In this document: positions 1 through 64,000 of the stretch, piece after piece
Layout of the letters: each line of letters starts with the position of its first letter
Position numbering within the stretch: position 1 is the stretch's first letter
Assembly: GCA_963702035.1 (NCBI GenBank)
Contig: OY969700.1
Span: 2,301,915 to 2,365,914 of the forward strand
Direction: 5' to 3'
Length of the DNA stretch: 64,000 nucleotides
From: an uncultured Solirubrobacterales bacterium
GTDB lineage: Bacteria; Actinomycetota; Thermoleophilia; Solirubrobacterales; 70-9
Translations under genes and position numbers: made by a program
The notes under the pieces: model-generated
Database searches by the model: none
The model's input: the letters and a program-made list of their open reading frames with translations, nothing else
What the model was told of the DNA's origin: nothing

Positions 1-8810: not shown

Positions 8811-10217
8811 TCAGCCGGAGACCTGTTCGCCCAGCGTCTCGAGCATCTCCTCGACGCGGACGAACTTCACTCGGGGGCGGCCGTGGGGCTCGCCACGGCC
8901 GACCTCGGCCTGGTCGATCGCCTGCCAGTCTTCGAAGCTGACGAAGCGGATGCCGCGCTCGGCGAGCAGGTCGTCGACCGCGGATGCCTCGGGGTTGGCG
9001 GGGCTGAGCAGGGTCTGCGAGCCGACGTCGGCGAGCAGGTGTTGGACCGTCTCCAGGGCATCTTTCTTGTTGGTGCCGATCACTCCGGAGGGACCGCGCT
9101 TGATCCAGCCCGCGGTGTAGTGGCCGACCTTGTGGCCGGAGTCGTGGGAGTCGAGCACGCGACCGCCCTCGTTGAGGATCAGGCCGCGCTTCTCGTCGAA
9201 GGGCACGCCCTCGATCGGGATCCCGGTGTAGCCGACCGAGCGCAGGACCAGGCCGCACTCGAGCTCTTCGCGCTCGCCCGTGTCCTTGGCGCGCAGGCTG
9301 CCGCCGTCCTCGACCAGCTCGTTGCGGCCGACGACGATCGATTCGACCTTGCCCTCGCCCCTGATCTCGACCGGGGAGGCGAGGAAGCGCAGAACGATCC
9401 GCTGCTTCTTGGCCTCGGGCTCGCGCTGGGAGAACTCGCGCAGCGTCTCGACGTTGACGCGGGTCGTCTTGTCGGCCTCGTCGGACTCGAGGAAGGCCGT
9501 GCTGGCCGGGTCGAGCTCGACCTCGGCCGGGTCGACGATCACGTCGGCGTCCTCCATCTCGCCGAGCTCCCTGATCTCGGGGTTGGTGAAGGCCGCCTGC
9601 ACCGGCCCGCGGCGGCCGAGCACGACGATCTCGCGGATCCGCTTGCGGTCGAGCAGCTCGATCGCGTGGTCGGCGGTGTCGGTCTGGCGCAGCTCGTGGT
9701 CGGTCAGGGCGAGCATCCGGGCGACGTCCATCGCCACGTTGCCGTTGCCGATCACCACCGCGCGCTCGCCGGCGAGGTCGAACTCCTCGTCGCAGTAGTC
9801 GGGGTGCGCGTTGTACCAGCCGACGAAGGAGGTGGCGGCGTGGCTGCCGGGCAGATCCTCGCCGGGAATGCCGAGCCGGCGGTCGGTCTCACAGCCGACC
9901 GTGAAGACGATCGCGTGGTAGAGCCGCTCGAGATCCTCGACCTCGATGTCATGGCCGACCTTGACGTTGCCGAAGAAGCGAAAGCCGTCGCGCGCCGCGG
10001 TTTTTTCGTAGACACGGGTCACCGACTTGATCTTCGGGTGATCCGGGGCGACGCCGCCGCGGACGAGGCCGAACGGCGTCGGCAGACGGTCGAAGAGGTC
10101 TACCTGGGCGTGCGTGTCGGCGTCCTTGAGGATGTGCTCGGCGGCGTAGAAGCCGGACGGGCCGGCGCCGACGATCGCGACGCGGATGGGGTTCTCTTCG
10201 GTTCCGATCTGGGTCAT
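8811..10217 (-). CDS. fprA: FprA-type ferredoxin-NADP(+) reductase (adrenodoxin-reductase-like)
   Basis: 468 aa: IRVAIVGAGPSGFYAAEHIL...FDRLPTPFGLVRGGVAPDHPKIK. Confidence 0.85.
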   Translation of the reverse strand: MTQIGTEENPIRVAIVGAGPSGFYAAEHILKDADTHAQVDLFDRLPTPFGLVRGGVAPDHPKIKSVTRVYEKTAARDGFRFFGNVKVGHDIEVEDLERLYHAIVFTVGCETDRRLGIPGEDLPGSHAATSFVGWYNAHPDYCDEEFDLAGERAVVIGNGNVAMDVARMLALTDHELRQTDTADHAIELLDRKRIREIVVLGRRGPVQAAFTNPEIRELGEMEDADVIVDPAEVELDPASTAFLESDEADKTTRVNVETLREFSQREPEAKKQRIVLRFLASPVEIRGEGKVESIVVGRNELVEDGGSLRAKDTGEREELECGLVLRSVGYTGIPIEGVPFDEKRGLILNEGGRVLDSHDSGHKVGHYTAGWIKRGPSGVIGTNKKDALETVQHLLADVGSQTLLSPANPEASAVDDLLAERGIRFVSFEDWQAIDQAEVGRGEPHGRPRVKFVRVEEMLETLGEQVSG

Positions 10218-10303
10218 TTCTTCACAAGGCTTGGCTTACCGGGCTAGGGGACATATCCCCTAGCGCGAGCGGGGAAGAATAGGGAACCACGCAGCTCAGC
10301 CGC

Positions 10304-10846
10304 CTATGCGGCGAGCAGTTGCCCGCTGCACTGCGGGCAGATGCCGTGATCGAGCGTCGGCATCGCGCTGCGCCGGAAGAGCTCCAGCCGCTTCGCCGCC
10401 TCCTCGACCTCGACCCACTCGCCGTCGACCAGGAAGCGGTCGCACCAGGCGCACATCGGCAGGAAGTCATCGTCGTCGCGCGCCGCGGCGGGATCGAAGA
10501 GCGGCTGCGGCTCCTCCCGTTCCTCTTCTGAGCGCAGTCGGGCGGAGAAAAGCACTACCCGGCCGGTGCTGTCGGCGGCGATGCGAATGTCCATCTCGCG
10601 GGTCACCTCCGGGCCGTCGCAGCGGAAGGGAAGCTCCACGTCGCGGGCCCCTTCGCGCACGCGCCGGACCAGCAGTCGCTGCAGCTTCTTCACGTCATGG
10701 CCGTCGACGAAGTCCCAGAGTGAGCGCCCGAGGCTGGCGCCCGCGCCGTCCCAGCCGTTCTGCTCGGCGAAGCGGTAGTAGCCGTCGTCGACCCTGATCA
10801 GGCGGTCTTCGTCGTCGATTGCGTAGCTGAGGGTCTCAACGGTCAT
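10304..10846 (-). CDS. Hypothetical protein with a PAS-like N-terminal region and a C-terminal four-Cys motif
   Basis: 180 aa ending ..MCAWCDRFLVDGEWV...HGICPQCSGQLL (CxxC...CxxC). No confident family assignment. Confidence 0.5.
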   Translation of the reverse strand: MTVETLSYAIDDEDRLIRVDDGYYRFAEQNGWDGAGASLGRSLWDFVDGHDVKKLQRLLVRRVREGARDVELPFRCDGPEVTREMDIRIAADSTGRVVLFSARLRSEEEREEPQPLFDPAAARDDDDFLPMCAWCDRFLVDGEWVEVEEAAKRLELFRRSAMPTLDHGICPQCSGQLLAA

Positions 10847-10855
10847 CCAGACCGG

Positions 10856-11554
10856 TTATCGGTCATATACCGGTACGGCTGAAGCCGTGCCGTCGAGCGC
10901 GTCGAGCGCCTTGTTCACCGACATCGCGACGCAGGTGAAGATCGGCGTCTCGCGCTCCGTGTACTCGCTCGACTCGGTCGGGCGCAGCTCGTTGACCAGG
11001 TCGAGGAACATCCCCGGGTCGTCGCCCTCGAAGCAGACGACGAACTCCTGGTCGTCGAGCCCGAAGGAGTAGGTGGTGTTGATCGTGATCTCCGGGTAGC
11101 GGCGGCCGACCTCGATATGGCTTTTCATGATCCGCCCGCGCTCCTCCGCCGGCAGCCCGTACCAGCGGCGCTGCTTGACCATCGGGTAGAGGAAGAGGTA
11201 CTTGCGCTCGGAGACGCAGATCTCCGGCCGCGCCCCCTCCTCGCTGTAGGGGGAGCGTTTGGTCATCGAGAGGAAGGAGTGCGGCGTCTCCGCCCACTTC
11301 GCCAGCCCGCTCTGCCCGAGCACGACGTGGAAGGTGTGCAGATCGTCGAGGTTGGGGCTCTGCGAGAGGATGAGGAGGTCGACGTCGCCGCGCGTGCCTA
11401 TGGTTGAGTAGGCGCGCAGAGAGCGGTCGAGGGCGAAATCGTCGCAAGCCGCAAGGAACTCCTGCTTGTCGGCGGCGCGCAGTTCGGCGTCGCGGCGGCG
11501 CCACTCGGGGTCGATCTTGAAGAAAGTGAACTTGGCGAACGTGCGGTCGGCCAT
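10856..11554 (-). CDS. hemQ: Chlorite-dismutase-family coproheme decarboxylase (HemQ/ChdC)
   Basis: From ATG 11554: MADRTFAKFTFFKIDPEWRR...YLFLYPMVKQRRWYGLPAEERGRIMKSH. Confidence 0.85.
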   Translation of the reverse strand: MADRTFAKFTFFKIDPEWRRRDAELRAADKQEFLAACDDFALDRSLRAYSTIGTRGDVDLLILSQSPNLDDLHTFHVVLGQSGLAKWAETPHSFLSMTKRSPYSEEGARPEICVSERKYLFLYPMVKQRRWYGLPAEERGRIMKSHIEVGRRYPEITINTTYSFGLDDQEFVVCFEGDDPGMFLDLVNELRPTESSEYTERETPIFTCVAMSVNKALDALDGTASAVPVYDR

Positions 11555-11579
11555 TCGGGTCACGATAGCGCCGGCGGCG

Positions 11580-12908
11580 TTGGTGGCGGCTGCGATCGCG
11601 CTGTTGCTGGGCCTGCACGCGGCGGGCGCGGGCTTCCAGGGCAACCCCCACGCCGTCGTGCGCGACGCGGCGCCCGGTGGGCGGCTCTGGGAAGTGACTG
11701 ACCGCCGCGCCCCGGTGATCGGCGTGACGCTGCTCGTCTGGCTGGGGGCGTTTGCCGCCGCGATTGCTGCCGAACGCCTGTCTCTCCGTTCCGGTGTGCC
11801 TTTTGCCGCCTATGTGAGCAAAAAGCACACCGGAAGGGTCGGGGCGCGGCTGCTGGCGCTCTCGCTCGTCTACCTGCCGCTGCTCTGCCTGGTCGCGGCG
11901 GCGCTGGAGCCGAGCCTCGGCGCCGAACGGCTGCTGATCATGCTCGGCTCGCCCGCGCTGGCGGCGGTGACGCTGGCGAGCCTCGGCGGCTACCGGGCGC
12001 TCGCCTTCGCCTGCGCCGCGACGTCGCTGGCCTACGCGATTGACCTGATCGGCGGCTCGGCTCTGACCCAGCTCTCGATCGTCGGCCCCAACCCCGCCGG
12101 CGGGCACCGCTTCTACGGGATCGGCAACGAGCTCGAGGCCTGCCTGGTGGTCCTGATCCTGGTCGGCACCGGTGCGGCGCTGTCGAGTTTTGCCGTGCCA
12201 GGGCACGTACAAACTCCGCAGCGGCGCGTGGCCGACCGGGGGCCCGCTGCGTTTCTCGTCGTCGCTGCGATCTTCACCTTCGTCTTCGCTTATGGGCGCT
12301 ACGGGGCGGATGTCGGGGCGGCGATCAGCCTGCCGCTGGGTGCCGCGGTGGTCGCCGCGCTGCTCGCTGAGCGCCGCGACCTGGCGCTGCTTGCCTTCCT
12401 GCTGCCGATTCCCGCCCTGGTGCTGCTCTCCGCCGCCGACCTGATCACGAGCGCCAACGCTCACCTGACCAAGACCGTGCTCGACGCGAAGAGCGGCGGC
12501 GACGTCCTCGCCGTCGTCGGGCACCGTCTCAGCGAGACGGTGAGCAGCTTCGGTCGCCCCACCCTCATCGCCGGCCTGCCGGTGGTCATCGTCGCCGCCG
12601 CGATCGCCTGGCTGCGCCGCGACCGCCTGGCGACTTGGCTGAGCGGCCTCCCACCGATGCGCGCCGGCATGCTCGGTGCCCTCGCCGCGACCCTCGTCGG
12701 CACCGCCGCCAACGACTCCGGCGCCCTGCTGCTCGAGATCGGCGGCGCCTATCTACTGGTCTTCATCGGCTTCGCCTGGGCCGAAGGGACGCGCGTGGCG
12801 CGGCGCCCATCGGCGTCCTCGCTCGCTCGCGTGCAGAGCACGCCACGCTCCCTGCGTCCTCATATGGAGAGCTCCTCGTCAAGTGCCCAGGGTCGATCGG
12901 GCCCCTGA
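11580..12908 (+). CDS. Polytopic membrane protein of unknown family. Start is uncertain and the C-terminus reads into repeat F1-c and IS110 copy 2.
   Basis: Many TM segments (FYGIGNELEACLVVLILVGTG..). The last ~35 codons are encoded by F1-c and IS sequence. Carries two in-frame hairpin insertions. Confidence 0.45.
   Translation: MVAAAIALLLGLHAAGAGFQGNPHAVVRDAAPGGRLWEVTDRRAPVIGVTLLVWLGAFAAAIAAERLSLRSGVPFAAYVSKKHTGRVGARLLALSLVYLPLLCLVAAALEPSLGAERLLIMLGSPALAAVTLASLGGYRALAFACAATSLAYAIDLIGGSALTQLSIVGPNPAGGHRFYGIGNELEACLVVLILVGTGAALSSFAVPGHVQTPQRRVADRGPAAFLVVAAIFTFVFAYGRYGADVGAAISLPLGAAVVAALLAERRDLALLAFLLPIPALVLLSAADLITSANAHLTKTVLDAKSGGDVLAVVGHRLSETVSSFGRPTLIAGLPVVIVAAAIAWLRRDRLATWLSGLPPMRAGMLGALAATLVGTAANDSGALLLEIGGAYLLVFIGFAWAEGTRVARRPSASSLARVQSTPRSLRPHMESSSSSAQGRSGP
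11789..11835. repeat. H1 hairpin (TTCCGGTGYGCCTT..AAGGCRCACCGGAA type) inside a CDS
   Basis: TTCCGGTGTGCCTTTT-15 nt-AAAAAGCACACCGGAA. Sister copy at 22585-22631. Confidence 0.7.
12185..12216. repeat. H2 hairpin (TTTG..GCACGTACAAA type) inside a CDS, imperfect
   Basis: GAGTTTTGCCGTGCC-AGG-GCACGTACAAACTC. Shares GCACGTACAAA with 47892-47919. Confidence 0.5.
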
Positions 12909-14386
12909 CGGGCCGCTGCTGTCCAGCGGCGCTCTCGGGGCGACACGGGCGGGATCCAGGTACGTTGACTGCACCGTCAGCCTCATATGCGGGGGCTGGC
13001 TACCCCATGACCGCCGATTCGTCGCGTGGCCTGCAGTCTTGAAGCGGGCGCGGCCGGCGAGCACATCCGCCGACTGCCCGAGGACGCAACGCAGGCCGCA
13101 AAGCGGCGACGTGCTGGCCTCACTTGCTCCCGTGTCGCCCCGACAGCGTCGAGGGCGTTCCTTTCGCGGTGCCTCAGCCCAGCTGACCCACCTCCCACAC
13201 GAAGGCACCCAGCTCGCGCGCCAACGCGATCCTGACCACGTTGGCGGGCTTGCCACGCTCGAGGCGAAGGCGTTGCCAACGGTTGTGCAGACGCCGCTGG
13301 GCGCGCCAGCCGATCGCACAGGCACGGGGGTCGGCGCCGCGCTGGCGCTTCTCCAGTGCGCTGCCCACCCGGGGCTGGTGGCGGTAGTGGTGGGCTGCCT
13401 CGACGAGAAGACGGCGGGCGTGCGGAGAGCCGGCCTTGGTGATCGGCCCGCGCCGGCTTCGCTCACCGGAGGAGTGCTCGGAGGGCACGATGCCGAAGTA
13501 GGCCATCAGCGAGGCCGGGCGCTCAAAGCGCCTCAGGTCTCCCGCCTCTGCGCACAGGCCAAGCGCCGTCAGCGTGTTGATCCCGCGCAGGCAGCGCAGC
13601 CGGGCGATCGTCTCGGCCCACGGCGACTCAGGCCACAGCTCCTCGATCGTCCGCTCAGAAGCACCCCGTCGCTGTTCGAGCGCCACCACCGCGGCCAGGT
13701 AGTCCTCGAGCACGGCCCGCGAGGCGCCGTCGGGGAACCTGATCGCCTCCAGCCAACGCAAGTGGGCCTGTGTCCAGGCAGAACCGGGGCCCTCCCAGCG
13801 CAGCTCGCGGCGCAAGAGGAACTTGCCGAGCCGGTGACGGGCTCTCATCAGGTCGGCTCGGATCGCCTCCCGGCAGCGGGTCAGATCTCGGAAGCGCTCC
13901 TCCTCGGGGGTCGGGATGCGCACGAAGCGCAGTTCCCCCGCGAGGCACAGCCGCGCCAGCCGCTCGGCGTCGCGGCGATCGGTCTTGACCCGGTCGCTCG
14001 GCGCTTTGGGTATCGACCCCGGGGCACAGACGCGCACGTCGAGGTGACGTTCGGCGCCCCCTCGCGCGAGCCCGAAGCCGGTCGGTCCGGCCTCATAGAC
14101 CGCGAGGAGGGGAGCCTCGAGCCCTTCCAGGAAGTCGAGTGCTCCTCGCGGTGGGCCGTTCAGTCGTCGCGAGCGGAGCTCGCCTGTCTCGGGATGAAGA
14201 ACGCAGGCGTGAGTGTGTGTGGCGTGGACGTCGAGTCCCACCACGCTTTTAGGCTGGGGCATGTCGGCACCTCCCATGATTGGGGTGTCGGCCGCGGGGA
14301 CATCCCGCGGCCCAGTCCCCGCATCGTCATGCGCGGGGTGCCGACCTACCTACCGCTGGGGCCGGTCAGCACTCCATACGGTCTTG
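12861..14386 (-). mobile_element. IS110-family insertion sequence, copy 2
   Basis: See copy 1. Same orientation, 7913 bp downstream. Confidence 0.9.
13174..14277 (-). CDS. IS110 family transposase (one Q->H difference from copy 1)
   Basis: 367-aa ORF identical to 5261-6364 except THTHAC versus TQTHAC. Confidence 0.95.
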   Translation of the reverse strand: MGGADMPQPKSVVGLDVHATHTHACVLHPETGELRSRRLNGPPRGALDFLEGLEAPLLAVYEAGPTGFGLARGGAERHLDVRVCAPGSIPKAPSDRVKTDRRDAERLARLCLAGELRFVRIPTPEEERFRDLTRCREAIRADLMRARHRLGKFLLRRELRWEGPGSAWTQAHLRWLEAIRFPDGASRAVLEDYLAAVVALEQRRGASERTIEELWPESPWAETIARLRCLRGINTLTALGLCAEAGDLRRFERPASLMAYFGIVPSEHSSGERSRRGPITKAGSPHARRLLVEAAHHYRHQPRVGSALEKRQRGADPRACAIGWRAQRRLHNRWQRLRLERGKPANVVRIALARELGAFVWEVGQLG

Positions 14387-14450
14387 ATGGGCTTGGCCAC
14401 GCACGCCCCTTCCCGGTTTCCCCCTGGCAATCAATTAGGCTTAGTGCTTC

Positions 14451-16772
14451 GTGCGAATTGCCCTAGTCTCGCCATATTCTTGGAGTTACCAGGGCGGCGT
14501 GAACCGGCACGTCGAGTCGCTCGCCGAGGAGTTTCTCGGTCGCGGTCACCACGTGCGTGTGCTCGCTCCCTTCGATCCTCCCGATCGGCTCAGCCGGGCG
14601 CTTCACCGCGCGCCCGCGGAGGCGCGGGAGATGCCCGACTATCTCGTCCCGATGGGCCGCACGGCTGGGTTCTCCGCCAACGGCGCGGTCTCCAACCTCG
14701 CCCCCTTCCCGGCGGGCGGCGTCATCGCCCCGCGTCGTGAGCTGCGCCAGGGCCGCTACGACGTGGTCCATATCCACGAGCCGATCGTGCCGCTGGTCGG
14801 CTGGAACGCCGCGCTTGGGACGCCCGCGCCCGCGGTCGGGACCTTCCACGCCTACTCGACCAAGGCGTTCCCCAACCACCTCGCTTCGGTGCTGGGGGGA
14901 AGGCGGGTCTTGAACCGGCTCTCGGCCCGGATCGCGGTCTCCGAGGCGGCCGCCTGGACCGGGCGCCGCTGGTTCGGCGGCCACTACGAGGTGATTCCGA
15001 ACGGCGTCGACGTCGACGCCGCGCCGGACGGCCAAAAGCCGCCGAACGATGAGCTGCGGGTGCTGTTCGTCGGCCGCCCCGAGGAGCGCAAGGGCCTGCC
15101 GGTCCTGCTCACCGCTTTCGAAGCGCTGGTCGAGCATGTGCCCAGCCGCCTCACCGTGATCGGGGCCGAGCGCGAGGACGTGCTGCGCTACCTGGCCGAT
15201 CCCGAGACGATGCGCTGGATCGACGTGCGCGGCCGCGTCTCCGGCGAGAGCCTCTGGACGGCGTTGCGCGACGCCGATCTGCTCTGCGCCCCCTCGCTCT
15301 CCGGCGAGAGCTTCGGCATGGTCCTCACCGAGGCCTTCGCCGCGGGCACCCCGGCGATCGCCTCCGCCATCGCCGGCTACAGCGACGTCGTCACCGATGG
15401 CGTCGACGGAGTGCTGGTCCCGCCCGGCGATCCGCAGCGCCTCGCCGAGGAACTGCAGCGCGCCCACCACGAGCCCGAGCGCCTGGCGGCGATGGGCGCG
15501 GCCGCGCGCCAGAGCGCCCAGCGATACGCCTGGCCGCGGGTCGCCGATCGCGTCACCCAGGTCTACGAGCGCGCGCTCGAGGCGCCGCAGCCGTCCGGCG
15601 CGCTCGAGCGCGCCGCGCACTGGGCCGGCATCAGGTCCGCCGACGGCGCTCCCTCGAACCCACCGCGCCGCCTGCCGACGCTCGACCCGCCGCTCGCGCA
15701 GAGCGGCAGTCGCAGGCGGCGCATCGCCCGCCGCGCCGGCCTCGGTATCGCCGGTGTTCTCGGCATCGGCCTCACCGCGCTGGCGGCGCAGAAGATCGGT
15801 GTCGACAACGTGATCGCGAGCATCGTCCGCTCCGACCTCACCTGGGTGCTTGTCGCCTGCGGGTTGATGGCCCTCTCGCTCTTCTTCCGCGCGGCCTCCT
15901 GGTACGCGATCGTGCGCGCGGCCCTGCCCAACCGGCCGGTGCGGCGTCGCGACGTCACCTCGGCGACGATGATCGGCGTGCTGATGTCGGCGACGCTGCC
16001 AGCACGGCTCGGCGAGCCGGCGAGGGCGATGACCCTCGCCCGGCGGATCGGGCGCATGCGCGAGACCTTCCCCGTGCTGCTCGGCACCCTCGTCTCGCAG
16101 ACCGTGCTGAACATCGTCGCGCTGGCCCTGCTGGGCACGATCATCGTCTCCAGTACCGACCTCTTCCACTCCAGCACCGAGAAGCTGTTCGTCTTCAGCT
16201 TCGTACCGCTCGCCCTCCTGCTCGTCGTCCTGATCGCGCCGGTGTTGATGCGCCGCAACGGCAACGGTCGCTTCGCCCGGATCGGCGCCGCGATGCACCG
16301 GGCCATGCTGCAGGTGCGGGCGGGCCTGGCGGTGTTCCGCCAGCCGCGTTACGGCGCCGTCGCCAGCATCGCCCAGCTCGGCGCCTGGGCGATCCAGCTC
16401 GCCGCCTGCTGGGCCCTGCTCGCGGCGCTCGGCCTCAGCGGACATGCCGGCATCGGCGCCGCGGCGGCGGTGCTGTTCGCGGTCAACGTGACCGCGGTCG
16501 TACCGGCGACCCCGTCGAATATCGGCGTCTTCCAGCTCGCCGTGATCAGCGTCCTGCATACCGGCTGGGGGATCAGCACCGCCGACGCCCTCGCCTACGG
16601 CGTCATCCTGCAGGCGGTCGAGATCGCCACCGCCGTCGCCCTCGGCCTGCCGGCTCTAGTACGCGAGGGCCTCACCTGGAGCGACCTCCGAGTCCAAGCA
16701 ATCTCCGCCTCTCCGGTCCGCCTCAAGCCGCATCCATCTCAGGACAGCACCCGCGAACGCATCGGAGCTTGA
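14451..16772 (+). CDS. GT4 (GT-B) glycosyltransferase fused to a UPF0104 (lysyl-PG-synthase-like, flippase-like) polytopic membrane domain
   Basis: N-terminus reads MRIALVSPYSWSYQGGVNRHVESLAEEF...PSLSGESFGMVLTEAFAAGTP. The C-terminal ~330 aa are TM-rich. Confidence 0.8.
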   Translation: MRIALVSPYSWSYQGGVNRHVESLAEEFLGRGHHVRVLAPFDPPDRLSRALHRAPAEAREMPDYLVPMGRTAGFSANGAVSNLAPFPAGGVIAPRRELRQGRYDVVHIHEPIVPLVGWNAALGTPAPAVGTFHAYSTKAFPNHLASVLGGRRVLNRLSARIAVSEAAAWTGRRWFGGHYEVIPNGVDVDAAPDGQKPPNDELRVLFVGRPEERKGLPVLLTAFEALVEHVPSRLTVIGAEREDVLRYLADPETMRWIDVRGRVSGESLWTALRDADLLCAPSLSGESFGMVLTEAFAAGTPAIASAIAGYSDVVTDGVDGVLVPPGDPQRLAEELQRAHHEPERLAAMGAAARQSAQRYAWPRVADRVTQVYERALEAPQPSGALERAAHWAGIRSADGAPSNPPRRLPTLDPPLAQSGSRRRRIARRAGLGIAGVLGIGLTALAAQKIGVDNVIASIVRSDLTWVLVACGLMALSLFFRAASWYAIVRAALPNRPVRRRDVTSATMIGVLMSATLPARLGEPARAMTLARRIGRMRETFPVLLGTLVSQTVLNIVALALLGTIIVSSTDLFHSSTEKLFVFSFVPLALLLVVLIAPVLMRRNGNGRFARIGAAMHRAMLQVRAGLAVFRQPRYGAVASIAQLGAWAIQLAACWALLAALGLSGHAGIGAAAAVLFAVNVTAVVPATPSNIGVFQLAVISVLHTGWGISTADALAYGVILQAVEIATAVALGLPALVREGLTWSDLRVQAISASPVRLKPHPSQDSTRERIGA

Positions 16773-16889
16773 GGCCTACCCCCGGTAGGGCTGGAACGTC
16801 TTGTACTTTTTCGGTGTGGGCAATGGGCGCCAGCCCACAAGCGATCCACCGAAACAAGTTAAGTGGAAGGCCTACCGGGGGTAGGCCTC
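16771..16889 (+). repeat. F2 long-hairpin element, copy A
   Basis: GAGGCCTACCCCCGGTAGGGCTGGAACGTCTTGTACTTTTTCGGTG...CACCGAAACAAGTTAAGTGGAAGGCCTACCGGGGGTAGGCCTC. Overlaps stop codons 16770-16772 (+) and 16888-16890 (-). Confidence 0.85.
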
Positions 16890-18135
16890 ACTCCTCCGAG
16901 CTGCGCGGCACCTTGCCCCCTTCGGCACCGGGTTCCTGCGCCGGCCCGCGGGGCGAGGCGATGCCGAGGACCCGCATCGCCTTGAGCCCGAGGCCGAGCT
17001 TCTCGCGGCCCTCGGTGGCGGAGACGTCGTGGCCGCAGAGCTCGCGCACGCGCTCGAGCCGGTAGCGGATCGTGTGGCGGTGGGTGAAGAGCTGTTTGGC
17101 GGTGGCGGCGACGTTGCCGTCATTGCCCAGGTAGGCCTCGACGGTCGCCACGAGCTCCGTCTCGTACTGGTCGTCATAAGCGGCGAGCGGCTCGATCGTC
17201 TCGGCGAAGAAGCGCTGCAGCTCACCCGGGTCCTCGCTCATCGCGGGCAGCAGCAGGCGGTAGGCGCCGGTGTCCTCGAAGGCGAGCAGGGGGCGGTCCT
17301 CGGCTTCGCCGACGTTGACCGCGAGGTGGGCCTCGTTGCCGGCGCGGTAGAGGTCGACGGGATCGGCGACGCGGCGGCTGGCGCCGATCGTCAGATGGAA
17401 GCCGGCGAGGGCGTCCTCGAGCTCGCGTGCGAGACCGGCGGCCGCGCGCTGCAGACGCTCTTCCTCCTCGACGGGGACGATCACGGCGATCTCTGTCGCG
17501 ACCTCGCCCTCGTCGACCGCGGCCAGGGCGCCGGGGGCAAGCGAGCGCAACGTCCGCATCGCGAGGGTCAACACACGCGCCCGCCACTCGCCGGTCTGTG
17601 CGGTTCGCGGCGCGGCACGCAGCACGATCGCCCCGGCTCCCTTCTCCAGATCCGTGCCGAGCTCGCCGGCGCGGGCGACGATGTCGCCGCGGTCGGTCAC
17701 CTTGCGGCCGAAGACCGCGGCGACGAAGACCCCCGCGACCTCCTCGTTCTGCCAGTCGGGTGAGCGGGAGCGCTCCAGCTCCAGGGCCAGCAGGGTCGTC
17801 ACCATCCGCGCGATCGCCGGATCGGGCGGAGCTTTCGCTCTGTAGCGCAGCTCACCGACCGCCGCATCGGCCACCCGCAGCTCCACAGAAGTAACCCGCT
17901 CCCCGCCGGCCAGCAGCTTCTCCTCCTGATCCGGAGACGCGCCGGCCACAGCCAGCACAGCCCCCGATCGCTCGATCAGCGCGACACTCGCATCCAGCAC
18001 CCGAGCCGCCGCCCGCGCCACCGCAGGCAGTCCAGCTCCCGACTCAACAGCTTCGGAGAGCGCCCCCAACGGCTCCTGATCAGCCGCCTTTGCAGGAGTT
18101 TTCGACCCTTTCGCGCTGGTAGACATCCTGGTCAT
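16888..18135 (-). CDS. PucR family transcriptional regulator
   Basis: C-terminal HTH: AATAKQLFTHRHTIRYRLERVRELCGHDV. Confidence 0.8.
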   Translation of the reverse strand: MTRMSTSAKGSKTPAKAADQEPLGALSEAVESGAGLPAVARAAARVLDASVALIERSGAVLAVAGASPDQEEKLLAGGERVTSVELRVADAAVGELRYRAKAPPDPAIARMVTTLLALELERSRSPDWQNEEVAGVFVAAVFGRKVTDRGDIVARAGELGTDLEKGAGAIVLRAAPRTAQTGEWRARVLTLAMRTLRSLAPGALAAVDEGEVATEIAVIVPVEEEERLQRAAAGLARELEDALAGFHLTIGASRRVADPVDLYRAGNEAHLAVNVGEAEDRPLLAFEDTGAYRLLLPAMSEDPGELQRFFAETIEPLAAYDDQYETELVATVEAYLGNDGNVAATAKQLFTHRHTIRYRLERVRELCGHDVSATEGREKLGLGLKAMRVLGIASPRGPAQEPGAEGGKVPRSSEE

Positions 18136-18155
18136 TATCGCGATGCCTCCCGTCT

Positions 18156-18268
18156 AGGGCCTGTCCGGTAGGGCTGGAACGTCTTGTACTTTTTCGGTGT
18201 GGGCCTCGGGCGCCAGCCCAAACGCGACCACCGAAAAAGTTAAGTGGAAGCCCTGCCGGACAGGCCCT
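18156..18268 (+). repeat. F2 long-hairpin element, copy B
   Basis: AGGGCCTGTCCGGTAGGGCTGGAACGTCTTGTACTTTTTCGGTG...AAAAAGTTAAGTGGAAGCCCTGCCGGACAGGCCCT. Abuts the stop codon at 18268-18270 (-). Confidence 0.85.
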
Positions 18269-18525
18269 CAGCCGAGTACTTCGACAATGTCGTTGTAGTA
18301 GTAGACGATTGCAAGCCCCACGACAACGCCCGTAAGGACCAGCGCGACAAGCACGATCACCGAAAGCACTCCCGCCGCGGTCTTCTCCCAGATGCGCCCG
18401 TAGGAGCCGATCGCGGGGACGAAGATCAGGGCGACGAAGGCGACCAGGCTGACCAGCCCGGCTCCGCCGAAGAGCAGGTACTCATTTTCGATCTTCTGCA
18501 GGGCGAGCGGCAGCACGGTCCCCAT
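18268..18525 (-). CDS. Small two-TM membrane protein
   Basis: 85 aa, hydrophobic (LLFGGAGLVSLVAFVALIFVPAIG...). Overlaps the upstream gene end by 44 nt. Confidence 0.5.
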   Translation of the reverse strand: MGTVLPLALQKIENEYLLFGGAGLVSLVAFVALIFVPAIGSYGRIWEKTAAGVLSVIVLVALVLTGVVVGLAIVYYYNDIVEVLG

Positions 18526-20038
18526 TCTGGCGCACCGACCCGTCCGAAGAGTGGGGCCGTCGCATCGTCTCGATGGTGGATGCGAGCAGGGCGACGGCCG
18601 CGCAGAGCGAGAAGGCCGCGGCGCCCAGCGCCCAGCCGGCGCTGACGTCGCTCATGTAGTGGACGCCGAGGTAGACGCGCGAGAGGCCGATCAGGGCGGT
18701 GAGGGCGATCCCGCCCGCGACCACGAGTGCTCCCCGCGCCATCCCGACCCGCAGGCGCATCACGATCGTCACCGCCAGCCAGACGTAGAAGGTCGAGTAG
18801 GCGGCATGGGCGCTGGGGAAGGACGATCCGGAGACGCTGACGAGCCCGTCGCCGGGCCGCGGCCGGTCGACGGCGTCCTTGATCTCGTGCACGCCGACGA
18901 TGACGATCGCCATGCCGGCGACCAGCACGCCGAGCTCGGCCCAGCGGCGGCGGGCGGCGAGGATCGCAGCGGCGACCGCGGCGAGCGGCCAGCAGATCGC
19001 GCCGGAGCCGAGCGCCGTGACCAGCTTGGCGATGTTGACGAGCCAGGCGGCGCGCAGCTTTTCGGCGATTTCCATCGCGGTGATGTCGCCGGGCGTGGGG
19101 CCGGGATCGCCGTTGACGACCACGGTGTAGGCGACGAGGACGAAGGCGGCGACGGCAAGGGTCGCCATCAGCGAGGTGAATTCGAGCCCGAAGGTGCCGC
19201 CCGGCGTCACCCGGTCCCAGAGGAAGCTGAGCTGCGGTTGGAAGCGGCGCGCGAGGACGACGATCCACCGCGTCGCCCAGTGTCCCTCCATCCAGCGCAC
19301 CGCGGCTCGCCGGTTCGCCTCGACCCGAAAGTGGCGCACCAGCCAGACCGCGCCGGCGACGACGACAATCAGCGTGGCGAGCAGGAAGGCGCCTTTGCCG
19401 GCGTACTTGGCGGCGGTGTCGATGCTGCGCGAGAAGAAGTAGCCGATCAGGATGTGGGCGCTGGCCCAGAGCCCGGTCCCGAGGATGCTGTAGGGGACGA
19501 AGGCGCGGTAGCGCATGCCCGAGCTGCCGGCGATGAAGGGCGCGAAGGCGCGCACGAGGCTGACGAAGCGGCCGATGAAGATCGTCTTGCCGCCGTGGCG
19601 GGAGAAGTAGTCCTCGACTTTCTCGAAGCGCTCGTGGCTGATCCCGAAACGGGGGCCGTTGCGCATCACGAACTCGCGGCCGAGCCTGCGGCCGAGGAAG
19701 AAGCTGGTCGTGTCGCCGGCCCAGGCGGCGAACCAGGCGACCGCGATCAGCAGGTAGATGCTGATCGCCCCCTGACCGGCGACCGCGCCGCCCAGCAGCA
19801 TCACGGTCTCGCCGGGGACGACGAGGCCGACGAAGGCGCCCGTCTCAGCGAAGGCGAAGACGCCGACGAGCAGGTAGGTCCAGGCGCCCAGCGTGTTCGA
19901 GACGTCTTCCAGCAGCTGCTGGAGGTTTTCGTGCGGGATCAGCCGGCTGAGCAGGTAGTAGCCGGCGGCGATCGCGACGGCGATCGTCGCGATCAGCAGG
20001 CGTTTCCGCCGCCGGTCCTCTGGCAGCTGAAGTTTCAC
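18482..20038 (-). CDS. DedA (VTT/SNARE-associated) domain fused to a PAP2 phosphatase domain
   Basis: N-terminus reads FAFAETGAFVGLVVPGETVMLLGG. C-terminus carries the PAP2 motifs SFPSAHAAYS and SRVYLGVHYMSDV. Confidence 0.8.
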   Translation of the reverse strand: MKLQLPEDRRRKRLLIATIAVAIAAGYYLLSRLIPHENLQQLLEDVSNTLGAWTYLLVGVFAFAETGAFVGLVVPGETVMLLGGAVAGQGAISIYLLIAVAWFAAWAGDTTSFFLGRRLGREFVMRNGPRFGISHERFEKVEDYFSRHGGKTIFIGRFVSLVRAFAPFIAGSSGMRYRAFVPYSILGTGLWASAHILIGYFFSRSIDTAAKYAGKGAFLLATLIVVVAGAVWLVRHFRVEANRRAAVRWMEGHWATRWIVVLARRFQPQLSFLWDRVTPGGTFGLEFTSLMATLAVAAFVLVAYTVVVNGDPGPTPGDITAMEIAEKLRAAWLVNIAKLVTALGSGAICWPLAAVAAAILAARRRWAELGVLVAGMAIVIVGVHEIKDAVDRPRPGDGLVSVSGSSFPSAHAAYSTFYVWLAVTIVMRLRVGMARGALVVAGGIALTALIGLSRVYLGVHYMSDVSAGWALGAAAFSLCAAVALLASTIETMRRPHSSDGSVRQNGDRAAARPAEDRK

Positions 20039-20049
20039 CAGGCGCAGTC

Positions 20050-20913
20050 TTACGGGGCCGGGCCCGCCGCGCAGACGATCGCGTCGTCGCGGTCGATCGC
20101 CTGCGCGGCCCGCCGCGCCGTCGCCAGGTCGGAGAAGAGGCCGAAGGCGGTCGGGCCGGAGCCGGTCAGCAGGGCGACCGGCGCGCCCGCCGCGCGCAGC
20201 GCGTCGAGCGCGGCGCCGATCTCGGGCCGCAGCGAGCGCGCCGCCGGCTCGAGGTCGTTGGCGAGCAGCTCGGCGTAAGCGAGCGGTGAGGCGCCGCCGC
20301 CTGCCGCCGCGCGCAGCCGCGCCGCCAACTCGTCGAGCTCGGCCTCGCCGCGCCCGAGCCCGAGCCGGTCGGCCTCGGCGAAGACGGCGGCGGTGCTCAA
20401 CCCGCCCCCGCCGGGTAGCAGGACGAAGGCATGGGAGGCAGGAGCCGGCAGGCGCTCGATCCGCTCGCCAGCCCCGCGCACGAGGGCGAGCGCGGGCGCG
20501 AGCTGCGAGGGCACGTCGGCGCCGAGCTCGGCCGCGAGCGCCGGCAGGTCGAGCTTTGGCGCGTTTGTCGGACTATTTCCGACAAACGCGCCACGGGCGG
20601 CCAACCGCAGCACCGCGGCGGCATCGGCGCTGCCGCCGCCGAGCCCGGCGGCGACCGGGATCCGCTTCTCGATCTCGACCCGCAGCGGTGGCCCGTCCCA
20701 GCCGCGCTCGCGCAGCGCCGCCAGCGCCCGGGCGGCGAGGTTCTCGCCTTCGACCCCCGCGCAGATCACCTCGTCGCTGCCAGCCTCGGAGACCTCAATC
20801 GCGTCGGCCAGGGCGAGCGGCTCGAACAACGAGCAGAGATCGTGCAGGGCGTCGGCGCGGCGCGGGCCGAGGTAGAGGCAGAGGTTGAGCTTGGCGGGTG
20901 CTTTGATGCGCAT
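20050..20913 (-). CDS. ispE: 4-diphosphocytidyl-2-C-methyl-D-erythritol kinase
   Basis: MRIKAPAKLNLCLYLG...IPVAAGLGGGSADAAA...LGADVPSQL. ATG 20913 is preferred over the track start. Confidence 0.85.
   Translation of the reverse strand: MRIKAPAKLNLCLYLGPRRADALHDLCSLFEPLALADAIEVSEAGSDEVICAGVEGENLAARALAALRERGWDGPPLRVEIEKRIPVAAGLGGGSADAAAVLRLAARGAFVGNSPTNAPKLDLPALAAELGADVPSQLAPALALVRGAGERIERLPAPASHAFVLLPGGGGLSTAAVFAEADRLGLGRGEAELDELAARLRAAAGGGASPLAYAELLANDLEPAARSLRPEIGAALDALRAAGAPVALLTGSGPTAFGLFSDLATARRAAQAIDRDDAIVCAAGPAP
20558..20592. repeat. H2-type perfect hairpin inside ispE
   Basis: GGCGCGTTTGTCGGA-CTATT-TCCGACAAACGCGCC (15-bp perfect stem). Encodes part of ..GAFVGNSPTNAPK.. Confidence 0.75.
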
Positions 20914-20917
20914 GGTT

Positions 20918-21029
20918 GGGGACTGTCCCAGTGAGGGTTCTCTCAACTTTTTCTGAAGACAGTTATCTGCTGTCCGTCGGCCCTATCGCAGAAAAAGTAC
21001 AAGCCGTTCACCCCCACTGGGACAGTCCC
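20918..21029 (-). repeat. F2 long-hairpin element, copy F (divergent)
   Basis: The reverse complement reads GGGACTGTCCCAGTGGGGGTGAACGGCTTGTACTTTTTCTG...CAGAAAAAGTTGAGAGAACCCTCACTGGGACAGTCCCC. Spans from the ispE start into the last 7 codons of rsmA. Confidence 0.7.
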
Positions 21030-21772
21030 TTCCGTAATGCTTGGAACTGACCCGGAGAAAGCTGCTCGGCCCGAGCGTTTTTGGGCAAGTCAAGCTCCTC
21101 GAGGGCAGAGCGGGTCGGAGCGAGTGAGCCGGGGCGGACGTGCTCCAGCGAGCGGGCCAGGGACTTGCGGCGGTGGGCGAAGGCGGCGCGAACCAGCTCA
21201 CGGGTAGCGGCGTCGGCGCCGGGCCCGGTGCGGCGCAGGCTCAAGATCGCCGACTCGACTCGCGGCCGCGGCCGGAAGACCGCCGGGTCGACAGTGCGCA
21301 GCAGCTTCACCTCGCAGGCCAGCTGCGCCTGCACGCTCGGCGAGCCGTAGGTCCGGCTGCCCGGCGCGGCGCGCAGGCGGTCGGCGATCTCGCGCTGCAC
21401 CATCACCGTCCAGCGCGTGACTCGGGGCAGCTGCTCGATCGTGCGCAAGATCAGCGGCGTGGCGATCGAGTAGGGCAGGTTGGCGACGACCGCACTCGGC
21501 GCCGGGTCGAAGCCGACCAGGTCGAACTTCATCGCATCGCCCCAGTGCAGCTCGACCCCGGGGCGCGCCGCGAGCGGCGCCAGCACGGGCTCCAGGTTGC
21601 GGTCGATCTCGATCGTGTGGACGTGCGCGGCGACGGCAGCGAGGCGCTCGGTCAGCACCCCTTCGCCGGCGCCGACCTCCAGCACGATGTCGGTCGGCTC
21701 GAGCTCGGCATCGCGGACGATCGCGTCGAGCAGGTTCGGATCGGCGAGGAAGTTCTGCCCGAGCCTGACCAA
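21008..21772 (-). CDS. rsmA: 16S rRNA (adenine1518/1519-N6)-dimethyltransferase
   Basis: LGQNFLADPNLLDAIV...VLEVGAGEGVLTERL...VANLPYSIATP. Confidence 0.9.
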   Translation of the reverse strand: MVRLGQNFLADPNLLDAIVRDAELEPTDIVLEVGAGEGVLTERLAAVAAHVHTIEIDRNLEPVLAPLAARPGVELHWGDAMKFDLVGFDPAPSAVVANLPYSIATPLILRTIEQLPRVTRWTVMVQREIADRLRAAPGSRTYGSPSVQAQLACEVKLLRTVDPAVFRPRPRVESAILSLRRTGPGADAATRELVRAAFAHRRKSLARSLEHVRPGSLAPTRSALEELDLPKNARAEQLSPGQFQALRKGLSQWG

Positions 21773-21784
21773 CGCCGGAGTCCC

Positions 21785-22552
21785 CTACCAGCCGAAGAGG
21801 GTGCGGGCGTTTGCCTCGACGGTCCGCTCCAGCTCCTCGTAGGCGACCCCGCGCGCGGCGGCGACGACGCGGGCGGTATCGACGACGTAGGCCGGTTCGT
21901 TGGGCTTGCCGCGCACGGTCTGGGGTGCCAGGTAGGGGGCGTCGGTCTCGACCAGGATCAGCTCGTCGGGCAGCTGCGCGGCGGCCCCGCGCAGATCGTC
22001 GGAGCCCGGGTAGGTGGTGTGACCGGCGAAGGAGCAGTACCAGCCGCGCTCGGCGGCGTCGGCGGCGCGCCAGGGGGCGGAGAAGCAGTGCAGGATCACC
22101 GGCGTGTCGCCGGCCTGGTCGTCGAGCAGCGCGAAGATCTCGTCGATCGCCTTCGTCTCGCCGTCCTTGTCGCGGCCGTGGATGACGATCGGCAGCGCCA
22201 GCTCGCGGGCGATCCCGACCTGGGCCTCGAAGGCACGCCGCTGCTCGGCCGGGCTGGCCATCTCGTGGTAGTAGTCGATCCCGGTCTCGCCGATCGCCCT
22301 CACCTTCTCGTGGGCCGCGAGGCGGGCGATCCGCTCTGCTTCGGCGTCGTCGAAGCCCTCGGCCTCGGTCGGGTGGCGGCCGACGCTTGCGAAGACCTCG
22401 TCATGACGCTCGGCGGCGCCGATTGCGGTGGCGTTCTGCTCGCCGCCGAGGCCGACGTTGAGCATGCGCTTTACGCCCGCGGCGAGCGCGTCCGCGACCA
22501 GCTCGGCCTCGGGCCGCTCGCAGAGGAACAGGTGCGTGTGGGAGTCGATCAC
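21785..22552 (-). CDS. TatD family metal-dependent hydrolase
   Basis: MIDSHTHLF...IGETGIDYYH...PIVIHGRD..LHCFS..ETDAPYL. Confidence 0.9.
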   Translation of the reverse strand: MIDSHTHLFLCERPEAELVADALAAGVKRMLNVGLGGEQNATAIGAAERHDEVFASVGRHPTEAEGFDDAEAERIARLAAHEKVRAIGETGIDYYHEMASPAEQRRAFEAQVGIARELALPIVIHGRDKDGETKAIDEIFALLDDQAGDTPVILHCFSAPWRAADAAERGWYCSFAGHTTYPGSDDLRGAAAQLPDELILVETDAPYLAPQTVRGKPNEPAYVVDTARVVAAARGVAYEELERTVEANARTLFGW

Positions 22553-22584
22553 GAGAATCCCAGCCTATCCCCGCCAGTTGTCTT

Positions 22585-22631
22585 TTCCGGTGCGCCTTTT
22601 GCTCTCTATACGTGCATAAGGCGCACCGGAA
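22585..22631. repeat. H1 hairpin in the tatD/metH intergenic region
   Basis: TTCCGGTGCGCCTT-19 nt-AAGGCGCACCGGAA. Confidence 0.7.
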
Positions 22632-22653
22632 GCGCCTCGGTAGCCTCTTGCAC

Positions 22654-25600
22654 ATGCCCGAGCGCGACTACATAGCCGCTACCAGGGAGCGCGTCGTCGT
22701 CTTCGACGGCGGCATGGGCGCGACCCTGGAGCAGTTCGACCTGACTCAGGAGGACTACGGCGGCCTGCTCGGCAAATGCCACGAGGCGCTGGTCCTCAAC
22801 CGCCCCGACGTGATCGAGGGCGTTCACGCCTCGATGCTCGAGGCCGGCGCCGAGGTGGTCGAGACCGACAGCTTCCAGGGCTCGCGGCTGAAGCTCGAGG
22901 AGTGGGGGCTGGGCGAGCACACGCTGGAGATCAACCGCGGTGCGGCGGAAATCGCGCGCAAGGCGGCGGGCGAGAACCGCTTCGTCGCCGGCTCGATCGG
23001 GCCGACCGGTTTCCTGCCCGCCTCTGACGATCCGACCCTGGGCGACATCTCCTTCCGCAAGCTGGTCGAGGTCTTCGCCGAACAGGCGAAGGGCTTGGTC
23101 GAGGGGGGCGCCGACCTGATCATCATCGAGACCGCGCAGGACATCCTCGAGGTCAAGGCCTCGATCTTCGGCGCCCGCGAGGCGTTCGCCGAGGCGGGCC
23201 GCACGCTGCCGATCCAGTGCAGCGTCTCGTTGCTGCCGCAGGGCGGCAAGATGCTGCTCGGTACCGACATCCAGGCGGTGCTGACGACGCTGACCGCGCT
23301 CGACGTCGACGTGATCGGGCTCAACTGCTCGACCGGCCCCGAGGACATGCGCGAGGCGATCCGCTTCCTAGGCGAGCACAGCCCGCTGCCGGTTCACTGC
23401 ATCCCCAACGCCGGCCTGCCGCTGCAGGGGCCCGATGGCGAGACGATCTTCCCCGAACAGCCCGAGCCGCTGGCCGCGACTCTGGGCGAGTTCGTCGAGC
23501 GCTACGGCGTCGGCATCGTCGGCGGCTGCTGCGGGACCACCCCCGAGCACATCGCGGCGATCCGCGCGCGGGTCAACGGCCGCGTGCCCGGCGAGCGCCC
23601 GGCGCCGGGGCCGATCGAGGTCTCCTCGATGATGACCTCGACGCCGCTGGTCCAGGAGCCGCGCCCGACCCTGGTCGGCGAGCGGGTCAACTCGCAGGGC
23701 TCGCGCAAGGCCAAGGAGCTGCTGCTCGCCGACGACTACGACGGCCTCGTCCAGGTCGCCGAAGACCAGGTCGAAGGCGGCGCCCACGTGCTCGACATCT
23801 GCGTGGCGCTGACCGAGCGCGCCGACGAGGACGAGCAGATGGTCGCCGTGGTCGAGCGGATCTCGCTGACCCAGCCGGCGCCGATCCAGGTCGACTCGAC
23901 CGAGCCCGACGTCATCGCGGCCGCGCTGGAGAAGATCCCCGGCAGGGCGATCGTCAACTCGATCAACCTCGAGGCCGGCGAGGACAAGGCCAACGTCGTC
24001 GCGCCGCTGGCCAAGGCGCACGGGGCGGCGCTGATCGCGCTGACGATCGACGAGGTCGGGATGGCGAAGACGGCCGAGCGCAAGGTCGAGATCGCCAAGC
24101 GGATCCGTGACCTGGTCTGCGAGAAGCACGGTCTCGACCCCGAGGCGCTGATCTTCGACGCGCTCACCTTCACCCTGACCACCGGCGACGACGAGTGGAA
24201 GCCCTCGGCCGTCGAGACGATCGAGGGGATCCGGCGGATCAAGGCAGAGATCCCGGGCGTAAAGACCTCGCTCGGCGTCTCCAACGTCTCCTTCGGCGTC
24301 GGCCAGCCGGCCCGCGCCGTGCTCAACTCGGTCTTCCTGCACCACTGCGTCGACGCCGGGCTCGACCTGGCGATGGTCAACCCGAACCACATCACTCCCT
24401 ACTCGGAGATCTCCGACGAGGAGCGCGAGCTGACCGACGACCTCGTCTTCAACCGGCGCGAGGACGCGCTGGAGCGCTTCATCGGGCATTTCGAGTCCAA
24501 GGGCGAGGAGGCTGCCGAGGAGGCGGAGGACCCGACCGCCGGGATGGAGCCCGAGGAGGCCCTGCACTGGCACATCCTGCGCCGCAAGAAGGACGGGGTC
24601 GAGGAGTGGATCGACCGCTCGAACGAGAAGATCGGCGCCGTCCCGACGCTGAACGAGGTGCTGCTGCCGGCGATGAAGGAGGTCGGCGACAAATTCGGGG
24701 CCGGCGAACTGATCCTGCCCTTCGTCCTGCAGTCGGCCGAAGTGATGAAGTGCGCCGTGGCGCGGCTGGAGAACTACCTCGACCGGATCGAGGGCCACAC
24801 CAAGGGCAAGGTCGTGATCGCGACCGTGTTCGGCGACGTCCACGACATCGGCAAGTCGCTGGTCAACACGATCCTCACCAACAACGGCTACACCGTGGTC
24901 GACCTCGGCAAGCAGGTCCCGGTCGAGACGATCATCGAGGCCGCGGTCGAGAACGAGGCCGACGCGATCGGCCTCTCCGCGCTGCTCGTCTCGACCTCGA
25001 AGCAGATGCCGATCTGCATCCAGGAGTTGCACCAGCGCGGTCTCGAGTTCCCGGTGCTGATCGGCGGCGCCGCGATCAATCGCGACTTCGGCCGCCGCAC
25101 GCTCTACCCGCACGGCAAAGAGTCCGACGACGTCTATGAGCCCGGGGTCTTCTACTGCAAGGACGCCTTCCAGGGCCTCGACACGATGGACGCGCTCGTT
25201 GACGACGCCGCGCGCGAGGCGCTGGTCGAGCGGATCCACGCCGAGGCGAAGACACTGCGCGAGAAGCCCGTCGTCGTTGACGACTCGCCGCCGACCACCG
25301 ACGCGAGCGTGCGTTCGGCGGCCGTCACCGACAACCCGATCCCAGAGTCGCCGTTCCAGGGTGCTCGCGAGGTCGAGATCGACCTCGACGAGGTCTTCCC
25401 CTACCTCGACCGTCACGTGCTCTTCAAGCTGCACTGGGGCGGCAAAGGCGTCAAGGGCGAGGCCTGGCGCGCGCTGATCGAGGGCGACGGGGAGGAGGAG
25501 GGCTTCGCGCCCCGCCTCGAGCGGATGTGGCGCGAGCAGGGCTACCTCCACCCGCGGGCGCGGCTCGGCTACTTCCCCTGCAACTCGGTGGGCAACGAGC

Positions 25601-26187
25601 TGGTCGTCTTCGACCCCGAGGATCCCGAGCGTGAGCTGGAGCGGCTCGTCTTCCCGCGCCAGCCCAAGCACGACCGGATCTGCCTCGCCGACTTCTACCG
25701 CCCGCTCGACAGCGGCGAACGCGACGTGGTTGCCCTTCAGGGCGTCACCGTCGGGCCCGAGGTGACCGAGTTGATCGAGCGGCTCGAGGGCGAAGGCGAG
25801 TTCGCCGAGCAGCTCTTCGTCCACGGCCTCGGCGTGCAGTCGGCCGAGGGCCTGGCCGAGTGGCTGCACGCCCAGGTGCGCCGCGAGCTAGGCATCGAGC
25901 CCGACCAGGGCCGCCGCTACTCCTGGGGCTACCCGGCCTGCCCCGACCAGTCCGAGCACGAGAAGGTCTGGCGCCTGCTCGACCTCGAGCGGATCGGCAT
26001 GACCCTCTCCGACGGCTTCGCCGTGACCCCCGAGCAGTCGACCGTGGCGATAGTCGCCCATCATCCCCAGGCCGTCTACTTCGGCATGAAGTCCGGCTTC
26101 ATCCCCGAGGACAAGGCCCCCGACGAACTGATCGCCGGCACCGAGCGAGGCGGCCAGATCCCCCCTGAGCGCGAGCCGGTGGGGTAG
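22654..26187 (+). CDS. metH: Cobalamin-dependent methionine synthase
   Basis: ~1177 aa containing the Hcy-binding, pterin-binding, B12-binding (GDVHDIGK) and AdoMet-activation modules. ATG 22654 is preferred. Confidence 0.95.
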   Translation: MPERDYIAATRERVVVFDGGMGATLEQFDLTQEDYGGLLGKCHEALVLNRPDVIEGVHASMLEAGAEVVETDSFQGSRLKLEEWGLGEHTLEINRGAAEIARKAAGENRFVAGSIGPTGFLPASDDPTLGDISFRKLVEVFAEQAKGLVEGGADLIIIETAQDILEVKASIFGAREAFAEAGRTLPIQCSVSLLPQGGKMLLGTDIQAVLTTLTALDVDVIGLNCSTGPEDMREAIRFLGEHSPLPVHCIPNAGLPLQGPDGETIFPEQPEPLAATLGEFVERYGVGIVGGCCGTTPEHIAAIRARVNGRVPGERPAPGPIEVSSMMTSTPLVQEPRPTLVGERVNSQGSRKAKELLLADDYDGLVQVAEDQVEGGAHVLDICVALTERADEDEQMVAVVERISLTQPAPIQVDSTEPDVIAAALEKIPGRAIVNSINLEAGEDKANVVAPLAKAHGAALIALTIDEVGMAKTAERKVEIAKRIRDLVCEKHGLDPEALIFDALTFTLTTGDDEWKPSAVETIEGIRRIKAEIPGVKTSLGVSNVSFGVGQPARAVLNSVFLHHCVDAGLDLAMVNPNHITPYSEISDEERELTDDLVFNRREDALERFIGHFESKGEEAAEEAEDPTAGMEPEEALHWHILRRKKDGVEEWIDRSNEKIGAVPTLNEVLLPAMKEVGDKFGAGELILPFVLQSAEVMKCAVARLENYLDRIEGHTKGKVVIATVFGDVHDIGKSLVNTILTNNGYTVVDLGKQVPVETIIEAAVENEADAIGLSALLVSTSKQMPICIQELHQRGLEFPVLIGGAAINRDFGRRTLYPHGKESDDVYEPGVFYCKDAFQGLDTMDALVDDAAREALVERIHAEAKTLREKPVVVDDSPPTTDASVRSAAVTDNPIPESPFQGAREVEIDLDEVFPYLDRHVLFKLHWGGKGVKGEAWRALIEGDGEEEGFAPRLERMWREQGYLHPRARLGYFPCNSVGNELVVFDPEDPERELERLVFPRQPKHDRICLADFYRPLDSGERDVVALQGVTVGPEVTELIERLEGEGEFAEQLFVHGLGVQSAEGLAEWLHAQVRRELGIEPDQGRRYSWGYPACPDQSEHEKVWRLLDLERIGMTLSDGFAVTPEQSTVAIVAHHPQAVYFGMKSGFIPEDKAPDELIAGTERGGQIPPEREPVG

Positions 26188-26197
26188 CGATCACGAG

Positions 26198-26272
26198 TTC
26201 CGGGGGGAGGATTCGAACCCAACCGCCTCTTGGACCAAAACCAAGCGTGCTAGCCAATTACACCACCCCGGA
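26198..26272 (-). tRNA. tRNA-Gln(UUG)-like gene with an irregular T arm
   Basis: The reverse complement reads TCCGGGGTGGTGTAATTGGCTAGCACGCTTGGTTTTGGTCCAAGAGGCGGTTGGGTTCGAATCCTCCCCCCGGAA. Acceptor, D and anticodon arms are good. The T stem TTGGG/CCTCC has 2 mismatches plus one G-U pair. Confidence 0.6.
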
Positions 26273-26340
26273 TTGGCTTGGGACATTACCGCGAGACGAC
26301 GAAGCAATCTTTCGTCCGAGATACGAACTAGTGTTCGTAT

Positions 26341-27108
26341 ATGCCGAGGTACACCGAGGACGAGGCACGTGAGGCGGTTGCCGTGTCGGAGTCGTACAGC
26401 GAGGTGCTGCGTCGTCTTGGCATGCGGCCTGCGGGTGGTAATCACGCTCTGCTGAAGAAATACGTAGACGAGGTTTGGAAGATCTCGACCGACCACTTCG
26501 ATCCGGGAGCGGCTGCGACGAGAAACCTCCATAGCTCTCCAAGGCCGCTGGCCGAGATCCTTGTCCGCGGATCGACCTACTCGCGGGGCAAGGTCAAGCA
26601 GCGGCTCTTCGAGGTGGGTATGAAGGAGCGTGTTTGTGAGATGTGCGGCCAAGACGAAAACTGGCGTGGCAGCCGCATGGCGCTGATCCTCGATCACATC
26701 AACGGGACGCCGGAGGACAACCGGATCGAGAATCTGCGGATCGTCTGCCCGAATTGCGCTGCGACTCTCGATACCCATTGCGGCCGGAAAAACCGGATGC
26801 AGGCTCCCACCCGGGTCTGCAAGCGATGCGGGCGTGAGTTCACCGCCAAATATCGACGACACCGCTATTGCTCACGCGCGTGTGGAATCAGGTGGGATCG
26901 GTCAAGCGTGAGAGGAAAGCCGCACATGGACCAGCGCAGGGTTGAGCGGCCTCCCTACGACCAGCTCTTGAAGGAAATCGAGCGCCATGGCCACGTTGCG
27001 ATCGGCTGCAAATACGGCGTCTCCGACAACGCGGTCCGCAAGTGGGTGCGGTTCTATAAGCGGCAGACGGAGCGCGAAGCGACCGAATCGGCCTCCGCTC
27101 AGGACTAA
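26341..27108 (+). CDS. HNH endonuclease (stand-alone, phage/homing type)
   Basis: CEMCG...ALILDHINGTPEDNRIENLRIVCPNCAA plus a second Cys cluster (CKRCG..CSRAC). Local GC is visibly lower than in the flanks. Confidence 0.8.
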   Translation: MPRYTEDEAREAVAVSESYSEVLRRLGMRPAGGNHALLKKYVDEVWKISTDHFDPGAAATRNLHSSPRPLAEILVRGSTYSRGKVKQRLFEVGMKERVCEMCGQDENWRGSRMALILDHINGTPEDNRIENLRIVCPNCAATLDTHCGRKNRMQAPTRVCKRCGREFTAKYRRHRYCSRACGIRWDRSSVRGKPHMDQRRVERPPYDQLLKEIERHGHVAIGCKYGVSDNAVRKWVRFYKRQTEREATESASAQD

Positions 27109-27139
27109 TCCCGTCCGCGCTGGGGCTTAAGGTTGCTGC

Positions 27140-27709
27140 ATGGAGATGGGTGGAGCGGCGCTGGACCCGGAAGTCCGCGAAGGGCTGGCGCGCAGCTGGA
27201 AGGCGTTGATGGCGGTCGGCATCTTCGCGATCGTCATTGGCTGCATCGCGATCGTCGTGCCCGCGGTGGCCTCGGTCGGGACGGCGATTTTCATCGGCTG
27301 GATCCTGGTCGTCGCCGGGGCCTTCCTCGTCGCCGGCGCCTTTACCGCGCACTCGATCGGCTCGGTCATCCTTCGCCTGCTTTGGGCTTTCCTCACGGTC
27401 ATCGTCGGCCTCTGGCTGATCGTCGAACCGCACAACGGCACCCTGACCCTGACCCTTGTGCTCGGCATCTACTTCCTCTTCATGGGCCTCACCCGAATCT
27501 TCGTCGCCTTCGCCGGCCGCGGCCAGCAGGGCGCGGGCCTGGTCGGCCTCAGCGGCATAGCCGGCCTTCTGATCGGCATCCTCGTACTGGCCAAGTTCCC
27601 CAGCAGCGCCGACTGGGCAATCGGCCTCCTCGTAGGCATAGACCTGATCTTCGCCGGCTGGACCCTGACCTCAGTAGCTCTGGTCGGTCGCGACCTCTCC
27701 CGAAGCTAA
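27140..27709 (+). CDS. HdeD/DUF308 family membrane protein
   Basis: 189 aa with six TM segments: GIFAIVIGCIAIVVP...GWILVVAGAFLVAGAF. Confidence 0.8.
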   Translation: MEMGGAALDPEVREGLARSWKALMAVGIFAIVIGCIAIVVPAVASVGTAIFIGWILVVAGAFLVAGAFTAHSIGSVILRLLWAFLTVIVGLWLIVEPHNGTLTLTLVLGIYFLFMGLTRIFVAFAGRGQQGAGLVGLSGIAGLLIGILVLAKFPSSADWAIGLLVGIDLIFAGWTLTSVALVGRDLSRS

Positions 27710-27745
27710 CGCTCCGGAAAAGCACGCCTTTTGCGGCGTTGGGCT

Positions 27746-27864
27746 GAGCGAGGATGGGGCATCCCGGAGTGCGCGGCGTCCTCTTTTCGCCCGGCGGGTC
27801 AGCGAGAGCTGGGCCGCGCTGGTGGCGAAAACCCAGCAAACGGAGGGATGCCCCATCCTCGCTC
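27746..27864 (+). repeat. F1 element, copy d (beta subtype)
   Basis: Perfect 20-bp arms GAGCGAGGATGGGGCATCCC / GGGATGCCCCATCCTCGCTC. Core reads GCGGCGTCCTCTTTTCGCCCGG...GGCGAAAACCCAGCA. Confidence 0.8.
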
Positions 27865-27885
27865 CCCCGGCATTACGATCCTGAG

Positions 27886-29277
27886 GTGAGTTCGCCTCTG
27901 GTCCTGGTCATGGCGGCCGGCGCAGGTACCCGCATGCGCTCGAGCTTGCCGAAGATGCTCCATCCCGTCTGCGGGAGGCCGCTGGTCGCCTGGCCGATCC
28001 TTGCCGCGCGCGAGGCCGGGGCCGGTCGCGTGGCGGCGATCGTCTCCCCCGGCATCGACATCTCCGCCGGTCTGCCCGACGGCGTCGAGACGGTGGTGCA
28101 GCCGCAGCCGGACGGGACCGGGGGCGCCGTGCGCGCCGCGATGCCGCTGATCGAGGAGGCGGAGACGGTTCTCGTCCTCTCGGGGGACCACCCGCTGATC
28201 TCGGCCGAGATCGTTTCCGGCTTCCTCGACGCTCATGCCGGCTCCGATGCCGCGGCGACGATGATGACGATCGAGCTCGAGGACCCGGGCAGCTACGGGC
28301 GCGTCGTGCGCGGCGCCGACGGCGAGGTCGAGCGTGTGGTCGAGGCGAAAGCCGCCGGCGATGCCGGCGCCGAGGAGCTTGCGATCCGCGAAATCAACGC
28401 CGGCACCTACGCCTTCGACGCCGGCCCGCTCGCGATCGCCCTGGCGGGGCTGTCGAACGACAACGCCCAGGGCGAGTACTACCTCACCGACGTCTTCGCT
28501 GCGCTGCGCGAGGCCGGCCATTCCGTCGCCGCCCACCGCGCCGATGACTTCGCGGTGACGATGGGGGTCAACAACCGGGTCGAGCTTGCCGGCGTCGAGG
28601 CGGAGGGCCGCCGCCGCATACTCGAGCGCCACATGCTCGCCGGGGTCACCGTCGTCGATCCCGGCACGACCTGGGTCGACGCGGACGTCGAGATCGCCGC
28701 CGACGCCCGGATCGAGCCCGGCACGAGCTTGCGCGGCGACACCGCGGTCGGCGCCGGCTCGGTCGTCGGGCCGCTCAGCACGTTGATCGACACCAGCCTG
28801 GGCGAGGGCGTCAACGTCATCCACTCCTACCTGGTCGAGTGCGACGTGCTCGACGGCTGCAGCGTCGGCCCCTTCGCCTACTTGCGCCCCGGCGCTCACC
28901 TCGAGCCGGGTGCCAAGGCCGGCACCTTCGTCGAGATCAAGAACTCGCAAATCGGGGCGGGCGCCAAGGTTCCCCATCTCGCCTACATCGGCGACGCCGA
29001 CGTCGGCGCGGGCAGCAATCTGGGCGCCGGCACGATCACCGCCAACTACGACGGTTTCCGCAAGCACCGCACGACGATCGGCACCGATGTGCGGCTCGGC
29101 GTTGACACGATGCTGATCGCCCCGGTACAAGTCGGGGACGCCGCCTACACTGGCGCCGGAGCTGTGATCAAGCACGATGTCCCCGAGGGGGCGCTTGCGG
29201 TGAGCCAGAACGACCAGAGGAACATCGAGGGCTACGCGGAGGGCAAGTCCGCGAAGGCCCGTGAGGAGGATTCGTGA
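27886..29277 (+). CDS. glmU: Bifunctional UDP-GlcNAc pyrophosphorylase / GlcN-1-P acetyltransferase
   Basis: From GTG 27886: LVLVMAAGAGTRMRSSLPKMLHPVCGRP. Hexapeptide-repeat C-terminal half. Confidence 0.9.
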   Translation: MSSPLVLVMAAGAGTRMRSSLPKMLHPVCGRPLVAWPILAAREAGAGRVAAIVSPGIDISAGLPDGVETVVQPQPDGTGGAVRAAMPLIEEAETVLVLSGDHPLISAEIVSGFLDAHAGSDAAATMMTIELEDPGSYGRVVRGADGEVERVVEAKAAGDAGAEELAIREINAGTYAFDAGPLAIALAGLSNDNAQGEYYLTDVFAALREAGHSVAAHRADDFAVTMGVNNRVELAGVEAEGRRRILERHMLAGVTVVDPGTTWVDADVEIAADARIEPGTSLRGDTAVGAGSVVGPLSTLIDTSLGEGVNVIHSYLVECDVLDGCSVGPFAYLRPGAHLEPGAKAGTFVEIKNSQIGAGAKVPHLAYIGDADVGAGSNLGAGTITANYDGFRKHRTTIGTDVRLGVDTMLIAPVQVGDAAYTGAGAVIKHDVPEGALAVSQNDQRNIEGYAEGKSAKAREEDS

Positions 29278-30302
29278 GCACGATCGAGCAGCGCCCCGAG
29301 GCGGCGCCAACCGCCATCCCGCACGACTACTCGAAGCGGATGATGGTCTTCGGCGGCCGCAGCTCGATGGAGCTGGCCGCCAAGGTCGCCGGCAAGCTCG
29401 AACTCGACCTCGGCCAGGTGACGCTGAAGACCTTCGCCAACGGCGAGGTCTACTGCCGCTACGAGGAGTCGATCCGCGGCGCCGACGTCTTCATCGTGCA
29501 GTCAACCTGCGCCAACGAGCAGAGCGAGATGACGCCGAACGACGCGATAGTCGAGCTGCTGACGATGATCGACGCCGCCCAGGGCGCCTCGGCGCACCGC
29601 ATCATCGCCGTCCTGCCCTGGTACGGCTACGCGCGCCAGGACAAGAAGTCCGCCCCGCGCGAGCCGATCTCGGCCCGGATCATGGCCAAGTGCCTCGAGG
29701 CCGTCGGTACCGACCGCGTCCTCACCATGGATCTGCACGCCGGCCAGGTGCAGGGCTTCTTCCACGTCCCGGTCGACCACATGACGGCGATGCCGATGCT
29801 GACCCAGTGGTTCGCCGACCAGGAACTGAGCGAGGAGCTGGTGATCGTCTCTCCCGATGCCGGCCGGGTCAAGACCGCGCGCAACTTCGCCCGCCGCATC
29901 GGCACCCACTGGGCGGTGATGGAGAAGGAGCGTCCCGCCCAGCAGGTGGCCGAGATCGGCTACGTGGTCGGCGACGTCAAAGGGAAGACCGCGGTTCTCG
30001 TCGACGACATGATCGACACCGCGGGGACGCTCTGCGCCGCCGCCCAGACGGTGCTCGACGAGGGTGCCGCACGGGTGATCGCCTGCGCCACGCACGGCGT
30101 CTTCTCCGGCCCCGCGTACGAACGCCTCGCCGACTCGGCGATCGAGCGGATCGTCGTCACCGACACGATTCCACTTCGCCCCGGCGCCCCGGACAACATC
30201 ACGGTGCTCTCGACCGCCGGCACCTTCGCCGACTCGATCCGCCGCATCTTCACCGACGATTCGGTCTCAGAGATCTTCGCCGGCGAGAACCAGCTCTTTT
30301 GA
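29274..30302 (+). CDS. prs: Ribose-phosphate pyrophosphokinase
   Basis: FANGEVYCRYEESIRGADVFIVQS...AVLVDDMIDTAGT. Confidence 0.95.
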   Translation: MSTIEQRPEAAPTAIPHDYSKRMMVFGGRSSMELAAKVAGKLELDLGQVTLKTFANGEVYCRYEESIRGADVFIVQSTCANEQSEMTPNDAIVELLTMIDAAQGASAHRIIAVLPWYGYARQDKKSAPREPISARIMAKCLEAVGTDRVLTMDLHAGQVQGFFHVPVDHMTAMPMLTQWFADQELSEELVIVSPDAGRVKTARNFARRIGTHWAVMEKERPAQQVAEIGYVVGDVKGKTAVLVDDMIDTAGTLCAAAQTVLDEGAARVIACATHGVFSGPAYERLADSAIERIVVTDTIPLRPGAPDNITVLSTAGTFADSIRRIFTDDSVSEIFAGENQLF

Positions 30303-30320
30303 CGCGGGCGGCCGCGACGA

Positions 30321-30440
30321 GCCATGGTGTCTGGGCGGCCATGACCGGCGCGATACGGCCTCTCCCCGACGCCCCACGTAGCGCTGCTACGCGGGGGTCG
30401 TGTCGTGACCGTCTCGCTTGGTCCTGACCATCCAGCCATC
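30321..30440 (+). repeat. R4 repeat, left copy (inverted relative to 31942-32066)
   Basis: The 81-bp core 30343-30423 is about 95% identical to the reverse complement of 31960-32040. Contains the hairpin CCCCACGTAGC-GCT-GCTACGCGGGG. Confidence 0.8.
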
Positions 30441-30441
30441 C

Positions 30442-31206
30442 ATGTCTCGCCTTGCCGACCGCTCTGAACTGCTGAAGGTGGGGCACAAGGGGGCAGATTC
30501 GATCATCCTGGGGAACACCCTTGAGAGCTTTGAAAAAGGGGTCGAGGTCGGGGTCGACGTCATCGAGCTCGACGTGCTCTGGACGCGCGACGGGCACCCG
30601 CGCATCGAGGCGGCGGAGCGGACGCCGCTGATCGTCGCCCACGACTGGCATGACGCGGAAGGACGCGAGCCGCTGACCCTGGCCGAAGCGCTCGACGCCT
30701 TCACGAAGCCGCCGCTCGACCGGGTCGAGGTCGATCTCGACATCAAGCTGCCCGGGCGGGAGGAGGAGATCGTCGCCGCCGTCCGCGAGCGCGGGCTGCT
30801 CGACCGCGCGATGGTCTCGACCATGGAGCTCTTCACCCTGGCCAAGGTCGGTGCGCTCGAGCCGGGCCTGCGGCGCGGCTGGACCTATCCCAGGGTGACC
30901 AAGGACTGGACCTCGAAGCGCTGGGCGAAGCCGCCGATGCTCGCTGCGCTGGTCTGGATGCGCCACCGCCTGCCCGGCCTCGCCGCCCGCGAACTGCCCA
31001 AGATGGGGGTCGAGGCGATGTGGGTCTACCACCCGCTCGTCAGCCGCCAGCTCGCCAAGATCACCGCCCTGGCCGGAGTCGAGCTGATCGCCTGGACGGT
31101 CGACGACGCGAGCCGCATGGAGAAGCTCGTGGCCGCGGGCGTAGACGGCATCTGCTCCAACGACCCCCGCCTTTTCGCTTCGATCGACGGTCGATTGGAC
31201 AGTTGA
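30442..31206 (+). CDS. Glycerophosphodiester phosphodiesterase family protein
   Basis: VGHKGADSIILGNTLESFEKGVEVGVDVIELDVLWTRDGH. ATG 30442 is preferred. Confidence 0.8.
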   Translation: MSRLADRSELLKVGHKGADSIILGNTLESFEKGVEVGVDVIELDVLWTRDGHPRIEAAERTPLIVAHDWHDAEGREPLTLAEALDAFTKPPLDRVEVDLDIKLPGREEEIVAAVRERGLLDRAMVSTMELFTLAKVGALEPGLRRGWTYPRVTKDWTSKRWAKPPMLAALVWMRHRLPGLAARELPKMGVEAMWVYHPLVSRQLAKITALAGVELIAWTVDDASRMEKLVAAGVDGICSNDPRLFASIDGRLDS

Positions 31207-31240
31207 CCACCCTATAGAGGGGTCAACTGTCCAGTGAACA

Positions 31241-31715
31241 TCAGACGGTGCCGGGGGTGGCCGTCGGCGGCGCGTTGCGGCCACGCTTGCGCTTTACGGC
31301 CGACTCCATGTCCTCGGCGCTGAAGCCGCCGACTGCCTGGCCGTCCAGCGCGTAGCGGTAGAGCGCTACGCCGAAGATGCCGCTCAGGGCTTTGCTGATC
31401 AGCAGGGAGATGGCGAGGCCGATGGCGCCGATCACGACCAGCAGGGCGCCGACGAAGCCGGCCGACGCCCAGACGAGGACGCCCAGCGCGATGACGATCG
31501 CGCTGGGCAGCACGCCGAAGAGGAGACCGCGCCGCCGATCGCGATGTTGCCGGTGATCTGGGCGCCCCAGCGCGATTTGAACAGGTGTGCCGAGCGCTTC
31601 AACGTCTCGAACGGCCCGGCGCCCTCGATCGCGATCACGGGCACGGCGAGGAAGGTGACCAGCGACCAGGCCATGCCGACCACCCGCGCGGCGATCGTCC
31701 CGGCGATGCCGCCCT
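31241..31715 (-). pseudogene. DUF6159-like membrane protein gene, frameshifted and 5'-truncated
   Basis: Two frames each carry plausible sequence: ..GPFETLKRSAHLFKSRWGAQITGNIAIGG, then after a shift near 31530-31545, GLLFGVLPSAIVIALGVLVW...YRYALDGQAVGGFSAEDMESAV. The upstream part is replaced by F1-e and R4. Confidence 0.5.
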
Positions 31716-31717
31716 GG

Positions 31718-31893
31718 TTTTCGAGAGAGCCTGCCTCGCAACCCCCGCGCACGTCTGGCGGCGGCGGACACTGCGCGGTGCGGCGTCCTCAGTCGCCCAA
31801 ATAGCGCTGCTATTCGGGCTCCCTGCGTCCTTGCCCCGCTTGGTCCGGCGCGCGCCAGCCGCACACGCTGGTTGTGAGGCAGGCTCTCTAAAA
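31718..31893 (+). repeat. F1 element, copy e (unoccupied IS110 target box at 31819-31831)
   Basis: Arms TTTTCGAGAGAGCCTGCCTCGCAACC / GGTTGTGAGGCAGGCTCTCTAAAA. Core reads GCGGCGTCCTCAGTCGCCCAAATAGCGCTGCTATTCGGGCTCCCTGCGTCCT. Confidence 0.75.
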
Positions 31894-31941
31894 GGACTTC
31901 ACTCCAACTTCAATTCCGACGCGGTCGGCAAGGCCCGACGT

Positions 31942-32066
31942 GGATGGATGGGTGCCCACGACCAAGCGAGGCGGTCACGACACGACCCCCGCGTAGCAGC
32001 GCTACGCGGGGCGTCGGGGAGGGGCCGAATCGCGCCGGTCGTGGGTGACCAGACGCCGCGTCTGGC
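31942..32066 (-). repeat. R4 repeat, right copy
   Basis: See 30321-30440. Confidence 0.8.
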
Positions 32067-32102
32067 CGCAGTCGCCCGCGTCCCAACCGCGTTTGATCCT
32101 GC

Positions 32103-33554
32103 TCATTGCGCTTCTCCTTCCAGGGATCGCTCGACAATCGGAGTCTGCCTCACGCCCCTTCCCTCGAAGTACTCCCACTCCTGCTCGCCCAGCTCGGTCG
32201 CGGGCGGGTCGGCGTAGATCCACTCGCGCATGATCCGGTGCCAGTTGCGCTTCGCCCGCAGCTGGCCGAGCACCGCGACGACGCCGATTTCCATCCGCCG
32301 GCCCATCAGCTCGTTGGCCGGCAGCGACTCGCGGCGCATCAGGTCGTAGTACTCCGAGCGGGGGTCCTGGGTCAACTCGATGATCTTCATCACCCGTTTC
32401 GGCGTGATCTCGATCTCGCGGTCCTCGACAAACCAGCCGCTGACCGCCATCGTGTGCTCGAGCAGCCGTTCGGCGTCGAGCTTGGAGGGGTTCTTGATGA
32501 AGCCGAGGTCGTGCAGGGCGCCGCGGAAGCGCTCCGGATCGCTGTGGAAGGCGGCGTCGAGGGCGCGCTGCTCGAGCACGATCTGCTCGTGGTCGAGCTT
32601 CTTGGTCATGCCGAAGTCGAGGAAGGCGACGCGGCCATCCTCCATCAGGAAGTAGTTGCCCGGGTGGGGGTCGGCGTTGAAGTGGCGCAGGTGGTAGATC
32701 GAGCCGAAGCTGCCGCGGAAGACGATCTCCCCGAAGCGGCTGCGCCGCTCGTGCGGCAGCTCCTTGACCTGGTCGAAGGTCATCCCCTCGACGAACTCGG
32801 TGACGAGCACGCGGCGGCGCGAGAGCCGGGTGACCACTTCCGGCACGTAGATGAACGGATGCTCGCGGTAGGCGCGGGCGAAGGTGCGCTGGTTCTGCGC
32901 CTCGTACTCGTAGTCGAGCTCCTCCATCACCCGTTCGCGCAGCTCGTGGGCGATCGCCTTGGCGTCGAGGCCGGGAGCGAGGGCGCGGGCGAGGCGGACG
33001 ATCGTGCCGGCGTTGCGCAGGTCGGCGTCGAGCGCCTCGGCGATCCCCGGGTACTGGATCTTGACCGCGACCCGGCGCCCGTCGAGCAGCTCAGCACGGT
33101 GCACCTGGCCGATCGAGGCGGCGGCGAAGGCCTCGTGCTCGAACTCGGCGAAGAGCTCGGAGACCGGTTCGCCGTCGTACTCCTCGAGCAGCACCTTCTC
33201 GACCTTCTCCCAGGGCATCGGCGGCGCCGAGGTGCGCAGCTTGGCGAGCTGCTCCTGGTAGATCTCGCGCGACTCCTCGGGCAGGAAGTCGGTGTCGATG
33301 AAGGAGGCGAACTGCCCCAGCTTCATCGCCGCGCCCTTCATCTGGCCGAGCGCGCCGACCATCTTCAGCGCCGTCTCCAGGTGGCGTTGATCGAGCTTTT
33401 CCCTGCCGCCCTCCTCGGAGCGGGCGACGTTGGTCGCCTTGGTCCCGGCGTAGCGGGCGCCCTGCACGCCGACGATCGAGCCCAGCTTGGCCGAGCGGCG
33501 CAGGCGGCCTTTGGGGATCTTCGAGTCGTCGGCCATCGCCGGCAAGGTTGTCAT
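32103..33554 (-). CDS. ABC1/UbiB (AarF) atypical kinase family protein
   Basis: FAEFEHEAFAAASIGQVHRAELLDGRRVAVKIQYPGI...NADPHPGNYF. ATG 33554 or 33536. Confidence 0.85.
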   Translation of the reverse strand: MTTLPAMADDSKIPKGRLRRSAKLGSIVGVQGARYAGTKATNVARSEEGGREKLDQRHLETALKMVGALGQMKGAAMKLGQFASFIDTDFLPEESREIYQEQLAKLRTSAPPMPWEKVEKVLLEEYDGEPVSELFAEFEHEAFAAASIGQVHRAELLDGRRVAVKIQYPGIAEALDADLRNAGTIVRLARALAPGLDAKAIAHELRERVMEELDYEYEAQNQRTFARAYREHPFIYVPEVVTRLSRRRVLVTEFVEGMTFDQVKELPHERRSRFGEIVFRGSFGSIYHLRHFNADPHPGNYFLMEDGRVAFLDFGMTKKLDHEQIVLEQRALDAAFHSDPERFRGALHDLGFIKNPSKLDAERLLEHTMAVSGWFVEDREIEITPKRVMKIIELTQDPRSEYYDLMRRESLPANELMGRRMEIGVVAVLGQLRAKRNWHRIMREWIYADPPATELGEQEWEYFEGRGVRQTPIVERSLEGEAQ

Positions 33555-33606
33555 AGGCACCCGTGGCAGGCCGCGTTTCGCGGCTTTCTCTATCCTCTCC
33601 CGTCCG

Positions 33607-34302
33607 ATGGCTCGCACCCGCGAAAAGCTGAAGGCCGCCGCGCGCACCGATTTCGGCTCGCGCAACTCCCGTCGCCTGCGTGGCAAGGAGTTGGTGCCGG
33701 GCGTCGTCTACGGGGGCGGCAAGGAGGCGCGGGCATTCCAGGCGGGCGAACGCGAGATCCGCGCCGTCCTGGCCGGCGGCCAGGCGCTCTTCGACCTCGA
33801 GCTGGAGGGCTCGAAAGCGGTCCCGGTCGTGGTCAAGGAGCAGCAGCTGCACCCGGTGCGCGGCAACCTCCAGCACATCGACCTGCAGGAAGTGAAGCTC
33901 GACGAGGCGATCCAGGCCGAGGTCACGATCGAGCTCGAAGGGACCGAGGTCGCGCCGGGCGTCAAAGAGGGCGGCGTGCTCGAGCATGTCACCCGCGAGA
34001 TCACCGTTGAAGCGCTGCCGACCGAGATCCCCGAGCGGCTGATCGCCGACGTCTCCGAGATGGTCATCAACGACACGGTCACCCTTGCCACCATCGCCGC
34101 CCCCGAGGGCGTCAAATTCGTCGCCGACGATCCCGACGAGGTCACGATCGCTACCCTCTCGCCGCCGCGCGTCGAGGAAGAGCCCGAGCCCGCCGTCGAG
34201 GAGGAGGCCGAGCTGGTCGGCGAGGAGGGCGAGGCCCCGGCCGCCGAGGGCGAGGGCGGCGAGGGCGACGGCGGCGACTCCGGCGACTCCGACGGGGAGT
34301 AG
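33607..34302 (+). CDS. rplY: 50S ribosomal protein L25 / general stress protein Ctc, with an acidic tail
   Basis: RTDFGSRNSRRLRGKELVPGVVYGGG...LHPVRGNLQHIDLQEV. Confidence 0.9.
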   Translation: MARTREKLKAAARTDFGSRNSRRLRGKELVPGVVYGGGKEARAFQAGEREIRAVLAGGQALFDLELEGSKAVPVVVKEQQLHPVRGNLQHIDLQEVKLDEAIQAEVTIELEGTEVAPGVKEGGVLEHVTREITVEALPTEIPERLIADVSEMVINDTVTLATIAAPEGVKFVADDPDEVTIATLSPPRVEEEPEPAVEEEAELVGEEGEAPAAEGEGGEGDGGDSGDSDGE

Positions 34303-34315
34303 CCCGCTTCGAGTC

Positions 34316-34927
34316 ATGTCGATCTTTCGCCGCCGCGCGGGTCGCGGCGAGGTCGGGCAGGGCGACCGCATCCTCATCGTCGGCCTCGGAAACCCCGGTG
34401 CCGAGCACGCCGGCAGCCGCCACAACGTCGGCTTCGACGTCGCCGAGGAGCTGTCGCGGCGCTGGGACCTGCCCCGCGCGAAGCAGAAGTTCGGCGGCCT
34501 GATCGCCGAAGGACGCAGCCGCCCCGGCGGCCCGCGGGTGGCGATCCTGCTGCCGCAGACCTACATGAACGCCTCCGGCGACTCGGCCGGGCCGGCGCGC
34601 GGCTCGCTCAGGGCGACGCTCGACCAAGTCGTCGTCCTGCACGACGAGATCGACCTCCCGTTCGGCGAGGTGCAGAGCCGCCTCGGTGGCGGCCTGGCGG
34701 GCCACAACGGCCTGAAGAGCCTCAAACGGGGCTTGGGCAGCGCCGAGTTCTGGCGCGTCCGGGTCGGCGTCGGGCGCCCGGACTCGACCGACCCGGAGAT
34801 CGTCTCCGCCTACGTGCTCGGCCGCTTCCGTGAGCCCCGCGCCGAGGTGGAGGCTCTCGTCGGCCGCGCCGCCGACGAGGCCGAGCGGTTGGTCGAACAG
34901 CTAGGTTCCCCGGCCGATGAGCGCTGA
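34316..34927 (+). CDS. pth: Peptidyl-tRNA hydrolase
   Basis: LIVGLGNPGAEHAGSRHNVGF...PQTYMNASG...GGLAGHNGLKS. Confidence 0.9.
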   Translation: MSIFRRRAGRGEVGQGDRILIVGLGNPGAEHAGSRHNVGFDVAEELSRRWDLPRAKQKFGGLIAEGRSRPGGPRVAILLPQTYMNASGDSAGPARGSLRATLDQVVVLHDEIDLPFGEVQSRLGGGLAGHNGLKSLKRGLGSAEFWRVRVGVGRPDSTDPEIVSAYVLGRFREPRAEVEALVGRAADEAERLVEQLGSPADER

Positions 34928-35642
34928 GCGCACCAGCTACGAGGTCGACGCCCAGGGCGTCGCGCTGCTGCGCCTCGAGCGCCCCGAGGCTCGCAACGCG
35001 ATCGACACGCAGATGCTGGCTGAGATGCTCGAGCACCTGGCGGTCGCCCGCGACGACGACGCGGTGCGCGTCCTCGTGATCAGCTCCTCCGACCAGATGG
35101 GCCTCTCCGCCGGCGCCGACGTCAAGGAGCAGCTCGATGACGAGGGCAAGGTCCGCCGCATGCGGCTCTTCGCCGACCTCTACGACGCGATCGTCGCCTT
35201 CCCCAGGCCGACCGTGGCCGCCTGCCACGGCGACGTGGTCGGCGGCGGAGCGGAGATCGCCATCGCCTGCGACATGCGCGTCGGGGGCGCCAACCTGCGC
35301 ATGCGCTTTCCCGGCGCCGCGCTCGGCGTTCCGGTCGGCCCGGCCCGGCTCGTCACCCTCTGTGGCCTGGCCACGGCCAAGTACCTGCTGCTGACCTCGC
35401 GCACGGTCGGCGCCGACGAGGCGCTGCGCCTCGGCCTCGTCAACCGCGTCGCCCCGGCGGCGGCGACCGAGGAGGCCGCACTGCAAGTCGCCGCCGAGGT
35501 CGCCGGCCACCCACCCGAGGCCGTCGCCCGCCTGAAGCGGATGCTGCACGAGTGGGACGACGTCGAGGGGCGGTCCAAGGTCGAGGGTGTGGGCCAGGTC
35601 GAGTGGGCGCGGACCGGGCCCGGCTTGCCTCAGCCCGACTGA
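34917..35642 (+). CDS. Enoyl-CoA hydratase/isomerase (crotonase) family protein
   Basis: LERPEARNAIDTQM...SAGADVKE...CHGDVVGGGAEIAIACDMRV. Confidence 0.85.
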   Translation: MSAERTSYEVDAQGVALLRLERPEARNAIDTQMLAEMLEHLAVARDDDAVRVLVISSSDQMGLSAGADVKEQLDDEGKVRRMRLFADLYDAIVAFPRPTVAACHGDVVGGGAEIAIACDMRVGGANLRMRFPGAALGVPVGPARLVTLCGLATAKYLLLTSRTVGADEALRLGLVNRVAPAAATEEAALQVAAEVAGHPPEAVARLKRMLHEWDDVEGRSKVEGVGQVEWARTGPGLPQPD

Positions 35643-35649
35643 CGTTGTG

Positions 35650-35764
35650 TAAGCCCATCCGGTAGGGCTTTCACTTAACTTCTTTCGGTGGATCGCCTGT
35701 GGGCTGGCGCCCGCGGCCGGCACCGAAAAAGTACAAGACGTTTCAGCCCTACCGGATGGGCTTA
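35650..35764 (-). repeat. F2 long-hairpin element, copy C
   Basis: TAAGCCCATCCGGTAGGGC...GCCCTACCGGATGGGCTTA. Lies between stop codons 35640-35642 (+) and 35762-35764 (-). Confidence 0.85.
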
Positions 35765-36550
35765 GGCCCAGCTGGTTTGGTCGAGCGCGACGCTGTTTGC
35801 GAAGAGGGTGGGGTTGGCTCGGATGTGCTTGGCGATCTCGTCGCAGCGGGCCACCCACGCCTGGGTGGAGGAGAGCTGGCTCAGGATGGTGGCCAGGTTT
35901 TCCTCGCCGAGCCAGTCGAGCAGTGGGAGGTGGAGGACGATTGACATGAAGCCGCCGTCGGTCTGGAGGCGGTCGATCTCTGTCGTGAGGTAGGCGACGA
36001 ACATGTCGGCGTCAAGGGGGTCTGACGCACCCGTCATCTGCTCTCTGACCGGGTCCAGGCCGGGGAGCAGCGAGCTGGCGTCGACGTGGCGCCATTGGAA
36101 GGGGAGCAGGGCGATGTCGTTTTCGACGCCTGCGCCCTCGCCGGCGGGGGATGCGTAGGTGAGGCCGGCCTTGCGCAGGATCTCGACGCCGCCCTCACCG
36201 AGTTGGCCGCCGGGTGGGCGCAGGCCGTTCACTTCAAGGCCAAGGTCCTTGAACGCATCGATGCCATGGCCCAGGTTCTCCGCCTGCTCGGCTGCCGGCA
36301 GCTCCCCCCACGTCTCGTGGCGCCAGGCGTGGTAGGCGACCTCGTGGCCGGCCGCCGCGATTTCGTGCAACGCCGCGGGATTGAGCTCGGCGTTGACGCC
36401 CTCGGTGAAGAAGGTCGCCGTCAGGCCGTGCTCGCCGAGCCGCTTCAGCAGGCCTGGTAGCGCCTGGGCCGCACTCGATGCCTCGTCGACGCCGAGGTTG
36501 TCGAAGCTGAGGCAGAGTGCGCCGCGGGCGCCGCCCGGCCACTCGGCCAC
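35762..36550 (-). CDS. Polysaccharide deacetylase (NodB homology) family protein
   Basis: From GTG 36550: ALCLSFDNLG...TATFFTEG...GHEVAYHAWRHE. The upstream part of the 483-aa track ORF is a different gene plus noise. Confidence 0.8.
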   Translation of the reverse strand: MAEWPGGARGALCLSFDNLGVDEASSAAQALPGLLKRLGEHGLTATFFTEGVNAELNPAALHEIAAAGHEVAYHAWRHETWGELPAAEQAENLGHGIDAFKDLGLEVNGLRPPGGQLGEGGVEILRKAGLTYASPAGEGAGVENDIALLPFQWRHVDASSLLPGLDPVREQMTGASDPLDADMFVAYLTTEIDRLQTDGGFMSIVLHLPLLDWLGEENLATILSQLSSTQAWVARCDEIAKHIRANPTLFANSVALDQTSWA

Positions 36551-36555
36551 CCGGC

Positions 36556-37083
36556 TCAGTCCTCCAGCAGCGCCGCGCTCCAGCGCTCCGGTTCTCGCTT
36601 CGCCTGCTCGCGCGCCCAGCGGAAGTGATGATCGGCCGAGGCGAGCAGGATCGGGAAGTTGAGCAGGCCGGCGAGGGCGAAGCCGCGCGAGCCGCGTTTG
36701 GTCTCGGTCAGCAGGCTGAGGGTGCTGGAGATTCCCCAGGCCCAGAGCACGGCGTTGTAGGCGGGGAGCTGATCCTCGCGCAGGCCCTCGGCTTCGTCGA
36801 GCATCGGCAGCCCGCCGTGCAGCGACCAGGGCCAGGCCTTGAAGTGGACGGCGACGCCGGCCACGCCGATGCCGGCGTTGAGGGCGGAGAGGCGCTCGTC
36901 CCACTTGCCACCGCGGACCGCCGCGACGAGCCCGAGCGGGATCAGGGCGCCCCAGAGCGCGTAGGCACCCCGCCGCCCGAGCTGCGGCTCGAACACGAGG
37001 CCGACGCCGGCACGGGTCTCGAAAGCGTTGTGGGCAAAAAGGCCCAGCGTTGATCCGGCTGCGAATGGACGGCGGAAACGCAT
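36556..37083 (-). CDS. Hypothetical integral membrane protein
   Basis: 175 aa with several TM segments. Its stop lies 5 nt before the deacetylase start. Confidence 0.55.
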   Translation of the reverse strand: MRFRRPFAAGSTLGLFAHNAFETRAGVGLVFEPQLGRRGAYALWGALIPLGLVAAVRGGKWDERLSALNAGIGVAGVAVHFKAWPWSLHGGLPMLDEAEGLREDQLPAYNAVLWAWGISSTLSLLTETKRGSRGFALAGLLNFPILLASADHHFRWAREQAKREPERWSAALLED

Positions 37084-37121
37084 TAGCAGGAGAGCGTAAC
37101 TTGGAGTGGCATTCTGGCGAG

Positions 37122-37227
37122 CCCCTGAGCTTGTCAGGCCAGGACGCAGGGAGAAGGCAAGGGGAGCGCACAGTTAGTGCGTGACCCGCAGCCGCCGACC
37201 GAGGACGCCGCATGACAAGCTCAGGGG
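37122..37227 (-). repeat. F1 element, copy f (unoccupied IS110 target box at 37141-37153)
   Basis: Perfect arms CCCCTGAGCTTGTCA / TGACAAGCTCAGGGG. The reverse complement of the core aligns with copy a (GCGGCGTCCTCGGTCG..GGGTCACGCACTAACTGTGCGCTCCCC..CTCCCTGCGTCCT). Ends 8 nt before the mfd ATG. Confidence 0.8.
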
Positions 37228-37234
37228 CCGCCAG

Positions 37235-40200
37235 ATGTCACTCCGCCCCCTGCTAGAGATAGCCGCTGAGAATGAGCGCGTCCACGCGCTCGCCGGCGAG
37301 GTGCGCGCCGCGGGCGGTGGCTCGCCGGTCGAGATCGGCGCCTCGGCCACTCTGCGCCCGCTGCTGCTGGCGACCCTGCTCGAGGACGATCGCGGCCTGG
37401 CCGGCCGCCCGGCGCTGCTGGTCAGCGCCGACGATCGCTCGGCCCGCGACCTCGCCGCCGATCTGCGCGCCTACCTGGCGCCCCGTCGGGTCCGCTTCTA
37501 CCCCTCGCGGGGAACTGGCTACGCCTCTCACGTCACTCCGCCTCCTCACCTCGTCGGTCTGCGCATCGACGCGCTCGACTCGCTGCGCACCGAGGAGGAC
37601 GCGATCGTCGTCGCCAGCGCCGTCGCCCTTGCCGAGGCGGTGCCGGACGCCTCGCTGCGTCCCGCCGGCTTCACGCTCGAGCTGGGCGGCAGTGTCGAGC
37701 TCGAGACCGCCGCGCGCGACCTGGTCGCCGCCGGCTACGAGCGGGTCGAGCAGGTCGAGGAGCGCGGCCAGTTCGCCGTCCGCGGCGGCATCCTCGACGT
37801 CTATCCGGCGACCGAGGAGCGCGCCGTGCGGATCGAGCTGTTCGGCGACGAGATCGAGTCGATGCGCTGGTTCTCGACCTTTACCCAGCGCTCGCTCGGC
37901 GACGCCGAGCGGGTCGAGCTGGCGCCCGCCGCCGAGCTCGACGCCGAGCACCGCGAGCTGGCCGAGCTGGCCGCGATGGAGGCCGCCGAAGAGGGCAAGG
38001 AGCCGCCGAGCCCGGCCGAGGTCCTGCCGATCGAGCATTTCGGGCCCCCGCTGGATCTCGTCCCCGCCGAGGCGGCCGTGATCCTCGCCGCCGCCGAGGA
38101 GATCGAGCCGGCACTGCGCGACCACTGGGAGGACGCGACGGCGGCGATGCACGCCGACGACGCCCGCCACCTCTACGTCGAGGTGGCCGCGCCGCTAGCG
38201 GCGCGCGCGATCCTCGCCGTGAGCGGGGCCGGGGAGGACGACGAGACGGCATTTCGTGCCTCGCGCGCCGAGTCTCCCGCCCGCAGCGTCAAAGAGGCCG
38301 AGGGCGAGCTGGAGAAACACGTCCGCTCCGGCTACCGCACGGTCGTCGCCTTCGACAACCGCGGCGAGGCGGAACGCTCGCGCTATGGCCTCGAACGCCT
38401 CGACGCCACCCTGCTCGACGGCGGCCGCCTCTCGCCGGACCCCGGCCTGGCCTTCGCCGAGGCGCGCCTGCGCGAGGGCTTCGTCAGCCCCGAGCTGCGC
38501 CTCGCCGTCTACCCGTTCCGCCGCCTCGTCCACCGCCGCAAGCGGGCCGAGGAGCGGCTGCCGGGCGCCGGCAAGGGCCGGCTCGCCTTCAGCGACCTCC
38601 GCGTCGGCGACTACGTCGTCCACGAGGACCACGGCGTCGCCCGCTTCGCCGGCTTCGAGACGCGCGAGGTCGGCGGCATCAGCCGCGACTACCTCTACCT
38701 CGAATACAAGGGCGAGGACCGGGTCTACGTCCCGACCGACCAGCTGGCGAAGTTGAGCCGCTACGCCGGCTCGGGCGCCGCACCGTCGCTCTCGGCGCTC
38801 GGCGGCAAACGCTGGCAGAACATGAAGGCTCGCGCGCGCAAAGCGGCGGGCGCCCTGGCCGGCGAGCTGCTCAACCTCTTTGCCGAGCGGCGCACCCGCA
38901 AGGGCCACCCCTTCTCGCCGGACGGCGAATGGCAGATCGCGATGGAGACGGCCTTTCCCTACCGCGAGACGGCCGACCAGCTGGAGGCGATCGAGGCGGT
39001 CAAGGGCGACATGGAATCCGAGCAGCCGATGGACCGGCTGGTCTGCGGCGACGTCGGCTTCGGCAAGACCGAGGTGGCGCTGCGGGCCACGGTCAAGGCC
39101 GCCTCCGACGGCAAGCAGGTGATGATGCTGGCGCCGACGACGATCCTCGCCCAGCAGCACTTCGGCACCTTCCGCGAGCGCCTCGCCGACCTCCCCTTCA
39201 CGCTCGACTGGGTTTCGCGCCTGCGCAAGCCGGCGGAAGTCAAAGAGGTGCTGAAGCGCTATGAGGCGGGCGAGATCGACGTCCTGGTCGGCACCCACCG
39301 ACTGCTCTCCCGCGACGTGCGGGCCAAGGACCTCGGCCTCCTGATCGTCGACGAGGAGCAGCGCTTCGGCGTCAAGCAGAAGGAGCTGCTGCGGCAGCTG
39401 AAGCTGAAGGTCAACGTGCTGTCGCTGTCGGCGACGCCGATCCCGCGCACCCTGCAGATGAGCCTGGCGGGGCTGCGCGACATCTCGACGATCGAGACCC
39501 CGCCCGAGGGGCGCCGGCCGGTCCGCACGTATGTCGGCCCCTACGACGAGGACCTGGTCCAGCGCGCGATCGAGCGCGAGCTCGAGCGCGGCGGCCAGGT
39601 TTTTTTCCTGCACAACCGGATCGAGAGCCTGCCCGAGGTCGCCGAGCAGCTGCGCGGGCTCGTCCCCAAGGCGCGCGTGGTCGAAGCCCACGGCCAGATG
39701 GACGAGGGGGAGTTGGAGAAGACGATGATGGGCTTCCTGCGCGGCGAAGCCGACTGCCTGGTGACGACGACGATCATCGAGTCCGGGCTCGACATCCCCA
39801 CCGCGAACACGCTGATCGTCGAGCGCGCCGACCGGCTCGGGCTCGCCCAGGCCTACCAGATCCGCGGCCGGGTCGGGCGCTCCCGCGAGCGCGCCTTCGC
39901 CTACCTGCTCTACCCCTCCACCGAGGCGCTGACCGAGGACGCCGCGGCCCGCCTGACCACCCTCGCCGACCACACCGAGCTCGGCTCCGGCTTCAAGATC
40001 GCGATGCGCGACCTCGACATCCGCGGCGCCGGCGACCTGCTCGGCGACGAGCAGTCGGGCCACGTCGCCGCGGTCGGCTTCGAGCTCTACTGCCAGATGA
40101 TCGACGAGGCCGTCGCCGAGGCGAGCGCGGCGGGGGAGGAGGGCGAGGAGGCGCCGGAGCCGCTGCGCTTCGACGTCCCCGTCGATGCCTACCTGCCCGC

Positions 40201-40627
40201 CTCCTTCATCCCCTTCGAGGCGGCGAAGATCGACGTCCACCGGCGCATCGTCGCCGCTCGGGCGCCGGGCGACCTGCGGGCGATCCGCGACGAGCTCAGC
40301 GACCGCTTCGGGCCGCCTCCGGTCGAGGCCGAGAACCTGCTGGCGTTGCAGCGGGCGCGGATCGAACTGCGCCTGGCCGGCGCGCGCGGCGTCGAGCTGC
40401 GCGGCGGCCGCCTCAGCGTGGTCGGGATCGAGCTCGATTCCGAGGCGGCGAGCGCGCTGCGCGAGCAGGTCGAGGGTGCGCTTTACGAGTGGCGAGAGAA
40501 GACCGCGTCGGTGCGCGTTCCCGACGAACCCGAGGCACGGCTGGCCGCGGTGCTGGCGTTGGCCGGGGGTCTGCGCGAGGCGCGCCGCTCGGATTTGGTC
40601 GAAAAAGATATGCTTCCGGCTTCGTGA
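37235..40627 (+). CDS. mfd: Transcription-repair coupling factor
   Basis: ~1130 aa: [15 protein letters not shown]...[11 protein letters not shown]...[18 protein letters not shown] 37235 is preferred. Confidence 0.95.
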
Positions 40628-41997
40628 GTCCGGACCGGGGTAGGAAAGGGACGCCTGGCAAGGGCGGAGGCGGCAAAGCCTCCGGTCCCCTGGCCGCGCG
40701 CCGTCGGGGCCTCCTCGTCTTCGGCGTCGCTTTCGTAGCGCTCTTCGTCATCGTCGCGGTCTCGGTGGGCGTTGGCGATCCGAGCGTCCCCTCGGGCGAC
40801 GCGGCGGTCGTCCAGGACACGCCTGGAGACATCGGCAAGGTCCCGGTCTCCAAGGTCGAACACGCGATCGAACTGGCGGCGGCGCAGGCGGGCGAAAAAA
40901 CCACCCCGAAACCGGGCGACCCCAAATACGACGAAGTCAAGGAAACGGCGGTCAACTCGGTCCTCGAAGGGATCTGGATCCAGGGGCTGGCCGCTCAGTG
41001 GGGCATCGAAGCGAGCGAAAAGGAAGTCGCCGCCGAAGTCAAGAAAGTGAAGAAAGAAAGCTTCAAATCCGAAGCGGAATTCCAGAAATTCCTCAAGGAA
41101 TCCCACTACACGCCCGCCGATGTCAACGAACGGGTGCTGATCCAGATGCTCAGCAAAGAACTTCAGGAACAGCTGAAAGAAAAAGCCCCGACGCCGAGTC
41201 AGAACGAAGTCGAGGCCTACTACGAAGCGGCGAAGGCCACCCAGTTCACGACGAAACCGAGCCGCGACGTGCGCACGGTCCTGACCAAAGATCAGAAGAA
41301 GGCCGAGGAAGCGGCGGCTGCGCTGGGCAAAGACAACTCGGCGAAGAACTGGGAAAAGGTCGCCAAGAAGTACTCGGAAGACCCGACCACGAAAGAAAGC
41401 GGCGGGTTGCAGAAAGCGGTCCAGGAAGGCACGCTCGAAGAACCGCTGAACGGGGAAGTCTTCGGCACGCCGGAAGGCGAGCTCAAGGGGCCGACCAAGG
41501 GCAAAGGCGGCTACGTCGTCTACGAAGTCGTCAACTCGACGCCGGAAAGCGTCCAGGAACTGAAAACGGTCGAAAGTCAGATCCAGAGCACGCTGGCGCA
41601 GCGCGACGAACAGGAATACTTCGCCAACTTCGTCGCCGGCTTCCAGACCGAATGGTCGCAACGGAGCTTCTGCGCCTCTGATTTCACGACCGAACGCTGC
41701 GCGAACTTCAAGGGCACCGGGCATGCCAAAACGGCGCCCGCGGGCTGCTACGAAGCCAATCCCAAAGGTGGCCTGCCCGAAGCTTGCCCGGCGCCCGTGT
41801 CCCAGCTGGTACCGGCCCTGCCCGGAACGGTGACGCCGCTGGAACCGAAGGGCAAACCGCTGGCCCAGCGCCCGCGTCCCGCCGGCGAAGAAAAAGAAGA
41901 AGGCGCGGCCGGCCTCGAAGGCCTGCCGGAAGGCGCCGTGCCGCCGACCGAAGCTCCGCCCGCTGAAGAAGCGCCGCCGCCCGCCGAAGGCGAATAG
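40624..41997 (+). CDS. Membrane-anchored SurA-N / parvulin-like (PrsA-type) foldase homologue
   Basis: GTG overlaps the mfd stop (GTGA). One TM segment, then a SurA-N-like helical part and a degenerate parvulin segment (KYSEDPTTKESGGL...GGYVVYEV). Pro/Glu-rich tail. Confidence 0.7.
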   Translation: MSPDRGRKGTPGKGGGGKASGPLAARRRGLLVFGVAFVALFVIVAVSVGVGDPSVPSGDAAVVQDTPGDIGKVPVSKVEHAIELAAAQAGEKTTPKPGDPKYDEVKETAVNSVLEGIWIQGLAAQWGIEASEKEVAAEVKKVKKESFKSEAEFQKFLKESHYTPADVNERVLIQMLSKELQEQLKEKAPTPSQNEVEAYYEAAKATQFTTKPSRDVRTVLTKDQKKAEEAAAALGKDNSAKNWEKVAKKYSEDPTTKESGGLQKAVQEGTLEEPLNGEVFGTPEGELKGPTKGKGGYVVYEVVNSTPESVQELKTVESQIQSTLAQRDEQEYFANFVAGFQTEWSQRSFCASDFTTERCANFKGTGHAKTAPAGCYEANPKGGLPEACPAPVSQLVPALPGTVTPLEPKGKPLAQRPRPAGEEKEEGAAGLEGLPEGAVPPTEAPPAEEAPPPAEGE

Positions 41998-42028
41998 CGT
42001 CCTCCGCGCCCGCCACGGCCGTCGATAG

Positions 42029-43336
<1,308 letters not shown>

Positions 43337-43373
43337 ATGCAGGAATGCGGCGCCTGGTCGCGTAGGACCGGGT

Positions 43374-43778
43374 ATGGCAGCTCGCGCCCGGCCGGCAAAA
43401 AGCGCAACCGCGACGCGCAGGGCTTCCTCTCGGAAGACGGCGTCTCGCCAGAAACGTCGCCCGGCCGCCCGTCGCAAACCTGCCGCGCGGCGCGGCGAGA
43501 GTCGCATCCGCTGGGACCGCGTCGGGCGCATCGCCCTGACTCTGGTCCTCGCCGCGGTCCTCTACTCGTATCTGAACCCGGCGATCGACTTCGTCAAGAC
43601 CTACACGGCGACGACCGCCGCCAAAGCAGAGTTCCACGAGATGCTGCGCGAAAACAAGCGTCTCCACAGCCGCATCCAGACGGCCGACGACCCCACGGTC
43701 GTCGACCGGCGGGCCCGCGCGCAGGGCATGGTCGCCGAAGGCGAGACGCCGATTATTGTCCACGGCCTAGGCGGCTAG
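43374..43778 (+). CDS. FtsB/DivIC-type septum formation initiator
   Basis: Basic N-terminus, one TM segment, then a coiled coil (AKAEFHEMLRENKRLHSRIQ). Conserved position after eno. Confidence 0.75.
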   Translation: MAARARPAKSATATRRASSRKTASRQKRRPAARRKPAARRGESRIRWDRVGRIALTLVLAAVLYSYLNPAIDFVKTYTATTAAKAEFHEMLRENKRLHSRIQTADDPTVVDRRARAQGMVAEGETPIIVHGLGG

Positions 43779-43799
43779 CGGTCCTTCTCGGAGCAGCCG

Positions 43800-46247
43800 G
43801 TGGTTAGCGCCGGTTCCTACATCCTCAGCGCCGTCCTGCTGGCCGTCCTGGTCCTCTCGCTGGGGCTCTCGGCAGTTTGCCTGCGGCGAAGGTTCATGCC
43901 GGAGTGGGAGGGGGCTCCGGCGCACCTGGTCGAGGCGATTCTTGGGGTTGCGCTGCTGATCTGGCTGAGCGAGCTGCTCGGGCTCTTCAGCCTTCTCTAC
44001 GCGGGAACGTTGGTCGCCACGGCTGTGCTGCTGGCGGCAGCGGTTGCTTTTGGCCCGCGGGTCCTGTCGGGGAGAGCGGGTGCCGGGGCTTCGCTGGGTT
44101 TTTCGCCTGAATCGCCGGGGGCCGTCCGAGGTCGCGATCAGGGCGAAAAAGAGGACGCCGCTGTGCCCCGGCACCCCCTCTCCCCGCCACCCGCGGGAGG
44201 AGCGCTTACAGCGGTGGCTGTGGGGGTCGTGGCGCTCGTATTCGCTCACTGGGGGTTCACGGCTAAAGATGCTTTGGGTCGAGGTGTCTTCAATTTCGAT
44301 TCGCTCTGGTACCACCTGCCGTTTGCTGTGGAAATGGCGCATAGCCACTCGGTTACGGGGCTGCACTACACCGAGACGGTCTTCACGAACTGGTTCTACC
44401 CGCAGAACGGGGAGCTTCTGCACGCGGATGGGATCCTGCTCACGGGGCGGGACACGCTCAGCTTGTTCCTCAACTTCGGCTGGCTGGCGATTGCTTTTCT
44501 GGCTGCTTGGTGCATCGGCAGGCCGTATGGACGCGGGCCGCTCACGGTGGTTGCAGCTGCAGTGCTTCTGGAGTGCCACACGCTTGTGGTCCGCGAGCCC
44601 GGAGCTGCGAAGAACGATCTGATGGCGGCAGCTCTGCTGCTTGCGGCGATCGCGATCCTCGTCAATGCCAACTGGGGTGCGCACCTGAGGCCCCGGTGGG
44701 GGTGGCCCGGTCGGACGCGGCGTCCTGTTTTTCGCACGGACCACTCGGCGAGAGAAGCCGACTCCGAGGCGAAAAACCCAGCACCCGACCGGGCCACCCC
44801 CACCGGGGCCTCCTTGGCTGCCGCGGGACTAGCCGTCGGCATCGCCGTCGGGACGAAGTCGACGGCGCTGGCGATGGCCGTTGCGCTCACCGTTGCTGTG
44901 ATCGTGCTGGCGCCATCTGGTCGCCGTTGGGTCGCCGCCGGGTGGTGGTTCGCAGCAGGGGTCGCAGGCGGTGGCTACTGGTACCTCCGCAACCTCGTCA
45001 TCAGCGGCAACCCGCTCCCCCAGTTAGAGCATCTGGGGCCGATCTCATTGCCCCATCCCGAGAGGCTGCAAGAAGGTCGGCCGGACTTCTCGATCGTCCA
45101 CTACGCGACCGACACCGGCGTCTGGAGCAAGTACTTCGAGCCCGGGCTCCACCAGGCCTTCGGCGCCCTCTGGCCCCTGGTCATCGCCGCCGCCATAGCC
45201 GGCGGCCTGACCGCCCTCCTCTGGGGCCGCACGCGCGTCCTGCGCTGGATGGGCGGCGTAGCCCTCTTCGGAATGCTCGCCTACGTCTTCACCCCCCTCA
45301 GCGCCGCAGGAGCCGAGGGCGCCCCCGTCGGCTTCGCAATCAACATCCGCTACGCCATCCCAGCTCTTCTAGCGGGCCTGACCCTGCTGCCCCTTGCTTT
45401 TGGCTCCCGGGCATCCAGCGCCTCGGCCTCGTCTGTGGGTGGCGCGGGGGAGGGGGGGGTTCGGACGGGTGAGTCCGCTAACCCCCCCCTCCCCCGTGAC
45501 AGGATCCGCAGTCAAGAGGCAAGGTCCCTATCCGTCTGGGTGCTGCTTGGAGTGCTGCTCTTGGTCTTGCTCGCGACCGACCGTTCCGACGCCGCTCTTC
45601 GCGACCCCGATCGCCTCTTCGGCTGGCTGATCGCCGCTCTGGCGGTGCTGATCCCGGCTGCGCTGTTATTCGCTCGACATCGCGGCGCGTCGCGGGGCGC
45701 GATCGTGGCCGGATTCGCCGCGCTCGCCATCGCCGTGGTCGCGATCGGCTACCCGGTGCAGCGTGACTACCTGCGCAACCGTTTCCTCAACGCCGATGCC
45801 GAGGCGAGCATCCCCGGGATGCACCTCGACTCGGCCTACCGCTGGGCCCGGGGGGTCAGCGACGCCCGTATCGGCCTCGCCGGCACCACCGCCGGCTTCC
45901 TCGAGTACGGCTTCTACGGCACCGACCTGTCCAACCGCGTGCGCTACCTCGGCGTCGAGGGACCGCACGGCGCCTTCAACGCGATCCCGAGCTGCCCAGA
46001 ATTCCGCGCCGCCGTCAACGCCGCCGATCTCGACTACCTGGTCACCTCTCCCTTCCTCAACTTCATCGAGCCGGGCAAGCCGATCTCCTCTCCGGAGGCG
46101 CGCTGGCTGCGCGGCGAGCCGACGGCGGTCCCGATCCAGCGCAGCGGCCAGGTGACCGTCTGGCGCATCCGCGGCCAGCTCGACCCGTCGGCCTGCGGCC
46201 CCCGCAACGCTCCGCTTCGCAGGATCCCCAAACAACCCGTCAACTGA
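43800..46247 (+). CDS. Large polytopic membrane protein, possibly a GT-C-type glycosyltransferase
   Basis: 815 aa with more than 12 TM segments. Carries in-frame repeat insertions F1-g and R3. Confidence 0.65.
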   Translation: MVSAGSYILSAVLLAVLVLSLGLSAVCLRRRFMPEWEGAPAHLVEAILGVALLIWLSELLGLFSLLYAGTLVATAVLLAAAVAFGPRVLSGRAGAGASLGFSPESPGAVRGRDQGEKEDAAVPRHPLSPPPAGGALTAVAVGVVALVFAHWGFTAKDALGRGVFNFDSLWYHLPFAVEMAHSHSVTGLHYTETVFTNWFYPQNGELLHADGILLTGRDTLSLFLNFGWLAIAFLAAWCIGRPYGRGPLTVVAAAVLLECHTLVVREPGAAKNDLMAAALLLAAIAILVNANWGAHLRPRWGWPGRTRRPVFRTDHSAREADSEAKNPAPDRATPTGASLAAAGLAVGIAVGTKSTALAMAVALTVAVIVLAPSGRRWVAAGWWFAAGVAGGGYWYLRNLVISGNPLPQLEHLGPISLPHPERLQEGRPDFSIVHYATDTGVWSKYFEPGLHQAFGALWPLVIAAAIAGGLTALLWGRTRVLRWMGGVALFGMLAYVFTPLSAAGAEGAPVGFAINIRYAIPALLAGLTLLPLAFGSRASSASASSVGGAGEGGVRTGESANPPLPRDRIRSQEARSLSVWVLLGVLLLVLLATDRSDAALRDPDRLFGWLIAALAVLIPAALLFARHRGASRGAIVAGFAALAIAVVAIGYPVQRDYLRNRFLNADAEASIPGMHLDSAYRWARGVSDARIGLAGTTAGFLEYGFYGTDLSNRVRYLGVEGPHGAFNAIPSCPEFRAAVNAADLDYLVTSPFLNFIEPGKPISSPEARWLRGEPTAVPIQRSGQVTVWRIRGQLDPSACGPRNAPLRRIPKQPVN
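44687..44812 (+). repeat. F1 element, copy g (beta subtype), in frame inside a CDS
   Basis: Perfect 28-bp arms GAGGCCCCGGTGGGGGTGGCCCGGTCGG / CCGACCGGGCCACCCCCACCGGGGCCTC. Core reads GCGGCGTCCTGTTTTTCGCACGG...GGCGAAAAACCCAGCA. Total 126 bp = 42 codons. Confidence 0.85.
45435..45509 (+). repeat. R3 nested-hairpin repeat, copy 1, in frame inside a CDS (75 bp)
   Basis: GTGGGTGGCGCGGGGGAGGGGGGGGTTCGGACGGGTGAGTCCGCTAACCCCCCCCTCCCCCGTGACAGGATCCGC. Sister copy at 54112-54186 on the opposite strand. Confidence 0.8.
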
Positions 46248-46251
46248 CGTC

Positions 46252-46294
46252 GATGGGCCTAAAACCGGAGATATAGGCGCGTTTTAGGCCCATC
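46252..46294. repeat. Perfect 14-bp-stem hairpin just after the membrane-protein stop
   Basis: GATGGGCCTAAAAC-15 nt-GTTTTAGGCCCATC. No T tract follows. Confidence 0.6.
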
Positions 46295-46300
46295 GGCGGT

Positions 46301-46642
46301 GTGGGTAACCTCATTGCGATGGACTATCCGCTCGAGAACGCGCTCTTCCAGTGGGAGGAGGGGCTGCGTGCGTTGCGAGCAATCGACGACCCACGCGAGC
46401 GCCGCCAGGCCGATCGCGTCGTCGCCGCCATCCAGGACGAGCTGCGCCGCCGCATCGGTCCCACCTTTTCCGCCGCCGAGCTGGCGGATCTGTACGGGCA
46501 GGGGATCGACTGGTGCCTCCAGATCGCAACCGACACGGCCCGGGGATCGACCGCCGACGGGCAGCTTTTGGCTGACGCCACGTTCTGGCTCTACCTGCGA
46601 GGGGCGACGGACTTCGCAGGCGGAACGCAGCTCGTCACCTAG
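46301..46642 (+). CDS. Hypothetical protein
   Basis: 113-aa ORF with a normal GC3 pattern. No family recognised. Confidence 0.5.
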   Translation: MGNLIAMDYPLENALFQWEEGLRALRAIDDPRERRQADRVVAAIQDELRRRIGPTFSAAELADLYGQGIDWCLQIATDTARGSTADGQLLADATFWLYLRGATDFAGGTQLVT

Positions 46643-46755
46643 CGCCTGTCGCGGTAGGGGTGGAACGTCTTGTACTTTTTGGTCGCCGCGATTCGCGGAC
46701 GACCACTCCGGTCACACCCAAAAAGTTAAGTGGAACCCCTGCCGCGACAGGCGCT
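46641..46755 (+). repeat. F2 long-hairpin element, copy D
   Basis: AGCGCCTGTCGCGGTAGGGGTGGAACGTCTTGTACTTTTT...AAAAAGTTAAGTGGAACCCCTGCCGCGACAGGCGCT. Overlaps TAG 46640-46642 (+) and the stop at 46755-46757 (-). Confidence 0.85.
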
Positions 46756-47369
46756 CAGTCGTCTGAATCGTCGTCGCCTGCCGGGGCGCTCTCGCCCGCG
46801 CGGCGGATGACGATCTGATCCGCGTCGATGCGGACCGTGACCTCGCGTTTGCCGGCCCAGTGCTCGGCGTAGACGGGGTTGTCCTTGACGGCGGCGTCGA
46901 GCCAGAGGCCGTAGCCGTCCCGCTCGCCATGGTCGAAGGTCGCCTCGAGGTCTTTGCGCCGGCCACGACCGCCGCGCCGGCCACGTCGCCGCCTGCGCCG
47001 GGGGCGCGCTCCACCGGTCTCTTCGTCGTCGCCATCGTCGTCGGCGGCTTTGGACGCTTTGCGGGCCGGCTTCTCCTCGTCGCCCTCGTCCTCATCCGGC
47101 TCGTCCTCGTCCTCGTCCTCGTCCTCTGCTTCCTCCTCGGCGGCCTCCTCGGCCGTCGCCGCCTCGACCTCGGCCTCGATCTCGTCGCGGAGATCGACCT
47201 CGCCGTTGCCGGCGTCCTCGCCGTCGGGGTTGAGGTCATGCTGTTTGCGGAACTCACGCAGCTCCGAGGCGGAGACTTCGAGCTGGTGGGCGATCCAGGC
47301 GTCGGTGCGACCCTGTCGCACCCAGGCGCGGATCTGGTTGAGCTGTGGCTTCAGTGAGCGTCGTGCCAT
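46755..47369 (-). CDS. Hypothetical protein: N-terminal HTH-like segment, acidic then basic low-complexity linker, conserved C-terminal domain
   Basis: LNQIRAWVRQGRTDAWIAHQLEVSASELREF, then a run of E/D residues, then RRRRRRGRRGGRGRR, then FDHGERDGYGLWLD. Confidence 0.55.
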   Translation of the reverse strand: MARRSLKPQLNQIRAWVRQGRTDAWIAHQLEVSASELREFRKQHDLNPDGEDAGNGEVDLRDEIEAEVEAATAEEAAEEEAEDEDEDEDEPDEDEGDEEKPARKASKAADDDGDDEETGGARPRRRRRRGRRGGRGRRKDLEATFDHGERDGYGLWLDAAVKDNPVYAEHWAGKREVTVRIDADQIVIRRAGESAPAGDDDSDD

Positions 47370-47413
47370 CGGCGCGCGAGTCTATTCAACCTAGAGCGGA
47401 CAGCGGCTCGCGG

Positions 47414-47653
47414 CTACGCCATCAAGAAGGACAGGGCCTCGAACATCGAGATGACCACCACGGCCACGGTCGCGGTCAGGCAGACGGCAAGCACGCTGAA
47501 GCGCACTTTGCTGTGCTGCTCGTTGCGGGTTATGCGGCGCTCCCGCGAGCGGTTGGCGGCGCGGCGGCGCAGCTGCTCGCGACGACGGCGCTCCAAGGTC
47601 GTCTCCTGCTCGAAGGCGACCTCGAACTGGTTGATGCTTTGACGCATTCTCAT
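47414..47653 (-). CDS. Small C-terminally membrane-anchored protein (hypothetical)
   Basis: MRMRQSINQFEVAFEQE...FSVLAVCLTATVAVVVISMF. Confidence 0.4.
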   Translation of the reverse strand: MRMRQSINQFEVAFEQETTLERRRREQLRRRAANRSRERRITRNEQHSKVRFSVLAVCLTATVAVVVISMFEALSFLMA

Positions 47654-47737
47654 AGAGGGCGGCCCGGGGACCGCGGGGCGGACCGTAGCAAAGGCGCACA
47701 AGCGCTTGCAGGACTCAAGTTGTGACGTTGGTCACGA

Positions 47738-48277
47738 TCAGCAAGCGCCCCAGAGGCCACGTCCGGCCCGCGAAGCGGCCAGCTCGAGGCGCCGAAAGCG
47801 CGGCGCGAAGCGGTCGTTCGGCGGGATCGTCAATGAGCGGGCAAGGCCGCGGCGGACCAGGATCGCGTTGAAGAGCTGCGCGCGCTGTGGACTTTGTACG
47901 TGCTGGGGCACGTACAAAGGTCGATTCGCGAGGTAGACGTAGGCGAGCAGCCGCCCGTAGATGTCGTGACGCTCGACGCCGAAGACCAACCGCACTCGCC
48001 TCCCGGTCAATCGCCGTTTCGTGAAATGCGAAGCACGCTCCCCAAAGCACTGCACTGGCGTATCCGGCTTGACCGTCTCAGGAGTATCGACCCCGATCAA
48101 CCGCACGTATTCGTCCTGCCCGTCAAGCCGCACGTCGATCGTGTCCCCATCCACCACCCGTGTCACCCGCACAACCGCGGACGCCGGCCCCTCTTCAAGC
48201 TTCCCCTCCCAGGGGCGCAGCACAACCACCGCCACAGCAAAGAAGAGAACGAGGCTGCCAAGCAAATTCCGAATCAC
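47738..48277 (-). CDS. Thermonuclease (staphylococcal nuclease homologue) with an N-terminal anchor
   Basis: VTRVVDGDTIDV...VRLIGVDTPE...GRLLAYVY. Confidence 0.8.
   Translation of the reverse strand: MIRNLLGSLVLFFAVAVVVLRPWEGKLEEGPASAVVRVTRVVDGDTIDVRLDGQDEYVRLIGVDTPETVKPDTPVQCFGERASHFTKRRLTGRRVRLVFGVERHDIYGRLLAYVYLANRPLYVPQHVQSPQRAQLFNAILVRRGLARSLTIPPNDRFAPRFRRLELAASRAGRGLWGAC
47892..47919. repeat. H2 perfect hairpin inside the nuclease gene
   Basis: CTTTGTACGTGC-TGGG-GCACGTACAAAG (12-bp stem). Encodes part of ..RPLYVPQHVQSP.. Confidence 0.75.
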
Positions 48278-48322
48278 GGCACATTAAGGCCGCAGCCGGG
48301 AATTCTCTCCCCCCATGGGGTT

Positions 48323-48439
48323 AAAAGCCGATCCGGTAGGGCTGAAACGTCTTGTACTTTTTCGGTGCCGGCTGCGGGCGTCAGCCCACAAGCGATCCGC
48401 CGAAAGAAGTTAAGTGAAAGCCCTACCGGATCGGCTTTT
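48323..48439 (+). repeat. F2 long-hairpin element, copy E
   Basis: AAAAGCCGATCCGGTAGGGCTGAAACGTCTTGTACTTTTTCGGTG...GAAAGAAGTTAAGTGAAAGCCCTACCGGATCGGCTTTT. Confidence 0.85.
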
Positions 48440-48468
48440 CAAGGACCGCAGGCGGTGATCAACAGCGT

Positions 48469-49389
48469 CTACGGAATACGCCGCACGTTCGACAGCAGCG
48501 TCTCCTTGATCTGCGCGATGATCTCCAGCGCCTCGTTCCACTCGCGCTGCCAGACGTTGCGGCCGAAGATCACGCCGCTGCCGCCCCCCTGCATGACCTC
48601 GCGGCAGTGATTGAGGACGACGTCGTCGTCGACCTTGGAGCCGCCGGAGAGAACGACCAGCGCCCGTCCCGCCGATGCGACGCAGTGCTGTATCGCTCCC
48701 GCCTCGTCGATCTCCATCTCGTTGTAAGGGGCGGGGGCGTCCTTGTCCTTCGCCGCGTCGATCTTCGGCATGTTGAGCTTGACCACGTCGGCGCCCATCT
48801 CCATCGCCATCCGCGCCGCGTAGTCGATCGCGTAGAAGGAGCCGGGCCCGCCCTTGGCCTCGATCGCTTCGCCGCGCGGGTAGGACCAGACGATCAGCGG
48901 CATCCCGTAGCGGTCGCAGTCTTCGCGCACGCCGCGCAGCTGGGCCAGGTCCTGGTCCTGGCGCGGCGAGCCGACGTAGAGCGTGTAGCCGACCGCGTCG
49001 GCGCCGAGCCGCACCGCGTCCTCGACGCTGGCGTTGCAGGTCGAGAAGGCCTGCGCGGAGGAGGGGATGTCGGTCTTGCCGTTGACCTTGAGGATCAGCG
49101 GCACCTGGCCGGCGTAGTCGGGGTAGTACTTGCTCGCCATGCCGATCTGGCAGGCGAGGGCCGAGTAGCCGGCCTCGGCGGCGAGCCGGAACTGGTAGTC
49201 GGGATCCTTGGAGGCGGGGTTGGGGAAGAAGTCGCGCGGCCCGTGCTCGATCCCCTGGTCGATCGGCAGCAGCATCAGGGTGCCGTTGCCCGGTCCGAAC
49301 TCGAAGAGCAGGCGGCGCAGGCGGGTCCTTTTGCCGGGCGCCAGCTCGGCCAGAAGCGATTTCTGCTCGGTCAGACTGTTCAACTCCAC
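48469..49389 (-). CDS. Class I fructose-bisphosphate aldolase (DhnA/FbaB type)
   Basis: LLPIDQGIEHGP...LILKVNGKT...ADVVKLNMP. Confidence 0.85.
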   Translation of the reverse strand: MELNSLTEQKSLLAELAPGKRTRLRRLLFEFGPGNGTLMLLPIDQGIEHGPRDFFPNPASKDPDYQFRLAAEAGYSALACQIGMASKYYPDYAGQVPLILKVNGKTDIPSSAQAFSTCNASVEDAVRLGADAVGYTLYVGSPRQDQDLAQLRGVREDCDRYGMPLIVWSYPRGEAIEAKGGPGSFYAIDYAARMAMEMGADVVKLNMPKIDAAKDKDAPAPYNEMEIDEAGAIQHCVASAGRALVVLSGGSKVDDDVVLNHCREVMQGGGSGVIFGRNVWQREWNEALEIIAQIKETLLSNVRRIP

Positions 49390-49481
49390 GCTCTATTCCT
49401 CCTTGAAGACGGTGTTCCCGCAGTATGCCACTGGCGGCGCGTGTCGAGCGGTCGTGACAGGGCAGTTATCCTCGACTGACC

Positions 49482-50252
49482 ATGAGCGAGACTGAGCTCA
49501 GCGTCATCTGCAAGAACTGCGGCTCCGAGGTCAGTCCCTATGTCACGGAGTGCCCCTATTGCGGAGCGCGGCTGCGCAAGCGGGCGCCGAAGCTGGAGCG
49601 GCGCGGCGACGGGCTAGAGGCCAAGCCGCGGCGCGGCCCGGCCAGCCGCCTCTTCAGGATCAAACTGCGCTCCCGCGCCGCGGCCGGCTCCCACCGGCCC
49701 TACGCGACGCTGGCGGCGGTCCTCGGCTCCGCCATCCTGCTCCTGGTCGAGCAGGCAAGCGGCGCCTCGCTGGCCACGCTCGGCGGCCTCACCGTGCCGC
49801 TCCACGGTCAGTGGTGGCGCTTCTTCACGGCCCCGTTCGTCTACGCCGATGTCGGCTACCTCTTCGTCGTCGCGATCGGGCTGGCGCTCTTCGGGGTCGG
49901 GATCGAGCGCCGGCTCGGCACCCCCGCGACCGCGGTGCTGCTGCTCGCCTGTGGCTCGCTGGGGATGCTGGCGGCCAGCGGCATCGCCGGCGCCCAGGGC
50001 GAAATCGTCGTCATCGCCGGCGGCAACGGGATGGCGCTGGGCGCGGTCGCGGCCTGGTTCGCGATCCGCCGCGCCGAGGCGCACCAGGCGATCGACCAGG
50101 ACTACGACCGGATCGGCGTCGTGGTCGCGGCGGCGGTGCTGCTCGCTCTGCCGATCTTCGAATCGACCGCGAATGTCTTCGCCGGGCTGGTCGGCGGTGC
50201 GGTCGGCGGCCTTGCCGGCCTCGCCGCATCCGTCGTGCGACCGTCCGAATAG
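49482..50252 (+). CDS. Rhomboid-like membrane protein with an N-terminal zinc ribbon; catalytic motifs appear degenerate
   Basis: CKNCGSEVSPYVTECPYCG, then a rhomboid-like TM core (WWRFFTAPFVYA..), but GGNGMALG in place of GxSG and NVFAGLVGG in place of the His motif. Confidence 0.65.
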   Translation: MSETELSVICKNCGSEVSPYVTECPYCGARLRKRAPKLERRGDGLEAKPRRGPASRLFRIKLRSRAAAGSHRPYATLAAVLGSAILLLVEQASGASLATLGGLTVPLHGQWWRFFTAPFVYADVGYLFVVAIGLALFGVGIERRLGTPATAVLLLACGSLGMLAASGIAGAQGEIVVIAGGNGMALGAVAAWFAIRRAEAHQAIDQDYDRIGVVVAAAVLLALPIFESTANVFAGLVGGAVGGLAGLAASVVRPSE

Positions 50253-50263
50253 GCTCACCGGCA

Positions 50264-50602
50264 ATGGCCCCCGACGATGTCGATGCCGAGCGTCTCGAAG
50301 CCGCGATCGAGCGCCTTGCCGAGGCCGACCGCTTCGCCGAGGCCGAGCTGATCGTCGCCCGCGCCGCGCCGCGGTTGCAGCGGGTGCTGGGCGCCGCCCT
50401 CGCCGAGGGCGGCTGGTTTGGCGAGTCGCACGAGAGCGAGTCGCTGAAGGCAGCCACCGTCCCCGACCCTGAGCAGCGGATCGCCGCGGTGCGGACGTTG
50501 CTGGCCGAGGAGGCGAGGATGGGAATGATGGTTGGAGTTGCCGTCGGCTGGGCACTGAAAGAAGAGATGAGCGGACCCCCGGAGACCGAAGGAGAGAGTT
50601 GA
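50264..50602 (+). CDS. Hypothetical protein (112 aa)
   Basis: ATG-initiated tail of track ORF 49550-50602. Helical, with one hydrophobic segment. Confidence 0.5.
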   Translation: MAPDDVDAERLEAAIERLAEADRFAEAELIVARAAPRLQRVLGAALAEGGWFGESHESESLKAATVPDPEQRIAAVRTLLAEEARMGMMVGVAVGWALKEEMSGPPETEGES

Positions 50603-50604
50603 AG

Positions 50605-51318
50605 ATGGAGATCAAGTTCCACGGCCATTCGTGCTTCGAGTTGAGCGAGGGGGACACGACGCTGCTGGTCGATCCGTTCCTCAAGCCCAACAACCCCGCG
50701 GCGGTGGCGACCGCTGAGGAGGTTGAGCCGACCCACATCGCCCTCAGCCACGGGCACGCCGACCATCTTGCCGATGCGGTTGCGGCCGCGAAGCGGACCG
50801 GCGCGCACTGCGTCGCGATCGTCGAGCTCGCCAACTGGCTCGAAGGGCAGGGGGTGGCGGAGGTCAGCGACCCCAATCTCGGCGGAACGGTCAGGTTCGA
50901 CTGGGGCTGGATCAAGCTGGTGCCCGCCTGGCACACCAGTACGGCACCGGGCTCCGAAGACGCTCCCTATAGCGCCGAGCACGGCGTCTCGCTCGGGACC
51001 GCGGCGGGACTGGTGATCCGGATCGGCGACGTCACGGTCTACCACTCGGGCGACACCTGCCTCTTCGGCGACATGAAGCTGATCGCCGAACGCAACCCGG
51101 TCGACGTGGCGCTGCTGCCGATCGGCGGTCACTACACGATGGACCGCCACGACGCGGTCGCCGCCGCCGAGTTCGTCGGCGCGGGCACGGTGATCCCGAT
51201 GCACTACGACACCTTCCCGCCGATCGAGACCGACAGCGCCGCTTTCAAGTCCGATGTCGAGTCGAAGACCTCCTCGCGGGTCGTATTGCTGAAGCCGGGA
51301 GAGATGCACACGGTCTGA
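50605..51318 (+). CDS. UPF0173 metallo-beta-lactamase-fold hydrolase
   Basis: MEIKFHGHSCFEL...ALSHGHADHLADA...YHSGDT. Confidence 0.85.
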   Translation: MEIKFHGHSCFELSEGDTTLLVDPFLKPNNPAAVATAEEVEPTHIALSHGHADHLADAVAAAKRTGAHCVAIVELANWLEGQGVAEVSDPNLGGTVRFDWGWIKLVPAWHTSTAPGSEDAPYSAEHGVSLGTAAGLVIRIGDVTVYHSGDTCLFGDMKLIAERNPVDVALLPIGGHYTMDRHDAVAAAEFVGAGTVIPMHYDTFPPIETDSAAFKSDVESKTSSRVVLLKPGEMHTV

Positions 51319-51327
51319 GCGAAAATA

Positions 51328-51343
51328 CTGGCTGACTGGCCAG
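51328..51343. repeat. 16-mer motif CTGGCTGACTGGCCAG, 10 nt after a stop codon
   Basis: 15/16 identical to 55840-55855. Confidence 0.6.
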
Positions 51344-51392
51344 TTCTGCGCTAGTCTCGGCTCGACCGCCGCAGCCGAGCCGAGGAGAGACG

Positions 51393-52313
51393 ATGGAGGC
51401 CAAAGAGGCAACCGGAACCCAGTCGCGAACCGACCGAGCCGACTTCCAGGCGACGGCCGATCCAGCGCTCAACGAGGCCGCCGACCGTACGGCCGACATC
51501 AAACTGCTCACCTATGAGGAGCTGTATTCGCTCTGGGAGCGCCAGCAGTGGCAGACCCAGGAGCTCGACTTCAGCCAGGACAGAGAAGACTGGGCCGCCT
51601 TCCCGGAGGAAGAACGCTTCCAGCGCATGTATGGGCTCTCCTCCTTCTTCATCGGCGAGCAGAAGGTCGCCGAGGAGCTCGGTCCGATCATGCGCGCCGC
51701 GTCGACCGAGGATCAGAAAATCTTCCTCTGCACGCAGATCGCCGACGAGGCCCGTCACGTGCGCTTCTTCGAGCGCTTCTATCGCGAGGTCGGCGTGCTC
51801 GACGCGGACGGGCTGACGGAGATGCTGGCGGAGACCTCCGAGCACCTCAACGACAACTTCGGCGTGCTCTTCGACGAGATGCTGAAAAAGCGCACCGACC
51901 GGCTCTCGGCCGAGCCCGAGGACACCGAGGCGCTGGTCGAGGCAATCACTCTCTACCACATGGTGATCGAGGGAATGCTGGCGCTCACCGGCCAGCACTT
52001 CATCATGGACTTCAACGAACGCGAGGGGACGCTGCCGGGCTTCGTCGAGGGCTTCCAGAACGTCGCCCGTGACGAGCACCGCCACGTTGCCTTCGGCTCG
52101 GTCTTCCTGCGCGAGAAGGCCCACGAGGACGATCGCTACAAGCAGGCGATCCAACGCACCCTGGAGGAGTCGCTGCCGGCCGCCCAGGGCGTTCTATCGC
52201 CGCCGTGGGCCCCGGACGACGAGGACTACGAACTGTTCGGCTTCTCGATCGCGGACACCCAGGCGTTCGCGGCGAAATGCCTGATGCGCCGGCTGAAAGT
52301 GATCGGCCTGTAG
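51393..52313 (+). CDS. Ferritin-like di-iron protein of the ribonucleotide reductase R2 / R2-like family
   Basis: Two ExxH motifs (IADEARHVRFF, ARDEHRHVAF). Confidence 0.8.
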   Translation: MEAKEATGTQSRTDRADFQATADPALNEAADRTADIKLLTYEELYSLWERQQWQTQELDFSQDREDWAAFPEEERFQRMYGLSSFFIGEQKVAEELGPIMRAASTEDQKIFLCTQIADEARHVRFFERFYREVGVLDADGLTEMLAETSEHLNDNFGVLFDEMLKKRTDRLSAEPEDTEALVEAITLYHMVIEGMLALTGQHFIMDFNEREGTLPGFVEGFQNVARDEHRHVAFGSVFLREKAHEDDRYKQAIQRTLEESLPAAQGVLSPPWAPDDEDYELFGFSIADTQAFAAKCLMRRLKVIGL

Positions 52314-52320
52314 GCGTTGG

Positions 52321-53877
52321 TCAGCCGGCTTCGGCGCTGCTGCCGGACGGCGGGGGCGTTTCGGCCGTCGGTTCGCTCGGAGGCGGTTCGCTAGGGGGAG
52401 CCGATTCGGCTGGCGGGCTTTCCGCTGCCGGCGAGCTTTCGGCCGGCGGGGCGGGCGGTGGGGTTGAGCCACCCACGGTGACGACGACGGTTTCCCCTCC
52501 GGTCGGTGCTCCGGCGGTGGCGGCTGGCGATTTCGCCCCGGTCACGTTCGGCACGGCCGTTTTCGCCTGGATGATCGTTTCGTCGGCGACTTCGGTCGTG
52601 TTGGACTGATCGGCGGCGTTGGGGCCGGGAGCTGGTTCGACTGCGCTCGGTGCGGGTTCGGCGGGGATCGCCGCGGGCTTCGGCGCCGGCGCCACGATCT
52701 CTTCGACCGGCTGCGGCTTGGGCTGCGGTGCCGCCACCTGGTGCTGCGCCAGCGAGAGCGGACCGCGGTGAACCGAAGAGATCTTGGCGGGTGCGCTGCT
52801 CTTCGGTAGCGGAGTCGTGTTGACGTTCTGGTTGACCTCGACCGCGCCGGCGGTGAGGACCGCGGCGGTGACGACGCCGGCGACGGCCTTGGTGCCGATC
52901 GCGCCTCCAACCGCGCCGAGTCCGCCTGCCGCGCCGCTGCCGCTGAGCGCCGCGCCGACGCTGCTGACGGCACCCGCTCCCGCACTGGTCGCGGCCGCGG
53001 TTGCGCTCGCCCCAGCACCTGCGCCGCTGCCGGCTGCGCCGGCGGAAGCCCCACCGGAGGCGCCGCCAAGGCCAAGCTTGGAGAGTATGAGGGTCTTGAA
53101 CGCGACCAGTGCCCCGACGGGGAACAACGCCGCCATCACCTTCTCGTTGGAGCGGACCTGGGAGCGGAAGTCGGAGCATTCGTCGCAGTCGCGCACGTGG
53201 CGGCGCACCGGGCCGGAGACCTTGCGCAGGCCCTCGGAGGCCTCGGCCAGCTCCAGCCGCACCTCGCCGCAGGTCAGCTGGCGGGCCTGGCTCGCCTCGG
53301 CGAGGGAGATCCGCGCCCGCACCAGCAAAGACTTGACCGAGGGCACGCTGGTCTCCATCGCGGCGGCGATTTCCTCGTAGGACATCGCATCCATCTCACG
53401 CAGCAACAGGGCTGACCGCTGCGTCTCGGGCAGCTTGCCGACGTCGTTGAGCAGCTGGCGGAACTCCTCGCGGTTGCTGACCTTCTCGGCGGTCGTGGCG
53501 GCCTCGACGACGGGCACCATGTCCATCGATTCCTGTGCGTCAGCGGTTGGTTTGCGCAGATGGTTGAGACTGCGGTTGCGGGCGATCCGGTAGAGCCACG
53601 GGCGCAGGTTGATCTCGCGCTCGTCGGCGAGCATCGCCCGGTAGGCGTTGACGAAGACCTCCTGGAGCACATCTTCGGCGTCCTCGGTGGAGCCGAGCAT
53701 CTGCCGGCAGAAGCCCAGCAGGCGACCCTGGTAGCGGTCGACGATGGTCTCGAAGGCCCCGGCGTTGCCGCCGCGGGCCATCGCGATCAGCTTCTCGTCC
53801 CCCTGTAGCTTGAGCAGAGGGGAGCGGCGGGCCAGAAGTCCGCGCTGACTGGCGTGGGTTAGAGCCGATGCCTCCAA
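52321..53877 (-). CDS. ECF sigma-70 factor fused in one ORF to a ZAS-type anti-sigma motif, a TM segment and a long Ala/Gly/Pro-rich extension
   Basis: Sigma2 region (DVLQEVFVNAYRA...WLYRIARN), sigma4 region (LPETQRSALLLREMDAMSYEEIA), then C-x25-HVRDCDEC (HxxxCxxC), a TM segment (MAALFPVGALVAFKTLIL) and about 270 aa of low complexity. Confidence 0.8.
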   Translation of the reverse strand: MEASALTHASQRGLLARRSPLLKLQGDEKLIAMARGGNAGAFETIVDRYQGRLLGFCRQMLGSTEDAEDVLQEVFVNAYRAMLADEREINLRPWLYRIARNRSLNHLRKPTADAQESMDMVPVVEAATTAEKVSNREEFRQLLNDVGKLPETQRSALLLREMDAMSYEEIAAAMETSVPSVKSLLVRARISLAEASQARQLTCGEVRLELAEASEGLRKVSGPVRRHVRDCDECSDFRSQVRSNEKVMAALFPVGALVAFKTLILSKLGLGGASGGASAGAAGSGAGAGASATAAATSAGAGAVSSVGAALSGSGAAGGLGAVGGAIGTKAVAGVVTAAVLTAGAVEVNQNVNTTPLPKSSAPAKISSVHRGPLSLAQHQVAAPQPKPQPVEEIVAPAPKPAAIPAEPAPSAVEPAPGPNAADQSNTTEVADETIIQAKTAVPNVTGAKSPAATAGAPTGGETVVVTVGGSTPPPAPPAESSPAAESPPAESAPPSEPPPSEPTAETPPPSGSSAEAG

Positions 53878-54015
53878 GATTCACTCTCCAGGGAAGGCGT
53901 TGCGAATGGGACTGTCTTCGTCAATAGGGACACCGTAGCAGTGAGATAGTTGCGGTCCGTACAAATCTTTACCCCGGATTTAGACGCTCGAAAACGGGCG
54001 GATACCATCGAGCTT

Positions 54016-54101
54016 GCCCGGGTGGCGAAACTGGCAAAAGCGGCGCACTTAAAATGCGCTGCCCCTTTGGGGGCTTGCGGGTTCGAGTCCCGCCCCGGGC
54101 A
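54016..54101 (+). tRNA. tRNA-Leu(UAA)
   Basis: GCCCGGG acceptor, anticodon arm GCGCA-CTTAAAA-TGCGC, long variable arm GCCCC-TTT-GGGGC, T arm GCGGG-TTCGAGT-CCCGC. The D stem is weak. Confidence 0.85.
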
Positions 54102-54111
54102 CTCCCGGCGC

Positions 54112-54186
54112 GCGGGTCCTGTCACGGGTGAGGGGGCTGTTAGCGGACTCACCCGTCCGAACACCCCCCTCACCCGTGCCACCCGC
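54112..54186 (-). repeat. R3 nested-hairpin repeat, copy 2, 10 nt after tRNA-Leu
   Basis: The reverse complement aligns with 45435-45509 over 75 bp, with compensatory stem changes. Confidence 0.8.
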
Positions 54187-54216
54187 GCGAGGAGCGTCCC
54201 TTAGGCTCCAGCTTTC

Positions 54217-55827
54217 ATGGATCACGGGGGGCGGATAGTGGCTCGGGCGCTGAAGTCGCGCGGCGTCAGCCATCTCTTCACGTTGTCTGGCGGGCACCTG
54301 TTCTCTATATACGACGGCTGCAAAGCCGAGGGGATCGAGATTGTCGATGTGCGGCATGAGCAATCGGCGGTGTTTGCCGCTGAGGGATTTGCCAAGGCGA
54401 CTCGGCGGGTCGGGGTCGCGGCGTTGACCGCCGGCCCGGGGGTGACCAACGGGATCAGCGCGATCGCCGGCGCCCAGGCCAACTGCTCACCGGTCTGCGT
54501 GCTGGGCGGACGGGCGCCGGAGCTGCGCTGGGGCTCGGGCTCGCTGCAGGAGATCGACCACCTGCCCTTCGTCTCGCCGCTGGTCAAGTCGGCGGAGACC
54601 GTCAAGGAGACGGGCGCGATCGGGGCGCGGACGGCAGCGGCGCTCGATCTGGCGCTCGACCCGCCGTTCGGGCCGACCTTCGTCGACTATCCGCTCGACG
54701 TCGTCTTCAGCGAGGCGGACGAGGAGATCGTGGCTCCCGGAGGCGACGGCGCCCAGGCGGCTGCCGGAGTGGAGGAGGCGGCGGCCTTACTGGCGGGTGC
54801 CGAGCGGCCGGCGATCATGGCCGGCAGCGGCCTCTACTGGGGCCATGGCGAGGTCGAGCTGCGCTCGCTCGCCGAGGCGCTCGGCATTCCGGTCTTCCTC
54901 AATGGGCTCGGCCGCGGTTGCCTCGCCGCCGACCACGAGCTGGCCTTCAGCCGGGCACGGGGCGCCGGGCTGAAGGGGGCCGACGTTGCCCTGGTTGTCG
55001 GCGTGCCGATCGATTTCAGGCTCGGCTTCGGCGGCAGCTTCGGCGAGGAGACGAAGCTGATCCGGCTCGACGCCGCCCCCAACGCGCTCACCGCCAACCG
55101 GACGCCCGAGGTCGACCTGGTCGGCGACGTCTCCGCGACGCTGGCGGCGATCCGCGAGTCGGTCTCGGCCGGGCGGGGGCGCACGGATGGCTGGCTCGAG
55201 CAGCTGCGCGGGGTGGAGGCCGAGAAGCGGGCGGCCGAGCAAGAGGAGCTGAATAACGACCGCTCGCCCCTGCACCCGGTTCGTGTATACAAGGAGCTGG
55301 GGGAGGTTCTCGACCGCGACGCGATCGTGATCGGCGACGGCGGCGACTTCGTCTCCTATGCGGGTCGCTTCATCGAGACCTTCGAGCCGGGCTGCTGGAT
55401 GGACCCAGGGCCGTTCGGTTGCCTTGGCGCCGGACCCGGCCAGGCGATCGGCGCCAAGCTCGCTCACCCCGACCGGCAGGTCTGTCTGCTGCTCGGCGAC
55501 GGGGCCTTCGGCTTCGCGGGCATGGAGTTCGACACTTTGGCGCGTCACGGCCTCCCAGTGGTCGGCGTGATGGGCAACAACGGCATCTGGGCGCTTGAGC
55601 ATCACCCGATGAAATTCCTCTACGGCTACTCGGTCGCGGCCGAGCTGAGACCGGAAACGCCCTACGAGAAAGTGGTCGAGGCACTGGGCTGCGACGGGGT
55701 CGTCGTCAACGATCCCGGGCAGCTGCGACCGGCGCTGGAGCGTGCCTTCGAGTCGGGCAGGCCGACCCTGGTCAACGTAAACACCGACCCCGAGGTCGTC
55801 TACCCGCGCAAGTCGAATCTGGCTTGA
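54217..55827 (+). CDS. Thiamine-diphosphate-dependent enzyme (acetolactate synthase large subunit / oxalyl-CoA decarboxylase-like)
   Basis: VRHEQSAVFAAEGFAK...LTAGPGVTNG...LLGDGAFGFAGMEFDT. Confidence 0.85.
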   Translation: MDHGGRIVARALKSRGVSHLFTLSGGHLFSIYDGCKAEGIEIVDVRHEQSAVFAAEGFAKATRRVGVAALTAGPGVTNGISAIAGAQANCSPVCVLGGRAPELRWGSGSLQEIDHLPFVSPLVKSAETVKETGAIGARTAAALDLALDPPFGPTFVDYPLDVVFSEADEEIVAPGGDGAQAAAGVEEAAALLAGAERPAIMAGSGLYWGHGEVELRSLAEALGIPVFLNGLGRGCLAADHELAFSRARGAGLKGADVALVVGVPIDFRLGFGGSFGEETKLIRLDAAPNALTANRTPEVDLVGDVSATLAAIRESVSAGRGRTDGWLEQLRGVEAEKRAAEQEELNNDRSPLHPVRVYKELGEVLDRDAIVIGDGGDFVSYAGRFIETFEPGCWMDPGPFGCLGAGPGQAIGAKLAHPDRQVCLLLGDGAFGFAGMEFDTLARHGLPVVGVMGNNGIWALEHHPMKFLYGYSVAAELRPETPYEKVVEALGCDGVVVNDPGQLRPALERAFESGRPTLVNVNTDPEVVYPRKSNLA

Positions 55828-55839
55828 GAGAGCCAAAAG

Positions 55840-55855
55840 CTGGCTGGCTGGCCAG
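55840..55855. repeat. 16-mer motif CTGGCTGGCTGGCCAG, 13 nt after a stop codon
   Basis: See 51328-51343. Confidence 0.6.
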
Positions 55856-55913
55856 ATTGGCGGACGGTCCCAAAACAAGAATCGACCGCCATCTCTGGCG
55901 GCCGATTCAAGTT

Positions 55914-55962
55914 GGTCCCTCAGGACGGGCAGGGGTACGTCTTCAGGGACCAGTTCTTTATT
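55914..55962 (+). terminator. Possible intrinsic terminator of the ThDP-enzyme gene
   Basis: GGTCCCTCAGGA-14 nt-TCTTCAGGGACC (11 of 12 positions pair, counting one G-U) followed by AGTTCTTTATT. Confidence 0.4.
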
Positions 55963-56246
55963 CGATGAGCCCAGACGGCGGGAGGCGCCATGATGCGGCA
56001 ATCGCCTGAACCCTATGACGGGGTTGTCAGTGGAGACTCTCGTCCTCACCTCTTCCCCGATGTGACGAGTATGTGCTCGCCTATCCGAAATGTCTAGGTG
56101 CATGGTTTGCCCCTACTAACAACTCGGTAGCCGGACTCTACCAAGTTTTTGGGGTTAGGTCGACACGTTTACCCATCTGGACGGGTCCCGAAAACTCACC
56201 TGTACACCGGGTCCCACGAGTTTTACCCACGAGCGTTCATCGCTGG

Positions 56247-57182
56247 CTACCCGTGTTGGGAGGCGGTCTCGAGCGCCATCCCGTAGAGGATGTCGTGCTC
56301 GGAGGCCTGGATCTGGTCGAGGCCGAAGGCACGCATCGCCTCGATCAGGATCACGCAGCCGGCGATGATCGTCGGCGCCCGGTCGGGGTGGAGACCGGGG
56401 ATCGCGGCTCGCTCCGACAGGGGTGCTGAGGCGAACCGCGAGAGCAGACGCTGGATCGTGACCAGGGAGAGGACGTGGCCGTGGACGCGAGCCGGGTCGT
56501 AGGGCTCGAGGCCGAGCTCGGCCGCGGAGAGCGAGGTGGGGGTGCCGGCGACGGCGATGCCGGCCGCGACGTGAGCATTGTCCTCCGCGCCGGCCAGGGC
56601 GTCGGCGATCAGGCCTCGAGCGTCGCCGGCGAGTTCCTCGAGCTCGACCGCCGTGGGGGGGTCGCCGGAGATGTGGCGCTCGGTATGGCGGACGACACCG
56701 GCCTGAAGCGAGGCGTGGAAGGCGATCTCAGCGCCGGTGCCGACGATCATCTCGGTCGAGCCGCCGCCGATGTCGATCACCAGTGTCGGGACCGAGGGAG
56801 GCCGTTCCGCGGTGGCGCCACGGTAGGTGAGGCGGGCCTCCTCCTCGCCGTCGAGGACGCGGGGCGAGAGGGCGAAGCGCTCGCGCAGCTCGGCGACGAA
56901 GGCGTCGCCGTTGGAGGCGTCGCGCACGGCGCTGGTGGCAATCGCGGCGACCCGGTCCCCGCCGGACTCGCGGCAGATCTCGACGTAGTCGGCGATCGCC
57001 GCACAGGCCGCCTCGATCGCCTCGTCGGCCAGCTGCCCGGATAGGTCGACCCCGCGCCCCAGTCGGGTAACGCGACTCTGCCGTTCGAGCACCGAGACGC
57101 CACCGTCGACGTCGGCAATGAGCAGGCGCGTCGAGTTGCTGCCGACATCGATCACCGCAACCCGTTGAGAATTCTCAGCCAT
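56247..57182 (-). CDS. Ppx/GppA family exopolyphosphatase
   Basis: VAVIDVGSNSTRLLIADV...ATSAVRDASNG...VIDIGGGSTE. Confidence 0.9.
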   Translation of the reverse strand: MAENSQRVAVIDVGSNSTRLLIADVDGGVSVLERQSRVTRLGRGVDLSGQLADEAIEAACAAIADYVEICRESGGDRVAAIATSAVRDASNGDAFVAELRERFALSPRVLDGEEEARLTYRGATAERPPSVPTLVIDIGGGSTEMIVGTGAEIAFHASLQAGVVRHTERHISGDPPTAVELEELAGDARGLIADALAGAEDNAHVAAGIAVAGTPTSLSAAELGLEPYDPARVHGHVLSLVTIQRLLSRFASAPLSERAAIPGLHPDRAPTIIAGCVILIEAMRAFGLDQIQASEHDILYGMALETASQHG

Positions 57183-57311
57183 GTGGGTCGGCCACTCTAG
57201 AGAGAGTGGCGCCGGGCCTCCGTCCCGCCAACCACCCCACGCAAGGCGCGATGCGACCCGGCCCGCGGACCTAGGCCCACCACCCCACCATTGCTAGCAT
57301 GGACAAACCGC

Positions 57312-57385
<74 letters not shown>

Positions 57386-57462
57386 TTTCAGAGGTCTTCA
57401 CCTTTGACCTCCACTCATCTTCACGTTTCAACCGGACGCACCGCGCTTCGCGGTGGTGTCCG

Positions 57463-57554
57463 ACGGCCATCGGCTCTCCCCAGGGGCGGCCATTGGACTT
57501 CCCCGCCCGCGGCCACCGTTTCTCCCCACCGACGGCCATCGGTTCTCCCCACGT
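57463..57554 (+). repeat. Four tandem 23-bp direct repeats (RCGGCCAYYGNNYTYCCCCR) inside the left end of the element
   Basis: Units start at 57463, 57486, 57509 and 57532. No spacers between them. Confidence 0.8.
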
Positions 57555-57586
57555 GACCCCTCGGTGACCGCTTCGGCAAGGGTAGG

Positions 57587-59092
57587 TCAGGGCGGCCCGT
57601 TTGCCGCGCCGATCAGCTCGCCCGCGCTCTTCCGGCGGCGCTTGCGCCGCCTGGGTGGCAGCCCCTCGGCGGCCCGCCGCTCCTCCTCGGCCTCTCGCGC
57701 GGCGAAGGCATCGGCGACGCGCAGGTTGCGGGCGACGAAGACGCCGGCGGCAAACAGCGCGATCGGTGCCAGGCCCGCCAGCCGGCACCAGCCGCGGGAG
57801 ATGTCGTTTGTGGCCGGGTCCTTGACCGTCGCGTAGGCGCGCTCGGCGGCCGAGCGCCGCGCGTAGGAGCGACGGTGCTCCGGCGAGGGGTAGTCGTGCT
57901 TCTGCGCGGTCTTCGCGTTGACCGACGGGGGTACCGTGATCGTGCGCTGGGAGCAGCAGGTGGGCGGGTGCTCGGGCGGGTCTGCCACTTCGGGACGGGT
58001 GTGCTCGAGCGCCATCGACTCGGGGCGCAGGGGGCAGCGCAGCTTGCCTTGGGCGGCGGGACAGCCGACGCGGTGGTAGCCGTCTGCGTCATAGCCGGCG
58101 ATCGGCGCGAGCCGGTGGCGGCGGAGCTCGGCCGCCTTGGTGTCGTGGGCGACCGTCTCGGCCTCGCTGGCGCCGCGGTGAAGCGGCCCCAGCTCCAGCA
58201 GCGCGGCCGGGGTGGCCGGGCAGTAGAGCGCGCCGCCCGCGAGGGTCGCCCCCATGTGGGTCCCCTTGCGCCCGCGGTCGTGGGGGTGGAGGTCCTGAAT
58301 GAGGCGGGCGCCGAGGCGGCGGACGGGCAGCGCCCACGTCTCCGCCACCCGGTGGGCGTAGCCCGAGTCGGCGAGGACGTCGCCGAGCTCGATCCCGGCG
58401 GCGGCCATCCGCCCCAGCACCCCCACCAGCGCCGCGGGCGGGTCGGCCTTGCAGCTCGTGAGCCCGATGCGGCGCACCAGCTCCGCCACCGTGGGACCGC
58501 GCTCCTCCTTGACGGCCGTGACGACCTGCAGGTAGTAGCCGAAGAAGACCTCGTCACGCTCGCCGGGCGAGTTGCCGCGCCGGTGTCCCCAGGAGGCCTC
58601 CGGGTCCGCGCAGTCCCCGCCGCCCTTCGGCGGTGGACAGGAGAACGTCTCCAGATCTGTCCAGTCCACGGCATAGGAGTTCGAGGCCGGCTCCCCGCAG
58701 ACCTCGACGCTCGCCTCCAACAGGGCGTCGAGGATCTCCGAGAGCGCCTCGCAGGGCTCCCCGTCGGGCTCGGCCTTGGCCAGCGCCCTCGCCACGAGCC
58801 CGAGGGTCCGCTCCACCTGGCGGTAGGTGAGCACGTGGGGGCCCGACTTCCACTCGGCGATCACGCCGAGCCGCCTCTGGTCGGCCTCGGGCAGGCAGAG
58901 CAGCGCCTCGTGCACCCGGCTCAGGTGCGCGGGGCGCCCGTCGGCGGCGACCAGGAGCATCCCCACCAGCAGCGTGCGCACCCGAAGCTGGCGCCGCCGC
59001 GCCCCCGCCGGCAGCAGGGCCTCGATGCGCGGGGCGACGCCCGCGCGGTCGACGATCGCCTCAAGGCGCCGAAGCTTCGTCTCAGCCTGCAC
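57587..59092 (-). CDS. DDE transposase with an IS4-type Y-(2)-R-(3)-E-(6)-K signature
   Basis: From GTG 59092 (which overlaps the upstream stop): AVDWTDLETF, VLADSGYA, and SYARRSAAERAYATVK, which fits YREK spacing exactly. Confidence 0.75.
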   Translation of the reverse strand: MQAETKLRRLEAIVDRAGVAPRIEALLPAGARRRQLRVRTLLVGMLLVAADGRPAHLSRVHEALLCLPEADQRRLGVIAEWKSGPHVLTYRQVERTLGLVARALAKAEPDGEPCEALSEILDALLEASVEVCGEPASNSYAVDWTDLETFSCPPPKGGGDCADPEASWGHRRGNSPGERDEVFFGYYLQVVTAVKEERGPTVAELVRRIGLTSCKADPPAALVGVLGRMAAAGIELGDVLADSGYAHRVAETWALPVRRLGARLIQDLHPHDRGRKGTHMGATLAGGALYCPATPAALLELGPLHRGASEAETVAHDTKAAELRRHRLAPIAGYDADGYHRVGCPAAQGKLRCPLRPESMALEHTRPEVADPPEHPPTCCSQRTITVPPSVNAKTAQKHDYPSPEHRRSYARRSAAERAYATVKDPATNDISRGWCRLAGLAPIALFAAGVFVARNLRVADAFAAREAEEERRAAEGLPPRRRKRRRKSAGELIGAANGPP

Positions 59093-59992
59093 GGCCTCCT
59101 CCGAGCAATGCGACGGCCGTCTCCTCCTCCACCTCCGGGAGCCCGGCCACCAGATCGCCGAGCCGCTGCGAACAGCGCAACCCGGCCGCGTCCATGAACG
59201 CCCGCAGGCCGATCGACTCCGCGCACCCGCAAAGCCAGGTCGCCCGCAGCCGCCCCGGCTCAAGGCGCGCCAGCCCGGCGTCCGCGCACAGCGCCGCCCC
59301 CAGCGCGGCGCTGAGGTTGCGCCGGTCGGCCTCCCGCCCCCCGAGCAGGAACCCCCGCCCGGCGAAGCGGGCGGCCTCCTCAAGGGGGGGCTGGAAGCGG
59401 GCCGCCACCGGCACCGCCCGCGCCCTGCGCCCCCAGACACTGACCACCAGTCCGCCCGAGCGCCGCTTGACGTCATGCCCGCGCAGGTGGCGCAGCTCGG
59501 CGCCGACCAGGCCCGCCCCCGCCCCAGGCAGATCAGCGCCGTGGCGCGCATCCGCCGCGCCTCGGTGGGCTGGGCGGCGGCGAGGCGCAGGTAGCCCTCG
59601 ATCTCTCCCTCCCCATAGGGGGCCTTGGCGCGCTCGCGGGGCAGCGGCGCCGGCTCGGGCCGCGGAGCCGCCCGATGGGCGCGGGCGAGCGCCCGCAGGT
59701 TGGTCCTCAGCGTGCGCCGCGTCGCCGCCGAGACCGCCGCGCAGCCGGTGAGGACGAAGCGCTCGATCGTCGCCTCTGCCAGCAGCGTCTCGGCGCAGAG
59801 CTCCATCCCCACCGACTCGCCGAAGGCGGCCAGCCGCCCGGCGGCGTAGAGCAGGGCCTTGGCCCTCTCGCGCGTGCGCGGCGCGGCCCGCGCCGCCGCG
59901 GAGCGGGCGAAGCCCGCCGCCTCGGGGGAGAGGGAGGCGGGGGCGTAGGCGCGGATCGCCGCCGCCGCGAGGTCAGCCGCTCGGGGACCCAT
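59082..59992 (-). pseudogene. Tyrosine-recombinase-like (phage-integrase-fold) ORF interrupted by a 1-nt frameshift in a G run near 59508-59513
   Basis: Frame A reads MGPRAADL...RMRATALICLG. Frame B continues AGAGLVGAELRHLRGHDVKRRSGGLVVSVWGRRARAVPV...RLRATWL. The join needs one extra G in CTGGGGCGGGGG. Confidence 0.55.
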
Positions 59993-59996
59993 GGTA

Positions 59997-60020
59997 TCCG
60001 ACAGTAGCGCTACTATCGGA
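59997..60020. promoter_or_regulatory. 24-bp palindrome in the 56-bp divergent promoter gap (candidate operator)
   Basis: TCCGACAGTAGC|GCTACTATCGGA; 11 of 12 positions are symmetric. Confidence 0.5.
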
Positions 60021-60048
60021 CAGACCGACGTAGGATCGCGAGTCACCC

Positions 60049-60372
60049 ATGAACGAGACCGCCGAGACCCGCCTGCGCGAGCTCACCGCCGAGCTCGCCG
60101 AGATCGGCTTCGCCCTGCCGGGGACGATCAACGTGGCGATGAATCGCTGCGGCAAGCCCAACTGCGCCTGCAAGGCCGACCCGCCCAAGCTGCACGGCCC
60201 CTACGTCACCTGGACGCGCAAGGTCGGGGGCAAGACCGTCACCCGCCGCCTCTCGGCCGAGCAGTTGGAGCGCTACCGGCCCTGGTTCGATAACCGCCGC
60301 CGGCTGCGCGAGCTCACCGCAGAGCTCGAGGCGCTCTCGCTCGAGGTCGCCGAGCGAGCCGAGGGCTGGTAG
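60049..60372 (+). CDS. DUF6788-family protein
   Basis: 107 aa: CGKPNCACKADPPKLHGPYVTWTRKVGGKTVTRRL. Confidence 0.65.
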   Translation: MNETAETRLRELTAELAEIGFALPGTINVAMNRCGKPNCACKADPPKLHGPYVTWTRKVGGKTVTRRLSAEQLERYRPWFDNRRRLRELTAELEALSLEVAERAEGW

Positions 60373-60489
60373 CCCGCTGAATCGGGCGCCGGAGCCGATC
60401 GGCGCCGGCGCTGAGCACCCGGTCGGTGTGGTCTCGCGCCGCTTAACGTGTGATCGCTGCGAAAGCGGTCCACGCGAAACCGCATCAGC

Positions 60490-61335
60490 ATGCGGTTGAT
60501 CGCAAACGTGAAGACCTCGTATCACGAAAGCCCTGCAGATCGCGGGGTTTTCGTCTTTCTGGAGTGCAGACAGAAGGGTGCAAAATCGGCCCTGGGGCAA
60601 GCCCTGGGGCAAGGTGAGGTCAAGGGAGGTCGTTTTGGGCCTTGCCCAGCGAGCGCTGACCGCAGCCGTCGCTACGATCGAGAGCAGCGGAAACCGGAGT
60701 TTCGAAGGAAGGCTCTGACCAAGGCTCACGCGAGACAGAAGGCTCATCTCGGGGCAGACGATCTCAGGCTTGCACGCGCCATCTTCACGCTGCGCGAGAC
60801 CGCTGGCTATCTCGACGTTCCCAAGTCGAACATTCAGCGCTGGGCTCGGCCGCCGGAAGCCAAGCATCCGTTGATCACCTGCTTTCCGCCGCATGGCCGG
60901 GAGGCTGAGGTCCTCTTCGACTACGCGAACAAGCGTGGCGAGCGCGAGGTAATGGATCTGGTCGTCGTCCGTACCCAGCAGCGCCAATTCTCCGGGGTTG
61001 TGAATGACTATCTGAAGCGCATCCATTACGGAGGCGACGGCTGGGCGGACTCCGTGCGACTGCCGACTTACGGCAACGCGAAAGTGGTCGTCAACCCGAG
61101 GGTCGCATTTGGCCTCCCGATCGTCGCCCACGGCGGCGCTCGCGTAGAGGATCTCGTCGACCGCTTCCAAGCTGGCGACTCCGTCGCCGAGATCGCAATG
61201 GACTTCAGCGTCCCTCCCGATGAGGTCGAGGACGTGATCCGGCTCGCAACCCGGACGGCAGCCTGGGCCGAGGATGCTGCGCCATGTCTTTGTACGGCCC
61301 AGGGTTTTCTTGGTCCCGCCGGGAAAGCCGCGTAA
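60490..61335 (+). CDS. DUF433-type (antitoxin-like) protein. The native N-terminus is unclear and it is possibly a remnant.
   Basis: HTH-like IFTLRETAGYLDVPKSNIQRWAR and a C-terminal DUF433 segment (VVNPRVAFGLPIVAHGGARVEDLVDRFQAGDSVAEIA). The only in-frame start upstream of the HTH lies inside or next to IRR of the transposon. Confidence 0.45.
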   Translation: MRLIANVKTSYHESPADRGVFVFLECRQKGAKSALGQALGQGEVKGGRFGPCPASADRSRRYDREQRKPEFRRKALTKAHARQKAHLGADDLRLARAIFTLRETAGYLDVPKSNIQRWARPPEAKHPLITCFPPHGREAEVLFDYANKRGEREVMDLVVVRTQQRQFSGVVNDYLKRIHYGGDGWADSVRLPTYGNAKVVVNPRVAFGLPIVAHGGARVEDLVDRFQAGDSVAEIAMDFSVPPDEVEDVIRLATRTAAWAEDAAPCLCTAQGFLGPAGKAA

Positions 61336-61577
61336 GCTAGGAGAGCAAATGGCTGCCAAGTCCCACGAGTTTGAGGTCGTTCTCTTGCCCGAGGAGGGGG
61401 AGGGGCGTCCGCTGCCCCTGCCGGCGCAGATCGAGCGGATCACCGTCGCCGCGTGAGCGGGCGGCTTCCGTCGGTCCGTCCTCGACAGTTAGCGAAGCGC
61501 AGAATCCGAAGTGCTCTTGCCAATAGTCCTCGGTTGCGGCGTCGAAATCAGCGGGCCGATCGGACTTGCCCAGCCGT

Positions 61578-61961
61578 TCAGGCGCGGATCACGTCCACGT
61601 CCTCGAACGAGGAGAAGTCCGTGTCCTGGGTGAGCACCGCGGCTCCATGGCGCATCGCGGTTGCCGCAATCCAGGTGTCGTGGCGGCGGAGGCGTCGGCC
61701 GCGAGATCTCTCGGCCGATGCGATGCGCGCAAAGCAGCTCGCGGTCTCTGCGTCGATTGGAAGCAGGGGATACGTGGCCTGGACGCGCGAGAGGGTGGAG
61801 AGCCGCATGGCCCGTGCATCTGGGTCGGTGGCGCGCAACACGCCCAGCTCCAGCTCGGCGGCGGTGATCACCGAAACGGCGATCTGCTCGGGAAGCTCGC
61901 CAAGCTCGCGACCGGTCTCTTGGGCGATGAAGATCGAGGTGTCGGCGATTGCCCGACTCAA
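61578..61961 (-). CDS. vapC: PIN-domain toxin VapC
   Basis: IADTSIFIA...ITAAELELG...DTWIAATAMRHGAAVLTQDTDF. Confidence 0.85.
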   Translation of the reverse strand: MSRAIADTSIFIAQETGRELGELPEQIAVSVITAAELELGVLRATDPDARAMRLSTLSRVQATYPLLPIDAETASCFARIASAERSRGRRLRRHDTWIAATAMRHGAAVLTQDTDFSSFEDVDVIRA

Positions 61962-62212
61962 TCGTCGAGCTCGGCGCCGCGGACGTCGGCGAGATCGTCC
62001 AGCAGGCCGGTGTCGGCGGGCGCCTCGGTCACGATGCGGCGCAACTCACTGGCCGGGACCCAGGGATCGCGATCCTGGACGTGGGGAAGGATGTCGGCGA
62101 CCGGACGACGGTTGACCGTCAGCGTCAGTCGTTCGCCCGCTTCCAGCTCGGAGACAACGGCCGAGGTGGAATTCCTCAGCTCCCGGATCGAAACGGTGCG
62201 CGCCATGTGCAC
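61958..62212 (-). CDS. Phd/YefM-type antitoxin
   Basis: TVSIRELRNSTSAVVSELEAGERLTLTVNRRPVA. Overlaps vapC by 4 nt. Confidence 0.8.
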   Translation of the reverse strand: MHMARTVSIRELRNSTSAVVSELEAGERLTLTVNRRPVADILPHVQDRDPWVPASELRRIVTEAPADTGLLDDLADVRGAELDD

Positions 62213-62260
62213 GACCGTAGCACTCTCTGCTACAAAACTGCGATCTGGGGCAACGAATGG

Positions 62261-64000: not shown

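Follow-up and report, generated by a model that had tools for sequence, protein, structure and literature searches.

A lineage-specific long-hairpin repeat with a near-invariant asymmetric core at gene ends in Solirubrobacterales

Introduction

Of the Actinomycetota in soil, Solirubrobacterales rank with the most abundant. In a 64,000-nt stretch of contig OY969700.1 from an uncultured member of this order (hereafter, the window), a first-pass annotation had picked out a hairpin-forming element of about 115 nt that recurs on or next to stop codons. What kind of element is this, and what places it at the ends of genes? The candidate roles put forward were a bidirectional terminator or 3′-end stabiliser, a REPIN-like replicator and a protein-binding RNA. 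Here, we describe the structure, distribution and turnover of the element and weigh these and further explanations against each other.

Results

Six copies of one hairpin family in the window

All six copies first listed were recovered at the same coordinates and on the same strands. A search with the 17-mer AACGTCTTGTACTTTTT, allowing up to three mismatches, returned exactly those six (0.00 matches expected from shuffled sequence). The 3′ motif matched five of the six copies, compared to 0.01 matches expected. A covariance model built from 100 copies of the family scored the six window copies at 101–118 bits, with the next unrelated match at 41 bits. Every copy folds into one long hairpin (−60 to −77 kcal/mol; z = −6.6 to −9.4). 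The copies, and the parts of copy A, are as follows:

Copy A, 16771–16889, + strand: whole element, 119 nt, with convergent GT4/LPG-synthase and PucR-like regulator genes on either side
Copy A, 16771–16792, + strand: 5′ arm of the lower stem, starting inside the left gene's TGA (16770–16772)
Copy A, 16793–16811, + strand: 5′ half of the core, GGAACGTCTTGTACTTTTT; purine-rich loop side, two bulged T residues and a T5 tract
Copy A, 16812–16851, + strand: apical hairpin, variable in sequence, of fixed length across the family (mode 39 nt)
Copy A, 16852–16867, + strand: 3′ half of the core, AAACAAGTTAAGTGGA
Copy A, 16868–16889, + strand: 3′ arm of the lower stem, ending inside the right gene's stop codon (TCA, 16888–16890)
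Copy B, 18156–18268, + strand: tandem junction of minus-strand genes, antisense to both
Copy F, 20918–21029, − strand: between ksgA (rRNA adenine dimethylase) and ispE, same sense as both
Copy C, 35650–35764, − strand: enoyl-CoA hydratase and polysaccharide deacetylase genes converge on it
Copy D, 46641–46755, + strand: between convergent genes, one stop codon overlapping each end
Copy E, 48323–48439, + strand: 30 nt beyond the stop codon of a minus-strand gene for a DeoC-family aldolase; flanking genes antisense to the element

Along the window, the copies are thus oriented + + − − + +. The outer stems of copies E and C are nearly identical, and copy F has a divergent, "G-type" core (AACGGCTTG / GTTGAGAG). 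Two other long-hairpin families are also present in the window. An exact-protein look-up of three window proteins gave no match, probably due to start-codon choice.

More than 230 copies were gathered from Solirubrobacterales/Thermoleophilia genomes and soil metagenomes. At least 115 matches were found in species-representative genomes, nearly all of them from Solirubrobacterales/Thermoleophilia, and at least 120 metagenome contigs bear the element; all carriers seen are metagenome-assembled genomes or metagenome contigs. Viral contigs contained no true copy, all 54 matches being chance hits in low-GC contigs. With Rfam 15, only three tRNAs in the window passed the gathering threshold, and nothing overlapped copies A, B or F at E ≤ 10; a search of the literature likewise found no such element described. 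Judged by these Rfam and literature searches, the element belongs to no described repeat or RNA family.

A near-invariant, asymmetric core between variable paired regions

Each copy is built in three parts: a lower stem (about 20 bp) is topped by a core (about 35 nt) and closed by an apical hairpin. The lower stem is GC-rich and changes fast, while its arms are always complementary. It had been described as a copy-specific closing stem; instead, it is part of the element, with a loose family consensus (RGSCYRT-CCCGG), and not site-specific flanking sequence. Under a structure model of 35 pairs, 97.5% of the alignment cells are paired, compared to 76% in shuffles and 35–58% in slid registers. 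Double changes occupy 664 cells versus 175 in shuffles, and all 19 lower-stem pairs covary. Such perfect complementarity of the arms could also stem from template-switch correction of quasipalindromes instead of selection.

In the core, CUUG.ACUUUUU pairs with AAAAAGU.UAAG, with two extrahelical U/T residues on one strand only and a purine-rich, 7-over-4 internal loop. Conservation within the element is highest in this asymmetric loop, which the original description had also called conserved. The 3′ half of the core, which was left out of the search pattern, is 98–100% invariant across the 100 copies and nearly as conserved in metagenome copies; in the few core variants that exist, both strands are altered together. 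Invariant alignment columns are central (the core halves, columns 39–55 and 106–117), and the ends are the most variable. The apical hairpin is variable in sequence, as had been claimed, but not in length, which is nearly fixed at 39 ± 2 nt (38–41 nt in nearly all copies, including those from metagenomes). Two candidate readings of the core were rejected. A K-turn in the internal loop was dismissed by inspection, as the order of bulge and G·A pair is wrong on either strand, and by eye the AT-rich core has no −35/−10 promoter pair with conserved spacing.

Docking on stop codons and bias for convergent junctions

The contacts of copies A–F with stop codons were reproduced with GC3-based gene calls made independently of the earlier reader, which also place copies A, C and D between convergent genes. 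In addition to the two stops at the ends of copy A, stop codons lie at 46640–46642 and 46755–46757 (copy D) and at 35762–35764 (right end of copy C, whose left neighbour's stop ends at 35642, 8 nt ahead of the copy). The right end of copy B meets the stop of a conserved 85-aa ORF (18268–18270), the other neighbour being the Shine-Dalgarno/start region of the PucR-like gene. The ksgA ORF runs into the 5′ arm of copy F, with its stop at 21008–21010 inside the element, and copy E is 30 nt away from the stop at 48469–48471.

Across the family, gene stops peak 23–25 nt before and 26–27 nt after the core, secondary peaks coincide with the element's own TAG and TAA, and the terminal position is a stop triplet in 40–49% of copies. 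Junctions bearing an element are convergent in 41 cases, tandem in 51 and divergent in 7, against a background without element of 74, 359 and 105, respectively. Convergent junctions are thus enriched about three-fold, while divergent (promoter) junctions are depleted. A structured multi-copy element tied to gene 3′ ends, as first proposed, is real. About half of the copies sit in tandem, operon-like junctions, a few nucleotides from the next start codon, and the genes flanking copies are ordinary housekeeping genes. At convergent sites, the two stop codons are identical in five of nine cases, a sample too small for inference.

A very stable, GC-rich hairpin at gene ends, enriched about three-fold at convergent junctions, is what a bidirectional intrinsic terminator common to convergent genes would look like. 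Yet a run of at least four T residues within 12 nt downstream was found in 0 of 106 copies on either strand, and the mean downstream T counts on the two strands (1.9 and 1.8) match the expected 1.8. The internal U5 before and A5 after the apical hairpin are in the wrong order for termination, about half of the copies lie within operon-like junctions, and a plain terminator needs no invariant 35-nt asymmetric core. We therefore consider the proposed terminator role highly improbable.

Gain, loss and replacement among close relatives

Occupancy of sites A, B and F differs among genomes at 89–93% nucleotide identity. The site of copy D is empty in L062, where the flanking genes overlap by 12 nt, and L104 carries an ortholog of copy C. 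Because sites are occupied or empty among genomes this similar, no single site is indispensable. In L171, copy A is reduced to its outer stem, with 96 nt absent between two 8-nt direct repeats; in the window, copy A contains GGCCTACC twice as direct repeats, at 16774–16781 in the 5′ arm and at 16869–16876 in the 3′ arm. Slippage between direct repeats, without a dedicated enzyme, would be enough to account for the loss at site A. Orphan 3′ arms stand beside a full copy in L170, L018, L084 and L237. Orthologous sites B and F bear different subfamilies in different species, and there the element appears to replace host sequence, not simply to add to it. Comparison of filled and empty sites revealed no clean or consistent target-site duplication. 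The idea of a REPIN-like replicator is supported to this extent: close relatives show gain, loss and replacement of copies.

No transposase partner or other mobilising enzyme was found for the element. The only transposase seen beside copies, an IS1380-like DDE enzyme between two copies in L101, has its own, unrelated 18-nt inverted repeats, and we take its location as coincidence. Interrupted copies contained no recurrent cargo (about 250 copies examined), and about 130 metagenome copies yielded neither an autonomous partner nor recurrent cargo. A small AT-hook-like protein encoded between two copies in L105 was considered as a partner and rejected, as it occurs at that one orthologous site only. 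In L070, a 5′ half-copy is followed by a lower-GC island with a DUF6731 ORF, the other end of which lies beyond the locus.

The conserved GTAG in the stem had been read as a lead to REP/REPIN elements mobilised by RAYT, an IS200/IS605-like Y1 transposase. REPs are 20–40 nt long and comprise a 5–13 bp stem, one end of which carries a GTAG or CGTC tag that is not base-paired (PMC3733652), and REPs and REPINs are high-copy extragenic palindromes downstream of genes that persist vertically, with several families per genome (PMC3733652, PMC3337134). The present element is likewise multi-copy and extragenic, lies like REPs at 3′ ends between unidirectional and convergent genes (PMC3733652), and forms a long hairpin as REPINs can. 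However, only about 70% of copies have the GTAG, which lies in paired sequence and gives way to covarying pairs in whole subfamilies, so that this lead fails. The T-A of the motif corresponds to pairs 30/136 and 31/135 of a 19-bp helix in the 100-copy alignment, pairs that covary freely (UA 46, UG 21, AU 11, CG 10, GC 7), and G-type copies have no GTAG at all. In a REPIN, a spacer of lower conservation separates two REP units in inverted orientation, whereas here a single hairpin of about 115 nt has an invariant centre and variable ends, its arms are not independent small palindromes, and conservation is central, not terminal as in REPs. In RAYT systems, the Y1 gene is single-copy and has the repeats on both sides. 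From the window and the collected loci of 1–21 kb, about 27 neighbour proteins, a minority of the genes there, were scanned, and no Y1 gene was among them. Orientation is unlinked to replication direction, as neighbouring copies within 8 kb are in opposite orientation in seven cases and in the same orientation in three. HUH enzymes recognise single-stranded DNA hairpins, and the strand-specific fold with extrahelical T may resemble their substrates; even so, we regard mobilisation by a RAYT as quite improbable.

Antisense bias of the better-folding strand

In the lower stem, G·U cells outnumber A·C cells by 55:11 (replicated at 61:14), and they do so alike in every gene context (22:5, 22:5 and 6:0). 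One pair passes from UA (46) via UG (21) to CG (10), with CA at zero. In most cases, it is the template strand of the adjacent genes, and not the mRNA strand, that folds better; antisense-to-sense ratios at tandem junctions are 40:11, 24:7 after collapsing orthologous sites, and 36:19 in a replicate sample. Three possible causes were rejected: transcription-coupled mutation bias, as the G·U excess is equal in every context; internal stop codons as the source of the orientation bias, as the ratio is 34:11 for stops outside the element; and replication direction, given the orientations of neighbouring copies (see above). The folded strand is thus in conflict with the transcribed strand. The element may act as a 3′-end stabiliser or protein-binding RNA, as suggested at the outset, but both roles are complicated by this conflict.

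These properties bear on an alternative in which host selection maintains the element as a structured RNA of 3′ UTRs and intercistronic spacers. It would act as operon punctuation by providing a processing or protection signal, and new copies would arise only through rare duplication or gene conversion. A hairpin with an asymmetric internal loop has an analogue in the RNase III sites of phage T7, and the lower stem of about 20 bp would probably suffice for RNase III; cleavage of the larger loop strand would give the upstream cistron a protective hairpin at its end. Location directly after stops, enrichment at gene 3′ ends, depletion from divergent junctions, and a core and apical length maintained over many species are all consistent with such a function, as is the orientation bias relative to the upstream gene, since the majority orientation puts the 7-nt loop side 3′ in the mRNA hairpin. 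On the other hand, in most tandem contexts the strand favoured by wobble pairs and by the purine-rich loop is antisense to the mRNA, sites are filled or empty among genomes at 89–93% identity, and the same site carries different subfamilies in different species. We thus treat operon punctuation as a tentative and rather unlikely, if serious, alternative.

Integron attC sites, 57–141 nt in length and located just after an ORF, are built from two stems separated by an unpaired spacer, the second stem having extrahelical bases on one strand, and from a variable terminal structure; in attC sites, including the Vibrio cholerae repeats, one folded strand is functional, and this is the template strand of the upstream ORF. 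The present element has a similar size, follows or overlaps the upstream stop and folds preferentially as the template strand, and its core GTTAAGT fits GTTRRRY. By formal analogy, a tyrosine recombinase might use it as a folded single-strand recombination site and treat the genes next to it as cassettes. However, copies form no cassette array but are scattered in both orientations among core housekeeping genes such as ksgA-ispE, the RYYYAAC partner box is absent, the GTTRRRY-like motif is internal instead of being one of an R-box pair at the ends, and no integrase was seen. An attC-like site is accordingly barely credible.

Discussion

We suggest, at roughly even odds, that the element is a palindromic repeat, lineage-specific and non-autonomous, that is broadly akin to MITEs, REPINs, ERIC and Correia elements yet unusual in build, in which the asymmetric core would serve as a strand-specific recognition module and which would form a 3′-end hairpin in transcripts. 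The core, folded in one particular strand and thus presumably via a single-stranded intermediate, would be recognised by a trans-acting host protein that copies, converts or removes the element. New copies would survive only where they do little harm, directly after genes or within their last codons. There, the lower stem would begin on the stop codon, and the element's TAG and TAA triplets could end an ORF that enters it. Transcripts crossing the element would gain a hairpin of about −70 kcal/mol right after the stop codon, without a U-tract, which might act as a 3′ exonuclease barrier or processing site rather than as a classical terminator.

Among known repeats, ERIC (IRU) of enterobacteria and Correia/NEMIS of Neisseria are imperfect palindromes of about 100–155 bp that are transcribed in operons or 3′ UTRs and form long RNA hairpins, with reported effects on mRNA processing and stability that depend on orientation. 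The present family is of a similar palindromic kind but has no sequence relationship to them. Correia elements are marked by conserved terminal inverted repeats, together with a TA duplication and an IHF site; in contrast, the Solirubrobacterales element has variable ends, no detectable duplication, fixed stop positions and a bulged invariant core. With classical MITEs it shares small size, lack of coding capacity, multiple copies, inverted-repeat ends, presence/absence polymorphism and orphan fragments. MITEs are deletion derivatives of DDE insertion sequences, whereas here neither a related autonomous insertion sequence nor a target-site duplication was found. Moreover, copies in one and the same genome have different terminal repeats, a variation that an end-binding transposase would not tolerate. 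E. coli REPs within 15 nt of stops reportedly lower translation via ribosome stalling and trans-translation (a 2015 study by Liang, Rudd and Deutscher). The present element similarly places a stable hairpin at or a few nucleotides from the stop, so that a terminating ribosome must sit on the stem, but it is much longer and unrelated in sequence.

The mobile reading is opposed by the failure to find a mobilising enzyme or a clean target-site duplication. The core is conserved across species whose flanking genes share only 68–90% DNA identity, which accords with a host function no less well than with a selfish one. In addition, an orientation bias relative to transcription is not predicted for a purely DNA-level parasite. 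A more specific form of the proposal would address the docking itself: the core might be the substrate of a novel, strand-specific Solirubrobacterales enzyme, which might act on single-strand DNA as a recombinase/transposase or else bind or cleave RNA. By docking the element onto stops, this enzyme would create a new kind of "gene-end cassette" that gives housekeeping genes a stop codon, a hairpin and an orientation. We hold this to be unlikely as it stands. If it were true, the DNA form would drive spread while the host filters the RNA form, which would be the source of the conflict between folded and transcribed strands.

The element is not a new category of biology unless its partner enzyme proves new; the compact, invariant, asymmetric motif should have a protein partner that is worth finding. 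Differences in occupancy at about 90% identity make the element a marker of genome dynamics in the clade, and if six copies per 64 kb are typical, it likely affects the 3′ ends of many housekeeping transcripts. The family also offers a clean natural record of two processes, the divergence of long palindromes whose pairing stays perfect and the entry of a repeat into the context of stop codons.

Six copies of a long-hairpin repeat in the window

The first-pass annotation had described six copies of a ~115-nt long-hairpin element on or next to stop codons in the window; the element has a lower stem, a core with 5' and 3' halves and an apical hairpin:

16771-16889, + strand, copy A
18156-18268, + strand, copy B
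35650-35764, - strand, copy C
46641-46755, + strand, copy D
48323-48439, + strand, copy E
20918-21029, - strand, copy F

The 5' core 17-mer matches exactly these six places and none in shuffles, the 3' core motif matches five of the six, and a MAFFT alignment spans ~115 nt across all of them; a 100-copy covariance model likewise recovers exactly six. Each copy folds into a single long hairpin (-60 to -77 kcal/mol, z = -6.6 to -9.4), the opposite strand folding 5-8 kcal/mol less well. Because the window's G+C content is ~70%, genes were called by codon-position GC; under these calls, the stop-codon statements hold for every copy, and A, C and D indeed lie between convergent genes. Genes beside the copies are of ordinary kinds (GT4/LPG-synthase fusion, PucR-like regulator, VTT/PAP2 protein, IspE, KsgA, enoyl-CoA hydratase, polysaccharide deacetylase, SNase-like nuclease and DeoC-family aldolase).

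A widespread family

A one-genome-per-species scan with the pattern AACGNCTTGTACTTTTT yielded at least 115 loci; ~95 true copies are found among the 115 listed, carried nearly exclusively by Solirubrobacterales/Thermoleophilia metagenome-assembled genomes. At least 127 full copies on at least 120 contigs emerged from a metagenome scan, while viral contigs gave chance matches only. The covariance model added ~10 copies in 704 kb of loci, each lacking the exact 17-mer. Rfam did not match the elements even at E <= 10, and a literature search did not find such an element described. The element is real, widespread and previously undescribed.

RNAalifold and explicit pair counting delineate a lower stem of ~20 bp, in which 19/19 pairs covary; 97.5% of its cells are paired, compared with 76% in shuffles and 35-58% in slid registers, and 664 double-change cells were observed versus 175 in shuffles. 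The GTAG put forward as a conserved REP-like mark is an ordinary base-paired segment of this stem and is missing from whole subfamilies, so that the REP/RAYT reading is not upheld. In the core, an inner helix pairs CUUG.ACUUUUU with AAAAAGU.UAAG, with two single-U bulges in the 5' strand and invariant G.U pairs, next to a purine-rich internal loop (GGAACGU over UGGA). Constancy of the 5' half is uninformative, as it was set by the search pattern; the 3' half, free of the pattern, is 98-100% invariant. Copies found only by the model expose core variants with paired changes on both strands, GGAGCGU occurring together with CGGA and, in the G-type, GAACGG together with AGA, with one G gone per side. 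The apical hairpin is variable in sequence, falls into a few subtypes and measures 38-41 nt in nearly all copies.

Strand asymmetry of the fold

On the canonical strand, defined as that reading AACGTCTTGTAC, lower-stem mismatches were G.U rather than A.C by 55:11, and by 61:14 in an independent metagenome sample, the cells in both counts not being independent events. One lower-stem pair traces the classic route UA to UG to CG, with zero CA. The excess could have stemmed from a transcription-linked mutation bias; however, the same ratio in every gene context (convergent, 22:5; tandem-antisense, 22:5; tandem-sense, 6:0) rules this out. As a cruciform would treat both strands alike, the G.U excess suggests that it is the canonical strand, in single-stranded form, that folds.

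Fixed placement at gene ends

In 107 copies, the stops of genes form sharp peaks 23-26 nt upstream and 25-27 nt downstream of the core; lesser peaks coincide with triplets of the element itself, TAG (in GGTAGGG and its complement) and TAA (complement of GTTAAG). The pattern, minor peaks included, recurs in the metagenome sample. The terminal position is a stop triplet in 49% of left and 40% of right ends (48% and 41% in the metagenome replicate), irrespective of any gene ending at that point. In our reading, the surplus at left ends largely mirrors the stop of the right-hand gene, pulled into the stem.

Junctions bearing the element are convergent in 41, tandem in 51 and divergent in 7 cases, compared with 74, 359 and 105 of those without it. 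Where the junction is tandem, the canonical strand runs antisense to the genes in 40/51 copies (24/31 with orthologous sites collapsed, p = 0.003; 36/55 in the metagenome replicate, p = 0.03), a bias that persists for stops outside the element (34:11). Replication direction was rejected as the cause of orientation, since neighbours <=8 kb apart are opposite in seven and alike in three cases. A downstream T-run, sought on either strand, is absent from every copy, which argues against the proposed terminator role.

Turnover between relatives

Many loci are syntenic with the window. Among more distant relatives (~68-91% DNA identity over aligned stretches, mostly 75-90%), the position of copy B is occupied in four genomes and vacant in three, that of F filled in four and empty in two, and that of D filled in two and empty in one, where the convergent genes overlap by 12 nt. 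Orthologous B copies differ in apical subtype and orthologous F copies in core type. Close relatives (89-93% nucleotide identity) were found via the PucR-like protein.

Occupancy of sites A, B and F in the window and in loci from close relatives
Window: A filled; B filled; F filled
L170: A empty; B filled; F empty
L171: A outer stem only; B filled; F not covered
L174: A filled; B empty; F empty
L172, L173: A empty; B empty; F empty

In L171, site A consists of TGAGGCCTACC-GGG-GGTAGGCCTCA only, the outer stem of copy A with a 3-nt loop; two direct repeats of 8 nt, GGCCTACC, bracket the 96 nt that are absent. With full copy A present in both the window and L174, deletion is the more parsimonious origin. 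This 10-bp solo stem (L171 ~1373-1400; 93% nucleotide identity) lies between two convergent stop codons, so that some of the short, terminator-like hairpins of these genomes may be what is left of the element. Separately, a small hairpin at window 8675-8705 (GCCCGC-CGAA-GCGGGC, AAAAA just before) sits in a 245-nt gap, where L113 and L170 have an extra hydrolase gene and an element copy.

L170 has at site B (9827-10001) a full copy and, after it, an orphan 3' arm with the same sequence as the window's; L018 (~7200), L084 (right of the copy) and L237 (~1108) have similar orphan arms. Each such arm comes from a second copy and lies within ~10-40 nt of the full one, an arrangement that looks like a trace of repeated insertion or unequal exchange at a single site. 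At site F, the reading frame of ksgA enters the 5' arm and ends at the element's stop, its native last six codons replaced, and at site A the stem base is built from the native stops of both genes. No site comparison gave a clean target-site duplication. In L033 (3082-3191), a G-type copy without TAG/TAA triplets is read through in frame, joining two ABC-ATPase domains in a 587-aa ORF with 38 element-encoded residues, a possible gene fusion via the element.

Search for a partner

No partner gene or enzyme was found in the genome fragments examined, nor any common cargo in interrupted copies. Two inverted copies in L101 flank an IS1380-like IS (4097-5754; DDE_Tnp_1_4, E = 2.5e-75; 18-nt inverted repeats); the ends of this IS are unrelated to the element, and its transposase was dismissed as the partner. 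In L070 (5560-8000), a 5' half-copy runs directly into a lower-GC (56-64%) island coding for a DUF6731 protein and other ORFs of no assigned function, its far end beyond the locus. L105 (2554-2982, - strand) and L066 encode, between two inverted copies, a 142-aa protein with GRP (AT-hook-like) repeats, whose C-terminal part resembles a DNA-binding helix-turn-helix by eye; it was seen at one orthologous site only.

Other hairpin families in the window

27738-27868, + strand, second long-hairpin family, ~115-130 nt
44066-44192, - strand, second family, apex with a CUCGGACGGCC-like motif
44691-44804, + strand, second family
45434-45503, + strand, third family, ~70 nt, inside an accepted ORF
54118-54187, - strand, third family, ~70 nt, starting 16 nt after tRNA-Leu (54016-54102)

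The second family has the architecture of the element: the lower stem is GC-rich, an internal loop is present and UUUUUCGC/GCGAAAAA form the inner stem. Its copies share the core GGCGTCCTSTTTTTCGC ... GGCGAAAAACCCAGC, and it also occurs in other species (L001, L013, L028). The third reads GGGTGGCRCGGG.GAGGGGGG.GTTCGGACGGGTGAGTCCGCTAAC...CCCGTGACAGG; the ORF around 45434-45503 may be a false gene call. Near-zero confident gene calls and several clustered long hairpins of both families mark window 43340-45050 (~1.7 kb), which may represent a repeat cluster or graveyard.

A palindromic repeat of gene ends

The element behaves as a long-lived palindromic repeat specific to its clade, with gain, loss and replacement of copies still going on. 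The earlier suggestion of a replicator, taken as one at gene ends, is supported. We group the element with REPINs, MITEs, ERIC and Correia elements; it departs from all of them in being conserved at the centre and not at the termini, in having ends that vary from copy to copy but pair perfectly, and in sitting at fixed positions on stop codons. Template-switch correction of quasipalindromes could hold the arms complementary; if it acts here, the core asymmetries persist against it, which argues that they are functional. On the most economical reading, the core would be a strand-specific recognition module for a putative protein, and RNA-level effects at gene ends would be a consequence or exaptation. 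We cannot reconcile that the canonical strand folds, yet the transcribed strand is mostly its complement. Our preferred guess is that the element spreads by way of a DNA-level substrate, with hosts selecting against the better-folding RNA inside operons.

Follow-up and report, generated by a model that had tools for sequence, protein, structure and literature searches.

The window analysed here, the whole 64-kb stretch of DNA, carries at positions 18156–18268 on the + strand a complete hairpin element, copy B of a family of hairpin repeats of about 115 nt that is named F2 in this study, and this copy scores 115.1 bits with the family covariance model on the + strand versus 39.8 bits on the − strand. 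Copy B lies within an operon, where it occupies the spacer from a stop codon to the next ribosome-binding site and is antisense to the operon genes; its last base, T18268, is the first base of TCA (18268–18270), the stop codon of the − strand gene at 18268–18525. From 5′ to 3′, the element is composed of AGGGCCTGTCCGGTAGGGCT-GGAACGTCTTGTAC-TTTTTCGGTG-(29-nt apical region)-CACCGAAAAA-GTTAAGTGGA-AGCCCTGCCGGACAGGCCCT. The closing stem is formed by the 5′ arm AGGGCCTGTCCGGTAGGGCT (18156–18175, +), in which T18169 is engaged in a T:G wobble with G18255, and by the 3′ arm AGCCCTGCCGGACAGGCCCT (18249–18268, +), as read from the sequence. The 5′ arm is followed by the conserved asymmetric 5′ core GGAACGTCTTGTAC (18176–18189, +), which comprises the GGA of a 3 × 3 purine loop, an R, a C and a bulge; the covarying R is A18179, which pairs with T18245, and C18180 pairs with G18244. 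The 5′ strand of the inner T5 helix, TTTTTCGGTG (18190–18199, +), pairs with 18229–18238 and leads into the apical region (18200–18228, +), which is variable in sequence and in which a CGG-N-C-R-GCC motif recurs, whereas the 3′ strand of the inner helix and the conserved 3′ core, CACCGAAAAA GTTAAG T GGA, together occupy 18229–18248 (+).

Six F2 copies, each of about 113–121 nt, are present in the window, with orientations + + − − + + along it, and the 19-mer of the core gives six matches in the window with 0.00 expected by chance. Copy A (16770–16890, +; 105.1 bits) sits between convergent genes, and its terminal stem holds both neighbouring stop codons (TGA at 16770–16772 and TCA at 16888–16890). 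The divergent copy F (20919–21029, −; 96.3 bits) is located between rsmA and ispE, and the rsmA reading frame enters its 5′ arm and ends at a TGA in the core. Copy C (35650–35764, −; 104.6 bits) is 95% identical to copy E (48323–48439, +; 106.8 bits), the flanks of the two being unrelated, and the L095 orthologue of copy E shows compensated differences. Copy D (46641–46755, +; 115.8 bits) again lies between convergent genes, and it shares GCCTGTCC with copies B and F, which marks these three as a subfamily. All six copies are predicted to fold into one long hairpin each, with energies of −60 to −77 kcal/mol and z-scores of −6.9 to −10.4, and in six of six the strand carrying CTTGTAC...GTTAAG is more stable than its complement by 5–8 kcal/mol.

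A pattern derived from two core boxes was scanned against a species-representative genome collection and gave at least 118 F2 loci, nearly all of which, among the matches listed, belong to Solirubrobacterales or Thermoleophilia MAGs. The carriers include the complete chromosomes OY969417.1, OY970392.1 and OY969705.1. The results below refer to 124 full copies and to a model-fitted alignment of 114 copies. The covariance model built from the family, R1, scores true copies at 72–124 bits on the strand defined by the core and at about 31–47 bits on the complement. None of the 22 pattern matches in viral contigs fits the covariance model, so that these are chance matches, and blastn gave no match to the F2 element in plasmids. 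Among the families of Rfam 15, only three tRNAs pass the gathering thresholds in the window and none corresponds to F2, and at relaxed thresholds only chance matches to microRNA hairpins, of 14–22 bits, are obtained.

The closing stem of the family has a length of about 21–25 bp and consists of an outer half that varies around the consensus (C)TAG-RGCC-NR-TCC and a conserved inner half in which CGGTAGGGG pairs with CCCCTACCG. Inside it lies a symmetric 3 × 3 purine loop, 5′-GGA/5′-GGA (G.A, G.G or A.A, A.G), followed by the covarying R–Y pair (G–C in 66 copies, A–U in 52 and A.A in six) and a C–G pair; next inwards are the bulge, a near-invariant CTTGTAC/GTTRAG region and the helix containing T5/A5 (helix 3), which is 99.9% paired across the family in the model-fitted alignment. 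The apical region, of about 30–40 nt, is free in sequence except for its recurrent motif. In a GTTGAG-type subfamily with CCCCTCC stems, Watson–Crick pairs take the place of the purine loop. Since the core is asymmetric, the element has an intrinsic orientation. Conservation is highest in the middle of the arms, and the termini, with the loose consensus (C)TAG-RGCC ... GGCY-CT(C)AG, are the most variable paired part; the 3′ flank has the consensus CTCAG and is devoid of a T run. The repeated unit is the whole hairpin, including its variable closing stem: the arm consensus AGRGCC-NR-TCCCGGTAGGGG is common to copies at non-orthologous loci, and comparisons of filled and empty sites show that the whole unit was inserted, and the arms are therefore part of the element.

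The copies settle at the 3′ ends of genes and between the genes of operons, in either orientation. Within 40 nt of the element, stop codons of flanking genes are found only at the 3′ end in 46 of the 124 copies, only at the 5′ end in 21, at both ends in 28 and at neither end in 29, so that a stop abuts at least one end in 95 of 124, and divergent gene contexts are rare (11 of 124). These stops are often found in the terminal stem itself, as TAG, TGA or TAA on the left and TCA or TTA on the right, or they are supplied further inwards by the TAG of GGTAGG. F2 copies follow rsmA, deoC and an enoyl-CoA hydratase gene, all of them core housekeeping genes, at conserved orthologous sites and in both orientations. 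The copies are almost always intergenic, with three or four possible internal cases and confirmed overlaps with C-termini. A dependence of orientation on replication was considered and rejected, the link being weak at most, because orientations are mixed in the window and the GC skew on the element strand is merely −0.006 (p = 0.013; positive at 49 of 118 loci); of the non-adjacent genes, 284 are on the same strand as the element and 329 on the opposite strand. A consensus scan of 16500–21300 for promoters and terminators gave no signal in or beside copies A, B and F. An intrinsic (Rho-independent) terminator was likewise rejected as an identity for the element, since none is predicted at these three copies and the 3′ flank contains no T run.

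Gain and loss of copies is seen when related genomes are compared. Copy F is found in L012 and L094; the closest relative, L030, does not have it, nor does L015, in which rsmA and ispE share an ATGA as overlapping stop and start; copy D is absent at the orthologous L095 site, where the convergent genes overlap, and copy B is absent in L015 and L094. The window, for its part, is devoid at about 11570–11836 of copies that L014, L110, L004 and L029 carry, and L153 and L156 carry the whole element with its arms at a place where L154, L162 and L172 have spacers of 10–20 nt. Of 80 metagenome loci with a homologue of the gene at 43800–46247, about 19 have an F2 copy downstream of that gene, the exact position being one of three, and L159 retains a deletion remnant that consists of the left arm and the outer right arm. 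The rsmA tail of the empty L030 site had prompted the idea that the 5′ arm is local sequence from which the 3′ arm is copied during insertion; this was discarded, as the arms in L012 and L094 fit the family consensus. No target-site duplication was found, the filled and empty sites compared being too diverged for one to be read, and the flanking T-N-A triplets, which double as stop codons, are inverted and not direct (TGA...TCA in copy A and TAA...TTA in copy C). A Pfam scan of 36 window genes detected neither an HUH/RAYT-like (Y1) gene nor any other mobilizing enzyme or parent IS. The only transposases among these 36 genes belong to two IS110-family copies, and a link to these was rejected because their flanks are not F2.

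Related hairpins are found inside a gene. The ORF at 43800–46247 encodes a membrane protein of 815 amino acids and contains three hairpins in frame: a sister-family hairpin, GCGTCCTCTTTTTCGC...GCGAAAAACCCAGC, at 44066–44188 (−; 45.8 bits with R1), a second sister-family hairpin at 44695–44804 (+; 35.5 bits with R1) and a member of a third hairpin family at 45437–45509. In homologues, the three places of insertion are variable loops, which either lack an insert or carry one in either orientation, and the peptides encoded by the inserts are RRPVFR..AKNPAP or LGFSP..GEKEDAA.

The initial annotation had reported, from the arms of copies B, C, D and E, that changes in one arm of the closing stem are mirrored in the other. 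All of the arms that it quoted are exact, and the mirrored changes between B and D and between C and E comprise swaps between G:C and C:G in both directions and an insertion of 1 nt that is compensated. The changes quoted belong to the stem's outer, variable half. The pattern also holds over many copies. In the model-fitted alignment (n = 114), 98.2% of the cells are paired versus 72.5% after shuffling, 812 cells are changed on both sides versus 199, and the covariation score is 0.650 versus 0.157, with none of 500 shuffles matching the observed values; when the 3′ partners are slid by 1–3 columns, pairing falls to 37–56%. Compensatory changes on both sides occur at 20 of 20 closing-stem pairs, and RNAalifold reports 23 of 31 pairs as compensatory. 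In an arm-against-arm alignment that scored G:T and A:C equally, positions 5–25 are about 97–98% Watson–Crick, with three or four pair types at almost every position. Given this pairing and these changes on both sides in the family alignment, the compensatory pattern is a property of the whole family.

The same pairing can be followed at single loci. On the basis of flank similarity, 70 copies fall into 26 orthologous groups that share locus and orientation in different species. Within these groups, the identity is 75% in the arms, 90–93% in the core, 64% in the apical region and 78–84% in the mostly coding flanks, and pairing is kept. Individual compensated transitions are seen in pairwise alignments of close relatives: all differences between L071 and L102, namely two pairs and some indels, are compensated, and between copy B and its L030 counterpart the compensated changes are clustered. 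At least 151 compensatory states are counted among orthologues, a number that is inflated by register-shifting compensated indels and that serves qualitatively and not as a rate. In the clade of L209, L207, L181, L190 and L213, the left arm encodes the last 5–7 codons of a membrane protein, the frame running to the TAG of GGTAGG, and this coding left arm covaries with the non-coding right arm. Although the closing stem drifts in sequence, its pairing is under active maintenance.

As to strand polarity, the initial annotation had drawn attention to a T:G pair in copies B and D and had suggested checking whether wobble pairs consistently lie on the strand that is co-oriented with the core. The T:G pair is present in both copies (T18169:G18255 in B), with T:A at this position in copies A, C and E, and across the family the column contains U:A in 53 copies, C:G in 17, U:G in 15 and C:A in none. 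With strand-symmetric mutation, a single transition of any Watson–Crick pair would give G:T and A:C at 1:1. At positions 5–25, G:T is observed 48 times and A:C nine times, or 46 versus 9 when counted once per locus (p = 4e-7). In the fitted alignment, the counts are 50 versus 14 without the two terminal pairs (p = 7e-6) and 34 versus 14 when the hot column is also removed (p = 0.0055). The bias exists overall but is concentrated in one part of the stem: after de-duplication, G:T and A:C number 34 and 2 in the G/T-rich, conserved inner half (positions 5–13; p = 2e-8) and 12 and 7 in the outer half (positions 14–25; p = 0.36), the latter being nine each in the fitted alignment, and A:C exceeds G:T at the two outermost pairs, where the register is unreliable. 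The inner-half left arm departs from the consensus in 10–45% of copies and is almost always compensated, so that the bias is not simply the result of a frozen left arm. The direction of the neighbouring gene was ruled out as the source of the polarity, as the bias does not change sign between sense, antisense and convergent contexts.

For the whole element, the folding energies are −69.7 kcal/mol for the sense strand and −67.1 kcal/mol for the antisense strand, an advantage of 2.6 kcal/mol for the core strand, which is the more stable one in 88 of 124 copies. When only the closing stem is considered, the advantage of the core strand is 1.15 kcal/mol (56 copies better, 36 equal and 32 worse). 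The polarity is genuine but of moderate size, and it is located beside the conserved core. It is set by the asymmetric core itself, with its GGA/GGA loop, R–Y pair, bulge and T5/A5 helix, and is echoed by the wobble bias of the inner stem. The further proposal of the initial annotation, selection on a folded single strand rather than on duplex DNA, is borne out in part: covariation is overwhelming and the inner half shows the wobble bias, but the outer half has no significant bias and the gain in energy is modest. Since G:T is tolerated in single-stranded DNA as in RNA, the data do not single out RNA, and in the outer half DNA-level correction from arm to arm may be at work.

Taken together, we see about even chances that F2 is a new family of mobile palindromic repeats, comparable to REPIN, RPE, Correia and ERIC elements, that is maintained as a folded single strand of RNA or ssDNA. 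A trans-acting protein that reads the core would then recognize the folded single strand of the polarity that the core defines; this protein would most plausibly be whatever copies the element, and the strand recognized could be ssDNA, as with HUH/RAYT-type enzymes, or RNA. Resident copies would be co-transcribed with their neighbours and would form stable RNA hairpins (about −67 to −70 kcal/mol on either strand), which could serve to define or protect the ends of transcripts or to have them processed, for instance by enzymes of the RNase III type; such a role could bring about host-level selection, or at least tolerance, that keeps orthologous copies paired. The mixed orientation, the gain and loss of copies and the in-frame sister copies favour an origin as a selfish repeat, whereas persistence at orthologous sites favours a role at the level of the host. 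Several observations speak against the mobile-repeat reading: no mobilizing enzyme among the scanned window genes, no readable target-site duplication, conservation that peaks in mid-arm and not at the termini, and no significant wobble bias in the outer half. In addition, 46 of 124 copies are abutted only by the end of an antisense gene, so that the favoured strand would not be that of the neighbouring mRNA, and copies that stay paired at orthologous loci, at a divergence that has brought the apical region close to saturation, are explained by a host-functional RNA no less well than by a selfish element. A host-functional structured RNA would be a lineage-specific cis element of 3′ UTRs or intercistronic regions, or a multi-copy small RNA, with a protein bound at the GGA/GGA loop and a function as a signal for termination, processing or stability. 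We regard this as possible though rather doubtful. It would account for pairing that is kept between orthologues across species with the apical sequence near saturation, for the 90–93% conservation of the core, for the occurrence of the purine–purine internal loop and the wobble bias on one strand, and for a placement strictly at the ends of genes, whose stop codons fall in the terminal stem. However, the orientation is mixed and leans towards antisense (46 copies with a stop at the 3′ end only, 21 at the 5′ end only and 28 at both), the region scanned (16500–21300) has no promoter-like or terminator-like signal in or beside the element, and Rfam gives no match; moreover, a copy found in one genome may be missing from a close relative, the exact position after one and the same gene varies, and the sister families reside inside coding sequence.

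That concerted evolution at the DNA level alone, through intramolecular template switching or gene conversion between the inverted arms as a quasi-palindrome correction and with no folded strand under selection, explains the stem, with the wobble bias as a by-product of a constraint on the G-rich GGTAGGGG, is unlikely. The arm divergence of 25% is a large fraction of the near-neutral apical divergence of 36%, the compensated changes between B and L030 are clustered and the outer half is without a significant excess of G:T; the arms appear to be replaced much faster than classical two-step compensatory evolution predicts for strong selection, which suggests that some correction of this kind may contribute. 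Yet the inner left arm is not locked in sequence and its one-sided states are 34 G:T versus 2 A:C, the conserved non-Watson–Crick loops are kept rather than 'corrected', and orientation is only weakly tied to the direction of replication, on which template switching depends (skew of −0.006; 284 versus 329 genes). The possibility that the closing stems are pre-existing host terminator hairpins, into the loops of which a smaller core was inserted, is effectively refuted and must be regarded as very improbable: some outer stems do resemble terminators, such as AAAAGCCGATCCGG...CCGGATCGGCTTTT of copy E, and copies do lie at gene 3′ ends, but one outer-arm consensus is common to unrelated loci and different copies share subfamilies (for example that with GCCTGTCC), empty orthologous sites have no matching hairpin (L015; L154, L162 and L172), and arms are seen to change at one and the same locus between orthologues. 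The reading as a recombination site of the integron attC type is also effectively refuted and hardly credible. The attC sites are imperfect palindromes that are folded as a single strand, with an R″ box (RYYYAAC) and an R′ box (GTTRRRY) at the foot of the stem and strand-specific extrahelical bases, and they lie in a unidirectional cassette array beside intI. F2 resembles them as a folded, 113-nt imperfect palindrome with bulged bases, a strand polarity of its unpaired bases and a GTTRRRY-like box (GTTAAGT, GTTAAGC and GTTGAGC fit). In contrast to attC, the partner box is CTTGTAC and not RYYYAAC, the inverse core with its AAC triplet not being kept; the box is not at the foot of the stem but some 25 bp further in; the copies occupy sites at housekeeping genes in both orientations, without a unidirectional cassette array; and an integrase is absent among the scanned window genes.

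Among the named families to which the mobile-repeat reading points, REPINs are defined by two inverted conserved segments with a less conserved spacer that form a hairpin in ssDNA or mRNA; they are doublets of REP sequences mobilized by RAYT transposases, for example in Pseudomonas fluorescens SBW25, and compensatory changes on the two sides are common in them (PMC3116915). F2 likewise consists of two inverted conserved segments and a spacer that form a long hairpin, and occurs as many extragenic units of about 100 nt, a few copies being possibly intragenic, with long-term vertical persistence. Unlike in REPINs, the conserved halves of F2 are not short palindromic REPs and fold only weakly alone (−8.1 kcal/mol for the left and −3.2 kcal/mol for the right half), the most conserved part is the asymmetric internal-loop core in the middle of the arms with variable ends, and no RAYT is found among the 36 scanned window genes. 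The loosely conserved termini also appear to differ from the terminal inverted repeats of MITEs, the non-autonomous derivatives of DDE transposons, which match those of an autonomous IS, and no parent IS was found in the window. Rickettsia palindromic elements (RPEs) lie between genes and also in frame inside coding genes, to which they add surface or loop peptides; they were reportedly described by Ogata and colleagues in 2000 as palindromic repeats of 100–150 bp, and we know of no mechanism by which they are mobilized. F2 is similar to RPEs as a palindromic repeat with intergenic copies and, in its sister families, in-frame ones; in-frame copies that are absent from homologues are found in the sister families only, and the sequences are unrelated and the host phyla differ. 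The Correia elements of Neisseria and the ERIC/IRU elements of enterobacteria are imperfect palindromes of 100–150 bp at gene ends that are co-transcribed with their neighbours into long RNA hairpins, which are processed by RNases and alter mRNA stability with effects that depend on orientation; inverted repeats are conserved at their termini, and they are flanked by TA target duplications. F2 shares their size and placement at gene ends, and its transcription and processing are predicted, but terminal repeats and TA duplications are not demonstrable for it. No description of such repeats was found in the literature searched for Solirubrobacterales or Thermoleophilia, and F2 is best read as an undescribed family within the general class of bacterial interspersed palindromic repeats, with no named family assigned.

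In conclusion, this study describes a repeat family with an extrapolated density of about one copy per 10 kb, or a few hundred copies per 2.5-Mb genome. The interspersed palindromic repeats of proteobacteria and Rickettsia have been studied in depth, and Thermoleophilia are an abundant and poorly cultured soil lineage; F2 provides a clean case of a long stem that is kept paired over deep divergence, even with one coding arm, and that has a measurable polarity. The covariance model can be used for annotation and the family as a marker for binning Solirubrobacterales contigs, and gene callers should take into account that the repeat supplies stop codons and C-termini. The in-frame sister insertions in the membrane protein extend to Actinomycetota the notion that palindromic elements shape proteins. 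It is conceivable, if improbable, that F2 is a lineage-wide structured signal recognized by a protein, neither junk nor merely selfish, in which the GGA/GGA loop, the bulge and the U5/A5 helix would serve as a binding platform, either for a Solirubrobacterales-specific system of termination, processing or nucleoid organization or as the substrate of an unrecognized single-strand transposition or recombination enzyme that keeps the arms complementary. If a dedicated binding or mobilizing protein exists, the origin and maintenance of such repeats would become directly testable.

Throughout the family of ~115 nt palindromic hairpin elements, T or G stands before the conserved core box CTTGTAC, in perfect covariation with the A or G that fills the R position of the second box, GTTRAG. 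T is matched with A (T18182 and A18242 in copy B, 18156–18268), and G is matched with G, the latter being a non-Watson–Crick combination. This covariation is a hint of either a tertiary or a protein contact, or may be no more than subfamily linkage.

Copies C (35650–35764, − strand) and E (48323–48439, + strand) of the hairpin element share 95% identity across 113 nt. Because they are this similar despite lying 12.5 kb apart, in mutually inverted orientation and within unrelated flanks, recent copying or gene conversion between the two copies is suggested. In locus L159, the sequence at ~3864–3905 reads gcccaagcccggcagggattggccc, where the counterpart locus L160 carries a full element at 3876–3996. 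Relative to L160, this remnant consists of the left arm fused to the outer right arm, and from its sequence it looks like an internal deletion or an excision footprint. The synteny between the window and locus L012 ends precisely at copy A's 3′ boundary (window 16890/16891; ~1140 in L012); copy A is absent from L012, and the L012 sequence beyond the breakpoint is homologous to window 26648–27086.

The window also contains two copies of a 1539 bp IS110-family insertion sequence (4935–6473 and 12848–14386; 99.87% identity), each encoding a 367-amino-acid protein with DEDD_Tnp_IS110 and Transposase_20 domains, and the hairpin element was not found at the flanks of either copy. Another short repeat, GGGTCACGCAC-(loop)-GTGCGCTCCCCT, forms a small hairpin at ~4895–4930, immediately to the left of the first IS110 copy, and at 7850–7885 and 37155–37237. 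A 162 nt inverted repeat (30301–30462 and 31921–32082, 85% complementary) flanks ~1.46 kb of sequence, including a GDPD-family gene (30418–31206).

A third hairpin family is represented by two copies of ~86 nt, at 45430–45515 (+) and, immediately after a tRNA gene (54016–54101), at 54105–54190 (−). Their folding energies are −66 to −68 kcal/mol, the differences between them are compensated changes, and the conserved frame is GGGTGGC...GACAGGA(Y)CCGC. The same frame also surrounds a sister-family copy (44062–44192).

The ORF at 43800–46247 (+, 815 amino acids), which has no Pfam match, appears to encode a multi-pass membrane protein. A distinct palindrome, GATGGGCCTAAAAC...GTTTTAGGCCCATC, follows this gene at 46250–46300, as also in loci L142, L149 and L174, and further palindromes (TCCGGTGCGCCTTT...AAAGGCGCACCGGA) occupy this intergenic spot in other homologues. 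The spot is a collecting point for many kinds of hairpin. Within the ORF, the reading frame runs uninterrupted across three long hairpin repeats, at 44066–44188 (−), 44695–44804 (+) and 45437–45509. Among 38 metagenome homologues these three sites are variable loops, either empty or holding an insert in one or the other orientation, with RRPVFR..AKNPAP or LGFSP..GEKEDAA as the encoded peptide. The hairpins in this ORF are palindromic repeats inserted in frame, in the manner of RPEs (Rickettsia palindromic elements).

Follow-up and report, generated by a model that had tools for sequence, protein, structure and literature searches.

The window, i.e., the whole 64-kb stretch of DNA that was analyzed, has a G+C content of 69.5% and contains a palindromic element, denoted F1-beta copy d, in the short interval between a gene for a DUF308 membrane protein and glmU. 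The features of this locus are the following.

27140..27709, plus strand: gene of a DUF308 (HdeD-like) membrane protein with a conserved C-terminus; its stop codon lies 37 nt upstream of copy d
27746..27864, plus strand: F1-beta copy d, 119 bp; arms 27746-27765 and 27845-27864, GCGGCGTCCT box 27773-27782, GGCGAAAACCCAGCA 27824-27838
27874..27879, plus strand: hexamer TACGAT, conserved at almost every orthologous locus and separated by 6 nt from the GTG of glmU
27886..29277, plus strand: glmU (NTP_transferase domain and hexapeptide repeats), immediately downstream of copy d

The outer arms of copy d, GAGCGAGGATGGGGCATCCC and GGGATGCCCCATCCTCGCTC, are complementary at 20 of 20 positions and enclose the GCGGCGTCCT box, followed by an A/T-rich inner stem (TTTTCGCC...GGCGAAAA) and then CCCAGCA. 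Comparison of the predicted folding with that of shuffled sequences gives z = -6.6 for the plus strand and -5.5 for the minus strand. The element ends 21 nt before the GTG of glmU, and the TACGAT hexamer in between is probably, as judged from the sequence, the -10 box of a leaderless glmU. The sequence that follows copy d (CCCCGGCATTACG) contains no T-tract in the orientation of the element itself; the terminator consensus has a single weak match around d, on the minus strand inside the element (actinobacterial terminators may lack a T-tract), and a scan of the surroundings for consensus promoters and terminators yielded nothing useful. An Rfam search of the window identifies three tRNAs only; at both the gathering and lax thresholds, no Rfam family matches the elements, and the lax search adds only generic long-hairpin (miRNA precursor) models far below the threshold.

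Copy d is one of eight F1 copies in the window, which also includes two elements of the related gamma type and two copies of an insertion sequence (IS).

4861..6489, plus strand: F1-alpha copy a, interrupted by an IS110-family element at 4948-6471
4948..6471, minus strand: IS110-family insertion sequence, 1524 bp; DEDD transposase ORF 5261-6364 (minus strand)
7806..7932, plus strand: F1-alpha copy b; its boxes are degenerate, and it separates a gene for Fe-S assembly (IscA-like) from a convergent glutaredoxin gene
12781..14416, plus strand: F1-alpha copy c, holding an identical IS copy at 12861-14384
12861..14384, minus strand: second, identical IS copy; transposase 13174-14277 (minus strand)
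31718..31893, plus strand: F1-alpha copy e; its apex module is of another kind, and its arms have an extra outer layer
37122..37227, minus strand: F1-alpha copy f
43800..46247, plus strand: 815-aa ORF of a GT39/PMT-like membrane glycosyltransferase, with h, g and a gamma element in frame inside it; a single gene in public data (P0001)
44055..44196, minus strand: F1-beta copy h with its outer clamp (44066-44190 without it), in frame and antisense at site 1 of the glycosyltransferase ORF
44687..44812, plus strand: F1-beta copy g, 126 bp (42 codons), in frame at site 2 of the same ORF; arms complementary at 28 of 28 positions
45430..45512, plus strand: gamma element with the core TTCGGACGGGTGAGTCCGCTAA at 45460-45481, in frame at site 3 of the same ORF
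54100..54190, minus strand: second gamma element, directly adjacent to the 3' end of tRNA-Leu (54016-54102)

Copies a through g are all present where the first-pass annotation of this DNA had placed them, and its statements that a and c are each occupied by an IS (in both cases, the identical 1524-bp IS110-family element) and that the arms are perfect or near-perfect within a copy (20/20 in d and 28/28 in g) hold as well. The details of boxes, apices and the list of copies require correction. The beta type is not limited to d and g given that a third beta copy, the eighth copy overall, had been overlooked on the minus strand (copy h). The GCGGCGTCCT box, considered common to all seven copies, is exact in a, d, e, f and g, but c has TCGGCGTCCT and b has GGCAGCCT; moreover, taken alone and with one mismatch allowed, this 10-mer yields 35 matches against 23 expected, i.e., barely above chance. 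Likewise, the GGGTCACGCAC-N-GTGCGCTCCCC module that had been assigned to the alpha copies is found in a, b and f, but c and e have other modules.

The elements of the window fall into several families with a similar layout. In the alpha family, the conserved boxes GCGTCCTCGGTCG ... CTCCCTGCGTCCT TGATCTGCTTGG surround at least three interchangeable apex hairpins, and the outer arms are local. Of the beta copies, g has the same core as d within different arms, and h consists of the beta core, gamma-type G/C arms outside it, and then the clamp CCGCGGGTGGCG...GACAGGACCCGCGG. The gamma elements, represented by two copies in the window, start with the clamp CCGCGGGTGGC, followed by a variable G-arm, the core TTCGGACGGGTGAGTCCGCTAA, a C-arm and the clamp GTGACAGGACCCGCGG; the gamma clamp is also found outside the arms in 18 of the listed beta copies (h-type), always in the same orientation relative to the core. 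A further family, with GGTAGGGCT arms and a 75-nt core, has four copies in the window. The flank of the h-type copies, CGCGGGTGGCG...GACAGGACCCGC, was considered as a mark of one orthologous locus or as an RNase P-like or SRP-like RNA; both assignments were rejected because this sequence is the gamma clamp. A tblastn search with the glycosyltransferase matches few loci, and none of the h-type loci checked (e.g., L001) is among them. Thus, the architecture of these elements is layered and mosaic. Mosaic combinations of motifs are also typical of the BIMEs of Escherichia coli, which the layering of F1 recalls.

A scan with the exact pattern GGCGTCCTNTTTTN{25,55}AAAACCCAGC, one genome per species, identifies the beta core at a minimum of 116 loci, all in Solirubrobacterales or in unclassified Actinomycetota MAGs, in many species and with several loci per genome. 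The beta element is a repeat of about 126 bp that is found across soil Solirubrobacterales. The 126 beta copies analyzed below were gathered among the matches listed by the exact pattern that requires both boxes, so that the conservation of the boxes is partly built into this sample. Literature searches for Solirubrobacterales and Actinobacteria found nothing relevant on repeats of this kind.

Twelve other genomes have an ortholog of copy d at this position upstream of glmU. The comparison of 43 orthologous glmU loci from metagenomes, from the stop codon of the DUF308 gene to TACGAT, shows that this site is a hot spot that usually holds a hairpin with exchangeable contents. The beta element is present in five of the 43 loci. 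Two loci (L130 and L143) contain only a spacer of about 20 nt, four (L134 and L139-L141) contain short GC hairpins, and L131 (GGAGGGGTCATGACCCCTCC) and L161 contain a G-run/C-run hairpin that lacks a core; in L124 and L132, only a right-arm-like sequence is found, beside the conserved TACGAT. Of the other loci, L182 carries an alpha element in the opposite orientation, L123, L125 and L145 carry clamp-type elements with different cores, and L144, L149 and L183 carry members of a further family. The retention of copy d at the start of glmU in 13 genomes may reflect a local role as a terminator or insulator.

In the glycosyltransferase gene, the third-codon-position G+C signal shows that the same reading frame continues on both sides of the inserts. 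Analysis of close orthologs, by protein alignment and at the DNA level, reveals different states of all three sites. At site 2, which holds copy g in the window, many lineages have an empty allele (GRRPGWP), whereas the 42-codon beta insert is found in many other genomes scattered over a neighbor-joining tree of the orthologs (which is not a robust phylogeny); orthologs with 78-92% identity either lack g (GRRPGWP) or, in the case of P0067, show its clean loss. The same site can also harbor another host palindrome (FLTRVA...TGPAAQML) that contains at least three different cores, one of which is beta. At the DNA level, the similarity of the empty g site (AGGCGGCCAGGTTGGCCC) to the arms is confined to the left one (AGGCCCCGGTGGGGGTGGCCC). 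At site 1, which holds copy h, the outer arms and the clamp are constant; between them, the beta core is found in the minus orientation in most genomes and in the plus orientation in several, and is replaced by a gamma core in L118, L119 and others, whereas partial remnants in P0026 and P0073 still keep half a core. Site 3 is empty in some genomes (LRRER-GQW), carries a gamma element in others (including the window, 45430-45512), and in still others carries beta between gamma-type arms, so that a series from the empty site through gamma to beta inside gamma arms is visible. At sites 1 and 3 alike, the same outer arms enclose either a gamma or a beta core, depending on the genome. A target-site duplication was sought around d, g and h and in the filled/empty pairs, and no flanking direct repeat was found.

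The glycosyltransferase is not the only gene with such inserts. By our own crude ORF/GC3 gene calls in the collected loci, about a tenth of the beta copies (16/126) lie within ORFs, where they correspond to linkers and loops of the proteins; ten of these were verified by Pfam domains on both flanks, and those in the glycosyltransferase by protein alignment. Beta copies that are in frame between Pfam domains are present in RecG (where the insert separates the wedge from the helicase domain), an AddA-like helicase-nuclease, FbiC, DnaX (in the tau linker) and an MMPL transporter, and three of these genes contain the element in both orientations at one orthologous site. Among all copies within ORFs, nine are oriented with the gene and seven against it. 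By the same gene calls, 47 of the 126 copies follow a stop codon within 150 nt, at a median distance of 11 nt; 15 of the copies downstream of a stop codon have the same orientation as the gene and 32 the opposite one. The flanking gene pairs are convergent in 14 cases and divergent in two, against a background of 44 to 51. A bias toward the 5' side of genes was considered as well and rejected because the ORF-based analyses place most copies just after stop codons.

In the 126 copies, the arms are copy-specific in part. The paired arm has a median length of 27 bp and is free of mismatches in 34 of the 126 copies. The arm positions from about -19 to -10 and from +8 to +16 relative to the core are conserved (GGGGG.YCC and GG..CCC, respectively), and non-orthologous copies share about 21-24 nt of the arm on the left side and about 18-23 nt on the right side. 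The part common to unrelated copies is the inner ~20 bp (GGGGTGYCC... / ...GGRCACCCC), and only the outer 5-12 bp are local; many arms are, in addition, partly palindromic in themselves (GGAGGG...CCCTCC). For example, a beta copy located at site 1 of the glycosyltransferase gene in L119 has the same inner arm as g at site 2, GGGGTGGCCCGGTCGG, with different outer arms. Beta-type arms with other cores are rare, and a core-less hairpin made of such arms does not occur in the 1.2 Mb examined, for which reason the possibility that the inner arm is a free-standing target hairpin was rejected. Thus, the inner ~20 bp behaves as the element's own inverted repeat, which travels with the core, whereas the outer arms stay with the site. 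The claim that the arms differ from copy to copy is accordingly valid for the outer 5-12 bp; the premise that arms are copy-specific in their entirety fails in this larger sample, in which the inner part is conserved and resembles an ordinary terminal inverted repeat.

The pairing itself is maintained. In the alignment of the 13 orthologous copies at the d locus, 10 of the 28 predicted pairs are changed on both sides with the pairing kept, in agreement with the initial impression that both arms change together. Across the 126 copies, the arm mismatches show no strand bias, with 67 of the G:T type and 53 of the A:C type. An RNA transcribed from one strand would tolerate mismatches of the G:T type but not those of the A:C type, so that their equal frequencies argue against a strand-specific RNA and imply either a constraint on the DNA or arm-to-arm correction. 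Together with the occurrence of both orientations at one orthologous site and the near-even orientations within ORFs, the lack of mismatch bias argues for a constraint on the DNA or for such correction, and it is at the DNA level that the pairing is maintained.

The IS that resides in alpha copies a and c is a distinct entity. Its transposase matches the Pfam domains DEDD_Tnp_IS110 and Transposase_20 (E = 1e-13 and 8e-20, respectively). The IS has no terminal inverted repeats. In both a and c, it is inserted at the same specific sequence of the alpha element, GCGTC[CT]^TG, which adjoins the apex hairpin on the 3' side, and the junctions, each with CT, are identical; the domains, the junction core and the specific target place it in the IS110 family. 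The 3' non-coding region of the IS is closed by a 23-bp stem (5014-5036/5216-5238) that encloses a match to the GCGTCCT box of alpha at 5164-5181; the matching sequence in this region is CCGAGGACGCAACGCAGG. These features fit a bridge-RNA-guided IS110-family element that targets the repeat beside the hairpin, the RNA being a prediction from the sequence; the IS is a naturally occurring case of an IS110-family element directed to a box that adjoins a hairpin. A blastn-short comparison of the IS ends with the F1 elements detects only words at the chance level, aside from the 3' non-coding match to the box, and the derivation of F1 from the IS ends was rejected for the lack of end similarity. Given that its ends are unlike F1, the IS is a lodger rather than the parent of these elements.

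Taken together, these observations make it probable that F1-beta is a non-coding, palindromic, selfish and non-autonomous mobile DNA element of about 126 bp, of the REP/REPIN/BIME and Rickettsia palindromic element (RPE) kind rather than an RNA gene, and that it belongs to a mosaic, nested set of palindromic elements (alpha, beta, gamma and others) of Solirubrobacterales. A copy consists of several layers: a variable apex module; the conserved boxes, namely, GCGGCGTCCT, the TTTTTCGCC/GGCGAAAAA stem and CCCAGC; the family-wide inner repeat of ~20 bp; and an outer arm of 5-12 bp that is the property of the site. Gain, loss, flipping and replacement of the core at the same site are observed among close relatives, and it is from this polymorphism of presence and orientation that we infer mobility; part of the polymorphism could stem from repeated deletion or from allele exchange between lineages by homologous recombination. 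In the proposed mechanism, a new core would enter an existing GC-rich hairpin at its apex, the hairpin being a terminator-like stem or a further palindromic element; entry of this kind would make the outer arm site-specific. The arms would subsequently be perfected and kept at the DNA level, for which there are two candidate processes: correction of one arm on the template of the other within the quasi-palindrome, or selection for the hairpin as a requirement of the mobilizing activity. In E. coli, imperfect inverted repeats are known to mutate through templated correction (PMC7202029).

The three explanations that the first-pass annotation had offered for the matching arms each turn out to be partly right. 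Maintained pairing is borne out upstream of glmU, where the stem is kept through double changes in the 13 genomes. Insertion into existing hairpins gains support at several loci, namely, glycosyltransferase sites 1, 2 and 3 and the d locus. Copying of the flank in inverted orientation agrees, for the outermost part of the arm, with the single-arm-like empty g site and with L124 and L132, which may equally be deletion remnants. The proposed inspection of empty sites for a complete hairpin has likewise given a mixed answer: at the d locus, L131 and L161 have the core-less G/C hairpin, but L130 and L143 are bare, and the empty alleles of site 3 have no hairpin. The proposed comparison of arms in a larger sample also points both ways, to the conserved inner part and to the local outer part.

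The copying of the flank is the alternative that survives best. Under this scenario, which we consider rather unlikely, the outer arm is an inverted copy of one flank, produced while or after a core arrives with its inner repeat by template switching across the hairpin during replication (quasi-palindrome correction); the palindrome is thereby lengthened and made perfect, so that no pre-existing hairpin is needed. The alleles with a single arm are what would be expected, i.e., the empty g site that aligns with the left arm alone, and L124 and L132 that retain only the right-arm-like sequence beside TACGAT; for the g site and L124, inverted copying of the flank or deletion remnants fit at least as well as insertion into an apex. 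The empty alleles of site 3 (LRRER-GQW) without a hairpin, the perfect arms of 34 of the 126 copies with the unbiased mismatches of the rest, and the established status of templated correction in E. coli (PMC7202029) point in the same direction. However, one-arm alleles can also result from asymmetric deletion of a palindrome, and P0026 and P0073 are clear partial deletions with half a core; furthermore, both the d locus and glycosyltransferase sites 1 and 3 have alleles with a complete hairpin or another palindromic element but no beta.

A bolder version of the preferred reading, insertion of mobile cores into hairpins, is that these elements are 'Russian-doll' palindromes in which the core with its inner repeat invades, by recombination or templated repair, the apex of any hairpin whose G-run/C-run arms are similar; the palindrome then perfects and extends itself and the core can flip in place, with no dedicated transposase involved. 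We regard this as unlikely. If true, it would, within genes, amount to a natural system of cassettes and inversions by which loops and linkers of housekeeping proteins are recoded, its targets being RecG, the tau form of DnaX, the AddA-like helicase, FbiC and membrane glycosyltransferases.

A structured non-coding RNA or a cis-regulatory RNA motif (a terminator, insulator or stability element), with a closing helix that co-varies under selection for RNA pairing, would account for the very stable folds, the compensatory changes at the orthologous d locus, the conserved boxes, the usual position about 11 nt after stop codons, and the retention of d between the end of a gene and the start of glmU in 13 genomes. 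Nevertheless, an RNA is very unlikely: Rfam has no match; arm mismatches of the G:T and A:C types are equally common; a single orthologous site can hold either orientation, and the copies in ORFs show no preference for one; in-frame copies reside in six kinds of protein genes; cores without any relationship replace each other at one site; and no T-tract follows d in its own orientation. Ordinary MITEs, i.e., deletion derivatives of an IS moved by the transposase of that IS via conserved terminal inverted repeats, with the differing arms being diverged repeats, would be compatible with the conserved inner ~20 bp in unrelated copies, the small size, the lack of an ORF and the high copy number, but are very unlikely because no target-site duplication is found at the copies compared, the arms are unlike the ends of the sole IS in the window, the outer arms differ between copies yet pair perfectly, and cores are swapped between constant arms; also, we know of no IS110-family elements with terminal repeats of the F1 kind. 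The elements, then, match no RNA known to Rfam and are probably not classical MITEs, with no target-site duplication at the copies compared and no parent IS in the window.

By what means repeats of the REP, BIME and RPE types move, and how they can be inserted into genes and leave the reading frame intact, has been an open problem for decades. Metagenomes provide hundreds of independent alleles of F1, which are empty, hairpin-only, filled, flipped or core-swapped at the same sites; as these include sites in conserved proteins, with boundaries at the level of codons, the order of hairpin, core, arm perfection and loss is directly testable. The present data further indicate that in-frame palindromic insertion is not peculiar to Rickettsia. 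They also contain a warning for annotation, in that 40-aa low-complexity inserts in Solirubrobacterales proteins are encoded by a repeat.

The known systems to which these elements and their lodger can be compared differ in what they share with them. The resident IS is similar to IS621, a bridge-RNA-guided IS110-family element with a CT core (PMC11208160), and to ISPpu10, which depends on a stem-loop 5' of the target in addition to bridge-RNA pairing (bioRxiv 10.64898/2026.03.19.712850); the shared features are the DEDD transposase, the CT core, and a fixed site in a repeated intergenic element beside a hairpin. This likeness concerns the IS in alpha copies a and c, in which the bridge RNA is a prediction, and not the F1 elements themselves. 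Intragenic invertons resemble F1 in that a segment flanked by inverted repeats of 20-28 bp occurs in either orientation at one in-frame site of orthologous genes, with the reading frame open in each; the difference is that flips of F1 are seen only between genomes rather than within a population and are linked to no invertase, and independent insertion in the opposite orientation would look the same.

With the REP/REPIN/BIME group, F1-beta shares short GC-rich repeats in inverted arrangement around a spacer, which form one long hairpin, the location mostly just downstream of genes, mosaic motifs, vertical persistence, and the status of favored targets of IS110-family elements. REP doublets are mobilized by RAYT transposases (Y1 HUH type), which are encoded by a single-copy gene with the repeats on its flanks, and REPINs are extragenic by definition. 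F1-beta differs from REPINs in that a tenth of its copies (16/126) lie inside ORFs and in that the conserved part is chiefly the core rather than the arms alone. The persistence of d upstream of glmU has a parallel in REPINs, which persist vertically at orthologous sites (PMC3116915; bioRxiv 10.1101/2021.07.10.451892).

Among the closest counterparts by analogy are the RPEs, which are likewise palindromic repeats of about 100-150 bp with a high copy number and several families per genome. In both cases, the ORF that receives the palindrome in frame is kept open, and the fraction of copies that are located inside genes without breaking them is close to 10%: 53 of the 526 RPEs of R. bellii are inserted in protein-coding genes (PMC1458961), and so are 16 of the 126 beta copies analyzed here. 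The hosts are an obligate intracellular alphaproteobacterium in the case of RPEs and a free-living, high-GC actinobacterial order in the case of F1; the difference in hosts and base composition makes sequence homology unlikely, the likeness resting on features rather than on sequence comparison. To our knowledge, nesting or swapping of cores between constant arms and flips at the same site, all of which are traits of F1, have no counterpart among RPEs. Thus, F1 appears to represent a new mosaic and nested system of palindromic repeats in an under-studied order of actinobacteria, which in its kind resembles both RPEs and REPINs/BIMEs.

Besides F1, the window contains a second repeat family, gamma, which combines an invariant core, TTCGGACGGGTGAGTCCGCTAA, with variable G-run/C-run arms and the clamp CCGCGGGTGGC...GTGACAGGACCCGCGG. 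Two copies belong to it:
45430-45512 (+), gamma copy, in frame within the glycosyltransferase gene
54100-54190 (-), gamma copy, adjoining the 3' end of tRNA-Leu

A Pfam search with the glycosyltransferase as it stands (window 43800-46247) yields no match; relatives are annotated as GT39/PMT_2. Three repeat-encoded inserts make up about 125 of the 815 residues and may hamper domain detection. At insertion site 1 of this gene in the metagenome locus L119 (1760-2000), a complete gamma element is followed directly by a separate copy of the F1-beta repeat, so that the repeats are arranged in tandem as well as nested.

An additional core type is present in locus L123 (~1050-1190) and, at sites 2 and 3 of the glycosyltransferase, in the orthologous proteins P0042, P0050, P0055 and P0072. 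If in frame, this core (DNA ...GCGGCGTCCGAGCATGTGGGGG...) encodes ...ASEHMGE...; it also contains the GCGGCGTCC box and is flanked on either side by gamma-type clamps. Upstream of glmU in L144, L149 and L183, a different core (GCTCCTGGGCAGGGGCCGCGAAGTACGCCCCGCAATCTGCTGCGCAACGGT), about 50 nt long, is enclosed by arms GGGGCTGTGTGCCCCTCC, which also flank a beta copy in L033, an unrelated locus. The glmU start itself is preceded by a short motif:
27874-27888, TACGAT, followed after 6 nt by the GTG of glmU
TACGAT is conserved at this position in about 40 orthologous loci and leaves no space for a ribosome-binding site before the GTG, which suggests that the glmU mRNA is leaderless.

The IS110-family element is present in two identical copies of 1524 bp:
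4948-6471, IS110-family element
12861-14384, IS110-family element
Both copies have a CT core at each of the two junctions. The 3' non-coding region, closed by a 23-bp stem (5014-5036 / 5216-5238), includes a match (5164-5181) to GCGTCCT, the target box of the alpha repeats, and is probably a bridge/seek RNA.

A further repeat family is represented by four copies:
16770-16890, repeat copy
35650-35764, repeat copy
46641-46755, repeat copy
48323-48439, repeat copy
The inner arms, GGTAGGGCT/AGCCCTACC, are conserved and the outer arms are local; within the core of about 75 nt, a TTTTTCGG...CCGAAA stem again encloses a variable apex. The arm contains a GTAG that is reminiscent of REP sequences recognised by RAYTs.

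What the first reader, a model, noticed from the sequence alone, without database searches (positions are those of the whole stretch)
44687..44812. 126-bp F1 element with perfect 28-bp arms inserted in frame in a membrane-protein gene
GAGGCCCCGGTGGGGGTGGCCCGGTCGG ... CCGACCGGGCCACCCCCACCGGGGCCTC encloses a beta-type core. The unit is exactly 42 codons, and the 815-aa ORF stays open through it (..HLRPRWGWPGRTRRPVFRTDHSAREADSEAKNPAPDRATPTGAS..). A coding sequence is unlikely to have carried a 28-bp perfect palindrome beforehand, so the arms probably arrived or arose with the element. That argues against the idea that F1 only lands in existing terminator hairpins.
Basis: seen in the sequence. Interest (0 to 1): 0.6.

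Follow-up and report, generated by a model that had tools for sequence, protein, structure and literature searches.

The report
In-frame hairpin repeat inside membrane-protein gene
A 126-base DNA hairpin from a repeat family of an uncultured soil actinobacterium sits, read through in frame, in a cytoplasmic loop of a working membrane-protein gene, much like the "selfish palindromes" of Rickettsia; related species carry a simpler hairpin repeat at the same spot, which fits the newer repeat having landed in an older one.

Summary
Window 44687-44812 is a 126-bp hairpin with perfect 28-bp arms, and it lies inside an open 815-aa ORF.

It is one of about 64 F1 copies in this 2.6-Mb Solirubrobacterales genome. 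At least 22 of them sit in frame inside genes such as DnaX, Kgd, NuoC and S5.

Most orthologues lack the segment, and their empty sites have no hairpin, so it is an insertion. It lies in a predicted cytoplasmic loop. Two other cytoplasmic loops of the same protein also carry hairpin repeats.

Across species the arms stay paired through compensatory changes, and two core boxes stay about 98% identical, while the encoded peptide drifts. The constraint is therefore on the nucleic acid, not the protein.

The arms do travel with the element. Sister species carry a core-less 75-nt hairpin repeat (here called H75), or H75 arms with an F1 core, at this same site and at sites A and C. The own copy keeps a relic of that outer layer.

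This is a Rickettsia-palindromic-element-like system with nested architecture. The scan has noted the same phenomenon before on other Solirubrobacterales DNA.

The parts
43800..46247 (+). Host gene: 815-aa multi-pass membrane protein, a weak PMT_2-like (GT-C glycosyltransferase) candidate. It is conserved in more than 80 Solirubrobacterales species.
   Evidence: codon positions 1+2 are 89-92% identical and position 3 is 57-59% identical among orthologues, which indicates purifying selection on the protein. Atlas neighbours carry PMT/PMT_2, and 3 of 42 orthologues hit PF13231 (best E 7.6e-6). P0001 itself has no Pfam, NCBIfam or PDB sequence hit.
44687..44812 (+). The finding: an F1 element at 'site B', 126 bp, short architecture with beta apex. 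It encodes residues 296-337 in the loop between TM 274-292 and TM 344-362.
44687..44714 (+). Left arm, 28 nt. It contains the family motif variant GGGGGTGGCC.
44785..44812 (+). Right arm, 28 nt, a perfect complement of the left arm.
44717..44735 (+). Box 1 (GCGGCGTCCTGTTTTTCGC). It is near-invariant in all copies and about 98% identical among orthologous site-B copies.
44736..44767 (+). Variable apex (beta type) with a small hairpin. It is about 71% identical among orthologous copies.
44768..44782 (+). Box 2 (GGCGAAAAACCCAGC), near-invariant. Its A-run pairs with the T-run of box 1.
44673..44686 (+). Left-flank relic (TGGGGTGCGCACCT, which with the next codon encodes WGAHL). It is shared by all filled site-B alleles and absent from empty alleles. 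In the long alleles the corresponding sequence is the outer left layer, which pairs with CAGATGC on the right.
   Evidence: This is an inference from those alignments.
44055..44198 (-). 'Site A': a second F1 copy in the same ORF, in reverse orientation. It has the long architecture, meaning H75-type outer arms with an F1 alpha module nested inside. It is 144 nt (48 codons) and lies in the loop between TM 65-83 and TM 131-149.
45435..45509 (+). 'Site C': an H75 hairpin repeat with no F1 core, 75 nt (25 codons). It is in frame in the loop between TM 516-534 and TM 574-592. The orthologue L035 has an F1 module nested in the same hairpin, and L050 and L045 are empty.

Best explanation
The 126-bp hairpin is one copy of a non-autonomous palindromic repeat family (F1). 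The family has about 64 copies in this 2.6-Mb genome of an uncultured Solirubrobacterales bacterium.

The DNA was inserted into the region encoding a short cytoplasmic loop of a probable GT-C-type membrane protein. The insert is a multiple of three bases long, and the GC-rich element is stop-free in almost any frame. The gene therefore stays open, and the insert is read through as a 42-residue Arg/Pro/Gly-rich, probably disordered loop that the protein tolerates.

The arms are part of the repeat and move with it. At this site the F1 module most likely entered, or replaced the tip of, an older in-frame hairpin repeat (H75) that already occupied the loop. The outer H75 layer was later lost except for a left relic.

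Since then the copy has been inherited vertically in several species. Its stem has been kept paired by compensatory changes and its two core boxes have been kept nearly invariant, while the encoded peptide drifted.

Shown here: the insertion itself, its loop position, frame preservation, element-borne arms, the allele series, covariation and box conservation.
Inferred: translation through the insert, the order of events, and the force that keeps the stem and boxes intact (selection, or templated correction/gene conversion).
For: Family membership. There are 45 blastn hits and 64 nhmmer loci, with shared boxes and an arm motif.

The insertion is the derived state. More distant orthologues have short loops and no F1, and F1 is confined to one clade of the gene tree. 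Empty alleles (NADRKPGWPLAAAG) show no hairpin, with z = +1.4, +0.7 and -1.7.

Loop position. Sites A, B and C all lie between hydrophobic helices. By the positive-inside rule they are on the cytoplasmic side. In the AF2 model they are coil with pLDDT below 50.

Frame.
- 13 of 14 site-B, 23 site-A(-) and 11 site-C copies keep the host ORF open.
- All six frames are open in about 70-80% of intergenic copies, so essentially only the 3n length is filtered.
- 22 of 64 copies lie in predicted genes, and at least 9 have Pfam domains on both sides.

Nucleic-acid constraint rather than peptide constraint.
- Among orthologous copies, arm cells are 92.7% paired and 10 of 32 arm pairs changed on both sides. 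No shuffle out of 500 reached the observed covariation score, and slid controls were far lower.
- Inside the insert, codon position 3 is 85% identical, against 57-59% in the flanking CDS. Positions 1+2 are 80% against 89-92%. The boxes are about 98% identical.

Vertical descent.
- The own copy is 89-91% identical to the copies in G005, G172 and G004, against 80% for the best paralogous copy.
- Variable columns track host distances: r = 0.38, p = 0.0065 at site B, and r = 0.30, p = 0.003 at site A.

Arms travel with the element. The site-A(+) copy in L052 shares 16-17-nt arms with site-B copies and is 86-90% identical to them.

Pre-existing hairpin.
- H75 is a family of its own, with 14 copies, 4 of them in genes.
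- At site B the alleles are H75 only (L149/L055, L051), H75::F1 (L139, L140, L142, L143) and short F1.
- At site C the alleles are empty, H75 and H75::F1.
- At site A, L052 has an intact H75 where the own genome has H75::F1.
Against: - No target-site duplication or exact junction could be defined. The nearest species are already 10-20% diverged, and filled alleles lack the ancestral PGWP codons that empty alleles keep. Insertion was therefore accompanied by a replacement, or the history involves allelic exchange.
- The filled state is patchy on the gene tree. A single ancient insertion requires several losses or replacements.
- The direction of change (H75 to H75::F1, or the reverse) is not established. 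At site C, parsimony on the tree would even favour H75::F1 as the older state.
- No transposase or other mobilising enzyme was identified. RAYT is absent.
- There is no direct evidence of translation, because no proteome or RNA data are available and public reads do not span the site.
- Near-invariant boxes in situ are not expected for a purely selfish, decaying insertion.
Confidence: 0.8

Rival explanations
1. The element is not merely tolerated. The hairpin and its two boxes are a host-selected nucleic-acid module, such as a binding site or structured RNA/DNA signal, that is kept in place even inside coding sequence. The peptide would then be a by-product.
For: - The boxes are about 98% identical, and insert codon position 3 is 85% identical, where neighbouring synonymous sites are 57-59% identical.
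- Box columns are at least 95% conserved at sites A (23 species), B (14) and C (11), while 45-55% of the other columns vary.
- The arms covary.
- Intergenic copies have a preferred orientation after genes and a strand-biased G·U excess in their arms: 86 G·U pairs on one strand against 23 on the other.
Against: - There is no known partner or Rfam family.
- Both orientations occur in genes, and the core can flip.
- Many orthologues do without the element at this site.
- Box identity could instead be maintained by gene conversion among about 64 near-identical boxes, or by recurrent replacement of hairpin tips.
- Stems could be kept perfect by template-switch correction of quasi-palindromes (established knowledge, not tested here).
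- Decayed copies escape an HMM search, so there is some ascertainment bias.
Confidence: 0.25
2. The copies at the 'same' site in different species are independent, recent landings of F1 modules into a resident older hairpin (H75), which acts as a hotspot target. On this view the box identity reflects youth rather than constraint.
For: - Different apex types (alpha and beta) and different inner arms occur at site B in sister lineages.
- The filled state is patchy on the gene tree.
- H75-only, H75::F1 and empty alleles all occur within one tight clade at sites B and C.
- The same alpha module with CCGGGGCACA/GAAGCCCCGG inner arms sits in H75 at sites A, C and (in L142) B.
Against: - The short/beta site-B copies are each other's closest relatives (89-93%), well above any paralogous copy.
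- Their variable columns correlate with host distance.
- They all share the same left relic.
Confidence: 0.3
3. The 42 residues are ancestral protein sequence that other species lost, so the hairpin is a coincidence of coding sequence.
For: None beyond the open frame.
Against: - The segment is one of 64 genomic copies of a repeat.
- More distant orthologues lack it.
- Third codon positions are more conserved than first and second positions.
- The same DNA occurs intergenically and in unrelated genes.
Confidence: 0.02
4. The hairpin is removed or bypassed before or during translation (an intron-like or hop-like event), so the protein lacks the 42 residues.
For: The hairpin is extremely stable, at -108 kcal/mol as RNA, and there are no expression data.
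Against: If the hairpin were skipped, there would be no pressure to keep a 3n length. Yet the host ORFs stay continuous through F1 or H75 at three sites in dozens of species, and in at least 9 other genes with domains on both sides. The one apparent exception is the G007 copy, which is 160 nt in a fragmented, possibly error-prone assembly.
Confidence: 0.05

Closest known systems
Rickettsia palindromic elements (RPE; Ogata et al. 2000, as summarised in PMC10969869)
   Same: Both are palindromic repeats of about 100-150 bp, dispersed through the genome. A large share of copies are inserted in frame in unrelated housekeeping genes and read through as extra peptide segments that the protein fold tolerates (for RPE; here).
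   Different: - The host phylum and base composition differ: 68% GC Actinomycetota here, AT-rich Alphaproteobacteria for RPE.
- Sequence homology was not tested.
- F1 has near-invariant asymmetric boxes with copy-specific covarying arms.
- F1 is found nested inside a second hairpin family (H75).
- The F1 core occurs flipped between sister species.
- The peptide is not conserved, whereas RPEs are described as encoding a conserved peptide.
REP / REPIN elements mobilised by RAYT (TnpA-REP) transposases
   Same: Both are short hairpin-forming repeats, mostly just after genes, present in many copies, and targeted by IS110-family elements (scan note e1-3833124; 8 IS110 copies).
   Different: No Y1/RAYT transposase gene was found in this single-contig genome, which is estimated to be 95% complete. 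REPs are classically extragenic, whereas a third of F1 copies are intragenic and in frame.
Bacterial MITEs that make in-frame fusions (ERIC, BOX, Correia and others; PMC10969869)
   Same: Both are small, non-autonomous, structured and occasionally intragenic with an open frame.
   Different: No terminal inverted repeats matching a resident IS were found here. No target-site duplication could be defined. The arms vary between copies instead of being conserved transposase-binding ends.
[quoted passage not shown]
   Same: In both, DNA with dyad symmetry is translated and often lies in membrane-associated proteins.
   Different: PARCELs are tandem arrays of a conserved 25-residue amphipathic motif under protein-level constraint. 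F1 is a single dispersed 100-145-bp unit with nucleotide-level constraint.
Mobile elements that target hairpins (IS1111/IS110 in REPs; class C group II introns after terminators). This comparison rests on general knowledge.
   Same: An incoming element lands in or at a pre-existing stem-loop, which is what the allele series from H75 to H75::F1 suggests.
   Different: Those elements encode their own enzyme and sit beside or within the stem. The F1 module encodes nothing recognisable and replaces the hairpin tip.

Membership tests
RPE-like in-frame palindromic repeats (a functional kind, not a homology family) | A dispersed multi-copy palindromic repeat of about 100-150 bp. | tested here: met
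   There are 64 loci in 2.61 Mb. The hairpin z-score is -10.9.
RPE-like in-frame palindromic repeats (a functional kind, not a homology family) | A substantial fraction of copies lie inside ORFs with the reading frame kept. | tested here: met
   22 of 64 copies lie in predicted genes. At least 9 have Pfam domains on both sides. This copy has orthologous empty sites.
RPE-like in-frame palindromic repeats (a functional kind, not a homology family) | The insert is located where the protein tolerates it, such as surface loops or linkers. | tested here: met
   Sites A, B and C fall in loops between TM helices and are low-confidence coil in AF2. In other hosts the copies lie in inter-domain linkers. 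The AF2 model is poor overall (pLDDT 56.7).
Rickettsia RPE families proper | Sequence homology to RPE-1 through RPE-10, and a conserved encoded peptide. | not tested
Here the peptide is not conserved, since insert codon positions 1+2 are less conserved than position 3, so the second half of the feature is not met.
REPIN/RAYT system | A cognate Y1 (RAYT) transposase gene in the genome. | tested here: not met
   PF01797 gave 0 matches in the own genome, while the controls matched.
Classical MITE | Conserved terminal inverted repeats plus a target-site duplication. | tested here: inconclusive
   The arms are inverted repeats but are copy-specific. Junctions could not be resolved at the available divergence. 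Reads did not span the site.
Intrinsic (Rho-independent) terminator hairpin | A GC-rich stem directly followed by a U-tract, at a gene end. | tested here: not met
   This copy is inside the ORF, with 483 codons downstream, and is followed by CTTGGCTGCC rather than a T-run.
Known RNA families (Rfam 15) | A score above a family's gathering threshold. | tested here: not met
   Only sub-threshold hits to plant microRNA-precursor models, the best at 38.9 bits against a gathering score of 150, as expected for any long hairpin.
Host protein: GT-C / PMT_2-like glycosyltransferase | A match to PF13231 or PF02366, or to a solved GT-C structure. | tested here: inconclusive
   P0001 has no Pfam hit. Three of 42 orthologues hit PMT_2 (best E 7.6e-6) and 1 hits PMT. 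Atlas neighbours carry PMT/PMT_2.

The most novel reading that the evidence does not exclude
F1 is a hairpin-tip-seeking module. It inserts into, or replaces the apex of, resident hairpin repeats, even those already sitting in frame inside essential genes. Its two boxes are then held invariant in situ by host-level selection or a dedicated maintenance mechanism. That would make it a nucleic-acid signal embedded in coding sequence, with an invertible core that lets one loop encode two unrelated peptides.
Probability: 0.25. Interest if true: 0.8.

Novelty: new variant of a known kind. Interest (0 to 1): 0.55.

Why it matters
- It shows that the RPE phenomenon, selfish palindromes written into proteins, is not a Rickettsia oddity. 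It is also common in an abundant, uncultured soil actinobacterial lineage, including in ribosomal proteins, DnaX and respiratory-complex genes.
- The allele series at three loops of one gene (empty, H75, H75::F1, flipped core) gives a concrete natural system for two questions: how such repeats spread, apparently into existing hairpins, and how proteins acquire new loops.
- Box conservation and stem covariation inside a coding region, set against a drifting peptide, is a clean example of nucleotide-level constraint overriding codon-level constraint.
- On the practical side, these inserts inflate loops and can mislead gene calling, domain annotation and structure prediction in these MAGs.

Tried and rejected
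- **Rfam scan of the region.** Only spurious microRNA-precursor hits.
- **Pfam, NCBIfam and PDB-sequence searches of the host protein.** Nothing for P0001 itself.
- **AlphaFold2 with 42 orthologues.** The model is poor (pLDDT 56.7), so it was used only to note that the three insert regions are coil.
- **Public reads.** Only short soil-metagenome contigs were found, sharing at most 0.17 of the sampled words. None spanned the element, so there are no population-level empty or filled alleles and no RNA evidence.
- **Target-site duplication and exact junctions.** Not resolvable at 10-20% divergence.
- **Recombination test on flanks.** No clear signal that the filled allele was imported from the L031/L032 lineage.
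- **G·U strand-asymmetry test on the site-B orthologues.** The counts were 39 against 32, which is not informative.
- **RAYT search.** Negative, so the REPIN model was rejected.
- **The 'ancestral segment lost elsewhere' and 'not translated' readings.** Both were considered and rejected (see rival explanations).
- My hand-chosen coordinates gave a poor alignment of site C.
Full report
**Observation**

Window 44687-44812 is a 126-bp unit. Its outer 28 nt on each side are perfectly complementary, and pairing continues to 37 nt at 89%. The arm sequence occurs nowhere else in the window, and none is expected by chance. The strand folds into a single long hairpin: -107.9 kcal/mol as RNA (z = -10.9) and -62.5 kcal/mol as DNA (z = -10.2).

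**Organism and repeat family**

The window lies in a single-contig genome of 2.61 Mb and 68% GC. Its relatives are MAGs labelled uncultured Solirubrobacterales, from soil.

Iterated nhmmer finds 64 loci of the repeat, here called F1. Aligned copies share three features:
- two near-invariant boxes, GCGGCGTCCTsTTTTTCGCC and GGCGAAAAACCCAGC;
- a variable apex of two types, of which the own copy is the 'beta' type;
- arms that differ from copy to copy but contain the motif GGGGTG(T/G)CC / GG(A/C)CACCCC.

A self-trained gene caller found 2405 genes covering 86% of the genome. It places 22 F1 copies fully inside genes in frame, 41 between genes and 1 overlapping a gene end. Pfam shows that the hosts are ordinary genes: DnaX, the 2-oxoglutarate dehydrogenase Kgd, NuoC, ribosomal proteins S5 and S17, a PyrK-PyrD fusion, PabA/B, MMPL, a GT4 transferase, an ABC ATPase and an AddB-like helicase-nuclease. 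In at least nine of them there are domains on both sides of the repeat.

The repeat is stop-free in each of the six frames in about 70-80% of intergenic copies. The only real filter on an intragenic insertion is therefore a length divisible by three.

**Is this copy an insertion in a loop?**

Orthologues of the 815-aa protein were collected from more than 100 species.
- Most of them, including all the more distant ones, have a short loop here and no F1 DNA.
- On a tree built from 699 well-aligned columns, F1 is confined to one derived clade.
- Empty alleles such as ..NADRKPGWPLAAAG.. have 36 nt between anchors where the own genome has 159 nt.
- Those empty alleles have no significant secondary structure, with z = +1.4, +0.7 and -1.7.

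Hydropathy places the insert between helices 274-292 and 344-362. Counting helices and applying the positive-inside rule puts this loop on the cytoplasmic side. An AlphaFold2 model from 42 orthologues is poor (mean pLDDT 56.7), but it models residues 88-133, 295-358 and 537-561 as low-confidence coil.

The host protein has no family hit of its own. A few orthologues hit PMT_2, and language-model neighbours carry PMT/PMT_2. I therefore call it a probable GT-C-type membrane glycosyltransferase with low confidence.

**Three colonised loops**

Across orthologues, the same gene carries repeat DNA at three sites. All three are predicted cytoplasmic loops.
- Site A is at residues ~86-133.
- Site B is the finding itself.
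- Site C is at residues ~537-573.

The own gene has a long-type F1 in reverse orientation at site A (44055-44198). It has a different hairpin repeat at site C (45435-45509).

A 43%-identical paralogue (genome 201831-203996) carries F1 copies at the positions homologous to loops A and C.

**What is conserved?**

Nine orthologous short-type site-B copies were aligned (A1).
- In the arm helix, 92.7% of cells form a standard pair, and 10 of 32 pairs changed on both sides.
- No shuffle out of 500 reached the observed covariation score, and slid controls were far lower.
- Among the same species, the flanking CDS is 89-92% identical at codon positions 1+2 but only 57-59% identical at position 3.
- Inside the insert this pattern is reversed: 80% at positions 1+2 and 85% at position 3.
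- The two boxes are about 98% identical, the apex 71% and the arms 81%.

Box columns are at least 95% conserved at site A (23 species), site B (14) and site C (11).

The constraint is therefore on the nucleic acid, that is, on pairing and on the boxes, and not on the peptide. For example, LRPRWGWPGR in the own genome corresponds to LRRGRGGSGR in G104.

The own copy is 89-91% identical to those of G005, G172 and G004, against 80% for the best other copy in the own genome. Distances at variable columns correlate with host-protein distances: r = 0.38, p = 0.0065 at site B, and r = 0.30, p = 0.003 at site A. These copies are therefore largely inherited in place.

**Do the arms come with the element?**

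The empty site has no palindrome. The arms carry the family motif. In L052 a '+' copy at site A has the same 16-17-nt arms (GGGGTGGCCCGGTCGG / CCGACCGGGCCACCCC) and the same beta core as the site-B copies, at 86-90% identity. Arms and core were therefore copied together to a new place.

**Does this argue against landing in existing hairpins?**

No. The genome holds a second family, here called H75. It is a 75-nt hairpin of the form GCGGGTGGCG - G-rich stem - TTCGGACGGGTGAGTCCGCTAA - stem' - CGYGACAGGACCCGC. It has 14 copies, 4 of them in genes.

The 'long' F1 architecture (18 copies, 12 in genes) is exactly an H75 outer hairpin whose apex is replaced by an F1 module.

This gene shows the allele series at all three loops.

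| Site | Empty | H75 only | H75::F1 | Short F1 |
|---|---|---|---|---|
| B | L152, L155, L146 | L149 (= L055), L051 | alpha apex: L139, L142, L143; beta apex: L140 | own genome and eight other species |
| C | L050, L045 | own, L055, L051 | L035 and ten others | none seen |
| A | not scored | L052 (intact H75) | own, L035, L050 | a separate F1(+) beside the H75 in L052 |

All filled site-B alleles, short or long, share the left junction TGGGGnGCGCAyCTGA (which encodes WGAHL). In the long alleles this is the outer layer that pairs with ..CAGATGC.. on the right. The own copy keeps only this left relic (44673-44686).

In this lineage, a coding loop can and does carry a palindrome before F1 arrives. 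The most economical history for this copy has three steps:
1. An H75-type hairpin was inserted in frame.
2. An F1 module entered or replaced its tip.
3. The outer layer was later lost and the arms were re-symmetrised.

The direction of the H75/H75::F1 change is not proven. At site C the tree would even allow the reverse. Either way, hairpin tips are being exchanged within resident stems.

**Core flip**

At site A the sister species L066 and L033 have the same arms. Their 66-nt cores are 83% identical only as reverse complements, against 60% in direct comparison. The encoded loop switches from ..RRPVFRTDRSAREA.. to ..LGFSPGG..GEKQDAA... Recombination between the inverted arms is the simplest explanation.

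**Mechanism**

I could not identify a mobilising enzyme. There is no Y1/RAYT transposase in the genome. Eight IS110-family copies exist. An earlier scan note reports that they target an F1 box, which would make F1 their landing pad rather than their passenger.

The persistence of perfect or near-perfect stems could reflect selection on a hairpin. It could also reflect templated correction of quasi-palindromes, which is established knowledge that I did not test here. The invariance of the boxes could reflect host-level selection, gene conversion among copies, or recurrent tip replacement.

In intergenic copies the arms carry 86 G·U pairs on one strand against 23 on the other, and most of these copies share one orientation after genes. 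That hints at an RNA-level role outside genes. In coding copies there is no such bias.

**Comparison with known systems**

The closest described system is the Rickettsia palindromic elements. These are ~150-bp palindromic repeats, nearly half of which are inserted in frame in unrelated genes (PMC10969869).

F1 behaves like an RPE, but I could not test homology. It also differs from RPEs in several ways:
- invariant boxes;
- covarying, copy-specific arms;
- nesting in a second hairpin family;
- a flippable core;
- lack of peptide conservation.

It fails the REPIN/RAYT test. It cannot be scored as a classical MITE because no target-site duplication was resolved. It is not a terminator and matches no Rfam family. 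PARCELs (PMC2996958) are palindromic coding repeats, but they are tandem and protein-constrained.

A full-text search found no paper describing palindromic repeats in Solirubrobacterales.

This scan has already recorded the same phenomenon on other DNA and elsewhere in this window. I reproduced the parts I rely on independently.

**Verdict**

This is a real in-frame insertion of a structured palindromic repeat into a cytoplasmic loop of a functional membrane-protein gene. The arms are element-borne. The argument against 'landing in hairpins' is not supported, and the evidence points the other way. I rate it a new variant of a known kind, with interest 0.55.

Noticed in passing
window 45435-45509 (+); 13 further copies in the genome, e.g. 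window ~54112-54186 (-): This is a separate 75-nt hairpin repeat family, here called H75, with a conserved apex TTCGGACGGGTGAGTCCGCTAA and outer motif GCGGGTGGCG / CGYGACAGGACCCGC. It has 14 copies, 4 of them in genes, including DnaX and this host ORF. It supplies the outer arms of 'long-type' F1 copies.
   Followed up: partly
L066 and L033, site A of the orthologous gene: Sister species have the same arms but the 66-nt F1 core in opposite orientation: 83% identity as reverse complement against 60% direct. The same loop therefore encodes two unrelated peptides.
   Followed up: partly
whole genome, 40 intergenic F1 copies: The arms of intergenic copies carry 86 G·U pairs on the strand opposite to the HMM orientation, against 23 on the other strand. 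Most such copies are oriented so that the upstream gene's transcript would carry the G·U-rich strand. Coding copies show no such bias.
   Followed up: partly
G000:C1:201831-204139 (outside the window): A 43%-identical paralogue of the host protein carries F1 copies at the positions homologous to loops A and C, plus a third copy just after its stop codon.
   Followed up: partly
L070 / L038 (G011), site B: The right outer arm region is tandemly triplicated (..TGPAAETHGPGP.. x3). This lengthens the loop further while keeping the frame.
   Followed up: no
L134 (G007), site B: The interval between anchors is 160 nt instead of 159 nt, and the gene matches in pieces in different frames. This is either a real frameshift or a homopolymer error in a 67%-complete long-read MAG.
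   Followed up: no
own genome, e.g. window ~5900-6330 and ~13816-14241 (-): There are eight IS110-family transposase copies in the genome. If so, in-gene F1 copies are potential IS landing pads inside essential genes.
   Followed up: no
ancestral loop B in orthologues L067, L074, L058, L063: Empty alleles keep a PGWP motif that every filled allele lacks. The insertion therefore replaced about 5-20 ancestral codons, or filled and empty alleles have been exchanged between species. This remains unexplained.
   Followed up: partly

Follow-up and report, generated by a model that had tools for sequence, protein, structure and literature searches.

A three-gene DDE insertion sequence beside an initiator tRNA gene, and its relatives at tRNA-gene 3′ ends

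A complete insertion sequence downstream of tRNA-fMet

What occupies the 3.1 kb directly downstream of the initiator tRNA gene in this Solirubrobacterales genome, and how might it have come to lie there? A preliminary description of the window (the whole stretch of 64,000 nucleotides that we analyzed) had proposed a 3.1-kb mobile element bounded by 16-bp repeats and containing a DUF6788 gene along with genes for a DDE transposase and an integrase-fold protein coupled to it. Comparison with related copies supported this proposal and fixed the boundaries exactly. Judged by homology, positions 57391–60518 are a single complete insertion sequence (IS) of 3,128 bp with 16-bp terminal inverted repeats, with its recombinase-like and transposase genes on the minus strand; homology to the copies L001–L006, L010, L015 and L040 stopped exactly at both end bases, and the ends agreed base for base with those of ~70 related copies from other genomes. 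We consider it very probable that the element is a copy of a three-gene IS whose DDE transposition is directed to the 3′ ends of tRNA genes.

Both terminal repeats are conserved family-wide: the right, tRNA-proximal one (GAGGTCTTCACCTTTG, 57391–57406) and the left one (CAAACGTGAAGACCTC, 60503–60518). The former is identical at 15 of 16 positions to the reverse complement of 60503–60518 (GAGGTCTTCACGTTTG), as originally counted. Scanning all 64 kb for the repeat pattern, with S at the variable base, returned two matches, both at the element ends; allowing up to three mismatches gave five matches versus 0.54 expected.

The target gene, an initiator tRNA-Met (CAT) on the plus strand (57312–57385; ARAGORN; Rfam RF00005, 63.9 bits), is intact after the insertion, and its sequence shows initiator features: a C1xU72 mismatch, and an anticodon stem closed by three G-C pairs (GGG/CCC). 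The element begins 5 nt past it, as had been reported; the intervening TTTCA (57386–57390) is the tRNA-proximal copy of the target sequence, which together with discriminator A57385 matches the A/TTTCA of empty sites. Such sites were present when the tRNA-fMet locus was compared in relatives (tRNA..A/TTTCACGAAAGCCC), and there the gene has its hairpin directly 3′. In the window this hairpin (ACGAAAGCCCTGC-AGATC-GCGGGGTTTTCGT; 60524–60554, plus strand; RNAfold −20.8 kcal/mol) now lies 3.1 kb from tRNA-fMet, pushed away by the IS. The same hairpin stands 3′ of the tRNA in L087, L088, L104, L108, L127, L130 and L139, and it is probably the tRNA-fMet terminator; a strict terminator scan did not call it. 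Comparison with the empty sites and an offset analysis placed a degenerate distal copy of the 5-bp target duplication at 60519–60524: read as GTATC, the flank matches ATTTC at three of five positions, and read as TATCA, it matches TTTCA at four of five, with one extra base. The earlier observation that no clear duplication is visible holds for this copy, and relatives have 5-bp duplications.

Across 61 copies, 32 had a perfect 5-bp duplication (40 if a 1-nt offset was allowed), and a further 10 matched at four of five positions; Tn7-type elements likewise make 5-bp duplications. The preliminary description had considered that other copies and an empty site might both be absent, or that the three ORFs might occur independently of one another. 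We found many copies in addition to the empty tRNA-fMet sites, and all ~70 elements that we examined carried the three-gene set, including those with transposase identity as low as 55%. Species-representative genomes contained 234 related stretches, several in each genome; one assembled genome held seven copies with 0–2 nt differences over 3,125 bp; many metagenome contigs were 3.1–3.3 kb long and ran from repeat to repeat; and one contig encoded a transposase identical to that of the window at 500 of 501 residues. By these comparisons, the IS is a discrete unit that was recently active in relatives. We found no published description of this IS family in the literature; it is apparently undescribed and abundant in soil Actinomycetota.

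The three genes and the condition of the window copy

The transposase gene (57587–59092, minus strand) is intact, begins with GTG and encodes 501 amino acids; it was recognized from its ORF, its invariant columns and weak Pfam and NCBIfam matches. The exact Y410-(2)-R413-(3)-E417-(6)-K424 motif noted previously is indeed present and is invariant in 33 homologues, as are D, D and E columns that point to D143, D242 and E417 as the likely catalytic triad. The weak Pfam matches among these homologues were to DDE_Tnp_1 (in 9) and DDE_Tnp_1_6 (in 11), and NCBIfam IS1182 matched with E values of 7.5e-6 to 1.9e-8; all fell below the curated Pfam and NCBIfam cut-offs, and a sequence search of the PDB gave no match. 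AlphaFold models of two proteins were poor (pLDDT 58 and 53), and Foldseek returned only non-significant recombinase top matches for one and noise for the other. A ~130-aa N-terminal helical region of the transposase was confidently modelled.

On its motifs, we classify the transposase as an IS4/IS1182-like DDE enzyme. With IS4-, IS1182- and IS5-type elements (the Pfam DDE_Tnp_1 clan) it shares the D-D-E residues, the Y-(2)-R-(3)-E-(6)-K signature and D-x-G-Y at the second Asp, and the IS shares their short terminal inverted repeats and short target duplications. Unlike them, it scores 25 bits against the 270 required for IS1182, has three genes in 3.1 kb rather than one in ~1.3–2 kb, and is strictly site- and orientation-specific.

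Upstream of the transposase gene lies a tyrosine-recombinase-fold gene (59082–59992, minus strand; 303 aa when repaired), delineated from its frames, three intact relatives and fold searches. The fold and the stop/start overlap attributed to this ORF stood up, but a single intact ORF did not: relative to the three intact proteins (P0121–P0123, 93–95% identical), the window gene has lost one nucleotide from a G run (~59522–59526) and is split between two frames. Its stop overlaps the transposase start (TCAGCCTGCAC, 59082–59092), and this overlap is kept family-wide, as ATGA, GTGA or 8–11 nt. A profile built from diverse members matched the XerA structure 4a8e (E 4.2e-6), and hhalign against three genuine integrases gave a probability of 88% (E 3e-6) over 217 columns. 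Every family member has other residues at the positions of the Tyr nucleophile, Arg-I and the two catalytic His residues. These replacements suggest that the ~300-aa protein descends from a tyrosine recombinase and has kept the DNA-binding fold while being catalytically dead throughout the family. JGI labels this ORF 'integrase'.

The DUF6788 gene (60049–60372, plus strand; 107 aa; Pfam PF20586, E 9.5e-34) is transcribed divergently across a palindrome, as first described, and its product contains a conserved C-x4-C-x-C...H-G-P-Y motif. The near-perfect 24-bp palindrome (TCCGACAGTAGC/GCTACTATCGGA, 11 of 12 arm pairs; 59997–60020) sits in the gap between the two divergent genes, and 4 nt separate it from the start codon of the recombinase-like gene downstream; it is a candidate operator. 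At the same place, L006 and L010 have perfect palindrome arms of 14 and 16 bp, and palindromes in more distant members are shorter and differ in sequence; a scan across the family detected none in about half of the members.

By comparison with its relatives, the window copy is damaged. Besides the recombinase-like deletion and the degenerate duplication, its DUF6788 gene has a premature TAG that removes 13 codons; a 96%-identical relative has Ala at that codon, the in-frame tail reaches 60414, and relatives encode 120–124 aa. Because of the frameshift and the truncated DUF6788, this copy is probably non-autonomous. Alternatively, the frameshift could be a homopolymer sequencing error.

Asymmetric ends and adjacency to tRNA genes

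Alignment of 22 diverse elements revealed two CAAACGTGAA boxes ~22 bp apart at right ends family-wide, which makes the element ends asymmetric; in the window the second, subterminal copy of the repeat core (TCTTCACGTTTC, 57418–57429) is confined to the right end and absent from the left. Farther in, the four 23-bp direct repeats of the preliminary description (CGGCCATCGGnTCTCCCC..., 57464–57555), read from the sequence and with TRF, are present but imperfect: overlapping two-unit copies are 66–76% identical to the reference, and TRF reports 2.3 copies at 83%. Among the 22 right ends, these repeats are limited to the closest subfamily, and most relatives have a C/A-rich, G-poor tract there instead. 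At the left end, comparison of the 22 elements identified a conserved subterminal motif, reading CACACGTTAAGCGGCGCGAGACCACAC on the transposase strand (60426–60452), in which two CCACA boxes flank GTTAAGCG; it is kept in most elements, as far as 59–62% transposase identity.

Judging from the flanks of the copies, adjacency to a tRNA is the defining property of the family and extends to any tRNA, not only the initiator. All but two of 64 non-tandem copies adjoin the 3′ end of a tRNA gene or a tRNA 3′ fragment, and a T-loop motif lies 15–18 nt off the right end in 62 of the 64 (at exactly 16 nt in 49). In a second count, restricted to a 40-nt flank, the motif occurred in 56 of 61 copies, compared with a background of 2.5% in random 40-nt windows. 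At least 15 tRNA types are occupied (Ala, Phe, Arg, Lys, Pro, Ser, Tyr, Thr, Asp, Met, Leu, Val, Gln, Gly and Asn), and bare tRNA 3′ fragments are occupied too. Orientation is constant, with the IS end downstream of the transposase gene always facing the tRNA. The junction usually falls 4 nt after the discriminator base; the duplication therefore consists of N73 plus 4 nt. Head-to-tail tandems with one common duplication were present in L004, L036 and L045, and adjacent copies also in L051, L055, L064 and L075. Such repeated insertion at one site implies that the target determinants lie on the tRNA side and that there is no barrier to further insertion at an occupied site.

Insertion spares the tRNA, so that the site is a safe haven, and moves the probable terminator hairpin away from the tRNA; any transcript that reads through from the tRNA promoter would be antisense to the transposase gene.

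Candidate readers of the tRNA target

In the mechanism we favor, the 501-aa protein would bind the terminal repeats, with a single box on the left side of the element and a pair on the right, and would carry out cleavage and strand transfer. The dead recombinase-like protein would recognize tRNA genes by their conserved T-arm and acceptor DNA and would position the transposase, and the divergent DUF6788 protein, with its Cys3-His motif, would act as a regulator at the intergenic palindrome, a role proposed because distant relatives (L081 and L082, with an HTH_31 gene in place of DUF6788) have an XRE-type HTH gene at the same position.

The recombinase-like protein may thus be the target selector, a role based on its ancestry and on analogy with TnsF, the inactivated tyrosine recombinase that selects the target of the Tn7-like element Tn6022 (Faure et al., 2023; PMC10293859). 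Both are DDE transposons with site- and orientation-specific insertion by way of a protein with an inactivated tyrosine-recombinase domain, whose selector role we infer here. Unlike Tn6022, this IS has no TnsA, TnsB, TnsC or TniQ but a single IS4/IS1182-like transposase, spans only 3.1 kb without cargo, and targets a whole gene class (tRNAs) rather than comM; its ~300-aa protein also lacks the zinc-finger N terminus of TnsF.

A less probable but serious possibility is that the transposase itself recognizes the tRNA gene and the recombinase-like protein serves as an accessory factor in architecture or regulation, for example one that binds the subterminal motifs to form an asymmetric complex, much as lambda Int arm binding and IHF help recombination complexes to assemble. 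The asymmetric ends, with their extra conserved subterminal motifs, need a binding protein, and the N-terminal helical region of the transposase could bind DNA. Moreover, a distant relative in S. clavuligerus pSCL3 has the same recombinase-like and transposase pair away from any tRNA, so the gene pair does not always equate with tRNA targeting. Against a transposase reader, recognition of attachment sites in tRNA genes is classically a task of tyrosine recombinases, and an inactivated one is the proven selector in Tn6022 (PMC10293859); the conserved stop/start overlap suggests joint action and is compatible with either role.

A selector role for the zinc-motif protein DUF6788, with some other function for the recombinase-like protein, seems unlikely to us. 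DUF6788 does accompany every tRNA-associated family member, and the pSCL3 relative, which does not adjoin a tRNA, has an HTH protein in its place; DUF6788 also lies beside an unrelated DDE_Tnp_1 fragment in Polaromonas. But divergent transcription across a palindrome is the usual layout of an autoregulator, and L083, a distant element located directly next to a tRNA 3′ fragment, shows no DUF6788 match in the Pfam listing of its called genes or in two neighboring ORFs scanned. Guidance by an element-encoded RNA pairing with the T-arm appears very improbable: RNA-guided transposition is known from other systems and ~200 nt of non-coding DNA separate the transposase stop from the tRNA-proximal end, but that tract is unconserved between subfamilies (23-bp repeats versus C/A-rich tract) and has no Rfam match, and no T-loop-box match or complement occurs inside any element at up to one mismatch. 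Finally, a classical islet formed by site-specific tyrosine recombination into the tRNA gene, or chance repeats around nothing mobile, could draw on the tRNA adjacency and the 'integrase' name but is refuted by the loss of the catalytic residues in every member, by ends made of inverted repeats and 5-bp duplications rather than direct repeats of a tRNA segment, by the variety of tRNAs occupied, and by near-identical multiple copies and empty sites.

Other elements use comparable sites. tRNA-integrating islands and phages, casposons and type V-K CRISPR-associated transposons also land at tRNA 3′ ends and preserve the tRNA, but none is a small DDE IS accepting most tRNAs, and the crossover made by a tyrosine integrase falls inside one particular tRNA sequence and generates direct repeats. 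Insertion of type V-K elements relies on a guide RNA together with Tn7 machinery. Among eukaryotic tRNA-directed elements, Ty3 and the Dictyostelium TRE depend on Pol III transcription factors. Casposons are Cas1-based (PMC4046053), and the Dada DNA transposons of fish are tRNA-directed (PMC8869645). Ty3, TRE and Dada resemble this IS in inserting at a precise distance from multicopy tRNA genes of any identity, which give them a safe place to land, but here the hosts are bacteria, the proteins are unrelated, and bare tRNA 3′ fragments are also taken. The IS1202 family (ISAjo2 relatives), which targets dif/pdif sites, likewise comprises DDE ISs that keep a constant spacing (5 bp) and orientation relative to a short, conserved sequence associated with tyrosine recombinases (PMC10132070); those elements are 1.5 kb long with a single gene and use a host XerC/XerD site, whereas this IS encodes its own dead recombinase homologue and uses tRNA genes. 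The T-loop box, the most informative part of the target, corresponds to the B box of Pol III promoters.

The window copy and its family

The tRNA-Met(CAT) gene at 57312–57385, called by both ARAGORN and Rfam, is an initiator gene because it carries the C1xU72 mismatch and a GGG/CCC anticodon stem. The preliminary description had placed an element bounded by inverted repeats 5 bp after this gene, and both statements were accurate: the spacer TTTCA separates the tRNA from the insertion sequence (IS), and the terminal repeats at 57391–57406 and 60503–60518 match at 15 of 16 positions. Exact occurrences of the terminal 16-mers are confined to these two sites in the 64-kb window, and allowing up to three mismatches yielded five matches there against 0.54 expected. 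The 501-aa transposase ORF occupies 57587–59092 on the minus strand, its GTG start overlapped, as described, by the TGA stop of the upstream recombinase-like ORF (TCAGCCTGCAC, 59082–59092), and the DUF6788 gene does run divergently, on the plus strand, across a 24-bp near-palindrome at 59997–60020. The four 23-bp direct repeats also exist, as imperfect rather than identical units. A strict scan of the element region for promoters and terminators found none.

Two lesions had been overlooked. The recombinase-like ORF is broken by a frameshift where a G run (~59522–59526) is one base short, and the DUF6788 ORF ends 13 codons early. The missing base reflects either true inactivation or a homopolymer error, the latter being conceivable since long reads underlie many of these assemblies. 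With its transposase and both ends intact, its recombinase-like gene frameshifted, its DUF6788 gene truncated and its target duplication degenerate, the window copy is a genuine but damaged member of its family, and if still mobile it probably depends on proteins from another copy. A transposase identical at 500 of 501 residues was found, which suggests a second copy of the window type elsewhere in the source genome.

We scanned one genome per species for further copies and obtained 234 related stretches, from which 79 loci were retained, several per genome in some cases. Nearly all came from Solirubrobacterales, Streptosporangiaceae and Acidimicrobiales in soil and peat metagenome assemblies; no relatives were found on viral contigs, and those on plasmids were only 28% identical. 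More than 6,000 clusters (at 90% identity) are homologous to the transposase, and many of them lie on contigs of 3.1–3.3 kb, the expected look of a repeat that collapses during assembly. These copies bore out the proposed boundaries, in that nucleotide homology runs from the first base of GAGGTCTTCAC to the last base of GTGAAGACCTC (loci L001–L006, L010, L015 and L040); several contigs span exactly terminus to terminus, the 11-bp termini are kept even at 55–60% protein identity, and a chance inverted repeat is excluded. Rather than occurring independently, the three ORFs have the same order and orientation in all elements examined. One assembled genome holds seven copies that differ by only 0–2 nt over 3,125 bp, which indicates recent transposition. 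Three nearly identical copies within a single genome (L017, L018 and L020) share an in-frame stop in the transposase gene (6001–7503) and may be defective copies mobilized in trans; alternatively, translation may read through the stop.

A perfect 5-bp target duplication flanks 32 of the 61 copies for which both flanks are known; the number rises to 40 if one extra junction base is allowed, and 10 more match at four of five positions. The earlier statement that no clear duplication was present holds for the window copy, in which it is degenerate, but not for the family. We therefore regard the family as insertion sequences by the general definition: discrete units that end in inverted repeats, duplicate their target, occur in multiple copies and for which empty sites exist.

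The empty tRNA-fMet locus that the preliminary description had proposed to look for was found in relatives with window-related flanks. An exact-pattern search of metagenomes returned no match, and a search anchored on the neighbouring Ppx/GppA gene returned 80 metagenome loci, about 50 of which keep the order ppx, tRNA-fMet. In the empty site the last A of the tRNA is followed by TTTCACGAAAGCCC(T/C)GCAAATCGCGGGGTTTTCGT, so that the tRNA leads directly into a hairpin (13-bp stem, about −21 kcal/mol) that is probably its terminator. In the window the same A is followed by TTTCA, the IS, GTATC and then ACGAAAGCCCTGCAGATCGCGGGGTTTTCGT. Because relatives have the empty site, the window insertion is lineage-specific and lies between the tRNA and the hairpin. 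The second duplication slot holds five diverged bases, three of which match in one register, or four of five in the other register with one extra base. Loss of the duplication by recombination between copies is rejected, since the far flank is the original sequence downstream of tRNA-fMet. Three of the ppx/tRNA-fMet loci (L084, L097 and L125) have TGGCCTTA(T/A)TGG directly after the tRNA in place of the usual hairpin, and at two (L105 and L138) an insert of 2–3.4 kb separates ppx from the tRNA; tRNA-fMet is probably used by other mobile elements as well.

On the far side of the window copy, a plus-strand ORF (60490–61335) begins within the left inverted repeat, and its DUF433 domain is found only at residues 199–251; the true gene start is probably well downstream of the IS, the long ORF being a high-GC artefact. 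About 1 kb past the IS, minus-strand genes for a PIN-domain toxin (61578–61961) and a Phd/YefM-type antitoxin (61958–62212) overlap stop to start and form an ordinary type II toxin-antitoxin pair.

Insertion at tRNA 3′ ends

Comparison of the loci establishes a discrete transposon with 5-bp duplications, specificity for tRNA ends, and a fixed register and orientation. Beside the right end, which in every locus lies downstream of the transposase gene, the flanking sequence is a tRNA 3′ end in reverse complement. Allowing up to two mismatches and leaving out tandem copies, we found the T-loop box GTTCGAATC 15–18 nt from the right end in 62 of 64 copies, at exactly 16 nt in 49 of them. A second count, over 40-nt flanks, recovered the motif in 56 of 61 copies as against 2.5% of random 40-nt windows, and gave no convincing case at the opposite end. 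At a distance of 16 nt, the junction falls 4 nt beyond N73, the discriminator base, so that the 5-bp duplication consists of N73 and four trailer bases and the tRNA is left untouched. Its extra base puts the window copy among the ~15% that lie at 17 rather than 16 nt.

Tandem copies place the determinants of the target on the tRNA side. Head-to-tail tandems with the same 5 bp between the copies occur at L004, L036 and L045 (adjacent copies are also present at L051, L055, L064 and L075), which implies that an occupied site is still a target. When targets were aligned, information content peaked over the T stem and loop, was moderate towards the acceptor end and fell to nil past the insertion point, and at L018 a pseudo-site with little beyond a T-loop box nonetheless received a copy with a perfect duplication.

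The occupied genes, identified with ARAGORN, include those for Ala, Phe, Arg, Lys, Pro, Ser, Tyr, Thr, Asp, Met, Leu, Val, Gln, Gly and Asn tRNAs; the remaining tRNA genes of the window (Gln, 26197–26272; Leu, 54016–54102) are free of the IS. Many further flanks are tRNA 3′ fragments that end in or near the anticodon loop. At L003 (7805–9163) and L036 (11163–12458) a genuine tyrosine integrase gene directly adjoins such a fragment, and we therefore interpret the fragments as attachment-site remnants of integrated islands, at which the IS is often found. A distant element (L083), with ~34% identity in its recombinase-like protein, likewise lies against a tRNA 3′ fragment, with no definable ends located at that locus, and four other distant contigs are too short for a target to be visible; the homologous module on Streptomyces clavuligerus plasmid pSCL3 is without an adjoining tRNA.

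The two ends of the element differ. The right end carries two CAAACGTGAA boxes ~22 bp apart, and the left end carries one such box together with a conserved CCACA-GTTAAGCG-CCACA motif 65–95 nt inside, an asymmetry that fits the fixed orientation. The 23-bp repeats were rejected as a family-wide feature, being present in the closest subfamily only. In most members (for example L012, L013, L025 and L033) the same interval, the last ~200 nt before the terminal boxes, is C/A-rich and almost G-free on the transposase strand, a composition typical of Rho-loading sites; this tract might end transposase transcripts before they read into the tRNA gene in antisense.

The three proteins and the choice of target

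The assignment of the transposase C terminus to the IS4 motif Y-(2)-R-(3)-E-(6)-K was upheld by 33 homologues, in which Y410, R413, E417 and K424 are invariant, as are D143 (in DWTD) and D242-S-G244-Y245, the latter conforming to the D-x-G/A-Y/F pattern. When relatives of 26–31% identity were added, D143, G244, Y245, Y410, R413 and E417 were still invariant, and D242 was kept in at least 90%. The window transposase itself had no match in Pfam; among the 33 homologues, PF01609 (DDE_Tnp_1) matched nine weakly and PF13751 (DDE_Tnp_1_6) matched 11. The NCBIfam IS1182 model reached 25 bits against a cut-off of 270, transposase profiles had no sequence match in the PDB, and, as regards an RNase H-like catalytic fold, an AlphaFold2 model from a shallow alignment (pLDDT 53) gave Foldseek matches that were noise. 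Because the signature residues are kept but database support is weak, we place the protein, as judged from sequence, in a deep branch of the DDE_Tnp_1 clan outside the named families.

The recombinase-like protein is intact (about 300–320 aa) in most relatives, including proteins 93–95% identical to that of the window, and the overlap of its stop codon with the transposase start is found across the family. With close homologues only, its link to recombinases was suggestive: a shallow profile (A1) gave E 0.33 against the PDB and a probability of 2% against local integrases, and an AlphaFold model from a shallow alignment (pLDDT 58), confident only in the N-terminal helical domain, had IntI and XerA as its top five Foldseek matches at a non-significant E of ~0.5. 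A profile search of 1.84 billion representatives then provided 2,806 recombinase-like clusters (50% identity). The diverse profile (A4) matched the archaeal XerA structure 4a8e over the catalytic domain with E 4.2e-6, and hhalign of the diverse alignment against three genuine integrases from the fetched loci gave a probability of 88% (E 3.2e-6, 217 columns), so that homology to the core-binding and catalytic domains of tyrosine recombinases was recovered. In the aligned register, Arg-I is replaced by I/V/T/M, His-II by G, the His after Arg-II by A, and His/Trp-III by L/I/V; the last 60 residues contain no Tyr that is conserved in the family, and of the R-K-H-R-H/W-Y residues only Arg-II (R250) survives. 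Because the catalytic positions, including the Tyr nucleophile, are replaced, the protein is a catalytically dead recombinase fold.

Integrases are classic readers of tRNA genes. The dead recombinase is the probable target reader, given its ancestry, its coupling to the transposase and the precedent of TnsF in Tn6022, for which the role of an inactivated recombinase as target selector is experimentally established (PMC10293859). We tentatively propose, with somewhat less than even confidence, that these elements form a large, undescribed IS superfamily of soil Actinomycetota in which a domesticated, dead tyrosine integrase serves as a general tRNA-gene reader that docks an IS4-like DDE transposase. 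On this view the dead recombinase would recognize T-arm and acceptor DNA, which all tRNA genes share, and bring in the transposase so that insertions have a single orientation and lie precisely 4 nt beyond the discriminator base. The DDE chemistry itself is most likely performed by the 501-aa protein. We consider it rather unlikely, if a serious alternative, that the transposase itself reads the target and the recombinase-like protein is an architectural factor that binds the ends; the ancestry of that protein and the TnsF precedent favour the dead recombinase as the reader.

For DUF6788 we envisage a part in regulation. The window protein matches PF20586 at 116.1 bits (cut-off 27.2, E 9.5e-34), and its relatives are ~120 aa long with a conserved C-x4-C-x-C...HGPY motif; we found no paper that mentions the domain. 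Palindromes occupy the intergenic region in about half of the members examined, with a sequence that differs between subfamilies. A regulatory role is argued because the same divergent position is taken by an XRE-type HTH gene in two distant modules (L081 and L082), and for DUF6788 to be the target selector instead seems quite improbable. The first of these modules (L081; S. clavuligerus pSCL3, 254930–258095) encodes an HTH_31 regulator, a 322-aa recombinase-like protein that aligns with the family at an hhalign probability of 100%, and a 579-aa transposase homologue; the second (L082), a 3.3-kb contig, has the same layout. On a plasmid of the proteobacterium Polaromonas sp. P1-6 (L080, 3743–5318), DUF6788 and a truncated DDE_Tnp_1 transposase are divergent neighbours, and the recombinase-like protein has no homologue at the locus; DUF6788 may be a general transposon-associated regulator.

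An RNA guide that steers insertion is unlikely: a search within the elements revealed neither a tRNA mimic nor a guide. Classical integrase-mediated integration is excluded by the missing nucleophile, the inverted-repeat ends and the 5-bp duplications that start from the discriminator base; the direct repeats of part of a tRNA and the active integrase that define tRNA islands are not features of the element.

Relation to other site-selective elements

We rate the element as a DDE transposon with a target selector that combines a new class of target with a new compact gene set. It shares dedicated target choice with Tn7-type elements but lies outside that family, as none of TnsB, TnsC, TniQ/TnsD or TnsA was found among the three element ORFs (Pfam, NCBIfam). 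Likewise, it shares the choice of tRNA genes with the Ty3, TRE and Dada elements but belongs to none of these families. To our knowledge, site-specific DDE insertion sequences are rare. Of the bacterial insertion sequences that we found, the IS1202 family, located 5 bp from dif sites (PMC10132070), behaves most similarly. The full-text literature yielded no published description of the present family (ISfinder was outside this scope), nor of any bacterial DDE IS for which essentially every tRNA gene can serve as a target with single-nucleotide precision.

If target reading by the dead recombinase is correct, the element would represent in bacteria, in compact and protein-guided form, what the Pol III–directed elements are in eukaryotes. 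It would also follow TnsF as a second, independent example of a recombinase that has become a target selector for a transposon. Its three proteins offer a simple system for studying the guidance of a transposase to a conserved DNA feature and the reuse of recombinases as DNA readers, and an understanding of the selector could provide a 3-kb tool for safe-site insertion beside tRNA genes in high-GC Gram-positives.

The family also explains a practical nuisance, that of tRNA genes cut off from their terminators and metagenome assemblies broken at tRNA loci. Family genes are labelled 'hypothetical protein' or 'integrase' in their sources, including a complete S. clavuligerus plasmid; with such labels, genome annotation overlooks a common mobile element, which it may mistake for an integrated island. 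At the S. clavuligerus pSCL3 module, the two larger genes are annotated as 'hypothetical protein' and the small one as 'transcriptional regulator'.
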